A stretch of 33,555 nt of DNA from Gammaproteobacteria bacterium (GTDB taxonomy: Bacteria; Pseudomonadota; Gammaproteobacteria; JBGSLN01): assembly GCA_041740675.1 (NCBI GenBank), contig JBGSLN010000171.1, forward strand, positions 1-33,555. Direction: 5' to 3'. The notes under the pieces are model-generated. The model worked only from the letters and a program-made list of their open reading frames with translations. It made no database searches and was not told where the DNA came from. The position numbers and the translations under genes are program-made. This document shows positions 1 to 33,555 of the stretch, piece by piece; position 1 is the first letter of the stretch; each line of letters begins with the position of its first letter.

Positions 1-113
1 AGGCTGATGCAAAAGGTATAACCGCGTATCAATTAGCTAAAGAAAAAGGCTACACAGCAATAGTTGAATTGTTGGATGATTATAAACCTACAAACGGACT
101 AGGCTATAATTAA
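1..113 (+). CDS. 3' end of ankyrin-repeat protein (partial, probably host)
   Basis: Frame from nt 3 reads ADAKGITAYQLAKEKGYTAIVELLDDYKPTNGLGYN*, matching the ankyrin pattern D..G.T.L..A...G...IV.LL. Confidence 0.8.
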   Translation, partial: ADAKGITAYQLAKEKGYTAIVELLDDYKPTNGLGYN

Positions 114-132
114 AACTTTTTAATCTTGCATG

Positions 133-166
133 ACCTCTGGATAGTCTGTGATGACTGCCCAGAGGT
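133..166 (+). terminator. Hairpin after ankyrin gene, possible terminator or stabiliser
   Basis: ACCTCTGGATAGTC-TGTGAT-GACTGCCCAGAGGT: 14-bp stem with one mismatch and one G-U pair; no strong U-tract. Confidence 0.45.
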
Positions 167-238
167 TGGCATTTGCGTATGTTTGACTAAGATAATCTAT
201 AATTTCTATATATTCTAACGTTAATAAGTGAGGTTATT

Positions 239-646
239 ATGAAAAAGCGGTTTCTTTTTTTGCTACCAACATTGAGTTTTTTTGCGGCAGCCTCCTTTGC
301 GAGTACTGTATGGGTATGTCCTAATCCAACGAAAGATGTAAGAACTGGACAATGGGTGTCGCCTGCAGATGCATATCCAGGTTGGTTATTTGCAGGCAAT
401 AATCCGCCTCCAGTAGGTACGCCTGTTCCAAATCAATGGGATATGATCACACTTGCTTGGAACGATCCTGCGACTAGCATGAGTCTTATATGTCAAAGTT
501 TCTCCATTTCGCCATCCGTTGGCTACCAATATTTTGGAAATGATATAAAAGGCAATTGTACGCTGAATGGGGTTCCTCTTACATCGTCTCAAGAATATAT
601 TATATGCCATGGCACGAGTGAAGAATGCAAAGTAGTTTGTAACTAA
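239..646 (+). CDS. Secreted Cys-rich protein, DUF3757-like
   Basis: RBS GAGG; signal peptide MKKRFLFLLPTLSFFAAASFA; CP near the mature N-terminus and C-terminal C..C.V.C. Family call is by resemblance only. Confidence 0.6.
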   Translation: MKKRFLFLLPTLSFFAAASFASTVWVCPNPTKDVRTGQWVSPADAYPGWLFAGNNPPPVGTPVPNQWDMITLAWNDPATSMSLICQSFSISPSVGYQYFGNDIKGNCTLNGVPLTSSQEYIICHGTSEECKVVCN

Positions 647-664
647 ATTTATTCTTATTAATTA

Positions 665-693
665 AATATCCCACTGCCTTACAGCGGGATATT
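665..693. terminator. Probable bidirectional intrinsic terminator
   Basis: AATATCCCACTG-CCTTA-CAGCGGGATATT inverted repeat between convergent genes. Confidence 0.65.
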
Positions 694-812
694 GTTATAC
701 CCTCTCATTAGTTTTGATTTCCAGTAAATTTAACTATCCCCCACTTCACCGCCTCCTCACATTGCTCAGGAACTTTTAAGTTAGAAATAGACTTTGAATA
801 AAAAGATAGTTA

Positions 813-1199
813 CTATGTTTTTACGTGATAAATAAAATCGATGGCCCATCCTGCGATGGCTAAAATAAATAAAATTAAAGGCCAATATTCATTAATATTG
901 CTCAATATGACGGATAATTGTCGTGATTCTAGCGTTTTAATTTTATCTTTATGGTCAACTGAGACTTCAAATAATTTATCAGATTTTTCAATAATATCGA
1001 TAATCTTATTTTCTAATCCATTAATCCGATGGCTAAAATCTCTAGATGATTTGATAAACTCTAACACCTCCTCTAATTTCTCTGAGGAATGTGCGTGGTG
1101 ATCAACTAACCTGTTAATCTTGATGGTCATATCGCTTAGACAATCTTTAATAGACAAGATTTGCTCTTCATGACGGGACACTATTGCTTCGAGTTGCAT
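813..1199 (-). CDS. Coiled-coil protein with C-terminal TM helix, lysis-associated (holin/XhlA-like)
   Basis: Heptad-rich N-terminus, TM segment YWPLILFILAIAGWAIDFIY; last gene of the lysis cassette. Confidence 0.55.
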   Translation of the reverse strand: MQLEAIVSRHEEQILSIKDCLSDMTIKINRLVDHHAHSSEKLEEVLEFIKSSRDFSHRINGLENKIIDIIEKSDKLFEVSVDHKDKIKTLESRQLSVILSNINEYWPLILFILAIAGWAIDFIYHVKT

Positions 1200-1354
1200 A
1201 TAAATTCTAATGTGCTGATTAAATAATTTAATTGGTTTTCTAAGTGAGATTGTGATTTTAACGCTAATTCTAAATGCTGTTTCATTGTATTCACTTGCCT
1301 AATTAACTGTTTTATTTCTTTGTCTTGCTCTTCTATCGCTTTTTCTAAATCCAT
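1181..1354 (-). CDS. 57-aa coiled-coil protein (not in ORF track)
   Basis: MDLEKAIEEQDKEIKQLIRQVNTMKQHLELALKSQSHLENQLNYLISTLEFICNSKQ*; starts 5 nt after the holin stop and overlaps the next gene start. Confidence 0.7.
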   Translation of the reverse strand: MDLEKAIEEQDKEIKQLIRQVNTMKQHLELALKSQSHLENQLNYLISTLEFICNSKQ

Positions 1355-1359
1355 TCATA

Positions 1360-1767
1360 CTACTTACCATTGATGGACAATTTTTTGTCATAAGAACGAT
1401 ATGCCCCATATCCTAAATAGCCAGTCCCAAATAGCATCCATAAATCAGTGGGAATAGCCGTTAGCCACCCTTGAAACCCTGCTGTAATAGACGCTGATAA
1501 TTGAGGGTCTGTCGCATGTAATATTCCCATGGGAATTGCAGATAAAATAATAAGATACATGACGTATAAAAAGGCTGGGCGTGCTCGAGCGGTTATTTTA
1601 TCTTCGCTTTTAGCTTCCGTAGTAATCGCCGAATAGCGTAATTCATCCGCTTTAAACGCACCTTGATTTTGAAGCTCCAGTAGCTGTAACTCATATTTTT
1701 GTCGCTCATTCTTATCTGGGAATAACTTGTCTAAAATCGTTTTGCCAATTGAAAGAATGTCTAACAT
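1360..1767 (-). CDS. Holin, GTA 3TM-holin family
   Basis: G..ILDKLFPD start, AI..EA.S, RARPAFLY, LW.L...YLGY...RSYDK motifs; adjacent to lysozyme. Confidence 0.85.
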   Translation of the reverse strand: MLDILSIGKTILDKLFPDKNERQKYELQLLELQNQGAFKADELRYSAITTEAKSEDKITARARPAFLYVMYLIILSAIPMGILHATDPQLSASITAGFQGWLTAIPTDLWMLFGTGYLGYGAYRSYDKKLSINGK

Positions 1768-1768
1768 T

Positions 1769-2224
1769 TTAATCCCTTAGTAAAAATAAAATCTTTTCAC
1801 GTTCACGACGCTTGGTTAAACCCAAAACCTCTTTATATTGCTTATTATGCGTGTCAAACATCTTATTCCATCGTTTAAATTCATTAGCGGCTTCAATAAA
1901 CTTACCTTGATTTATAAACTTCAACATCGTAGAGGTCTTAAACTTAGTACAGCCAATATTAAAAACAAACGAAACTAACGCATCAAATTGATTCTGAGTA
2001 AGTTTAGTTTTAACCATTAAATTCACGCATATTTCAGCGGATTTTAAATCTTTTACTAATAAATCCTCAGCGTCAGAAGCAGAAATTACCTCTAAATCTT
2101 CTGTATTGCCTATTAAATGCCCATAGCCAATGGTAGGAAACCCAGCACTATCAAAGTACTTATCTAGACGTAACCCTTCTGCTTCCTTGACTAAATCAAT
2201 TCCAGCTTTGCTTACTTTCATCAT
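1769..2224 (-). CDS. Endolysin, GH24 phage lysozyme
   Basis: EGLRL..Y.D..G..TIGYGH catalytic motif, QNQFDALVSF.FN.G, GL..RR..E; start at MMKVSK after GGAG. Confidence 0.95.
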   Translation of the reverse strand: MMKVSKAGIDLVKEAEGLRLDKYFDSAGFPTIGYGHLIGNTEDLEVISASDAEDLLVKDLKSAEICVNLMVKTKLTQNQFDALVSFVFNIGCTKFKTSTMLKFINQGKFIEAANEFKRWNKMFDTHNKQYKEVLGLTKRREREKILFLLRD

Positions 2225-2234
2225 AAGATTCTCC

Positions 2235-2254
2235 ACGCCCATTTCGGGCGTTTT
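2235..2254 (+). terminator. GC hairpin abutting the endolysin RBS
   Basis: ACGCCC-ATTTC-GGGCGT followed by T-run on +; on - it lies immediately 5' of GGAG. Confidence 0.5.
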
Positions 2255-2268
2255 GAATTAAATTAAAA

Positions 2269-2364
2269 TTATAATGCGCTAAGAACAATGTAATTACCCA
2301 CTTCAGGAGTTGTAGAGTTAGTTGCTGCGCGGTCTAAATATAATCCAGATGAATCGAAAGCCAT
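2269..2364 (-). CDS. 31-aa small ORF upstream of the lysis genes (not in ORF track)
   Basis: MAFDSSGLYLDRAATNSTTPEVGNYIVLSAL* with RBS GAGGG 7 nt upstream. Confidence 0.5.
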   Translation of the reverse strand: MAFDSSGLYLDRAATNSTTPEVGNYIVLSAL

Positions 2365-2396
2365 GGTGTTACCCTCATTTTTTGTTATTAAATTAA

Positions 2397-2439
2397 ATTA
2401 TACATTCTATTTTTGATAATATCTAGAAACAATATTATC
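2397..2439 (-). promoter_or_regulatory. Putative sigma70 promoter for lysis genes with overlapping inverted repeat
   Basis: TAGATA-N17-TATAAT (2425-2397); GATAATAT-N9-ATATTATC at 2415-2439. Confidence 0.5.
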
Positions 2440-2489
2440 TACTTTTTGACAATATTTTGTTTCTTTGGTAGTGGTTTTAATTTTATTTT

Positions 2490-3566
2490 TTAAACTTCAT
2501 ATGTTAAAACTGTCCAAATTATATAATTAGCTGCTACTAATACATCCGATGCAACGCCGGCTGGAGTGCTTGCAACAAAGTTCATACTCGAAGTATTTCT
2601 TAAGCCTTGAGACACTAATGTTGTGGCAGACGCGGGAAGCGAAACAAGGTCAATTCTAGCGGAGCCTACGGGATTATAAGTATTTACGTTTTTTACCGTA
2701 TAAGGCAATGCGCCTACACGCAAAGAACCAGCTGCGCCAGAAAGCGAGCCAACCACATAAATTTGCACAATTATTTGATTTCCGTTGCGAGTGTAACGTC
2801 CTTCTCGTGCAGAATAACTTGGGGTACCAGCTGTTGTTCCTCCAAAAACGGTTGGAGAAAAAGTACTTTCTTCGTTTAAACTTAAAGTTCTCCACGCATT
2901 TGTTCCTGTTTTTTGAATAGTAATTATAGCGCTAGCTCGAACTACGGCAGTAAATCCTGTAAGTGTAACGCCGCCAGCTGGAGAAACGGTTAAAAAAACT
3001 AAAGGGTCAGCTGCGTTTCCGGTATATATTATTTGAATAATAGTTCCGATTGGAATAGCTGTTGTGGCGTTGGCAGGAATTGTGATAGTTGCCGATGAAG
3101 TAGTTGTCATTAAAATAGTAGAATTAACATCAGTTAACAATAATGTGCGAGCTGTTGTATTGTCTGTAATTATTTGTCGATAAATATTAGACTGGCTTAA
3201 CGTTATTGTTCGATTTGCACTTAAGTCTCCGCCTCCTGTTAATAATCCGGCTGCCGATATTGTAGTTGCTGTAGAAGCTTTACCTGTAAATTGGGTTTGT
3301 ATCGCACTTGTTACGCCTACTAAATAACTTAATTCTGTTGGCGTAACATTCGATGTTTCTAATTGATTGGATGCATTAATGTACGGAACGCGTGACTGTG
3401 TTAAAGACGAATAAGTGATAGTTGTGTTTTGAATAGTCCCGCCGGTAACAGCTATAGTATTAGCGTTTTGGGTAGCCATAGTCCCGCACGCTAAATTAGT
3501 GCGCGTAGTTGAAGCGGCTGTAACATCAACATTGCTAAAGTTATTAACTGAATTATTAATAGCCAT
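2490..3566 (-). CDS. Fibre/receptor-binding protein, 358 aa
   Basis: Start MAINNSVNN; phage fibre motifs TELSYL.GVTS.IQTQ, GLLTGGGDLSANRT, TITIP..AT.AIPIGT, and a C-terminal EE.TF.PT...GRYTR.GN domain. Confidence 0.75.
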   Translation of the reverse strand: MAINNSVNNFSNVDVTAASTTRTNLACGTMATQNANTIAVTGGTIQNTTITYSSLTQSRVPYINASNQLETSNVTPTELSYLVGVTSAIQTQFTGKASTATTISAAGLLTGGGDLSANRTITLSQSNIYRQIITDNTTARTLLLTDVNSTILMTTTSSATITIPANATTAIPIGTIIQIIYTGNAADPLVFLTVSPAGGVTLTGFTAVVRASAIITIQKTGTNAWRTLSLNEESTFSPTVFGGTTAGTPSYSAREGRYTRNGNQIIVQIYVVGSLSGAAGSLRVGALPYTVKNVNTYNPVGSARIDLVSLPASATTLVSQGLRNTSSMNFVASTPAGVASDVLVAANYIIWTVLTYEV

Positions 3567-3568
3567 TT

Positions 3569-3961
3569 TTATGCATTCCAAGTCACTGTTTTAGAAAATA
3601 TTTGTAAACTCGTGCCATTTAAATTAATTCCCGTTGAATTTTTAATATTTATAGTGCCATCTGTGTTTACAATAAATTGCGCGGTTATAACGGTGCCTGA
3701 TAAATTTACAAATCCGTGATCTATAGTTTGAACAGCTGGCCTTAAACCAGAAGGAACTCCAGCTCCATCGAGCGTAATATTAAGATTAGCATTTTGTGTA
3801 GTTGTTTGAGAAGCAAATGCGGGAAATTGAAGCGTAACTATTCTTCCAATACTTGTTAATTTAGTTGTAGTGCTCGGAAATGAAAAAGGTCCCCACGTTG
3901 CTAAAACATTTGTGTAATCAAAAACGCGATAAGCTCCATTAATAGAGTTATTAATAGCCAT
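3569..3961 (-). CDS. Small fibre-tip/RBP-head-like protein
   Basis: Start MAINNSING; IGRIVTLQ...P.GLRP...V..DG.I beta-sandwich pattern typical of fibre C-termini. Confidence 0.6.
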   Translation of the reverse strand: MAINNSINGAYRVFDYTNVLATWGPFSFPSTTTKLTSIGRIVTLQFPAFASQTTTQNANLNITLDGAGVPSGLRPAVQTIDHGFVNLSGTVITAQFIVNTDGTINIKNSTGINLNGTSLQIFSKTVTWNA

Positions 3962-3977
3962 AATAAAATCCTCTTTT

Positions 3978-5708
3978 TTATAATAAGTCTAAGTTACCGA
4001 TAGCATTCACTATCTTAAAAGTTGTATTAGCTACAATACACACTAAAAAAGCATCGTCGTATCGATTAGTTGATGCCACGTAACCTCCGGCTCCTGTTGT
4101 GGTCACGGCATTTCCAAGGCGTATACTTTGGCCTGAATTTTGTGCGACTCTCCAACCGCCTGCACCAAACCCTTGTATTGAAAATTTATCACCCACAGCA
4201 GCGGTTGCTGGCAATGTAAGAGTAACAAAAGCTGCGTTGTCTGTAATATAACCGTTATTAACTGCCATTGCTTGAGACGTGCCAGTTACTGTGGTCCAAG
4301 TGTTTAGTGCGCCGACTAATTCAGCGTCAATACCTTCTAAATGTCCTTTTACAGAAACGTTTGTTGGCGTGTAATTTACTGGAATATAATTAGCATCGAC
4401 AGCATCAGATACCGTCAATAAATTTAATGCCGCTGAATTAAGAAGAGTTGCTCCATTTGTTGGATAGCTTGCCGAATCAAGGTTAACTGTTAAGCTGCCA
4501 TCTGCTGTTAATTCATAAATACTATTGTTAGTAAGTGTATAACTCGATACAACAACGCCAGTTTTTGTAAAAGATAATTGATCATAAATTTTAGTGTTTG
4601 ATATTTCATATACAGAACCATAAGAAACGTTACTAAATGTTAAGTTATTAAAAGCAGAATTATTAATAAAAACACGGTCGGTATTATTAAATGTAATATC
4701 TAATAAAATAGCAGTCGGAGTAGAAGCATTAACTGCCGTGTAATTATCATTATTACTAAAATATATCGAAAGCTCTCCACCAAGGGGATTATTAAAAGTA
4801 ACAGTTTTGGTAGGTGATTTATAAGGCAAGCAATCAATAAAGTTTACCCACATTCCTGCGCCGCCTGCAACAAAATCAATATCCTGCGATTCGGCAAAAT
4901 GAAGATTAAGTCCTTGCGCTACAAATTGAGAAATTCCCGAAGTCCCAAATGGGCTGACAGGGGTAATAATATCTGCTGTCGTAAAATTAATTGTCGGTCT
5001 TCCTACGCCAATCAAATTTACCCACGGACGAATAGTCATTGCAGTGGACTGGGTATAATCCCCCTCAGTCATTATAATTGCAATCGGATTAGTAACCGAA
5101 GGTGATAAAGTAGCCGCGTAAGCAACCGCATAGTTGTATGATGCAAAAGGATTGTTATAACTTCCATCTCCTAAGCGTCCGGTAGGAGGATCGTCGTCGA
5201 TACCATTTTTAGAAACATAAATTAATTTAGAGGGGGGGTTATCTAAATTAGCTCCGTTAATTAAATAGTATTTGTTGCCACCCGATTCAGCAATTTTTTC
5301 TAATATTGCAACTTGGCCTGGCTTTAAACTATGTGTTTGGCCTGGAGTAGTTAAATTAATTACAGTGGGGTCACCGTTAGTTTTAATGTTTACAAATGAA
5401 GCCCCCGGATCAACAATTATCTTTGTCTTCCATCCAATAGGGGTAGTTAAACCGCCGTTGTCAAAATTAAAAATATCAATTGGTGTTGGGTTTACGCAGT
5501 AAATAACATTATTTAAATCTATATCTTTGCTAATTGAAAAACTGGCAGCTATAGTTCTAAATGTTTCAATAGAATTTACTTTATTATTTAGCGCTGTTTG
5601 TAATCCGGTTACTTGTGATAAACCGGCTAATTGTGCGTCCGAATTAACTTGCGCTAAAGTTACTTTTGTCGCAATGGATGCTTCTGTTGCTTGTGTCATT
5701 ATTGGCAT
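3978..5708 (-). CDS. Large fibre/spike protein with probable beta-helix, 576 aa
   Basis: RBS AGGA before MPIMTQ; QVTGLQTAL fibre motif; IYVSKNG.D...GDGS..NPF motif preceding an Asn-rich beta region; C-terminal W..VTGTSQAMAVNNGY..LTLP..AAVGD domain. Confidence 0.7.
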   Translation of the reverse strand: MPIMTQATEASIATKVTLAQVNSDAQLAGLSQVTGLQTALNNKVNSIETFRTIAASFSISKDIDLNNVIYCVNPTPIDIFNFDNGGLTTPIGWKTKIIVDPGASFVNIKTNGDPTVINLTTPGQTHSLKPGQVAILEKIAESGGNKYYLINGANLDNPPSKLIYVSKNGIDDDPPTGRLGDGSYNNPFASYNYAVAYAATLSPSVTNPIAIIMTEGDYTQSTAMTIRPWVNLIGVGRPTINFTTADIITPVSPFGTSGISQFVAQGLNLHFAESQDIDFVAGGAGMWVNFIDCLPYKSPTKTVTFNNPLGGELSIYFSNNDNYTAVNASTPTAILLDITFNNTDRVFINNSAFNNLTFSNVSYGSVYEISNTKIYDQLSFTKTGVVVSSYTLTNNSIYELTADGSLTVNLDSASYPTNGATLLNSAALNLLTVSDAVDANYIPVNYTPTNVSVKGHLEGIDAELVGALNTWTTVTGTSQAMAVNNGYITDNAAFVTLTLPATAAVGDKFSIQGFGAGGWRVAQNSGQSIRLGNAVTTTGAGGYVASTNRYDDAFLVCIVANTTFKIVNAIGNLDLL

Positions 5709-5722
5709 TTTAAAGATTCCTA

Positions 5723-6298
5723 TTAAGTTGTCCAAATATCTTCATTTTCATCGGCCCATTCATCTCCAAATTCATCATACCAAGCTTCTGAAATAGGCGG
5801 GGTAGGATTGCTTGCTGAAGAACATGTGATTACTGTGAGCTCATTAATATCGGCCGTGATTGCTATATTAAAATCTGTTTCTGAAAAGCCAGGAATAATT
5901 ACCCCGGTTGATGCACTTTTAATTGTGCCGTTTAAATTTGATGCGAAGCATTTTTGCCTAGATACTGAATTTTCATTTTCGTTTTTAACAAAAAAATCAC
6001 CGCATTTAAAAATTGTTACCGCTGTTCCTGAAGCAATAAATAAAGATGATTTTCCTAAATATTCATTTATAACAGCCAGCTGTTCTCGAGCAACAAAGCC
6101 ATCAGGCTTGCCTTCTCCAAAATTATTTACAATTCTACCGTTTTCATAAATCCAAACAAATCTTCCAGCATAAATTCCGTCTGTTCCAACAATATAAGCA
6201 TCCTCTACTCCTGGATAGGTAATTCTTGGGTTATCTGTTGCTATATCACCTGTAACAGCGGGCGCTTGTTGGATATTTATTTCAGTTTGAAACGACAT
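5723..6298 (-). CDS. Second capsid decoration/cement paralog with acidic Trp-rich tail
   Basis: Aligns by eye with 20720-21214 over nearly its full length (FQT....QQAPA..GD..T.NP..TYP, GTDG...GRFVW, ARE, G.I.GF.ETD). Confidence 0.85.
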   Translation of the reverse strand: MSFQTEINIQQAPAVTGDIATDNPRITYPGVEDAYIVGTDGIYAGRFVWIYENGRIVNNFGEGKPDGFVAREQLAVINEYLGKSSLFIASGTAVTIFKCGDFFVKNENENSVSRQKCFASNLNGTIKSASTGVIIPGFSETDFNIAITADINELTVITCSSASNPTPPISEAWYDEFGDEWADENEDIWTT

Positions 6299-6309
6299 AA
6301 TTGTTATTC

Positions 6310-7482
6310 TTAATTTGCTATTGCTGTAATATTCAAAAATTCAATTTGTACGGTTGCGCCACTTGCAATGGATTCTATGGCAAATAACTCAATGGTATCG
6401 CCCGCGGATAACGGCGCACCTGCATTTAATTGAAGAGGTAATGTCCCGCTGTTCACAAATGTTAATGAGTCTTGTCCAATTGAAGCTCCCCCATTGACCC
6501 TTAAATATAATTCGATAGTATCTGGACTTACTGTCGATACTACTATTTTTGTTGCAACGTTAATTTGATATTGCCCATTAAATGGAATAACAATTAAATT
6601 TGAAACAATCCAAGGTTGGCCTGATGCTTGTACTAGGTTTACTAAACCACCCCCTGTACCAACTGCCGTAGCTGCGCCATTGCCCAAAGCAAAATAATTG
6701 TTACTACCAACATTAGGTCTTTTTGCGTAAGTTGCCGCGGCTTCCGGTTTATTTAAATAATAAAATGCTAAATCTTGTATATTTACTCCATTGTAAACAC
6801 TGATTATAGTGTTTCCGCCGGGTAATAATGTGCTTGTTGGGCTACTAATGTTGTTAGTTTTAAAAATAACATTAACAGGCAATCCATTTGTAATCCGATA
6901 ATTTTTAGAAAAAATCTCTGGTACAATTAATGTAAGAGGAGCAGTTAATGTTACTCCTGAGCCTTGTTCTAATATAAAAATATCGTAAGCCGCTTGATTA
7001 ACTGTAAGCTCAACTTCTGTTGTTCCAGATGTAGGTATTGTTATAAGAAAAAAACCAGGAACGCTATCAGGAACCCAGCCAGCCGATGTTGAATTATTAT
7101 CAGGATCCGTGTCATTTCCATCTACTAAATTAATCCAATATCCTTGTTTGTCTGCGCGTAATATTCTTGCACCGATTGGATATCCTGTGATAAACGGATT
7201 AGAATTGTTTATATCTGCTGCATTATAAGTAAATCCCCCGCCTACTCCCTGCCAAGTAGACATAGCAGAAATTTCAAATAAAATTCCATTCATGTCTTGT
7301 CCTTCTGGTGGTCGACCAGTCGCTGGAGTATTAGGCATTGTTAAAGGAGGAAAACCCTTTTCATAAGATGCTTTTTGAGGATTTAAAGGGTCTGAGTTTA
7401 TCTCAGGAATTGGGTTAATATATCCCGCAGGCTCAGTATAGCAAAAAGGGTTTTTTATTTGTTTAACTATTGGAACGGTCAT
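6310..7482 (-). CDS. Tail fibre protein (baseplate-anchored)
   Basis: N-terminal PIP...ASY..GFPPLTM....PP.GQDMNGIL..IS and GYP.GA motifs typical of these myovirus fibres; follows baseplate genes. Confidence 0.85.
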   Translation of the reverse strand: MTVPIVKQIKNPFCYTEPAGYINPIPEINSDPLNPQKASYEKGFPPLTMPNTPATGRPPEGQDMNGILFEISAMSTWQGVGGGFTYNAADINNSNPFITGYPIGARILRADKQGYWINLVDGNDTDPDNNSTSAGWVPDSVPGFFLITIPTSGTTEVELTVNQAAYDIFILEQGSGVTLTAPLTLIVPEIFSKNYRITNGLPVNVIFKTNNISSPTSTLLPGGNTIISVYNGVNIQDLAFYYLNKPEAAATYAKRPNVGSNNYFALGNGAATAVGTGGGLVNLVQASGQPWIVSNLIVIPFNGQYQINVATKIVVSTVSPDTIELYLRVNGGASIGQDSLTFVNSGTLPLQLNAGAPLSAGDTIELFAIESIASGATVQIEFLNITAIAN

Positions 7483-7491
7483 TATCTTCCC

Positions 7492-8163
7492 TTAATTATT
7501 TTGATTATTAAAAACTGAAACATTAAATGGCCACGGGAAGTTTTCACTTTCTATTGGCTCATGCTCAGATTGGAACCCAAAGATTCTACCTTCGTCGTAT
7601 GTTACTAATACACCTGCGGGGACTGGCATAATACCGCTTTGATATATTATAGCATACTCTATAGGCGTAATGGTAATATTAAATATGTATCTTATGGTCA
7701 TATTGAACCCATCTACGACATAAACCGACCCTTCCCCAAATAAAAAACTTAATATAAAATTAAATGTTTTTATTGTAGGCCTTGATATATTTGCATAGGC
7801 TTTTGCAAGCAGCATTTTTCGATAGGTTTCATCATCTACTCTTATTGTTGGGGTAGAATCAAACCCATTGAAAAATGGAGCCACATTAAAAGGTGTATAA
7901 ACTTGGCCTTCATCATCATAATTTTCATTAAAGAAACCAAAATATTCTTTTTCTGAAACTACGTATAACAACCTGGAAATTCCTATTATTTGCCCCCAAA
8001 TATCTAAACCAAATCCTATTGCTGTTTCTATGTTCCAAATGTAGCGATAAAACTCATCAATGTTTATGGTCGGATCGATATTATTGTTCCAGTTATTTAT
8101 AACTTGCATCATAATGGACGAATTAGCATATTGGCTTAATATGGTTTGGTTTAAATTTTCCAT
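7492..8163 (-). CDS. Baseplate wedge protein (DUF2612)
   Basis: TILSQYANS, WNIETA.GFGLDIWG.IIG.SR, DD..YR..L.AKA..N motifs. Confidence 0.85.
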   Translation of the reverse strand: MENLNQTILSQYANSSIMMQVINNWNNNIDPTINIDEFYRYIWNIETAIGFGLDIWGQIIGISRLLYVVSEKEYFGFFNENYDDEGQVYTPFNVAPFFNGFDSTPTIRVDDETYRKMLLAKAYANISRPTIKTFNFILSFLFGEGSVYVVDGFNMTIRYIFNITITPIEYAIIYQSGIMPVPAGVLVTYDEGRIFGFQSEHEPIESENFPWPFNVSVFNNQNN

Positions 8164-9347
8164 TATGCCAAGTCCACAATAATATTGTTCAATGCTGTAA
8201 TAGGCATTTGTTCAATTGTAGCTTGTAATTGCAACGTACTTGGATTTGCAGTGTTCCCAACAAAAACAGAAATTATTTGTATGCGTGGGTCTACCGCAAG
8301 AATTGTTCCATAAAAAGTATTTGCTTCTATTAATGACCCTATTTTTTCATCGAAATTTGTTAAAATAGCATTTTGAATTTGACTGGCAATAGTATTTGGC
8401 AACGCAGGATTATTTCTAATGTTTATTCTAAAGAATACCGATAATTGTTGAGCTTCTTGGAATCTTACATTATACGCAATGCCATCATAAATCGTAATCA
8501 CAGTATCGCCATTATAATCACATCCCAAATCTTTTTTATCAAAAATAGCGGCGGCTACTTTTTCTCTAAGAGCAAGCGTCCAATTTTTGGCATAAGCGCA
8601 AATATAGAGAGAATGGGGAACTAAAGTTACGCCTGTTATTATTATTGGTTCGCTGGTCACATTATCTACACCATACACCTCTATAATTTCAGGTATTTTG
8701 AATACATTTGCTCGAATTGCGGCGATTGTGCCGGTTGCATTTGCAGCAACACTTTGTTTTCTTCGATATTCGTATTTTTGTCTGTTTTCAACAGGTATGC
8801 CAGGAACCCCAGCATTTGGGTTTGTAATAGAATCCCATCCATTGACTGTTTGATAAATAACGGTCAATGTATTGGCAGCACATGCAATTTCTCCAGTTTG
8901 AATATTATCTAAGATTGCAGTTGTAGTACCTGTGCTTGGGATTGTTATTACTGATATAAAAGTATATATATTTCCAACAGTATCTTTTGCTAATGTATTT
9001 GCAGGTATTACTGTTCCAGGTAATCCTGTCACCGTACAGGTAACTCTCGTTGCCGTCCCTGGTTTTCTCGGCAGAAAATATATTTCCCCAATGGCATCTT
9101 GAAAAAATCCATCGGCATATTCAGGGTTTATTTGATTAACTAGTAATGCAATCTCATTATTTTTTGATGTGATAATTGCAGCTAGGCTTGATGCTAATTG
9201 GCCTTGTGGTGTTCTTAAATCAACCCGCATATTTCCGCCAAAAACTTGAGAAAAGTCTTTTAAAACTCCGGTCAAAACTTCCGCCGCCGTTGGAACAATA
9301 ATACCGTCTTCGGTAAATAAAATATTTGGAACATTAGAAGTTAACAT
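8163..9347 (-). CDS. Baseplate J-like protein
   Basis: TPQGQLA, A.G.FQDAIG.IYFL.R, GWDSITN, E.R...E.RR..SV; start at MLTSNVP, coupled to upstream gene. Confidence 0.9.
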   Translation of the reverse strand: MLTSNVPNILFTEDGIIVPTAAEVLTGVLKDFSQVFGGNMRVDLRTPQGQLASSLAAIITSKNNEIALLVNQINPEYADGFFQDAIGEIYFLPRKPGTATRVTCTVTGLPGTVIPANTLAKDTVGNIYTFISVITIPSTGTTTAILDNIQTGEIACAANTLTVIYQTVNGWDSITNPNAGVPGIPVENRQKYEYRRKQSVAANATGTIAAIRANVFKIPEIIEVYGVDNVTSEPIIITGVTLVPHSLYICAYAKNWTLALREKVAAAIFDKKDLGCDYNGDTVITIYDGIAYNVRFQEAQQLSVFFRINIRNNPALPNTIASQIQNAILTNFDEKIGSLIEANTFYGTILAVDPRIQIISVFVGNTANPSTLQLQATIEQMPITALNNIIVDLA

Positions 9348-9678
9348 TATTTTCAGCCCCATTTTCATCAATAAAAATAATCCTACCGGATACTTTTCGT
9401 TGTTTAGCATCGTCAATAATACATTTTGCTGCAACAACCCCAGTCACTGAAAGTGCGGCTTGTTTAAGTTGTAAAGCCAAATAAGACAATGGCACTTGTT
9501 TACCTAATATATTTTTATAAGGCACCCCAATAGTGTTTTGATAATAAACTTCACCATAAAATGTCCTGGCCGCATTTGCAACGCTTTGGGCATATTCATA
9601 AGCGCCTTCTGTGATTGCTATATCGCCTAAGCCATCTAACATTAAGTCCCAGTTTTTATCTAATAAAAAACTTTTCAT
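9334..9678 (-). CDS. Baseplate wedge / sheath initiator (gp25/W-like)
   Basis: WDL.LD..G.IA, AQ.VA.A.R.F.GE.YY....G.PY; position between spike and J. Confidence 0.75.
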   Translation of the reverse strand: MKSFLLDKNWDLMLDGLGDIAITEGAYEYAQSVANAARTFYGEVYYQNTIGVPYKNILGKQVPLSYLALQLKQAALSVTGVVAAKCIIDDAKQRKVSGRIIFIDENGAENNVNF

Positions 9679-10316
9679 GATACGGGTTGTCCTGTGTTAC
9701 TTCCACCAGTTTGAACACCAGAATGAATATGTGTTTTTAAACTTATGCTATCTGCGGTAATATCTTGTTGCGCAACAATATTTCCGTTTACCTGTAAGTT
9801 ACTATCTATTATAACATTTTGTGCCTTAATAGTAATAACACCGCTTTTAAATTGAATAAAATTTTCAGGCGTTCCGTTTAAAATTCCACCAATATACATG
9901 CCGTCGGCAAAATCAAATTGTCGAAATGATGCAGGAGCACCATTTGTTTTTTGAGTTTTAATATTACTAATGTCTCTATTTGCAAAAACAGCAATTCCTA
10001 AATCTCCAGGGCTTGGATCCATAATTATTGCATTATTACCGCCCTGGTATCTCATGTAAGGAAGGCCAAAAACTGTACTATGAGGATATGTATTATTATT
10101 TCCGTCTATTTGATCAACCAATGGTATTACATTGACAAAACCAACAGGCTCTAAATCTCCTGTATTAGTACACTCAACAATCTTAACAATCGTGGCAGTT
10201 TGCATTTTTGCCAAAGCTTGCTGGATAACAAAATATAATTGGTTGTAATTACCGAAATAAGTTGCGGGTCTTGCTTGACCGTTATAAACCCGATCAGTTG
10301 TAGATTGCTGTGCCAA
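9675..10316 (-). CDS. Baseplate central spike (gpV/Gp138-like)
   Basis: P..GD.G..VFA.RDIS, R.FD.ADG and C-terminal HxH metal-binding tip (HIHSGVQTGG..TG). Confidence 0.9.
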   Translation of the reverse strand: MAQQSTTDRVYNGQARPATYFGNYNQLYFVIQQALAKMQTATIVKIVECTNTGDLEPVGFVNVIPLVDQIDGNNNTYPHSTVFGLPYMRYQGGNNAIIMDPSPGDLGIAVFANRDISNIKTQKTNGAPASFRQFDFADGMYIGGILNGTPENFIQFKSGVITIKAQNVIIDSNLQVNGNIVAQQDITADSISLKTHIHSGVQTGGSNTGQPVS

Positions 10317-11169
10317 GTTTAGCTCCTCTTATCATTGTAAAAAAATTCCCATTTGGTGTAACTGAACTTAAAGAATAGGAGATAGAGCTCGCTACCCATT
10401 CTCCGTTAGCACGAATAATATCGCTTTGTACTTTTATCTTTCCTCCATAAGTAACCAAAGGATTAAACAATGTTTGTACAATTACTCCTAGCCCATCAAA
10501 TGTAGGGTAGCCAATCATTCCTGTATTTTTATTTATTTCAGCGACAAAATTTTCTCTTGGAAACCCAGGATTGCAAATTGCAATTGTATTATTATCAATA
10601 TATAAATCTATGCCTGCTGCGATTGCGATTGATTTGATTTGTTCAATCCCTGTATTTGCAACGTATAAATTATTTATTTTTATCGTTACATTGTTATTCT
10701 CAAAATTGTAACCCAGTGATTTTGCGATCTGCCCTATGACTGTTGCAACGTCTGCGCTGCCTTTAAATGTTGTGACAGGATAAGGCTTTAAAGAGTTATA
10801 ATAAGCGCCTTGCGCTTGTATATATAAATAAACATCTGGCATTGTCTGGTAATAGCCGAAGGCATTGATAATATCTCCTTTAAATACTAACGTTTCATAT
10901 GTGCCGGCATCATCAATTGCATATATTTCAATTGTATTTTGGTTTACTAAATTCCTTGTCCACATCAATGTAGTCACATCATTCATGTCTTCTTGTTTTA
11001 CGCCAAATATTTGACATACTGAACAAGAAAATTGCGCTCCTCCAGCATTTATGACGTCAACATTTGACCTTAATCCACTAATTTCTAATGTGTTGGTTTT
11101 ATTAGAAGTAAATATGTTTTCTGCAAGTCTAATGATAAATTTAATTTGTTTTTTCGAGAAAGATGGCAT
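10294..11169 (-). CDS. Baseplate hub protein
   Basis: Position; VFKG.I..A, TGMIGYPT...G, NG.W motifs. Confidence 0.75.
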   Translation of the reverse strand: MPSFSKKQIKFIIRLAENIFTSNKTNTLEISGLRSNVDVINAGGAQFSCSVCQIFGVKQEDMNDVTTLMWTRNLVNQNTIEIYAIDDAGTYETLVFKGDIINAFGYYQTMPDVYLYIQAQGAYYNSLKPYPVTTFKGSADVATVIGQIAKSLGYNFENNNVTIKINNLYVANTGIEQIKSIAIAAGIDLYIDNNTIAICNPGFPRENFVAEINKNTGMIGYPTFDGLGVIVQTLFNPLVTYGGKIKVQSDIIRANGEWVASSISYSLSSVTPNGNFFTMIRGAKLGTAIYN

Positions 11170-11464
11170 TTTCTTCAGCATCCAAATAAAATAATTTATA
11201 TCTTGTACCTAATCCTGTATAAAATGGATCGGTTTCACCTTGCGTATCTAAAAATATAAAATTTTGATTAAATCCTAAATAATCTTGTTTTACTAATTTC
11301 GCAATGTTTCTACAAATAGTACATCTGGTAATTGACGCATTATTTACGGCTAAATCAAAATATAAATAATTGCCTCTTGTATAAATATTTATAGAGCATA
11401 TTTGTTCATTTATGATCACATAGAAGTTTTGAGCAGCAACCGCTTTTATTGGTATTTCTTGCAT
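11141..11464 (-). CDS. Small baseplate (plug/adaptor) protein
   Basis: M.EIP.....Q, YLGF......DTQG..DP...GLG.RY.L.Y pattern; position. Confidence 0.7.
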   Translation of the reverse strand: MQEIPIKAVAAQNFYVIINEQICSINIYTRGNYLYFDLAVNNASITRCTICRNIAKLVKQDYLGFNQNFIFLDTQGETDPFYTGLGTRYKLFYLDAEENAIFLEKTN

Positions 11465-12084
11465 TATCCACCCACCGCTTGATTATTAAAATTATTTGTG
11501 TCTTGACTAGAAGCAGCAGAAGACTGTACTTGCCCATTACTTTGAGAGCCGCTATTGGTAGGATTATTTGAACCATTAATAGCGCCGCCCGAATTGTTAG
11601 GATTTTGCTGGGATACTTGTCTAATTTCTTTTAAATAAAGCTGAATTGAAATTAAAGTTTTTCCTCTCGCCGCTGAACGAGAATAATTATATTTTTCTAT
11701 GGTATAGTTTACATAAGTTATTTCTGGCGTAATTATCGTATATAAGTCGGTCGATTTTGTGGCGACATCAATTGCGTTTATAAATTGTTCTCTATCAGAT
11801 ACGTTTCCCATAAAATTTAGAACAATAATTGGGTTTGCCGGCATTTCAACTTTGTTATAACTAGCAAAACCTCCTTGCTCTACAGGAAAATCTGCAACGG
11901 CCATTTGTTTATTATAATTAAGTGAATACATGGATTGAACAGCGCCTATAAGAGAAGCTCCAAATCCAGTAAATGAAATGCCTTCTGAATTTAATATGCC
12001 CCATTGGGATGAAAAATTATTGACAAAATCTTCAACATAATCATTTACTGGGCCAAATATATTAGGAACATTAATTGTAGCCAT
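11464..12084 (-). CDS. Tail tube initiator / Dit-like baseplate protein
   Basis: DFPVEQG.FASYNKV..P and LY.I.TPE..Y; immediately after tape measure. Confidence 0.75.
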   Translation of the reverse strand: MATINVPNIFGPVNDYVEDFVNNFSSQWGILNSEGISFTGFGASLIGAVQSMYSLNYNKQMAVADFPVEQGGFASYNKVEMPANPIIVLNFMGNVSDREQFINAIDVATKSTDLYTIITPEITYVNYTIEKYNYSRSAARGKTLISIQLYLKEIRQVSQQNPNNSGGAINGSNNPTNSGSQSNGQVQSSAASSQDTNNFNNQAVGG

Positions 12085-12085
12085 A

Positions 12086-13738
12086 TTATTTTAATCCAGT
12101 ATTAGCTTGCGCAATAGTCATATAATCAAGGTGTTTATGAATATCATGAGCTATTCCTTGTGCATCTGTAGCATTAGAATGTACATGCAATTCTCCAATA
12201 TTGTTATTAATTGTTTTTGCATCTCTATTTACAGATGCATTTAATTGATTAGCTGGAATACCTTTTAATGATGTCCATACACTGGTTAATGGAACATGAT
12301 TTTTTATAGCATCTTCAATTAACAAAGCAGCTAACATTTGCTGGGTTTTCTGACTAAATTGCATATTTGGATTAAGATGATATTTAGACACTAACGATTG
12401 TAAAGTATCATGAGTAAATTGGTATTCACCTATAGCAAAACGCCTGCCAGGGTTTAAATAACTTTCACCTTTCGTTGCACTTTGAAGCGCTAAAACTTGC
12501 GATATTGTCATTTTTGATAAAGATGGATCTGAACCTGAAAGGCCTAAAAAACCAAGTGCATTAGTCCCCGTATTATAAGCGTTTGGGTCGTAGCCGCTTT
12601 CCCGTTTTCCTATTAAAGATAATATTCCTGATTTCTCATAACCAGCGTATTTTATATCGTTTTGTAAATTTTTATAGTTTACCCTAGTTAAAACATCATT
12701 ACCCAAAGGTTTAGCAACAAAATTACCAATAACTTTACCAATAGTTTTTGCTGAATGAATTAGTTCTTGCTTTGGATGATTAAATAAATTATTTATATTT
12801 CTTATAATATATGTTAAAGCATTATAAAATTGAATTGATGCTGGCGTTAATTTATAAGCCAATGTGTTTTCTAATTGATTAAATGCATTGGTAGTTTCTG
12901 CCGATGCACTTGTTAATGTTTTAAAAGCTAAAACTTCTTGACCTGTCAAGACTTTATTTTTATTTTCTTTATTAATTTCAGATAAGATAGCTCCTTTTCC
13001 TTGCATTAAAAAGTTTGCTACATCGGTAGAAAATCCCATTGCGGCTAAAATATTATAAGCATCTTGCCGAGTAAGTCTTTTTTCTTCTAAATTTTTATGT
13101 AATGAAGAGGCAATATCTAATAAAACATTTAATGGTTTTCTTTCGGCACCATTATTTGCAATAGAAACTCCTAAAGCATTTAAATATGGATTTAATGCAC
13201 TTGTACCAAAAATTCTTGTTTGAGTCTGGGCAGAACCAATATTGCCTAATGCACCTTCAATACTATTAGGATTACCACCCGTCGTTGCAATAGCTTGTCC
13301 TAAAGAAGATAAAGAACCTACAGACGTATTAAGACGCTGAGAATTATAAAACATGGGCGTGCTCATGTTCGCTATATTTTTTGTCCATTCTGCTGTTTTA
13401 TAGGCGGCATATCCTAACCCTGAAATCATCCCTAAGGGAGCCATAAATCTGGATACTTTTGCCAAGTCTAATAAACCATCCTTTAGACCTGAAATAGACT
13501 TGCTAAAATACTTAACGTCATTTGCTGCTTTCTTTAAATGTTCGGTGGGTTTGTCAGAAAAAATAGAATTTTTTTTATTTGATTTTGGGTCAGTAATGTC
13601 TTGAACGGCATCTGATGAGCTTTTTGCCGCTTTTGTCATGGAATTTAATTGAGAAATTATTTCTTGTGATTGACTTTTTAAATCTTTAGCATCAAGGCTA
13701 AATTTAGTTACTAAATCATCAACTATATTTTTAGCCAT
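12086..13738 (-). CDS. Tape measure protein with C-terminal lysozyme/lytic-transglycosylase-like domain
   Basis: Helical N-terminus; I...ESG....AYN, MTI.QV, A.G.YQF...TL, FS...Q..LA motifs. Confidence 0.85.
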   Translation of the reverse strand: MAKNIVDDLVTKFSLDAKDLKSQSQEIISQLNSMTKAAKSSSDAVQDITDPKSNKKNSIFSDKPTEHLKKAANDVKYFSKSISGLKDGLLDLAKVSRFMAPLGMISGLGYAAYKTAEWTKNIANMSTPMFYNSQRLNTSVGSLSSLGQAIATTGGNPNSIEGALGNIGSAQTQTRIFGTSALNPYLNALGVSIANNGAERKPLNVLLDIASSLHKNLEEKRLTRQDAYNILAAMGFSTDVANFLMQGKGAILSEINKENKNKVLTGQEVLAFKTLTSASAETTNAFNQLENTLAYKLTPASIQFYNALTYIIRNINNLFNHPKQELIHSAKTIGKVIGNFVAKPLGNDVLTRVNYKNLQNDIKYAGYEKSGILSLIGKRESGYDPNAYNTGTNALGFLGLSGSDPSLSKMTISQVLALQSATKGESYLNPGRRFAIGEYQFTHDTLQSLVSKYHLNPNMQFSQKTQQMLAALLIEDAIKNHVPLTSVWTSLKGIPANQLNASVNRDAKTINNNIGELHVHSNATDAQGIAHDIHKHLDYMTIAQANTGLK

Positions 13739-13994
13739 TATTATTTATACTCAAGTATTTGTTATAGTTATCCACATTAATTATTTCTGATAATTTATAA
13801 GCGTCTTCTAAAGAATATAATGTTTCTAACTCATGTAATGTGGCCATCCTAGAAGATATAACTCTTCCTATCAAAGAAGATATATTTTTATATTTATAAA
13901 AAATAGTCTCTTTTGATGATTTTGTTATTGCATTTGCTCTTGCTGCTGCCCTATCGAGTTCTGCATAATCATTTTCTTGATGGCCTCTAAAAAA
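13731..13994 (-). CDS. Tail assembly chaperone extension (gpT-like), reached by -1 frameshift
   Basis: Open -1 frame from slippery T TTT TTA (13994-13988) to TAA at 13731: ...YKNISSLIGRVISSRMATLHELETLYSLEDAYKLSEIINVDNYN... Confidence 0.8.
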   Translation of the reverse strand, partial: FFRGHQENDYAELDRAAARANAITKSSKETIFYKYKNISSLIGRVISSRMATLHELETLYSLEDAYKLSEIINVDNYNKYLSINNNG

Positions 13995-14419
13995 TCCAAA
14001 TGTAATTTAAAAACCTCTAATCTTAAGTTAATATAAGTTGAAACTTCTTCAATATCAACATAGCTTTCACCCATATAATTATCTGAAATTTTTCGGTTCA
14101 AATTAATTAATTGCCCTGGATATTTTGGATTTAAATCATGCTTGACCTCAAAAGTTACACAACTCATTAATTCGTGTAACAAAGGACGCAATTCAGAATC
14201 ATCAATTTTTAACAATGAAGCCACACCCAAAATTGCCATTGAATTTGCAGGCATATCTAAAAAATTTTCAGGTAAATTAAGTCCAGATTTAATCATTGCA
14301 CCAATTGCTTTGTAACACCACATTTCTGCTTTTAATGCGGGCATTTCTTCAATAATATATTTTTTATTAAAATCTCTGCTATTTGGATCAGTAACAATAT
14401 ATTCTATTGTTTTTCTCAT
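13925..14419 (-). CDS. Tail assembly chaperone (gpG-like)
   Basis: Between tube and tape measure; RD..K.Y.I.EM.A..AE.W and DIEEV.T...LR.EVFKLH.DF. Confidence 0.8.
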   Translation of the reverse strand: MRKTIEYIVTDPNSRDFNKKYIIEEMPALKAEMWCYKAIGAMIKSGLNLPENFLDMPANSMAILGVASLLKIDDSELRPLLHELMSCVTFEVKHDLNPKYPGQLINLNRKISDNYMGESYVDIEEVSTYINLRLEVFKLHLDFLEAIKKMIMQNSIGQQQEQMQ

Positions 14420-14438
14420 TTTAAATTATCCTTACTTT

Positions 14439-14873
14439 TTAAAGAGGGGCTGATATTGTAATTCCCCAATTTATTACACACTCAACAGATTGTAATACTC
14501 TTTGAGCATTTTGAATCGGCAAATAAGATTGCAACGTCCCTTCTGCAAGCGTATATACTTTCTTAATTGAGGGTAATTGTATTATTGCATCCATAATTAC
14601 AATATCTTCAGTTGCTTCGTGCAACTCAAAAATAGTATCAAAAATAGAAATAGCGCCACTATTTGCTTGAAAAGTTATTGTTTGATTTCTTAAATTAGGC
14701 ACATACCCAGCTGCTTTTTTTCCATCAACCCCAATTTCATTTTCAGTAACTTGCATAGTTTCTGTAGTAAAAGCACTCTCAGCAGAAAAATTTTGCAACC
14801 TATAATTTGTAATTGCCAAACTTGGTATTGATAATAAATAAATGCTATTCGCACTTGTTATACTAAGGGACAT
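14439..14873 (-). CDS. Tail tube protein
   Basis: ITSAN, LQ.FS, GVDG....G.V, TIT.QANS; follows sheath. Confidence 0.85.
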   Translation of the reverse strand: MSLSITSANSIYLLSIPSLAITNYRLQNFSAESAFTTETMQVTENEIGVDGKKAAGYVPNLRNQTITFQANSGAISIFDTIFELHEATEDIVIMDAIIQLPSIKKVYTLAEGTLQSYLPIQNAQRVLQSVECVINWGITISAPL

Positions 14874-14884
14874 ATATTTTACTC

Positions 14885-16411
14885 CTATAAAATATCAATG
14901 CTATTCATTGTTATTTGTTGTATTGATTGCCCATCGGTATACCAAAAATTGATAATAGGGCTTTTCCTTTGTTGCCTGTCTTCAGCAGAAGGAGGCAATA
15001 TTTGCAAATACCATCCTTGCGTTAACAACGTATTAGAAATATCTAACCTGGCCTGAGCCATCACCACAGCTTTTTGATTAGCAGATAATTCAATACCAAC
15101 CCTAATAGTACCAAAATTTATGGCATCTCTAATGGGCTGTGATAAAGAAAGTCTAATTGAACCATAACCACTATCATTGTAAGGAATAGAATTTAATGAG
15201 GTTAATAATGTCATTAATTGAGTTTGAAATTGTTGATTTAGATAAACCTGGCCGTAAAATGAATCAAGCCATTCCCATGTTCCGGACAAACTACCGTTAT
15301 ACATGAAGACCCAATCATTAGTTGAGTTGGCATAATTCCCATAAAAATTATAGCCATTTGCTAATAACACTTCAGCATCAGAGTCAGAAGAAACAGTTGG
15401 TAACAATCCTGATAATGATTTAAAAGCAATTGTTGCTCTTCCATTAAGCGCGTTAAAGTCAACAGATGCTAAAAAACCAAGCACAAATACCGCAGCATCT
15501 CTTGTAGTATCTCCCAAATCACCTGCTTGTGACCCGCTGACGCCATAAGAATTATTATAGTTTGCATTTTGTATTTTAAATGCAGTGCATGTTGTTGAAT
15601 TTGATATTACAGTATCTGAAGATGTATCCCAATACACATAACAATATCTGTTTTTTAAATCATTAATTTCAGAGGCAAATGATAATTTATCATCTTGAAC
15701 AGGCTCCCATAATGTCGTTAATGATACCCATTTTGTAGTATTGGTAACTAAATTATTTATTGCCGTTACAGGAGTATCAACATTAGAACCTTGAGATAAA
15801 ATCGCTCCTTGAGTTTGTGTCAATTTTAAGTTTGCAGCTAAGGTACTACCAACAGCATCTGTTGCATACGTTATCGTTGATGAAGAACCTGTAGTAGATG
15901 ATTCTATTAAGAAGGTAGCATTTACTGGATTCCAACTTACGTCAACAATTACAGTTGGTGTATTTAAAGCTGTTTCTATTTCAGTCGCCGCTTCACTAAA
16001 ACTAGTAATTGTTGAAAAATTTAAGATTCCAGTGGCTTTAGTGTCACCATCAACAGTAATGCTAAAATTGCCTGAATAAGTTTTTAATTGGTCTATAGTT
16101 AAGCCAACTAGGAAACCAGATTGCAAAAATGCAGCTCGATTTGTTCCTACGTATGGAGCAATTAATAATTGCCCAGGTTTTTGTAAACTATTATCATAAC
16201 CATTAAAATAAACTCTGTTTGCCAAATCATATTCATCAGATGCTTGTCCAAAATATTTTCCCACTTCATCTGCTGAATTAAATGATAAAACTTTTCCTAC
16301 AGGACACAATGAATTTTGTGTCATGAAAACACCATTTAAAATAGGTGAATTACCACCAGAATTTAATACTGACGGGTTTACTGTAACAATCCGAGAGGCT
16401 GGTATGCTCAT
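14885..16411 (-). CDS. Tail sheath protein (DUF3383)
   Basis: SIPAS.IV.VNP.VL, YF.GYDNS, NGYNFYG, IPYN..G, R..R.SP....WYTDG.SIQ. Confidence 0.92.
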   Translation of the reverse strand: MSIPASRIVTVNPSVLNSGGNSPILNGVFMTQNSLCPVGKVLSFNSADEVGKYFGQASDEYDLANRVYFNGYDNSLQKPGQLLIAPYVGTNRAAFLQSGFLVGLTIDQLKTYSGNFSITVDGDTKATGILNFSTITSFSEAATEIETALNTPTVIVDVSWNPVNATFLIESSTTGSSSTITYATDAVGSTLAANLKLTQTQGAILSQGSNVDTPVTAINNLVTNTTKWVSLTTLWEPVQDDKLSFASEINDLKNRYCYVYWDTSSDTVISNSTTCTAFKIQNANYNNSYGVSGSQAGDLGDTTRDAAVFVLGFLASVDFNALNGRATIAFKSLSGLLPTVSSDSDAEVLLANGYNFYGNYANSTNDWVFMYNGSLSGTWEWLDSFYGQVYLNQQFQTQLMTLLTSLNSIPYNDSGYGSIRLSLSQPIRDAINFGTIRVGIELSANQKAVVMAQARLDISNTLLTQGWYLQILPPSAEDRQQRKSPIINFWYTDGQSIQQITMNSIDIL

Positions 16412-16420
16412 TTTTTATCC

Positions 16421-16948
16421 TCAATAATTTATTTCTGTATCAACATTTTCAAAAATATTGATGCCAAGTTCATCTGGAAAATCCTGCGGAATTACAATAG
16501 TTGCGTTATATTGCAAATATATTGTAAAAGTCCATCTATCTTGATATTGCATTTCTCCTGTAATAAAAGGCGCTTGTAACGCATTGCTGCAATAAAGCGA
16601 CGATATGCCATCAGGAAATTGCGATACCGTATATTCGCTTCTAAAAACGGACAATATTGCTCTTGCAAAATCTCCCGCTTTCCTTCCGTATAAATCTAAT
16701 TGAATAGCTACTTTAGTGGGATTGTTTACCGTAGCAGAGCCATTAATTTCACTATAATTAATTTCGGGGGTTTCAAGCTCATATTGTCCCATCTCAGTTA
16801 AAACGGCAAAGTTTCCCAAAGGAGAAGGTGTCCTATTTGATTGCGCACGAATTATTTCAATAGGCACACCTTCTATCATTAAAAATGGCTGCAGAAAATT
16901 TGCTAAAGCATCAATTACTTGATCAACAGTTATGGAAGCTGTAAACAT
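16421..16948 (-). CDS. Tail terminator / neck protein
   Basis: RAQ.NR.P.P, Q.D.YG, Q.PF..GE.QY..RW......QYN; position before sheath. Confidence 0.75.
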   Translation of the reverse strand: MFTASITVDQVIDALANFLQPFLMIEGVPIEIIRAQSNRTPSPLGNFAVLTEMGQYELETPEINYSEINGSATVNNPTKVAIQLDLYGRKAGDFARAILSVFRSEYTVSQFPDGISSLYCSNALQAPFITGEMQYQDRWTFTIYLQYNATIVIPQDFPDELGINIFENVDTEINY

Positions 16949-17310
16949 ATAGCCACCTTACACCAGGTTTTCCATCTTTCTAAAATTTGATTTACTAACC
17001 ATTGTTGATTATTAAACTCTACTAAATCACCGCCTTTTATTTCTGGACGTACTACAGCAAATAACTGTCCTTTTAAATATAAAACTTTATAAGTCCCTTG
17101 AATATTTAACCCATCTATTTGCATTAAATCTTCATTGGTAACAGCTTGAATATTTGAAAATCCAGTTATTGGATCAGCATATAATGGCTCTTGTCTTCTT
17201 CCATTATTATCAGGTATTTGATATCCTATTGATTGCCTTATCGTAATTAAAATATCTTGATTGATTATATTAATTGCAGAGTTTGCATAACTTTGTACAT
17301 CAATCATCAT
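16930..17310 (-). CDS. Head closure / head-tail connector protein
   Basis: Q......L..IDGLNIQG, GGDL, WL....LE.W..W. Confidence 0.75.
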   Translation of the reverse strand: MMIDVQSYANSAINIINQDILITIRQSIGYQIPDNNGRRQEPLYADPITGFSNIQAVTNEDLMQIDGLNIQGTYKVLYLKGQLFAVVRPEIKGGDLVEFNNQQWLVNQILERWKTWCKVAICLQLP

Positions 17311-17947
17311 TCTTTACCACTTTATAAGAAACAGAATCAAGCATAAATTTTGTATCTATTAATGGCTTATTAAATCCTTTTTTCTTTATTGTTGATGACG
17401 CATTCCCTGGATCGTTCCATGCAATTATAGATTTCCGTATATCAGATTTTTGTTTTTCACCAACGGCCGATAAAATTACATTTATATTTGTCTCTCCAGC
17501 TTTTAATGCGTTCAAAACAACTCCAGCCCATTCTCCTTTTTTTTCTTCTATAGCAGTCCTAAAAAATGGTCTAGAAGGAATTGTTATCGAGTGACCTTTA
17601 ACAAAATTTTTAGTTTCAAAATTAGATTCAGATTTTTTTACAAATCTTCCTTTTTTTAAAAATTTTCCTTGTTTATTCATTTTTTTATATGTTTTTTTAT
17701 ATGCTAAATTATTTTTATCTTCTTCTGAAATGTCAGATACTTTATTTATAGCATTTCCTTTTGAATCTCTACTGCCTGCTTCTATCGTTGCTCCAAATTC
17801 ATTTATAAAAGCAACCGTTGCAACTGATGTTCCATCAGGATAAGTTGACTCATCAAAAAAGCCAGTTTCAACATAGCTCCCATCCTTTATATTTCCCAAT
17901 TCCATTAATATTTTTTTTATTTTTTCTCCACCTTTTACATGTTTCAT
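17300..17947 (-). CDS. Neck / tail-completion protein
   Basis: TYPDG..VA.VA..NEFG, IP.RPFFR, NA.ST.KKKGF.KPLIDT..M..SV. Confidence 0.75.
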   Translation of the reverse strand: MKHVKGGEKIKKILMELGNIKDGSYVETGFFDESTYPDGTSVATVAFINEFGATIEAGSRDSKGNAINKVSDISEEDKNNLAYKKTYKKMNKQGKFLKKGRFVKKSESNFETKNFVKGHSITIPSRPFFRTAIEEKKGEWAGVVLNALKAGETNINVILSAVGEKQKSDIRKSIIAWNDPGNASSTIKKKGFNKPLIDTKFMLDSVSYKVVKNDD

Positions 17948-18115
17948 TTATTTAAAACCAAAAATTAGAGGTATTAATTCTTTTATAAAAAAACTTGATG
18001 CAAGAATAATTAAAGAAATTCCTATTGAAACCTCCAAAAATTTACTTTCAACATTCCGCATCTTTATGCCTTCAAACCATTTAAATTCAATTATTTTTTT
18101 GTTATCATTGTTCAA
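17948..18115 (-). CDS. Small single-TM peptide A (TTG start 18115, 55 aa; or ATG 18061, 37 aa)
   Basis: LNNDNKKIIEFKWFEGIKMRNVESKFLEVSIGISLIILASSFFIKELIPLIFGFK*; its stop abuts the neck-gene ATG. Confidence 0.6.
   Translation of the reverse strand: MNNDNKKIIEFKWFEGIKMRNVESKFLEVSIGISLIILASSFFIKELIPLIFGFK
18100..18108 (+). promoter_or_regulatory. Extended -10 promoter of sRNA A
   Basis: TGtTATCAT, ending 7 nt before the first stem base of the predicted RNA. Confidence 0.65.
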
Positions 18116-18198
18116 TGGTTACTGCTTTCACTTTAGTAATCATCACTCTTTTGGTGCTCTAACACGCAAAAGAACCAACCCGCTTCGGCGGGTTTTTT
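18115..18198 (+). ncRNA. Predicted antisense sRNA A (three hairpins)
   Basis: ATGGTTACT/AGTAATCAT stem; TCTTTTG-GTG-CTCTAA-CAC-G-CAAAAGA; terminator AACCCGC-TTCG-GCGGGTT plus T-run. Confidence 0.7.
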
Positions 18199-18367
18199 AA
18201 TATTTAAACGCTAAAATTAATGGAACACTTACATGCACCAAGGCCGCCAGCCCAAATAACCATACTCCTTTGTGCAAAACGCTTATTAATTTATTCATTA
18301 ATTATTCATTAGTAATCATTTCAAACGTCCAATCTTTTACTTTAAACTTTATTTTGTTATACTTCAT
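18197..18367 (-). pseudogene. Small single-TM peptide B with in-frame TAA at 18302-18304 (33-aa restart possible at 18298)
   Basis: MKYNKIKFKVKDWTFEMITNE*LMNKLISVLHKGVWLFGLAALVHVSVPLILAFKY*; similar to peptide C on both sides of the stop. Confidence 0.6.
18355..18363 (+). promoter_or_regulatory. Extended -10 promoter of sRNA B
   Basis: TGtTATACT at the same relative position as in units A and C. Confidence 0.65.
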
Positions 18368-18370
18368 TTT

Positions 18371-18463
18371 GTAACTATTACCTTGTGTTTTTAGTAGTTA
18401 CCAAGTTTCTAGTGCGTCAACACGTAGAGACTCAGTTTGCCCCGTTAAAGACGGGGCTTTTTT
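18371..18463 (+). ncRNA. Predicted antisense sRNA B (three hairpins)
   Basis: GTAACTATTA/TAGTAGTTAC stem; AGTTTCTA-GTG-CGTCAA-CAC-G-TAGAGACT; terminator GCCCCGT-TAAAG-ACGGGGC-TTTTTT. Confidence 0.7.
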
Positions 18464-18465
18464 AT

Positions 18466-18666
18466 TTATATCAATCCATTTGGAGCGATTACATGAATAA
18501 GTAAACTAGCCCCAACACTTGTGCTTAAAAAAGCAACCGCATAAATTATTTTCACAAATGCTTTTTTATTAGTAACCAAATCAATTTCAATATCTTTCAT
18601 TTTTATTCTTAGTTTGTTATCATTGTTTATATGAACATTCCTGTATAAAGTTATCATGTTCATCAT
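18466..18666 (-). CDS. Small single-TM peptide C (start uncertain: ATG 18666/18657/18600 or ATA 18630)
   Basis: ...INNDNKLRIKMKDIEIDLVTNKKAFVKIIYAVAFLSTSVGASLLIHVIAPNGLI*. Confidence 0.65.
   Translation of the reverse strand: MMNMITLYRNVHINNDNKLRIKMKDIEIDLVTNKKAFVKIIYAVAFLSTSVGASLLIHVIAPNGLI
18615..18623 (+). promoter_or_regulatory. Extended -10 promoter of sRNA C
   Basis: TGtTATCAT; TTTGTTATCATTGTT is identical to unit A. Confidence 0.65.
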
Positions 18667-18719
18667 TACTCGGTACTAGTCATACGCGAGTAACAATGCC
18701 CGCTTACGCGGGCTTTTTT
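18631..18719 (+). ncRNA. Predicted antisense sRNA C (three hairpins)
   Basis: ATGAACAT/ATGTTCAT stem; TTACTCG-GTA-CTAGTCA-TAC-G-CGAGTAA; terminator GCCCGC-TTAC-GCGGGC-TTTTTT. Confidence 0.7.
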
Positions 18720-18843
18720 ATATCAGCCCATGCGGGAAAAACGCTCGAACCACTAAAAATATAGAAACGGCAACAGAAATACACAAGATTGATCTACCTA
18801 TATAACGTATCAAAAATTCATTGCTTAGTGTTTCTGAATTCAT
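18718..18843 (-). CDS. Small single-TM peptide D, 41 aa (not in ORF track)
   Basis: MNSETLSNEFLIRYIGRSILCISVAVSIFLVVRAFFPHGLI*; RBS AGGA; ends PHGLI versus PNGLI in peptide C. Confidence 0.65.
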   Translation of the reverse strand: MNSETLSNEFLIRYIGRSILCISVAVSIFLVVRAFFPHGLI

Positions 18844-18865
18844 ATTAAAAATATCCTAGAATTTT

Positions 18866-19285
18866 TCATTGGTAATTATTATAAAAACACATAACTTGAG
18901 GCGATGAAAAATATCTAAATCCTCTATCTGAACTCGTTGACTGCCAAAATGCTGCCCCATATTGTGTCTGTATAAACCATTCCATTGTGAATGGAGCATC
19001 ATATTTAAAAGAAGCGCTTACACTCCCCTCTGTTGCAGATTCAACTCTTCCAACGACAGGTATTGATCCGTTCGTATTTAATGCGCCAAATAAAATCGCC
19101 AAATGCGCGGTTAGTAAATAAAGCAGTCTTTTTCTTCTGTTTAAATTTTCAATAGCAGAGCCACTATCATTTGTTAAATATAATGATGCTTCATCAAAAT
19201 AAAACTCCAACGTTGCATTGTTTACATTAACAAATTGCGGAAACTGTAATTTAAATTCAGCCGGATCAAAAACTACTACCGCCAT
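18866..19285 (-). CDS. Head-tail adaptor (DUF4054)
   Basis: VFDP..F...FPQF, LL..LTAHLA, GRV.SA.EGSVS, WF.QT.YGA.FWQ. Confidence 0.88.
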   Translation of the reverse strand: MAVVVFDPAEFKLQFPQFVNVNNATLEFYFDEASLYLTNDSGSAIENLNRRKRLLYLLTAHLAILFGALNTNGSIPVVGRVESATEGSVSASFKYDAPFTMEWFIQTQYGAAFWQSTSSDRGFRYFSSPQVMCFYNNYQ

Positions 19286-19692
19286 TATTCATCAGCCTTG
19301 AATCGCTCTATTTTATGAGCTTCTTTTGAACATCCTTCAAATCCAGTTTTTACATTTGAATTAATCAAATCTATGATTTTTGTATCAAGTTCTTTTTCGT
19401 TTTTAGCATCTATAATTGCTTTTGATGAAAAAACAGAAAAACTTTCGCCTAGTTGCTTTTTTACACTTTCCCATTTTTCTTTATTTACCTCAGTTATTCC
19501 ATAATGAAAATTAGATAAAACTTTAGGCTGTTTTTGTTGTTCAGGATGAAAAGAGCCAAAATGACGGTCTTTTTGAGCGCCTTTAATTATTATTTTTTCA
19601 GATGCTTTATTTCTTCCTTCACCACAATCATTGTTTAAATAAAAAATAAAATCATTGGGCAATCTAGAGCCAACATATACGCAATCATTCAT
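19285..19692 (-). CDS. Phage morphogenesis protein following the capsid gene
   Basis: V...LP, I.G, YGIT.V....W, K.G.E pattern; position. Confidence 0.55.
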   Translation of the reverse strand: MNDCVYVGSRLPNDFIFYLNNDCGEGRNKASEKIIIKGAQKDRHFGSFHPEQQKQPKVLSNFHYGITEVNKEKWESVKKQLGESFSVFSSKAIIDAKNEKELDTKIIDLINSNVKTGFEGCSKEAHKIERFKADE

Positions 19693-19694
19693 AA

Positions 19695-20693
19695 TTAAAC
19701 TCCTATCATTCTTGCAACAAATACTGGGCGATAAATAATTGCCCCAACAGTACCTTGAGCTTTTTTCTGAGAATAAGCAGAGTGTTGAATAAAGAGAGGA
19801 AAAGCTCTTAATTTTAAGTTATAGCTAACTTCTTCTGTAAGTTGCCCTTCAATGTTGTCAGCTTTTAATCTTACTACTTCGCCAGCTAATGTTGACATTT
19901 GTGGAGCAGTAACAATTTTTAGATTTGGAAAGTTTGTTTTAATTAAAGTTAAAACATTAACATTATACTGGGTGGCTTTATTAAGGTTTACTGCAATATC
20001 TGGAGATAGTGCCATTGTCATATCAGTATTTGCATCAACAAGGCCATCACCTTGACTTATTAATTGTTTAACCAATAAAACAACATCGCCATAAACTTGA
20101 AGCGCATCTTTATTTTGCCAAATGATGTTAGGAGCTGTTCCAGATGGAGGAATAGTTGCTGGCAAACTTGGATCGTTTAATAATCCATAGTTTTGCAGTC
20201 CATCCACGCCAAAAAAATAACTTTTATTTTGATATTGATTAAGTGTCCAAATTGATGATTTATCTAATTGACTAACCCAATCAATTTGCGCCATGCCAAT
20301 TCGTTCTTGCTCAAGCTGTCCATATCGGGTAAATGTTTGATAAAGATAAGGTTGGCGTTGAGGGAAGTTAATATTGGCTTTAGCTGCGCCATCATTATTA
20401 TAATCGCCATATGATTCTACTTGGCCTGTGAATTCAAGCGTTTTAAACATAACCGTATTATCAGTCCATGAGCCTATCATTCTTTCTGAGCCAGCAACTT
20501 CTACAGCCTTTAATGGAGCAAATAAATATTCAATTACTTTTGGATCGATATAAGTGGTAAAAATAACTGGTAATGCTGAGTTAGGAGCACTGCCTAAAGT
20601 TGGTTGAGCATCTTCGGCCAAAATTTTATATTGATGATTATCAAAAATTACACCGTAGCTATTTAATTTTTTTTTCATTGGGGTTATTAACAT
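19695..20693 (-). CDS. Major capsid protein (DUF2184, HK97 fold)
   Basis: DAQP.L....N, TYIDP, G.W, E..G....YGD, N..YFFGV.GLQNYGLLNDP.L, T.GAI.YRP. Confidence 0.92.
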   Translation of the reverse strand: MLITPMKKKLNSYGVIFDNHQYKILAEDAQPTLGSAPNSALPVIFTTYIDPKVIEYLFAPLKAVEVAGSERMIGSWTDNTVMFKTLEFTGQVESYGDYNNDGAAKANINFPQRQPYLYQTFTRYGQLEQERIGMAQIDWVSQLDKSSIWTLNQYQNKSYFFGVDGLQNYGLLNDPSLPATIPPSGTAPNIIWQNKDALQVYGDVVLLVKQLISQGDGLVDANTDMTMALSPDIAVNLNKATQYNVNVLTLIKTNFPNLKIVTAPQMSTLAGEVVRLKADNIEGQLTEEVSYNLKLRAFPLFIQHSAYSQKKAQGTVGAIIYRPVFVARMIGV

Positions 20694-20719
20694 TTTTTTA
20701 TCCTCTTTTACCTGTTTTT

Positions 20720-21214
20720 TTATAGACTGATCGTTGCTAATTCGCCCACTAAACAGCCAACTGTAATTGTATAATCTGTTTCGATGAAACCTGAGATTGT
20801 TGCGCCCGCATCTCCTGCTTGCATAGTCCCATCACTTAATTTAGCAAACGCTTTTTGTCCCCTAGCCGCTGCGCCCACTGTAGCTACAATCGCGTAATCA
20901 CCTTTTACATAAGCAGTAATAAAACTACCGCCAAAAACTGTATATCCTGCTTCTGCTAAATATGTAGTAATCTGGCCTTGTTCTTCTCGTGCAATTAATC
21001 CAAGTGGTTTAACAGCGGTAACACTTGAGTTAATTAATTGTCTGCCAGTCGTATCATCTGGATCTGGCCACACAAAACGCCCTACGATAACGCCATCGGT
21101 TCCAGCAACGAATCCCGCTTCTGGAGCTGGGTAAGTAGACCAAGGATTTTCAGTCACTCTATCCCCAGCCGTTGCCGGCGCTTGTTGCAATTTAACACTT
21201 GTTTGAAAACCCAT
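20720..21214 (-). CDS. Capsid decoration/cement protein
   Basis: FQ..V....APA.AGD...NP, G..G..VGRF.W; canonical position between scaffold and capsid genes. Confidence 0.8.
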   Translation of the reverse strand: MGFQTSVKLQQAPATAGDRVTENPWSTYPAPEAGFVAGTDGVIVGRFVWPDPDDTTGRQLINSSVTAVKPLGLIAREEQGQITTYLAEAGYTVFGGSFITAYVKGDYAIVATVGAAARGQKAFAKLSDGTMQAGDAGATISGFIETDYTITVGCLVGELATISL

Positions 21215-21225
21215 TTTTTGTCCCC

Positions 21226-22485
21226 TTAAATTTTAACTCGTGAGATACTTTTCGTTAGAAAAGATGCCCCATTATCTTTATCCATTGCTAGATTTGAAAC
21301 TTCAAACCGCTTATTATTTTCTTGAGATATTTGCATTTCACAAAGCCTCTTTAATGAAGTAATTTCTTTCAAATCATCGTGCTTAATTGATAAGGCATCT
21401 AATGCAAATCGATAAACATTTTCTGCATTATCAATGCCAGAAACTTCACCTATTAAAGGGCGAACATCATTTTTTGCTTGCTCTAGAGCAGCAAATTCTG
21501 AGCGGATGCTTTCTCTTATACTGGTGGCCATTTCATCCATAGCTTTTTTCATATCAGCCTCATTTTTTTTGTTATCAGTTTCGCTTTCTTCATCTTCTGT
21601 TTTTTTATCTTCTTTATTATCGTTTTCTTTATTATCATCTGTGTCTTCATCCATTCCTTTGTTTTCAAGCATTCCACAAATTTTTGCTATTTCTTCATCA
21701 CTAAATCCTTTATCTTTTAGCATTTTTTTAGCTGTTTGTTTGCTATCTTCTTCAACATCAGCCGTAATTGCTTCAGGATTATTTTCAGCTTCATTTTCTT
21801 GTTCTACACCTAATACAACATCTAATAGGTTATCTAGTTGCTGTTCGCTAATATCGATGTCCATTGCTTTAATTTTATTAAAGGCTTTTTTGTGTAATTT
21901 GTTTTTTTTCATTTCAAGCTCGTTTTCTTTTTTAAAAGGATTATTATCAGAAACTTTTACATCATGACCTGCCCTACCGGTCTCAACTAATGCAACATGA
22001 TTACCCACTATATTTTTCATCCAGCCATCATATTTCTCTCCTTCGAACTCACCTGGTTCCATGATGGCCTCATATGCGTAGCCGCATGACAACTCTTTCA
22101 TGCCACCTAATTTTTTATCAGCAGCTTCAATAGCCGCTATGGCTTCTTCATCCCAAAAAAACAAAGTGTTTTTGAGATAGGGGGCTTCAAAAATTGAATC
22201 GGTGCCTGTTGTTCCTATAACTAAGTCCTTGTTAGGGGAATCTGCAAACATAGGGGTATGTTTTTCGACAATTTGCACCCCATTAAAACTATCTGCCGCT
22301 TTTTGTAATTCTTTTCCTGGTCGATATAGATAATAAATTTTCTCCGGCTCTAACCCTAAGGCGTAATAATTCGGCACTTCTTTGCCATAATATGGATTAA
22401 TGGTCTCTTTAGAGATTGGCGAAGAATCAACCCTAAGCCGTCCATCTGCATCAATAAATCTTGAGCTTTTTTCTAATTTTTCCAT
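21226..22485 (-). CDS. Prohead protease/scaffold (DUF2213)
   Basis: D.DGRL.V..S.ISK..I.PY.G.E.P, ELSCGY, GNHVALV..GRAG.DV; acidic scaffold-like C-terminal half. Confidence 0.9.
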   Translation of the reverse strand: MEKLEKSSRFIDADGRLRVDSSPISKETINPYYGKEVPNYYALGLEPEKIYYLYRPGKELQKAADSFNGVQIVEKHTPMFADSPNKDLVIGTTGTDSIFEAPYLKNTLFFWDEEAIAAIEAADKKLGGMKELSCGYAYEAIMEPGEFEGEKYDGWMKNIVGNHVALVETGRAGHDVKVSDNNPFKKENELEMKKNKLHKKAFNKIKAMDIDISEQQLDNLLDVVLGVEQENEAENNPEAITADVEEDSKQTAKKMLKDKGFSDEEIAKICGMLENKGMDEDTDDNKENDNKEDKKTEDEESETDNKKNEADMKKAMDEMATSIRESIRSEFAALEQAKNDVRPLIGEVSGIDNAENVYRFALDALSIKHDDLKEITSLKRLCEMQISQENNKRFEVSNLAMDKDNGASFLTKSISRVKI

Positions 22486-22621
22486 ATTCTACATTAGCTT
22501 TTTAAACATATATTACCAAATAAATATTAATAATGTAAATACATTTATGATATTAATAGTAATATATTATTTTTTATAAGTTCTTATAGATAATTATATG
22601 TTTTTTGATATTAATTAGTTA

Positions 22622-23404
22622 TTAATATGGTAACAGCGTTTCACTGATGCATCTGCAATTTATTTTTTGTCCAGGAAGAATATATTCTCCAGAAATTAAA
22701 CACCCTTTGCGAACATCGTATATTTTTCCATTCGCAGCAACATGATCTGGGCGAGGGGTTTTTCCTGCGCTACTATGTAACCATCTTGCTTGATTAAACC
22801 CCAATTCAATTTGTCGATTTCTATTAAAAGACGCCGTTGCTTTATTACATTGATCTCTTGCAATCAAAGCGGCCTTATTTTTTGTTAACTTGTATTTTTC
22901 TTTTATATTGTCATAAATGTAAGATGAGTTTCTTCCCATTGACCATCCAGTATTAACAACTGTTTTAACATCTGTAAAATATTTTTGGGGGATTGATTTT
23001 ATAAGATTTACATTTTCCTCAATTATAGCAGCCATCGCATCTTGCTGTTCTCGAGTCATACTAAATTTTACGGTAAATCCAGCCTCTTTTAATTTATTTT
23101 TAAAGGCATTATCGCTTTGTTTTAATATTTTTTCTGCATTTATTTTTGCAAGCTCTAAAGAAATTTTAGAAAATTTAACAATCCATCGTTTTGCAACACG
23201 ATTAAATTCAATCATAAAATCTTTAATGGGGCTTGCATCCGCAGCAATCACAGCAGGCTCATTTTTATTATAAAAAGACTTGACCCAATATTGCGTGCTA
23301 TCAGCCATTTGTTTAATTAATTTATCTAATTTTTTTTGATACTCAATACGGATAGCCGCGCTTGGCCTAATTGGCTTAATCGTCTTCGTCTTTTCTTTCT
23401 TCAT
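22622..23404 (-). CDS. Head morphogenesis protein (SPP1 gp7/Mu F-like)
   Basis: ENV.LIKSIP..Y, A.LIARDQ..KA, W.HS.....PR..H, PG..INCRC. Confidence 0.9.
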   Translation of the reverse strand: MKKEKTKTIKPIRPSAAIRIEYQKKLDKLIKQMADSTQYWVKSFYNKNEPAVIAADASPIKDFMIEFNRVAKRWIVKFSKISLELAKINAEKILKQSDNAFKNKLKEAGFTVKFSMTREQQDAMAAIIEENVNLIKSIPQKYFTDVKTVVNTGWSMGRNSSYIYDNIKEKYKLTKNKAALIARDQCNKATASFNRNRQIELGFNQARWLHSSAGKTPRPDHVAANGKIYDVRKGCLISGEYILPGQKINCRCISETLLPY

Positions 23405-24944
23405 TTTCTTCGACTCCTTCTTCATATGGCTTTTCATTTTCTTCCGTATTTAAGCTCTCTTCATCAATATCAGATACTTCAATTGCGTTATAGCCACTTT
23501 CTTCATCACTCGCTAATTTCTCTCGCACTTCCATGTTTGATAAAACGCCGTGGTCGATATAAATGCTATCTTTTTGCGCATTAGTAAGCTTGATTGTCGC
23601 TTCATCTTTTGCGTCCATTTGCCACAAAGGATTAAATCTAAAGCTAATTGACGGATCTATTTCACCAAATTCTGACAACATTAATATTTTTAAAATTGTT
23701 TCAATCGGATATCTATAATGGGCTTCTTGCTCAGCACTTTTTCTATCATAGAAAGCACGTATTTCACCGTCTGCTGTCGCATTAAATCCTTGAGGACTCA
23801 CTCCAAGTAATTTAACTGCGGGGATGCCAGATACTGCACACATGTGCTCTTGTGATTGAGATTGCAACTCATGTAACCCAGATAATGGAACCGCCAATTG
23901 CGTTAATTCTTCGGTCTCTCTATCAAGTAACATCAATCCTTGATTATTTCTAGCTGCCATGAAATATTGTATGCGAGCAGATAAAGAATTGCCGCTCTCA
24001 TTATTATCTTGCAATCTTTGGACCATGTCTGTTGACAAAGTTAAGGTGCTAAAATTATTCAGCAAATTAGATATCGCTTGTTTAGTCCTAAGCCAATTAT
24101 TCACATAAGGTTCTGCAAGCTGGTTCAGGCTAATGCCTGCAAAATTAAACATGGGCTTGAGCAAATCAGGCAATGGCCTTGTTATAATTGTTAATAATCT
24201 TGATGCATGTACTTCTTTGCCCAAGACATACCAAACTGAAGGCCTATAAAAATCAGGGGCGACAGGGTTATTAGAATTATAAAAACTAGGCGTACTCCAA
24301 ATTGGCTCAACACATTTAGCAATTCTAAAAGAGCCTTTTTTAATTGTTTTTGGAGATAAAATTAAGGGTTTAGAAGAGGCAGATCCATCGATATCAAGCA
24401 TAATTTGAGCGCGACCAAAACAGTCAACATGCTCTGCTGCAGTTCTAATGACTGACCTCAAATCAATTTCTTTTAATTTTTTATCCAGTATTGCAATCTT
24501 TTCTTTAGAGTTTTTATCTTGCTTAGAACTTGTGGTTAATGTTATCCATTCCCGCGTTATCTCCATTGCATTAACATAAGCAAATGATCTATATTCAGCA
24601 ATCGTCGTTAATTCTGACAAATAAGCAAACCCTGGGAACCCTTGGTGCGTTCCATATCCATAACAATTTTGACCGAACATACTATATCCAATGCTGCTAT
24701 CACAGGCCAACTGAACAGGTGCTTTTACCCCTTCTGGCAAAACGCACTTCAAAATTTCTGGCGCTTGAAAGGGATATTCTTTAATTAAATTTTGCTGATT
24801 ATAGCCTTTCAATTCATCTAGGACTTTATATGCAGCATTGGTTGCTTGTCTTATTTGATAAATTCTATTATTTGGATTGTTTGGAACAGAATCTTGCGCT
24901 ATTTTATCTTTTTTGAAATTAAACCATTTTTTAAAATCTAACAT
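23376..24944 (-). CDS. Portal protein (DUF1073)
   Basis: FPG..YL..L, EP.W..P..YN, VH.SRL, LSGL..LQ.Q.QE, IP.VKLLG.SP.GFNA. Confidence 0.92.
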   Translation of the reverse strand: MLDFKKWFNFKKDKIAQDSVPNNPNNRIYQIRQATNAAYKVLDELKGYNQQNLIKEYPFQAPEILKCVLPEGVKAPVQLACDSSIGYSMFGQNCYGYGTHQGFPGFAYLSELTTIAEYRSFAYVNAMEITREWITLTTSSKQDKNSKEKIAILDKKLKEIDLRSVIRTAAEHVDCFGRAQIMLDIDGSASSKPLILSPKTIKKGSFRIAKCVEPIWSTPSFYNSNNPVAPDFYRPSVWYVLGKEVHASRLLTIITRPLPDLLKPMFNFAGISLNQLAEPYVNNWLRTKQAISNLLNNFSTLTLSTDMVQRLQDNNESGNSLSARIQYFMAARNNQGLMLLDRETEELTQLAVPLSGLHELQSQSQEHMCAVSGIPAVKLLGVSPQGFNATADGEIRAFYDRKSAEQEAHYRYPIETILKILMLSEFGEIDPSISFRFNPLWQMDAKDEATIKLTNAQKDSIYIDHGVLSNMEVREKLASDEESGYNAIEVSDIDEESLNTEENEKPYEEGVEENEERKDEDD

Positions 24945-26544
24945 TGGCAGGTCTCGATATCTCATCAATCATGGATTGAGTAATTTTTATTATGTTATAA
25001 CCATCATGATAACACATCATTACCGAATCAGCCAAGTTAGGAGATTTAGCGCCATCAGGCTTTTTATTAACTATAATTTTGCCTGCCCCATTTTTACTAT
25101 AAGTCGGTTGTGATAACTCTAATTGCAATTTATTTAAATTTTTTAAGTTACCGGGTATTGAAATAATAGAAGATGGATTGCATTTTATGCCTTCTTGCAC
25201 AGCTCGATATGTGTTTAAAAACCTAAACCGTAATTGCCACCAAGCTTGTGCTTTTCTATTTGCAAACATGTCTTCATTTTTTATTCCTTCGACCATATTA
25301 GATTCTGGCTTCCATACTGCTGCTGAACTCCTAAACGATTTTACATTAATATGTGTTTTTAATTCTTCTTGAATTATTCGTGCGTCTCCTTTTACACCGG
25401 CCCCAATTCCTTCAGCATCGTAATATAGGGTTTTATATTCCCTCTCATTACAAATAAGAATTGTTTGTTTGACAGTATGCAATATATCGCTATTTTTTCC
25501 GCTCCAATCATCTATATGTTCTATAACTACTCCATGGCGCATACAAATTGCATTTAAGTCTGCGCCTTCATCCGCAACGTCTAATGCAGCAATTCTTTCG
25601 CCACTTTTCGAAATCCCTAATTTCTCATGTGCATCAATTGCAGCTTGTACCCACGCAGATGGAATTAACACACCATCAACTGAACCAGAATAATCCAAAT
25701 CAATTTCTTGGGCTAAAGTAATTGGGTCTAAATTAAGTTGTTGCCTGTGATACCATGCGTCGTCTTTACGCGGGTCGTTCCGCCAATGAAATGTGAAGAC
25801 TTGATATTTACCGCTAAATCGTTTTTGAGCAAACACATTACCCATACCGCAAGGCGTTGAAACGTCCATTCGGAAATTTGTAGTTTGCGATAATGAAGCC
25901 TCAATTAATTTAGCCTGCTCCACATGCGCTGATTCATCCAAACAATAACCGGTTGCACGTCCGCCACGGCCAATGTTATTGCCGCTTTCTCCTTTAATAA
26001 TTGAACTTGTTTCTGGAATAGTGATTAACTTTTGTTTCGAGTTTTTTTCTCTCGACCATCCTCCACGAAACTCTCTTGGTAAATTTGCAAGAAATACTCT
26101 TCCTTTTTCCAAAATTGAGTCTAAATCTCCAAGCTTATCTACTAGTTCTTCTTTACGGCTCCCAAAGCCAAAAACAGCTCCATGATTGAAAATTGCTAAT
26201 GAACAAAAGGTCGCAACACACAACCAGGTCACGCCCATATCGCGTGATTTCTCAACAATCAAGGGTCGTTGGTTTTTCCAACAATCAATGACCGTATTAA
26301 CAAATTCTTCTTGCTTTTCAAATAATAAAAAAGGGATCGAGACTGGCAGTCCACGTTCAATATTACGCGGATTAGTCGTCATGCCCCAGTCAATAATAAA
26401 TTGCGCTATATGATGTTTATAATACGTAAATAAAGCAGGAATTTTTTCAGGATGTTGGCGTATAAAAGCTAATTTTTCAATGCGTCGTTTAAAGACTTTG
26501 ACGTAATCAGGGTTTTTAAAATCAAACTCGAAAGGGATGGGCAT
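24931..26544 (-). CDS. terL: Terminase large subunit
   Basis: Walker A-like KSRDMGVTW, GRGGR, Walker B YCLDE, STP.G, nuclease DVADEG and SPNLADS. Confidence 0.95.
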   Translation of the reverse strand: MPIPFEFDFKNPDYVKVFKRRIEKLAFIRQHPEKIPALFTYYKHHIAQFIIDWGMTTNPRNIERGLPVSIPFLLFEKQEEFVNTVIDCWKNQRPLIVEKSRDMGVTWLCVATFCSLAIFNHGAVFGFGSRKEELVDKLGDLDSILEKGRVFLANLPREFRGGWSREKNSKQKLITIPETSSIIKGESGNNIGRGGRATGYCLDESAHVEQAKLIEASLSQTTNFRMDVSTPCGMGNVFAQKRFSGKYQVFTFHWRNDPRKDDAWYHRQQLNLDPITLAQEIDLDYSGSVDGVLIPSAWVQAAIDAHEKLGISKSGERIAALDVADEGADLNAICMRHGVVIEHIDDWSGKNSDILHTVKQTILICNEREYKTLYYDAEGIGAGVKGDARIIQEELKTHINVKSFRSSAAVWKPESNMVEGIKNEDMFANRKAQAWWQLRFRFLNTYRAVQEGIKCNPSSIISIPGNLKNLNKLQLELSQPTYSKNGAGKIIVNKKPDGAKSPNLADSVMMCYHDGYNIIKITQSMIDEISRPANVRF

Positions 26545-26545
26545 A

Positions 26546-26941
26546 TTACTTCATTAACTCGCTATAAATTTCTGACGCTACAATCGGATCGTCGGTTTGC
26601 ATTTTATCTATTCCCACTTCTACACTATGCGCGACTTCTTGCTTCTCTGATTGTTTTAAACGTTGTTTTCCAAGCCAAATCAGCAATGATTTATCACCTG
26701 TGAGCGCAATCTCAAATTGCTTTACTTTTAAAAGCACATTTCCTGATTCTCTTTTTTTTTGACTATACTCAGAAAATGAAACTTTATGGTCTTTAACGCA
26801 ATTTTTATATAAAGTTTCATGATGATAACCCAGATGACTTGCTATTTCTCTGCCAGAGCATCCTGCTTCTAATAAATAATCAACTCTTTCCCAATCAATT
26901 CCAGCTGGCGGTCTTCCTCTTTTATGCAAATCTTCTTTCAT
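26546..26941 (-). CDS. terS: Terminase small subunit
   Basis: GRP, HTH (CSGREIASHLG....TL), L...Q...A..G...LLIWLGKQ.L.Q; directly upstream of terL. Confidence 0.85.
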   Translation of the reverse strand: MKEDLHKRGRPPAGIDWERVDYLLEAGCSGREIASHLGYHHETLYKNCVKDHKVSFSEYSQKKRESGNVLLKVKQFEIALTGDKSLLIWLGKQRLKQSEKQEVAHSVEVGIDKMQTDDPIVASEIYSELMK

Positions 26942-27221
26942 TCATTTTATCTCTAACAGATATTCTTTTTGGTAAATTATGATAAATTTAACCATTTTAT
27001 GATTATCTATATTATAACTTAATATTATCGTAATTAATTAAATTAGTAATATATTACCTTATTTTTAATGTTTGTGAAACTTTAATTCTGAATTAAAAAA
27101 ATGATTAAAAAAGAAGTGTCTAAGAAAGCTTTAAAGAAGAAAAAGTAATACTAACTCGCTGTGTTTGATAAATGCTTTTTTATTTATTTACAACCCCTTA
27201 CTACCTTTCCCTAAATAAACA

Positions 27222-27809
27222 TTAATCGCCTTTATCTAATTTAATCAAAGAATCATTTAATGTCTTAAGTGCAAGCCCATACAAATATGAATCACCTTCC
27301 GTAAGAACTTGCAATAAGTTTGCTTTTTCATGCAAGTATACTTTTGCAAATTCAGGATCATGTTTAACAATTGTTGATGTATTTGAAATTAAATCAGCAA
27401 GTTTAATAGTTTTTGCTTCTGGAGGTGCTTTAGCGATATGTTCTAAATCAATAAATTTTCGTGCTGTTCTATTGCCGTCGGATGGTTTTGAAATATCTGT
27501 AAGATAATAAACTAAAGTAGCGACTTCTTCTCCGAAATGTTTTTGAATATCCCTTAACTCTATTTTTGTATCTTCTACCACATCATGTAACAAGGCTGCG
27601 GCTAGCATCTTATGGTTATCGGTAACGTTCCTTACTAAATCACAAACTTCAAGAGGATGAACAATGTAAGGCTCATTAGTATATTTACGTAATTGTCCCA
27701 CCGCTGCATGAGCTGCAGTTGCAAAAGTTTCTGCTTTCCCAACAAATTCGTGTTTATATTTAGAGAATGCATGATCAGCAATCATCTTTGGGTAGTCACT
27801 TATATTCAT
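27222..27809 (-). CDS. HD-domain hydrolase, RelA/SpoT/Mesh1-like small alarmone hydrolase
   Basis: AH...Q.RK...EPYI.HP.EV, AALLHDVVEDT, LTD, IKLAD..SN. Confidence 0.88.
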   Translation of the reverse strand: MNISDYPKMIADHAFSKYKHEFVGKAETFATAAHAAVGQLRKYTNEPYIVHPLEVCDLVRNVTDNHKMLAAALLHDVVEDTKIELRDIQKHFGEEVATLVYYLTDISKPSDGNRTARKFIDLEHIAKAPPEAKTIKLADLISNTSTIVKHDPEFAKVYLHEKANLLQVLTEGDSYLYGLALKTLNDSLIKLDKGD

Positions 27810-27847
27810 AATAACTCATTAATTGTTTTTGTTGCTTATTTTTTTAT

Positions 27848-28174
27848 TTACTTCTTTTGTTTTCTGCTTTCATCTAAATACTTTTCAATTGCTATTTTAG
27901 CATTTAAAAATCCGAAATAAAAATCTGCATGATAGCCGCGTTCTCGCATATGTTTGATAAAGTTGTTGTGATAGGCAGTTGGCTTTTGAGATTTAGCTAA
28001 TAAAATAATAAACATACCGTAGTATTGTTCATTCGCAATAGCAAGCATAAACAAGCTAAATCCTTTTTTAAAGAAATAGGACTTGCACTTTAATTCCAAT
28101 AATTTTTTTTCAACAATAGGATGTTTGTTAAAATAGTCTTTCAGATAAATATTTTCAAATTCTTCCGGCTTCAT
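27848..28174 (-). CDS. Degenerate VRR-NUC-like protein
   Basis: Y.G.FI....K....T.....F...M...GY......G...A...I..YL scaffold, without the PD and ExK catalytic residues. Confidence 0.55.
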   Translation of the reverse strand: MKPEEFENIYLKDYFNKHPIVEKKLLELKCKSYFFKKGFSLFMLAIANEQYYGMFIILLAKSQKPTAYHNNFIKHMRERGYHADFYFGFLNAKIAIEKYLDESRKQKK

Positions 28175-28425
28175 AATATACCACTTTGACTTTCATAATG
28201 CTTCTTACAAAACTCAACAAACTCTTTCTGGTGCTTTTCGCTATTATCTTTCCACCGGTTATACACAAAAGAAAAATGACGTACGACAAGCTCACCTTTT
28301 TCATTAATTTTATAACTTAATTTTTGACGTCTTCTTTTATTAACTGTATATGTAACTTCAACCCATGTTTCAGAATTATTTATGTTGTTGTTAAACATTT
28401 TTATCTCTCCATTCTGAAACCACAT
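28171..28425 (-). CDS. Hypothetical phage protein
   Basis: ORF coupled to neighbours; start may be the internal MFNN. Confidence 0.6.
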   Translation of the reverse strand: MWFQNGEIKMFNNNINNSETWVEVTYTVNKRRRQKLSYKINEKGELVVRHFSFVYNRWKDNSEKHQKEFVEFCKKHYESQSGIL

Positions 28426-28729
28426 AATTTCCCAATTCAGAACAAAACCCGTTTTCCTTTAACCAAAATACATCATGGCAATTATCTCCAATAGGTATCA
28501 TTCTACAACTCGAACCTTCATCTTCATCATCTTTAAAAACACATACTAATTTTTCACCATTTATAGCCTTATAAAACTTCCCTACTTCTATTTTTAGTTC
28601 TTTGATTTCGTGTTTTTTTAAAAAATATACTATCGCTTCAGCCCAATAGTCATTTAGTGAATCACCAGAATTAAACTTTGAAAAATAGATAAAATTAGTT
28701 AACTCTTCTTGGCTAATTTCATATTTCAT
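28391..28729 (-). CDS. Hypothetical phage protein
   Basis: ATGA overlap with upstream gene; RBS GAGGGG. Confidence 0.7.
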   Translation of the reverse strand: MKYEISQEELTNFIYFSKFNSGDSLNDYWAEAIVYFLKKHEIKELKIEVGKFYKAINGEKLVCVFKDDEDEGSSCRMIPIGDNCHDVFWLKENGFCSELGNYVVSEWRDKNV

Positions 28730-29232
28730 CTAACCCCCTCACTTAGTTTTAAAGTTGATATTTCTCTTACAACAGCGGGAGCTTTATCGTAAGAAATTTT
28801 ATTTATACTTTTCGCTTCATCTTTAGCAATGGTTTGATACAAATCTATAAAACGATTAGCGGTAAATTGTAATTGAGTTTCTGTTTGCATGGCTAAAGCT
28901 CTAGCGCCTCCCAGCAGCCCTACAACTCGCTGAGTAAACTCATCATCTCCCGCAGAACTTCGTTTTAAATAAACCTGTAAATTCTGCCATGCTTCATGTG
29001 CGGCAATTTTAAAATCACCATCTTTTCTCAAAAATTCAAACACATTCGCCAATCTTGGGAAAAAATTACAACTCGTTATGCATTGGTCTATTGCGTTGGC
29101 AACTTCATGATATTCAAATTCTTTTAATTTTTCCCACCACATCATTAATCGCTCGTTCGAAAATTGCTGCTGATATTCCTCGGTTAATCCGTAAACTAAT
29201 GCTTTGAATTTATTTTGATCGTCAGGTTTCAT
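28726..29232 (-). CDS. Replication accessory / helicase loader-like protein (DUF6475-like)
   Basis: Follows initiator; WW..L......V..A......FFP..A, A..AW, D......V..LGG. Confidence 0.65.
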   Translation of the reverse strand: MKPDDQNKFKALVYGLTEEYQQQFSNERLMMWWEKLKEFEYHEVANAIDQCITSCNFFPRLANVFEFLRKDGDFKIAAHEAWQNLQVYLKRSSAGDDEFTQRVVGLLGGARALAMQTETQLQFTANRFIDLYQTIAKDEAKSINKISYDKAPAVVREISTLKLSEGVR

Positions 29233-30157
29233 TTTTCTTCCAATTTTCTAAATCAATGCTGTTAAAATCTTGTATTGTTTTCTCTCTGCGTAGTTCGTCT
29301 TTAGTTTTTTGTTGAGGACTCCCCTTGTTGAGAAAAACTTTTTTGTATTTTCCTTTCAACACTTCGCTGAACTTTTCTTTGTTGATGAGCCACTCAAAAT
29401 CTGCTTGCCATCCTCGGTTACCTCCACCTAGCAAAAAATCAGTTTGAGCTACGTCGTTAAAAAATTCTTCCCAAAATTGCAAGTCAGGATGCTCTCGCCA
29501 TCGAGCACGCACATTACTTTTTTTGCGGTCTGAAAGTTTTTCAACCCTCTGCAGGCTCGGCAAAATGCGATGATACAACTCGATGATTTTTTCCTGCGGG
29601 CAATGGGAGATTTTTTCGGTATTAATTTTTTCTGAAAGATTTTTTGTTTGTTGCGCGTCAATATCACCGTTAGGTGATATTATTATTTCTTTATCTTTAT
29701 CTTTATCTCCTCTTATCTTATCTGGGGCGTTACACTGCGTTACATTGCGTTTCACTGCGTTACATCGCGTTACACTAACATTAATTTCTTCATTTTCTGG
29801 ATAATTTATAGACAAATCTTGCCTTTTTTCTCGATATTTGTTTACTCTTTGACTAGAATTATCTTCGCGGAGAGGTTGGCGCTTCTCCCATCCTGTAAGT
29901 ATATCTCCATCTAAAACCCTACCTTGCATAGCTCCTAAGACTGCGGTTACATCCTCAATTTCGATATCCAATGCACTAGCAATATCTTCTGCGTTACATT
30001 GCGTTTCACCGCGTTTCACTGCGTTACAGGCAGAAGCGAGCAAATGAATGTAGATTGAAATTACAACACTAATAGATTTTTTAGATACTTTTGATATGGT
30101 TCGCCATTTTGGATCGTTTGGCATATCGTTCCATAATCTTATCCATTGATTTGCCAT
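29222..30157 (-). CDS. Phage replication initiator (O-like)
   Basis: W.RLW.DMP.DPKWRTI...S, GW.KRQ..RED, DKDKDK linker, C-terminal R....RARW...FL.G....W.ADFEWL. Confidence 0.88.
   Translation of the reverse strand: MANQWIRLWNDMPNDPKWRTISKVSKKSISVVISIYIHLLASACNAVKRGETQCNAEDIASALDIEIEDVTAVLGAMQGRVLDGDILTGWEKRQPLREDNSSQRVNKYREKRQDLSINYPENEEINVSVTRCNAVKRNVTQCNAPDKIRGDKDKDKEIIISPNGDIDAQQTKNLSEKINTEKISHCPQEKIIELYHRILPSLQRVEKLSDRKKSNVRARWREHPDLQFWEEFFNDVAQTDFLLGGGNRGWQADFEWLINKEKFSEVLKGKYKKVFLNKGSPQQKTKDELRREKTIQDFNSIDLENWKKNET
29727..29776. repeat. Iteron cluster 1: five tandem 10-bp GCGTT(A/T)CAYY repeats (probable origin)
   Basis: gcgttacact gcgttacatt gcgtttcact gcgttacatc gcgttacact, inside the initiator gene and flanked by AT-rich DNA. 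Confidence 0.8.
29991..30030. repeat. Iteron cluster 2: four tandem 10-bp repeats
   Basis: gcgttacatt gcgtttcacc gcgtttcact gcgttacagg. Confidence 0.75.
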
Positions 30158-30233
30158 TTATATTCCCTCTTATGCTTTGCATTTACCCTACGCATATTTT
30201 CTCGATATTATTTTTATTCCAAAATCTAAACTG

Positions 30234-30309
30234 GTGACAGTTTTCCCCCATGTCGGTATGATGTAATCGTCTAAAATTTTCAACCAACACTCTTTGGGGA
30301 AAACTGTCA
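30234..30309 (+). promoter_or_regulatory. Antisense promoter with perfect 14-bp inverted repeat
   Basis: GTGACA-N17-TATGAT (30234-30262); TGACAGTTTTCCCC (30235-30248) / GGGGAAAACTGTCA (30296-30309). Confidence 0.55.
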
Positions 30310-30334
30310 TGGAACTTAATATATCAGCCTATTT

Positions 30335-30730
30335 TTATAGCCTTTCAATAAACGCTCCTTTACTTTTTCCAAAAAATTCTTTAAAAGCTTCGTAAGTATG
30401 TTTTATTAATTTGTCAAAACTAGGTGCTACTATTACTACGTGTGCGCTACCTTTATTTTTGACATCTATTGAAAAAGTAAGTTCCCATAATTTATTTCTC
30501 TCAATAATTTTTTGCTTTTCTAAAATTGAAGAAAGCGGATATCGAGATAAAACTTCTTCCACACTAAAATGTTTACAAGCATGTGGATTACTTCTTATAA
30601 GGCAACTGGTTTCTAATTTATCTTTAAGAAAATTATTAAACTCTTCTAGTTTTTGTTCAGTAGTTTTCTTAAGAAAAATTTTCATGTGTATGCTCCGACG
30701 GTTTTTAAATTTAATTCTTGCTTTTTCCAT
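30335..30730 (-). CDS. Hypothetical early phage protein
   Basis: ORF co-oriented with the early operon; start uncertain. Confidence 0.55.
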   Translation of the reverse strand: MEKARIKFKNRRSIHMKIFLKKTTEQKLEEFNNFLKDKLETSCLIRSNPHACKHFSVEEVLSRYPLSSILEKQKIIERNKLWELTFSIDVKNKGSAHVVIVAPSFDKLIKHTYEAFKEFFGKSKGAFIERL

Positions 30731-30789
30731 GACGCTTGCTCAGATATAATTTGAATCGCCGAAAACAAATCATAAAATGAGCAAACATC

Positions 30790-31350
30790 ATGGAAAAAAC
30801 TAGAAACTCTAAGACTGCCAGAAAATTTCTTTTTCCAGTTTTAAACAACCTTGCAACATTTTTTATAGAAAAATGGATTCTTTCTCTTGCTAGCGCCTCT
30901 CTGGTAATTAGTTTTTATATTTCTTTTTTCCATTATTCCTTGCACCATTGGCTAAATTATCTCTTATTTACATTACAAGGGGGTGTTATCTTTATATTTT
31001 CGTGCTATGCATATAAAGCGCAAAATAAACTTAGTCGTTATGCAATAAACTTTCCTAATGGTAAACTCGAAAATATCAAAGCAAAGTATGGCCTTTTATG
31101 GAATATAAAAACATTGGATACTTTTTGTCCTTCTAAAAACTGTCATGGGATCATTATTACTACCATTTATCAATTCCCAAATGAGCCAACTTATCAAGTT
31201 CATTGTAGAAAGTGTCGAAAAGATATTCTTCTATATGAATTAGATAATTATGATCTTTTTACTTCCACTTCCTCCAATACTCCTCAAAAAATAAGTTATG
31301 AATCAGCTTTACAAAACATGAAACAAATTTTCAATCACTCCTCCGGATAA
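30790..31350 (+). CDS. Two-TM membrane protein with C-terminal CxxxxC...CxxC zinc ribbon (moron)
   Basis: Two hydrophobic segments, CPSKNC and CRKC; opposite strand to the operon; TATAAT at 30745. Confidence 0.65.
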   Translation: MEKTRNSKTARKFLFPVLNNLATFFIEKWILSLASASLVISFYISFFHYSLHHWLNYLLFTLQGGVIFIFSCYAYKAQNKLSRYAINFPNGKLENIKAKYGLLWNIKTLDTFCPSKNCHGIIITTIYQFPNEPTYQVHCRKCRKDILLYELDNYDLFTSTSSNTPQKISYESALQNMKQIFNHSSG

Positions 31351-31598
31351 ATGTCTGGGCGCAGCTCGTGGCGGGTTGGCGCACCTGGTAAATGTCTTAA
31401 TCCTTTCTCGATTACTAACACATATTCAGCTGGAATTATTCCGCCATCTCTATTTAACCATTGCCAAATATGAACTTGTGTTATTTTTGGATTAACCTCT
31501 TTACAAATTCTAGCTAAAGCAGTTTGACCACCAGCTAATTTAATGCACAGTTCTAAAATCTCTTTTGGAGTTTTACAGCTTATATTCTTATATATCAT
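31335..31598 (-). CDS. cro: Cro-like (YdaS-family) repressor
   Basis: AGGQTALAR......Q..I.QW.....IPA.....IE.......ELRPDIY; divergent from cI. Confidence 0.88.
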   Translation of the reverse strand: MIYKNISCKTPKEILELCIKLAGGQTALARICKEVNPKITQVHIWQWLNRDGGIIPAEYVLVIEKGLRHLPGAPTRHELRPDIYPEE

Positions 31599-31605
31599 GC
31601 CATAA

Positions 31606-31685
31606 ATAATATAACAATAGTTATTTAATTGCAATTATATTTATAACTATATGCATTAGATTATTTATAACAAAAGTTGTAAGCT
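31606..31685. promoter_or_regulatory. Lysis-lysogeny switch: divergent promoters and operators
   Basis: Minus TTGCAA-N17-TATTAT (31634-31606); plus TAGATT-N17-TAAGCT (31657-31685); ATAAC-N4-GTT(A/G)T at 31611-31624 and 31667-31680. Confidence 0.7.
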
Positions 31686-31693
31686 ATGCACCT

Positions 31694-32404
31694 ATGAGTT
31701 TTAAAGAACGACTTAAAAAAGCTAGACAAGCTAAAAACCTTACACAGGCGCAACTTGCGGATTTGTGCGGGCTTACTCAACCAGCAATAACTCGTTTAGA
31801 AAGTGGCGCTGTAAAAGCAACCACATATATTACAAAGCTAGCTGAAGTATTAGACGTAAGCGCTAAATGGCTTGAAGAAGGAGAAGAAGGCGATGACAAG
31901 CTAAATTTTTTAAAGAAACAAAAAGATCAAAATCATGATTATGATTTAATAATGGCGAGGATTGCCCCACATAAAATCCCACTTCTGGAATGGTCGGATT
32001 TCGATATATATAAAACAACTCCCGCCACTTTATTAAGTATAGATGATATATTAAGTATTGTTAGGGAGAAATCACGGATGTTCACCGTTTATTTAGATGA
32101 AAAAGAAGTTAGTTCACGCTTGGCTGCGTTGGTTATTAATAATTTAGACGCTATGAAGCCAATTACTTTCCATGAATGGGCGTTGATGAATGGAAACATT
32201 GTTATTATAGACTTCAATCTAAAACCTCTTCCTGGAGATATTGTATTAGCAAAAGTCAATAACTCTGTTACGGTGCGCCTTTTTGAGATGGATGCTGATA
32301 AGCAAGTATTAAAACCACTTAATACCCAATACCCTATTATCACCGAGAATTTTGAAGTGTTAGGTACCATTATTCAAGTCATAAGAAAAAGGGATGAAAA
32401 ATAA
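31694..32404 (+). CDS. cI: CI-like repressor (XRE HTH plus S24-like domain)
   Basis: RLKKAR....LTQ..LA...G..Q..I..LE.G HTH; IPLL.W, M.P, GDIV.A, LKPLN..YP, V.G.I. Confidence 0.9.
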   Translation: MSFKERLKKARQAKNLTQAQLADLCGLTQPAITRLESGAVKATTYITKLAEVLDVSAKWLEEGEEGDDKLNFLKKQKDQNHDYDLIMARIAPHKIPLLEWSDFDIYKTTPATLLSIDDILSIVREKSRMFTVYLDEKEVSSRLAALVINNLDAMKPITFHEWALMNGNIVIIDFNLKPLPGDIVLAKVNNSVTVRLFEMDADKQVLKPLNTQYPIITENFEVLGTIIQVIRKRDEK

Positions 32405-32691
32405 TGACGGACGAAGAAAAGAAAAATATTCAAACATTAAAAGGCCGCATCGAAAATAAAGAACCCTTAATTTGCTATGAATTCGACCTGCCTTTACGGC
32501 TTTCTAAGGACGAAGCAGGAGGGCTTGTGATTGATTGCCCTTGTATGCATTTGATGGGACAGACTGAGGCTGGGATAGTGAGGGTGCGTTTAACGCCCTT
32601 TGCAGCACATAAACTGAAGGAAGCTCTGGATGAGATTGAAAATACAAAGGATGAGCAAACTTTAAAAGTTTCATCCCCAACTTTTCACTAA
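32404..32691 (+). CDS. Hypothetical protein coupled to cI
   Basis: TAATG overlap with the cI stop. Confidence 0.65.
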   Translation: MTDEEKKNIQTLKGRIENKEPLICYEFDLPLRLSKDEAGGLVIDCPCMHLMGQTEAGIVRVRLTPFAAHKLKEALDEIENTKDEQTLKVSSPTFH

Positions 32692-32818
32692 TGCGTTTAA
32701 TAATACTATTTTGTAACATTATAAAATCCTTAAATTACTGGCAGTATATCACTAATTTTAATAATAAAACTGAAAATTTTGAACTATTAGTCAAATCATA
32801 AAAAAGGGGAATGCAAAT

Positions 32819-33067
32819 ATGGCACTTTTATTTTTATGGATAATAAGTTTCTTTATATATTTTTTGCCAACTTTCTTAGCAAAAGGCAGAAAAGGAGTCG
32901 CAATCTTTGTGTTGAATCTTTTATTAGGATGGACTTTAATAGGATGGATATTCGCATTAGTTTGGGCGTTCACAACAGAACACGAAAAAAAATGTCATAA
33001 TTGTGCAGAGTATATTTTGACGACCACTAAAATTTGCAGATATTGCAATACACAATTACAAAGTTAA
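32819..33067 (+). CDS. Superinfection immunity protein (T4 Imm-like) with zinc ribbon
   Basis: YFLPT.LA.......IF.LNLLLGWT.IGW..ALVWA followed by CxxC...CxxC. Confidence 0.88.
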   Translation: MALLFLWIISFFIYFLPTFLAKGRKGVAIFVLNLLLGWTLIGWIFALVWAFTTEHEKKCHNCAEYILTTTKICRYCNTQLQS

Positions 33068-33143
33068 TAACCTTGAAACCCAAATCATCCCCAACCTGTG
33101 GTCAGTCGCAAATGACTTTCCGGAGTTTATGCGGAGCTAACAC

Positions 33144-33555
33144 ATGAAGTCATATACTTTCAATTTAGATGGTTTTAAAAAGTTTATAGATGAAAAAAAG
33201 GAAGTGATAATTATAATTTCTTTAGGAATAGCATTATTCGGAGGAGGATTAATTATTTTCCTTATAGGAAATTTTTTTTACCATACTCCAGCGACGATTT
33301 CCTCTGTAGTATCATCAGAAACCCTGGCTGCATCGTCTGCCGCATCAAATAACTCCATAGACTCCCTATCTTCAATTTTTTACTTTATTCTTGGAATAAG
33401 CGTCATTACTTTTCAATGGTTGGCAAAACTCCCTTGGGATATTATTATTTTTATTGGGTCTATTTGTCTTTTGTATCATTTATTTTTTGGAGTTAAATTC
33501 AAGGAAATTATAAATAATCAAGGAGAATTAGAAAGTCAAATATCGGATTTAAAAG
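33144..33555 (+). CDS. Multi-TM membrane protein (partial, runs off the window)
   Basis: RBS GGAG; MKSYTFNLDGFKKF...VIIIISLGIALFGGGLIIFLIG...; frame open to the end with about three hydrophobic segments. Confidence 0.7.
   Translation, partial: MKSYTFNLDGFKKFIDEKKEVIIIISLGIALFGGGLIIFLIGNFFYHTPATISSVVSSETLAASSAASNNSIDSLSSIFYFILGISVITFQWLAKLPWDIIIFIGSICLLYHLFFGVKFKEIINNQGELESQISDLK

Follow-up and report, generated by a model that had tools for sequence, protein, structure and literature searches.

The gene at positions 5723 to 6298 (minus strand; product P0001) is a real, conserved and specialised paralog of a capsid cement protein, and the reading that we favour, at a probability of roughly 0.4, is that its product is a capsid-bound adaptor whose C-terminal tail docks the fibre-like protein encoded immediately downstream, both together making up a head-fibre module. 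The stretch of DNA analysed (the window, 33,555 nt) is an entire 33.5-kb contig (C171) of a 2.78-Mb, 341-contig metagenome-assembled genome (MAG), and it encodes a temperate-looking myophage with almost all of its genes on the minus strand. The features to which we refer are as follows.

2490 to 3581, minus strand: P0162, fibre-like protein of 363 aa (weak PHROG matches, E = 1.6e-6 to 6.5e-4)
3569 to 3961, minus strand: P0161, 130 aa, downstream of the fibre-like gene (no family match)
3978 to 5708, minus strand: P0155, fibre- or spike-like protein of 576 aa (P0003 when read from the upstream TTG at 5735; no family match)
5455 to 5789, no strand given: cassette in common with IMG/VR contig L003 (blastn), comprising the tail repeats and about 85 to 95 codons of the next gene
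5723 to 6298, minus strand: P0001, relocated cement (decoration) paralog, 191 aa plus stop
5726 to 5821, minus strand: Pro/Ser linker and three-repeat acidic Trp tail of P0001 (WYDEFGDE / WADENEDI / WTT), codons 160 to 191
6227 to 6298, minus strand: N-loop of P0001, codons 1 to 24, counterpart of the capsid-binding element in Pam3 gp6 (excerpts of PMC9942802)
6310 to 7482, minus strand: P0004, tail fibre of 390 aa (phrog_12796, E = 1.4e-38)
7492 to 8163, minus strand: P0160, DUF2612 baseplate wedge protein (PF11041, E = 8.4e-54)
19695 to 20693, minus strand: major capsid protein (phrog_264, E = 2.5e-59)
20720 to 21214, minus strand: P0002, canonical cement protein, between the protease/scaffold and capsid genes
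21226 to 22485, minus strand: DUF2213 head maturation protease/scaffold (PF09979, E = 2.2e-44; phrog_2229, E = 4.5e-107)

The window also carries replication genes, a CI-like repressor (31694 to 32404), genes for a large terminase, a portal and a Mu-F-like protein, a set of tail genes (neck, sheath, tube, tape measure, hub, gp25-like protein and Baseplate_J), an endolysin and a holin; no integrase was recognised among its scanned open reading frames (ORFs). Of 400 genomes scored from the host's class, just two (G000 and G047) carry the cement family, so that one may question whether the contig was binned correctly. P0001 begins 11 nt past the tail-fibre gene and stops 14 nt short of the ATG at 5708, with which the fibre-like gene starts. 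A scan of positions 1000 to 9000 gave promoter-like and terminator-like sequences at chance level (33 versus 31.7 expected and 8 versus 5.4 expected, respectively).

A cement gene among the fibre genes

Aligned end to end, P0001 (191 aa) and P0002 (164 aa), whose genes lie 14.4 kb apart, are identical at 60 of 164 positions (37%; E = 4e-35). Both exceed the gathering score (27) of the two Pfam cement models, with 68.4 and 73.7 bits, respectively, for PF23982 (XM1_gp53_minor_capsid) and 48.1 and 52.5 bits for PF22758 (Phage_cement), and both match phrog_2122 ("minor head protein") at an E value of about 1e-42 (8.5e-42 for P0001). A preliminary description of this locus, made from the sequence, had claimed a full-length decoration paralog some 14 kb away, which is what these comparisons bear out. 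At E values up to 0.01, just the two cement families appeared in a Pfam scan of P0001. Among the PDB sequences, P0001 matched only Ig-domain proteins, at weak E values, and these matches were dismissed as chance; a word-indexed protein search with P0001 returned nothing beyond P0001 itself.

The AF2 model of P0001 (pLDDT above 90 for residues 11 to 160, about 55 to 60 in the monomer for the tail at 160 to 191) has the fold of the cement family, with a beta-tulip N-domain and a beta-strand C-domain, and the protein retains the conserved N-terminal loop of that family. Its best Foldseek matches were the cement chains of Pam3, XM1, T1 and E217; phi29 gp12 and phi29 gp8.5 were the sole tail or fibre proteins among the rows, and all higher rows were capsid decoration proteins. 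The gene itself is flanked not by the protease/scaffold and capsid genes, as is canonical, but by the tail-fibre gene and the fibre-like gene.

Relatives were collected by HMMER against 1.84 billion representatives, which yielded 485 proteins at E values up to 1e-3. In a tree of 120 family rows, computed from the first 165 residues only (tails excluded), P0001, P0005, P0006, P0007 and P0009 form one clade (SH-aLRT 100), sister to a canonical group in which both P0002 and the P0007 phage's own canonical protein are found (support of 71, and of 91 one node up). This placement of the tailed clade points to an old duplication, both copies of which were retained.

The survey of synteny in related phages that had been proposed as a check brought to light one other lineage with the same layout and a canonical copy, namely, the phage encoding P0007, which we located in IMG/VR and JGI contigs (L008, L009 and L017). 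Its gene order is that of the window (DUF2612 protein, tail fibre, cement-like protein and a spike-like protein of 479 aa), and it too (record G062) keeps a canonical cement gene between its protease and capsid genes. In L008, P0007 is encoded at 9001 to 9573 and the 479-aa protein at 9578 to 11017. The tail fibre there is 32% identical to P0004 over the full length, the 479-aa protein has weak similarity (24% identity) to the fibre-like protein of the window (residues 171 to 475), and the relocated copies of the two lineages are only about 43% identical. Elsewhere, the canonical position prevails: it was found at 52 of 60 metagenome loci (with one relocated copy, that of the P0007 phage, and seven loci too short to tell), at all 15 genome loci and at 78 of the best 80 of 469 IMG/VR loci, the other two being the P0007 phage. 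Each of the 141 matching INPHARED records has exactly one cement-family place, which is canonical in the one examined, Aeromonas phage vB_AsaM-56. In that record (L094; NC_019527.1), a single 2736-nt coding sequence (3699 to 6434) is annotated on the opposite strand over the region in which one would look for the genes of protease, cement and capsid protein; within it, the cement match is on the plus strand, and the annotation is probably wrong. Within the fetched loci, no tailed protein was found at the canonical position, where none of the proteins carries a linker-plus-repeat tail. The literature on cement proteins and head fibres, as excerpted here, describes neither a cement paralog in a fibre block nor a separate, cement-docked fibre.

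In canonical-position relatives, between one and four repeat domains are inserted immediately ahead of the last strands, which suggests that the C-terminal end of the fold likely faces outward and that this outer face tolerates additions. Family members of 230 to 460 aa have one to four tandem repeats of about 75 aa each, with a motif like G-T-x-G-G-x-G-T-Y and no Pfam match; they comprise the protein at L006 1501 to 2631 (G047), which is in the canonical position, and P0013, P0050, P0083, P0092, P0098, P0105 and P0107.

A repeat tail coupled to a fibre N-terminus

Residues 160 to 191 of P0001 (SSASNPTPPISEAWYDEFGDEWADENEDIWTT) hold the Pro/Ser linker and the repeated W-x-D-E already pointed out in the preliminary description. 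The same tail recurs in an IMG/VR contig (L003), with 20 of the 32 linker and tail positions invariant, and to judge from this recurrence it is no chance feature. All four nearest relatives (P0005, P0006, P0007 and P0009; 190 to 201 aa) likewise extend beyond the core with a linker and a short tail. As we read the five sequences, the common plan is two repeats of 7 to 9 residues and a half repeat, with each repeat starting as hydrophobic, any residue, hydrophobic or polar, and acidic or polar; examples are WYDEFGDE/WADENEDI/WTT, IITESGLF/LTTESGLT/LITE, YLTDQYGN/FLIDQYDN/FLVD and YVMYNGA/YITYNGQ/YIIYTP. The chemistry thus varies (acidic Trp, Tyr/Asn/Gly or Thr/Glu/Ser/Gly), while the three-repeat strand-turn pattern is kept. 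Retention of this pattern without the acidic Trp chemistry in the four sisters argues for a protein-docking element; a eukaryotic-type acidic Trp motif was rejected for the same reason, and the earlier suggestion of adhesion to a eukaryotic host or matrix found no support. We conjecture that each of the three repeats serves one subunit of a trimeric partner, or else that the three form a small three-stranded sheet. The 8-residue period of the tail is reminiscent of the beta-helix repeat of T4 gp5. A charge partner for the acidic tail was not obvious, the N-terminal domain of the fibre-like protein not being basic by our own count.

Among the 150 hits listed, no protein outside the five-member clade carries the linker and three-repeat tail, and a search for short proteins carrying the P0001 tail found none. 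Apart from the L003 record, a degenerate DNA pattern for the tail matched just one locus, in an Actinomycetota MAG (L005, CAWDVM010000008.1), where the single exact match is probably due to chance.

L003 (IMGVR_UViG_3300003313_000007; record G061) is a complete genome of 40,126 bp with direct terminal repeats, belonging to a myophage otherwise unrelated to that of the window. Its head module (portal, scaffold and a 453-aa capsid protein) differs from the window's, and no PF23982 match was found in this genome. What it does match is residues 154 to 191 of P0001 only, in a stand-alone 44-aa ORF (7986 to 8120) with a good ribosome-binding site, which encodes a short hydrophobic start, a Pro-rich linker and the acidic Trp tail. 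Directly before this ORF lies a tail-fibre gene, the C-terminal domain of whose product is 30% identical to that of P0004; after it comes the gene for a 633-aa protein, the first 147 residues of which are 56% identical to residues 10 to 157 of P0003. The possibility that the L003 tail fibre is fused with the 44-aa ORF by a programmed frameshift was rejected, as the sequence contains no slippery site. At the DNA level, blastn returned a single shared stretch (window positions 5455 to 5789; 72.6% over 350 columns), which begins at the tail repeats and ends about 85 to 95 codons into the next gene. Because the tail and the fibre N-terminus are the only DNA common to the window and L003, they travel as one cassette; the Trp tail adjoins the fibre N-terminus in both of the phages with visible context.

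A comparison of the two phages gave dN/dS values of 0.05 for fibre codons 1 to 22, 0.21 for codons 23 to 100 and 0.33 for 21 codons of the tail. By this measure, the first 22 codons of the fibre-like gene are under very strong purifying selection, and the tail value is weak evidence of constraint. Separately, dS is lower at the junction (window 5640 to 5790 versus L003 8049 to 8210), at 0.43 in the tail and 0.63 in fibre codons 1 to 22, than deeper in the fibre gene (1.85), which points either to a junction exchanged more recently or to constraint at the nucleotide level.

The 576-aa protein encoded next to the tail had no Pfam, PHROG or PDB-sequence match, and from its position, composition and relatives it appears to be fibre-like. 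The mechanical ORF (P0003, 585 aa) starts at the TTG at 5735 and overlaps P0001; the protein database holds the 576-aa form, and we place the start at the ATG at 5708 because relatives begin MPIMTQ. The AF2 model (from a 6-row alignment) has a mean pLDDT of 43, too low for claims about the fold. The N-terminal 150 aa or so make up a conserved anchor domain, for which the ESM Atlas returned phage clusters without names (0.89 to 0.92) and tail-related families (0.86 to 0.87), both of which serve as leads only. In a search with the N-terminal region, the first 17 residues (MPIMTQATEASIATKVT) were identical in three proteins that are 36 to 56% identical to P0003 over that region; a DNA pattern for these residues matched the L003 record only and nothing in the genome contigs. 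P0158 agrees with the window's fibre in its first 22 residues. A further protein, P0156, is 70% identical to the window's fibre-like protein and yet has different first residues, up to about position 45 (MGIKISGLPEG...), which marks the first 20 to 45 residues or so as an exchangeable module. Taken with the codon comparison, the extreme N-terminus of the fibre behaves as an exchangeable, strongly constrained attachment element.

The preliminary description had spoken of three fibre-like genes at this place. This is a weaker point of that description: the 576-aa protein is fibre-like by context, the 363-aa P0162 has only weak PHROG matches (virion structural, E = 1.6e-6; tail fibre/minor tail, E = 2.8e-4 to 6.5e-4), and the 130-aa P0161 matches nothing in Pfam or PHROG. 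The two genes past the fibre-like gene have common first residues, MAINNS[IV]N (window 3569 to 3961 and 2490 to 3566), the probable start of P0162 being the ATG at 3566, which gives it the N-terminus of P0161. In the P0007 phage, the genes at L008 11027 to 11653 and 11663 to 12001 have the common start MSVKISN. Such paired genes after the fibre look like alternative proteins for one attachment site. The tail fibre on the other side, P0004, had chance-level matches only among PDB sequences.

On these observations, we judge it probable that the P0001 tail docks the downstream fibre-like protein. The earlier claim that the tail anchors the fibre thus gains from the cassette and from the constraint on the first fibre codons, but the same pair occurs in L003 without a cement gene. 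The 44-aa ORF there may be a relic of the recombination that imported the fibre module, or it may be a minimal adaptor; unless it is a relic, the fibre can presumably be mounted without cement.

Two alternatives are weighed by these same data. One makes P0001 no more than a further decoration protein, with a tail that works on the capsid surface (in charge, aggregation control or polymer binding) and a gene that was moved by an accident of recombination. Cement family, fold and N-loop fit this, as does the display of extra domains by other family members, and decoration genes may be remote from the head module, as in Bas63, where one is found over 10 kb away from the structural module (excerpts of PMC12609058). 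An accident would hardly explain, however, why the position is the same in two lineages whose relocated copies have diverged so far, or why the tail and the start of the next gene are inherited together, and a repeat pattern that is kept while its chemistry changes suits docking better than a role in charge or adhesion; we regard this alternative as very improbable.

The other is that P0001 is an assembly chaperone, a transient trimeric template whose tails gather three chains of the neighbouring fibre before it leaves. The slot that P0001 occupies, immediately past the tail-fibre gene (with its 11-nt gap), is the usual place for the gene of a fibre chaperone, and a bare tail peptide persists in L003. 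Against this stand the Pfam scan, in which cement families and no chaperone family appeared, and the conserved capsid-gripping N-loop, for which a chaperone would have no role. This explanation, too, seems improbable, if a shade less so than an accidentally moved decoration protein.

The N-loop and the site of the base

In Pam3, 140 gp6 trimers occupy the three-fold and quasi-three-fold axes, and the capsid protein is contacted mostly through an N-loop of 23 residues (excerpts of PMC9942802); in XM1 gp53, residues 1 to 95 bind the capsid protein and residues 95 to 160 trimerise (excerpts of PMC10457771). Of the residues that characterise the canonical N-loop, M1, F3, Q4, N8 and G17 are present in all five relocated proteins, F19, A20 and N23 in four and P24 in three. 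Identity over the loop is 0.52 within the relocated clade (10 pairs) and 0.49 within the sister canonical clade (66 pairs), and between groups it is 0.46 to 0.47 for relocated versus canonical and 0.49 for canonical versus canonical proteins. P0001 and its own P0002 are more alike in the loop (0.57; rank 7 of 115) than in the rest of the protein (0.32; rank 85 of 115); no such excess is seen in the second phage, where the N-loop ranks 23 of 115 and the rest 28 of 115 against its own canonical copy. An N-loop that is neither relaxed nor changed argues against P0001 having left the capsid, and we infer from the sequences that this loop still binds the capsid protein. For the base as a whole, continued capsid binding is rated a little above even.

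P0001 would accordingly be a virion adaptor that arose by duplication of a capsid cement protein. The two-domain core (a beta-tulip and a C-terminal domain) and the N-loop would act as in trimeric cement at the three-fold and quasi-three-fold sites of an HK97-type capsid, so that P0001 would most likely form trimers and replace P0002 at some such sites. The three strand-like repeats behind the Pro/Ser linker (WYDE.., WADE.., IWTT) would be a peptide that docks the 576-aa protein by its N-terminal domain, and the two proteins together would constitute a two-gene head fibre. In a more specific form, which we offer tentatively, the cement paralog sits at some three-fold sites and mounts an exchangeable fibre or spike through one repeat per subunit of a trimeric partner. 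Conceivably these are the five sites adjacent to the portal, in which case the association of the gene with tail genes would be explained. If this form is true, the docking peptide and the fibre N-terminus are a portable plug-and-socket cassette, swapped independently of the base.

Genes of one assembly line usually cluster, and several observations count against a place on the head. The gene stays in the tail-fibre block, beside the baseplate genes, in both lineages with known context. The tail and fibre N-terminus occur in L003 with a different head module and no cement gene, and the N-loop match to the cognate canonical copy, seen in the window, is missing from the second phage. The rival reading is a tail-located adaptor: the cement-fold trimer would be a joint on the baseplate rim or the tail fibre, its tail mounting the 576-aa protein as a second or branched set of fibres, and it would resemble the hinge or adaptor proteins of multi-fibre phages. 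The order DUF2612 wedge, tail fibre, P0001 and fibre-like protein is conserved in two lineages, and in the phage without a cement gene the tail and fibre N-terminus persist after the tail-fibre gene. Moreover, XM1 gp17, a DUF2612-type wedge subunit of which P0160 is the counterpart, holds twelve spikes by two flexible segments (excerpts of PMC10457771). By our own reading, P0160 has aromatic and acidic stretches of similar flavour. A new partner, however, should have reshaped or relaxed the N-loop, which in the solved relatives grips only the capsid protein and which is as conserved here as in canonical cement, and the Foldseek rows place capsid decoration proteins above phi29 gp12 and gp8.5. 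A tail location is rather unlikely in our estimate, if less so than a chaperone.

Comparison with known systems

The usual view of decoration proteins is that they stabilise capsids or carry fused display domains. If the capsid-bound adaptor is real, P0001 shows how a phage head can bear an exchangeable protein for receptor binding or matrix degradation that has a gene of its own; if the base is on the tail, it shows how a tail recruits a head protein. Either outcome bears on the identity of head-fibre proteins and their anchors, which are still unknown for 7-7-1 (excerpts of PMC12796354), and on the swapping of fibre modules between unrelated virions. The short tail and the fibre N-terminal domain would, in addition, be a compact natural plug-and-socket pair for capsid display.

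Compared with XM1 gp53, Pam3 gp6 and E217 gp24, the trimeric beta-tulip cement proteins (PF23982 and PF22758), P0001 differs in three respects: its gene is situated in the fibre block, the phage has a canonical copy as well, and the protein carries an added linker and three-repeat C-terminal tail. With Tfa, Mu U and P2 G it has in common a gene directly after the tail-fibre gene and a small product with an acidic end, but it has the fold of a cement protein and no match to their families. A precedent for docking through flexible peptides exists in XM1 gp17, the likeness being one of analogy only: there, short flexible segments buried in a trimeric spike hold that spike (excerpts of PMC10457771), and the window's wedge is of the same type, but the segments of gp17 sit on a baseplate protein, whereas the candidate docking peptide of P0001 sits on a cement fold.

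A parallel to the proposed arrangement would be phi29, of whose gp8.5 the two proteins would be a split counterpart. The C-terminal autochaperone fragment of the phi29 tail appendage gp12 (PDB 3gqh and 3suc) is likewise among the Foldseek rows for P0001. The base of gp8.5 occupies quasi-three-fold capsid sites and bears a fibre (excerpts of PMC6542822), and its fold of two small beta-barrels is found in P0001 as well. The two proteins have no detectable sequence similarity, with 11% identity in the structural alignment, and gp8.5 binds the Ig domain of its capsid protein rather than using an N-loop. In gp8.5 the fibre (residues 117 to 280) belongs to the same chain as the base; in P0001 only 32 residues of linker and tail come after the base, and a gene of its own would encode the fibre.

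Follow-up and report, generated by a model that had tools for sequence, protein, structure and literature searches.

A tandem array of predicted antisense RNAs and small membrane peptides, laid out like type I toxin–antitoxin pairs, within a phage late operon

Plasmids, chromosomes and a small number of prophages of model bacteria are the main known sources of type I toxin–antitoxin (TA) pairs, whose roles in phage biology are, to our knowledge, poorly understood. In the SymE/SymR pair of E. coli, the promoter of the antisense RNA SymR is located within the symE coding region. Phage morons, e.g., lambda bor/lom and HK97 gp15, are compact late-operon inserts between genes that are adjacent in relatives; they carry their own promoter and terminator and often encode a small membrane protein. 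According to the excerpts of PMC4147584, Ibs/Sib occurs in five copies and Ldr/Rdl in three tandem ones. The hokW/sokW pair is found in prophage Sp5 (PMC8621323, in part). For the TAs of the Clostridioides difficile prophages phiCD630-1 and phiCD630-2 (CD0977.1–RCd11 and others), the available portions of PMC7699646 describe duplication between the prophages, cross-reaction only for near-identical RNAs, constructs in which the antitoxin RNAs were expressed from their own promoters and the toxins under an inducible promoter, and a role in prophage maintenance.

The locus compared with these systems lies in the window, i.e., the whole 33,555-nt stretch of Gammaproteobacteria bacterium DNA that was analyzed (contig JBGSLN010000171.1). 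In the temperate phage found there, an insert of ~920 bp at 17948–18865 separates two structural genes that adjoin in the relative L002, where the Neck1 homologue comes 11 bp after the homologue of 18866–19285. Since only 11 bp separate the two flanking genes in this relative, the array was interpreted as an insertion. Its content is three full units of ~257 bp and one 5′-truncated fourth, and the features are as follows:

17300–17947, minus strand: downstream flank, tail completion/Neck1 gene, 215 aa (PHROG phrog_222, E 4e-45)
17948–18115, minus strand: ORF of peptide A, 55 aa, TTG start (family profile A7, E 1.1e-20)
18080–18108, plus strand: predicted promoter of sRNA A, TTTAAA-17-TATCAT with TG, in codons 2–5 of peptide A
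18115–18200, plus strand: predicted sRNA A, 86 nt, with hairpin 1, CAC linker, bulged hairpin 2 and U6 terminator
18197–18367, minus strand: peptide B, a family-type ORF from ATG 18367, broken by an in-frame TAA at 18302–18304
18336–18363, plus strand: predicted promoter of sRNA B, TTTACT-16-TATACT with TG
18371–18465, plus strand: predicted sRNA B, 95 nt, three-hairpin fold (MFE −32.7 kcal/mol, z −4.6)
18466–18666, minus strand: peptide C, frame open to ATG 18666, 66 aa (profile A7, E 2e-18)
18615–18623, plus strand: predicted extended −10 of sRNA C, TGTTATCAT (repeat D1)
18631–18720, plus strand: predicted sRNA C, 90 nt, three-hairpin fold (MFE −26.4 kcal/mol, z −4.0)
18718–18864, minus strand: peptide D, 5′-truncated copy with a 41-aa ORF at 18718–18843 (profile A7 positions 10–53, E 1.1e-11, one TAG)
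18866–19285, minus strand: upstream flank, virion structural protein, 139 aa (PHROG phrog_302, E 5e-29)
1360–1767: holin gene, elsewhere in the window phage
1769–2242: endolysin gene, elsewhere in the window phage

An earlier note on this DNA had described three tandem units between two head–tail connector genes. Tandem repetition inside the late operon was borne out, and the three full units stand; to them is added a fourth peptide ORF, D, which is truncated and lacks a promoter and RNA of its own. The connector assignment holds for 17300–17947 (a PHROG connector, Neck1), whereas 18866–19285 is classified as a ‘virion structural protein’. We consider the array to be probably a tandem run of three full copies and one truncated copy of a mobile, phage-borne cis-antisense cassette of ~250 bp. 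In GC content, the insert (31%) is near the phage (34%), and the extended −10 sites of units A, B and C are spaced by 255 and 260 bp. Among the five genomes of the host family, the Neck1 gene occurs in the window’s own genome only. The Neck1 and 139-aa flank proteins had no match in genome contigs, viral contigs gave only the distant L002, and blastn of 17300–19300 against phage records returned no match.

As in SymE/SymR, the predicted antisense RNA lies opposite the 5′ end of the peptide gene. The earlier note had placed its extended −10 within the first peptide codons, and this proved correct for all three units: TGTTATCAT for sRNA A (18100–18108, with −35 TTTAAA at 18080) and for sRNA C, and TGTTATACT for sRNA B (18355–18363, with −35 TTTACT at 18336); the −35 of sRNA C is too weak for the promoter scan. 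In 9/9 full modules, the antisense strand carries TGnTAnnnT in a fixed place, which spans +5 or +8 to +13 or +16 relative to the start codon; in window ORFs of at least 90 aa, the background at that place is 2/46. The codon AAC, which makes up 24% (109/447) of the Asn codons in the window’s late genes, occupies the TG position in 3/3 window modules. The module of L011 (60% GC) has AAT at the −11 position, though AAT accounts for 5 of its 34 Asn codons. The wobble bases at the motif appear to follow the promoter and not codon bias. In the second copy of G293, the N-terminus of the peptide differs (N-F-N-I), yet TGTTAAAAT stands at the same place.

The three window RNAs share a fold of hairpin 1, CA(C) linker, hairpin 2 with a bulged G, and terminator. 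This architecture agrees with the earlier description, the length being revised from 84–93 to 86–95 nt, and so does the conservation of the fold despite sequence divergence, as the units are mutually only ~59–61% identical. sRNA A has an MFE of −28.2 kcal/mol (z −6.1), and 0/200 shuffles folded as well as the window RNAs; across modules, the z-scores of the antisense RNAs range from −2.7 to −6.6 and the lengths from 64 to 95 nt. Plus-strand terminator stems lie at 18177–18194, 18439–18457 and 18698–18713, each followed by T6 (T-runs at 18193–18198, 18458–18463 and 18714–18719). The U-tract ends 2 nt inside the next ORF’s stop codon in A and C and 3 nt before it in B, much as the earlier note had it. 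The array holds five terminator-like sites against 1.2 expected, whereas counts elsewhere in the window match shuffles (15 vs. 10.9 and 6 vs. 8.9). The window scan also flags two minus-strand terminator-like sites with weak U-tracts, hairpins A and C, and the terminator is bidirectional in G135 and G293. In all nine modules, the antisense strand carries a GC-rich hairpin with a U-run behind it, immediately past the upstream stop, so that an antisense RNA gene with its own promoter and terminator, as expected of type I TA pairs, is predicted in silico.

Each window RNA is complementary to the whole leader of its peptide. The hairpin-1 loops read CUUUC (A), CCUU (B) and UCCU (C), the latter two being the anti-Shine–Dalgarno (anti-SD) loops already pointed out in the earlier note; an anti-SD is present in or at hairpin 1 in every module. 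The coverage of the leader, Shine–Dalgarno included, differs from that of Sib, which spans the whole ORF, and of Rdl, which spans the 5′ UTR without the RBS. Predicted duplex energies are −161 to −176 kcal/mol for cognate pairs and −46 to −64 for non-cognate ones, and just −11 to −15 kcal/mol for D with the three sRNAs. Elsewhere in the window, complementarity to the sRNAs never exceeds 11 nt.

A covariance model, R1, trained on the window RNAs only, scored sRNAs A, B and C at 95, 76 and 82 bits. When such a model was run against other phages, as the earlier note had suggested, it recovered the antisense leader of L012 (61 bits, E 4e-10), which is 74% identical to sRNA A; the large terminases of the window phage and L012 are unrelated (E 1.4). 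Compensatory changes were also seen: in an alignment of four related sequences, fitted to the model and with hairpin 2 of B and C one column off register, 8 pairs change on both sides vs. 3.0 in shuffles (0/500 reach 8), and the covariation score is 0.43 vs. at most 0.17 for slid partners. In the window’s own genome, R1 found the three window copies only, plus C241 (E 0.56), which was rejected as a plain terminator between convergent genes. It found nothing in the 150 other genomes of the class sample and misses the RNAs of L011 and L018, which are shorter and have two hairpins. A strong Rfam hit had been named as grounds for refutation; the whole window gave no match at the gathering threshold. 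The best sub-threshold match, P9 (21 bits vs. gathering 43), is driven by the terminator, and the sok model scored 17.3 bits vs. gathering 59 on the wrong strand.

DNA was recovered for six more modules, from three viral contigs and two bacterial genomes:

L011 module (viral contig): between the gene at the tail-tube position and the next tail gene
L012 module (viral contig, shared with L017): just upstream of the large terminase
L018 module (viral contig): after the DNA-ejection gene
G135 module (bacterial genome): upstream of baseplate genes
G293 modules (bacterial genome): two tandem copies beside the portal gene

The cassettes occupy five different junctions in six (pro)phages, the modules not being mutually independent (A is similar to L012, as is G135 to G293 copy 1). 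Judged by these positions, the cassette moves between unrelated phages, and all its occurrences lie in clusters of (pro)phage structural genes, sampled from uncultured communities. Beyond the earlier note, the comparative data strengthen the case considerably, with a conserved peptide family and six modules that repeat the layout of promoter in the ORF, anti-SD and terminator. Like a phage moron, the cassette is inserted between genes adjacent in relatives and has its own transcription signals, though promoter and terminator serve the protein gene in morons and the antisense strand in the cassette. The promoter scan found no minus-strand promoter-like site for the peptides within 17948–18866, and in L011 and L018 no sense-strand site precedes the peptide start. 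The sole such site in L012 (2484–2512) overlaps the start codon, and G293 has a candidate sense promoter upstream of its first copy. In classical type I TA pairs, the toxin gene has its own promoter and yields an mRNA more stable than the RNA antitoxin; such a promoter is not seen in the scans of the array, L011 and L018.

Within the array, peptide A is the sole copy with an undamaged full-length ORF; it is preceded by a GAAAG SD-like motif 9 nt upstream and shares 64% identity with the metagenomic protein P0003. The TAA in B splits the ORF into a 21-aa ORF and a 33-aa ORF (18197–18298) comprising the transmembrane (TM) segment only; this stop was also seen in contigs from two runs, and the N-terminus of B is similar to P0006. 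In C, the family start position 18630 carries ATA, and the gene caller’s 65-aa version of the peptide corresponds to P0002. The N-terminal remnant of D reaches 18864, with an in-frame TAG at 18856–18858. Damage is thus present in 3/4 window copies (B by its stop, C by the ATA at its start position, D by truncation), and the ORFs are intact in the single-copy cassettes of L011, L012, L018 and G135.

A profile search of 1.84e9 representatives retrieved 12 proteins at E ≤ 1e-3, and a word-index search 13 proteins at E ≤ 0.01 among 293 candidates. The peptides form a real, unnamed family with the pattern M-x-N-D-N-K...KW-x-x-G-x-K-M...KFL...IG-(TM)-IAPNGLIH. Their first ~25 residues carry a positive charge; a single transmembrane helix lies towards the C-terminus, and the peptide closes with a short conserved tail of the IAPNGLIH or PLILxFK type. 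The products measure 52–61 aa, their best 19-residue hydropathy window is 1.5–2.6, and the net charge is +2 to +4 in the N-terminal part and 0 to +1 in the C-terminal tail; they match the small (<~60 aa), usually hydrophobic protein of type I TA pairs. Non-ATG starts occur in 5/9 modules (TTG in three, GTG in two), consistent with tightly limited translation. The possibility that the array peptides are the main holin was set aside, since the phage has its own separate holin and endolysin at 1360–2242. Two weak matches to the family were dismissed, G631 (E 0.006, within a 428-aa ORF) and G128 (E 8e-4, within a 403-aa ORF).

Pfam gave no match for 13/13 members (best E at least 0.057), including Hok, and NCBIfam none for the peptides. 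The best PHROG match, phrog_34597, was not significant (E 0.0054, peptide A alone), and PADLOC returned Csx18 in 1/13 members (E 4e-4) and otherwise none. The profile and family searches showed no similarity of the peptides to any known type I toxin. Queries with three family peptides (tblastn against phage records and plasmids) yielded nothing at E ≤ 1. Alignment A6 (peptide A and P0003) had no match in metagenome or genome contigs, and P0003 alone none in viral contigs, the protein index returning only itself. In the open-access text of PMC and bioRxiv, the peptide family is undescribed, and ‘APNGLI’ occurs in 0 papers. The peptide and RNA family is without record in Rfam, Pfam, NCBIfam, PHROG, PADLOC or the literature searched.

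Set beside the described pairs, the ~55-aa single-TM product of phage late operons differs from SymE, a chromosomal, SOS-induced, non-hydrophobic, nuclease-like protein of 113 aa, and the cassette has no sequence or Rfam similarity to SymE/SymR. It resembles Ibs/Sib and Ldr/Rdl in its multiple or tandem diverged units, in each of which a gene for a small hydrophobic peptide is accompanied by a cis-antisense RNA with a specificity of its own (PMC4147584, excerpts). Those systems are chromosomal, with peptides of 18–35 aa and toxins that have their own promoters, and showed no family match to the cassette. With hok/sok of plasmid R1, the cassette shares a membrane peptide, an antisense RNA aimed at a structured 5′ leader, and mobile carriers (PMC4147584, excerpts). 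Sok, however, works via the mok reading frame, and the TM segment of Hok is N-terminal, with a C-terminal domain in the periplasm, whereas the TM helix of the cassette peptide is C-terminal. The C. difficile TAs are also prophage-borne pairs of small toxic peptides and antisense RNAs; they differ from the cassette in having the RNA–toxin overlap near the 3′ end of the RNA, a Firmicute host and unrelated peptides (PMC7699646, in part).

We estimate a probability of about 0.65 that the cassettes represent a new, mobile type I TA-like family; the in silico data establish its architecture, conservation, peptide family and mobility, and RNA transcription, repression and membrane harm are what we infer. 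The earlier note predicted a hitherto undescribed module that combines a small membrane peptide with a cis-antisense RNA in the geometry of a type I TA pair, and at the level of sequence this is upheld. Its further proposals, namely silencing in the lysogen, release by late transcription and a part in prophage maintenance, lysis timing or abortive defence, stand as hypotheses. The antisense promoter would be written into codons 2–5 of the peptide gene, with the RNA starting at the peptide start codon. Fully complementary to the 5′ leader including the Shine–Dalgarno, the RNA would stop at an intrinsic terminator abutting the stop of the upstream gene. First contact may be a loop–loop interaction via the anti-SD loop of hairpin 1, followed by the full duplex, which would block ribosome binding and probably be exposed to RNase III. 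With the leader blocked in this way, peptide synthesis would be confined to conditions in which sense (late-operon) transcripts outrun the antisense RNA, as in type I pairs such as those of SymR and Sib. The predicted layout, with a promoter in conserved codons, an RNA that covers exactly the leader and a peptide gene relying on late-operon read-through, is testable, and synonymous changes in these codons would separate peptide from RNA.

An unlikely alternative, which nevertheless deserves attention, is that the peptide is an accessory inner-membrane factor of limited dose, acting in superinfection exclusion, lysis timing or holin modulation, and the cassette an antisense-regulated moron rather than a TA pair. 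The conserved ~25-residue N-terminal part and the C-terminal tail suggest a specific partner and not generic membrane damage. The cassette is co-oriented with the late genes in the window, L011, L012, L018 and G135, which would place peptide synthesis late in infection; the missing sense promoter in the array and the lack of matches to known toxins also fit. Small single-TM peptides, cis-antisense control, weak starts and a sequestered SD are, on the other hand, a hallmark of type I toxins (PMC4147584, excerpts). ORF decay in B, C and D beside intact RNA genes would be expected of a costly peptide, and PADLOC defence models match just 1/13 members (E 4e-4). Should its role be to tune lysis or exclusion, the peptide would represent a new class of late accessory gene.

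A bolder reading, which we hold to be unlikely, is a self-contained mobile lock-and-key element, in which the N-D-N-K or K-Y-S-K motif doubles as the antisense promoter and RNA arrays with decayed ORFs let a lysogen interfere with the late mRNAs of phages bearing a cognate cassette. If true, pairing would shut down both the peptide and, through cleavage, essential downstream structural genes. This would amount to a new superinfection immunity acting on late mRNAs, would explain why unrelated phages share the cassette, and, with RNAs acting on incoming phages, would add an RNA-based layer to phage–phage competition.

It is still less likely that the RNAs are the main product, made by the prophage and acting on late polycistronic transcripts, whether leaky ones of the prophage itself or those from superinfecting phages with a cognate cassette; they would trigger cleavage and lower the expression of downstream structural genes, the ORFs being secondary or decaying. 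Several observations agree with this: the three RNA genes are intact beside damaged B, C and D ORFs, their predicted duplex energies have diverged to distinct specificities, the leader is conserved more than the ORF between A and L012 (74% vs. 65%), and the cassette always lies upstream of essential late genes needing read-through. Protein-level conservation in 12–13 metagenomic proteins and six loci argues instead that the peptide is under selection; the intact ORFs of the single-copy cassettes and the limit of 11 nt on complementarity elsewhere in the window also speak against this reading. A tandem array of intact RNAs and decaying ORFs offers a natural experiment on which partner is selected.

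Hardly credible, finally, is a locus without antisense RNA, whose hairpins would be sense late-mRNA elements (processing, stability, translational control) and whose −10-like motifs would be by-products of the N-terminal peptide sequence: the sense strand does fold significantly (z −3.0 to −6.4, better than the antisense strand in 2/6, C and L018), and the motif overlaps the conserved N-D-N-K/K-Y-S-K, but a U-run comes after the hairpin on the antisense strand in 9/9 modules, with none on the sense strand of the window’s B, L011 and L018, synonymous positions fit the promoter against codon bias, and G293 copy 2 keeps its motif despite the altered peptide. G–U pairs (antisense 11/150, sense 18/148) had been considered as a mark of the plus strand being the structured one; the full count gave no support and the argument was dropped, a point for the sense-strand reading.

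The runs found to contain the array region are all of DNA, five in number and from two studies. Contigs from four DNA runs contained short identical pieces, with no joints and with parts of the array uncovered, and a single A>G difference, at 18730, was seen in one of the four DNA runs compared.

The array lies in C171, a contig that fills the whole window and looks like a nearly complete genome of a temperate myovirus-like phage. It belongs to a metagenome-assembled genome of 2.78 Mb in 341 contigs, with a completeness of 80%. Gene identities were assigned by PHROG matches, and the late genes form one minus-strand block comprising large terminase, portal, major head protein, sheath, tail genes, endolysin and holin. 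No integrase was seen on the contig (1-33555), both ends of which fall within unannotated ORFs. The major head protein reaches at most 48.5% identity to any match among 50,697 phage records, and because the closest records are mostly phages of Proteobacteria, the host was probably a proteobacterium.

Phage genes of the contig (PHROG)
1360-1767, minus: holin, far end of the late block
1769-2242, minus: endolysin
14885-16411, minus: sheath
19695-20693, minus: major head protein
24931-26544, minus: large terminase, start of the single late block
29222-30157: replication initiator
31335-31634, minus: Cro-like gene
31694-32404, plus: CI-like repressor with peptidase domain

About 920 bp separate a 139-aa structural gene (18866-19285) from the Neck1/tail-completion gene (17300-17947). 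In L002, a distant relative phage contig from IMG/VR (proteins 47-51% identical), homologues of both flanks lie 11 bp apart in the same gene order. The insert holds three units bearing plus-strand promoter and terminator signals, a GC-rich hairpin followed by T6 lying 60-85 nt downstream of each promoter. Terminator-like sites number five in the insert against 1.2 expected, and elsewhere in the window their count matches that of shuffled sequence; on the minus strand, the scan also flagged hairpins A and C for weak terminator-like tails. Sequence and scans thus bear out the earlier note, which had described an array between two late structural genes with a plus-strand promoter and terminator per unit. 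Its tandem minus-strand peptide genes were likewise recovered, as four ORFs and not three. No sense promoter for these peptides was found by the promoter scan; their transcription would come solely from the late operon.

Features of the insert
17948-18115, minus: peptide A, TTG start, intact
from ATG 18367, minus: peptide B, in-frame TAA at 18302-18304
18630-18628, minus: ATA of peptide C, where relatives start; frame open upstream to ATG 18666
18718-18843, minus: peptide D, 5'-truncated copy
plus: promoter A, TTTAAA-17-TATCAT with TG ahead
plus: promoter B, TTTACT-16-TATACT with TG ahead
plus: promoter C, TATCAT with TG ahead
18115-18200, plus: predicted sRNA A, z-score -6.1
18371-18465, plus: predicted sRNA B, z-score -4.6
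18631-18720, plus: predicted sRNA C, z-score -4.0

The TAA interrupting B is also present in contigs of two runs. Family-profile positions from 10 onward align to D, with an in-frame TAG (18856-18858) inside the match, and this copy has neither a promoter or RNA of its own nor complementarity to the other RNAs. N-terminally short forms that retain only the transmembrane (TM) segment recur, namely D (41 aa), the 33-aa ORF of B and the 40-aa metagenomic protein P0015; they start near a conserved hydrophobic, often Met, position just before that segment, and may be decay products or a second isoform. Among the contigs compared over 16900-19700, the sole difference was an A>G at 18730, toward the 3' end of ORF D, in the contig of one DNA run.

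A search for RNA sequencing runs containing the region found none, and we infer that the plus-strand RNAs are transcribed. Hairpin 1 (8-10 bp) has a large loop; a CA(C) linker joins it to hairpin 2, which is built of a 7-8-bp base, a bulged G and a 3-bp top, and the terminator comes last. The three RNAs fold alike at a pairwise unit identity of only 59-61%, in line with the earlier note, which had described a shared fold on diverged sequence. R1, a covariance model trained on them, matched the antisense leader of locus L012 (61 bits, E 4e-10) and nothing else in 45 kb, and hairpin 2 carries a compensatory U-A to G-C change between A and L012. When these four related sequences were aligned to R1, 86% of cells paired, eight pairs had changed on both sides against 3.0 in shuffles (0/500), a count lowered by hairpin 2 of B and C lying one column out of register, and the covariation score was 0.43, slid partners giving 0.17 or less. 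The folds fail to discriminate the strands: G-U pairs make up 11/150 in antisense versus 18/148 in sense, and the sense strand folds more stably than the antisense in C and L018. The orientation of the RNAs is therefore assigned from the promoter and the U-runs. Rfam returned nothing at threshold for the RNAs, and a weak R1 match in the same metagenome-assembled genome (contig C241, L010 1501-1576, E 0.56) was rejected as a plain bidirectional terminator separating convergent host genes.

Six further modules were recovered with their DNA.

Locations of further modules
L011: viral contig of 60% GC, module flanked by a gene at the tail-tube position and the tail gene that follows
L012 (sharing its contig with L017): viral contig of 25 kb, module immediately upstream of the large terminase gene
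L018: viral contig of 12 kb, module following a DNA-ejection gene
G135: complete genome of a bacterium in the host's class, module immediately upstream of baseplate genes
G293: complete genome of a bacterium in the host's class, tandem pair of copies next to a portal gene and in divergent orientation to it

The large terminases of the window phage and the L012 phage show no similarity (E 1.4); since they share the RNA, the cassette has evidently moved between unrelated phages. The family occurred in 2/400 other genomes of a GTDB phylum sample and in 0/400 of a class sample, where a single weak match was dismissed. In all nine full modules, the antisense hairpin and U-run directly follow the upstream stop codon, and the predicted RNAs span 64-95 nt with significant fold z-scores of -2.7 to -6.6; the terminator is bidirectional in G135 and G293. 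Anti-SD (complement of Shine-Dalgarno) sequence sits within or at hairpin 1 and faces a recognisable SD (AGGAAGG, AGGAG, AAAGGAG, AGAGGAAA, AGGAAAGG or GGAGTAGGAG) 7-9 nt from the start codon, which is TTG in three modules, GTG in two, ATG in three and ATA in one.

In 9/9 full modules the antisense strand carries a TGnTAnnnT whose 3' end falls on position +5 or +8 relative to the start codon, against 2/46 window ORFs of at least 90 aa with the motif so placed. The two wobble positions required by the -10 always carry the correct base. The Asn codon supplying the G of TG is AAC in all three window modules, a codon that specifies 24% of the Asn residues encoded by the late genes (109/447); GC-rich L011 has AAT at the -11 position, a codon used for 5/34 Asn. 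The second G293 copy has a differing N-terminal peptide (N-F-N-I), yet TGTTAAAAT occurs at the same place. Residues at the two key positions fit A-x-C then A-x-x codons in every full-length member, as read from protein alignments, which for proteins without DNA indicates compatibility only. We take this pattern as evidence that the antisense promoter itself is under selection.

Similarity searches argue that the window's peptides form a real family. A profile of these and one first hit retrieved 12 proteins (E<=1e-3) from 1.84 billion representatives, and a word-index search with an enlarged alignment gave 13 (E<=0.01) from 293 candidates; in each case two were the window's own. The proteins found are all metagenomic singletons, one labelled 'hypothetical protein' and the rest unnamed, mostly of 52-61 aa, with two longer gene-caller versions (70 and 72 aa) and one 40-aa short form. 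Their sequences share N-D-N-K or K-Y-(N/S)-K at the N-terminus as well as K-W-x-x-G-x-K-M and K-F-L, with a single transmembrane stretch and a short tail that is also conserved. As the N-terminal part has a net charge of +2 to +4 and the tail of 0 to +1, the positive-inside rule would place the N-terminus in the cytoplasm. P0006 and P0013, one A-like and the other B/C-like, each have 42,450 bp as the length of their longest recorded contig and may be two cassette copies in one phage.

The predicted RNA is perfectly complementary to the leader from start codon through upstream stop, with duplex energies of -161 to -176 kcal/mol for cognate versus -46 to -64 kcal/mol for non-cognate pairs. We hypothesize that the RNA blocks initiation of peptide translation and may trigger RNase III cleavage. 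In the lysogen, the sigma-70-type promoter would supply only the RNA, which would quench leaky late transcripts. Once the prophage is induced, strong convergent transcription of the late genes would outrun the RNA or occlude it, and the peptide would be made at a late stage, possibly acting through membrane damage, lysis timing or exclusion.

The logic of the cassette, judged from its layout, is type I-like, and peptide and RNA appear to be new. Pfam, NCBIfam, PHROG and PADLOC gave no meaningful family match for the peptides, the peptide was absent from the sequenced phage records and plasmids searched, and no description of the cassette was found in full-text literature (open-access PMC, bioRxiv). 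Whereas classical type I toxins have their own promoter, no toxin promoter was found for the window's peptide genes. The cassette further differs from known type I systems in the antisense promoter written into conserved peptide codons, co-directional placement inside structural operons, clear horizontal mobility and recurrent tandem amplification (the window, G293 and possibly the P0006/P0013 contig).

Besides the array, late-block intergenic gaps exceeding 130 bp lie at 13738-13925, 22485-22622 and 26941-27222, and neither R1 nor the peptide profile matched in them. Apart from the array, the window's plus strand has a single strong GC-rich hairpin followed by T-rich sequence (2235-2251, ACGCCC...GGGCGT and then TTTGAATT), antisense to the endolysin gene at its 5' end. 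G293 (L024 1246-1730) provides the second natural tandem array; it neighbours a P2-type portal gene and lies outside any co-directional late operon. The same ~50-nt stretch with a 14-bp bidirectional terminator precedes each of its copies, and upstream of the terminator of the first copy is a sense promoter-like TTTACC-18-CATAAT (1764 to 1735).
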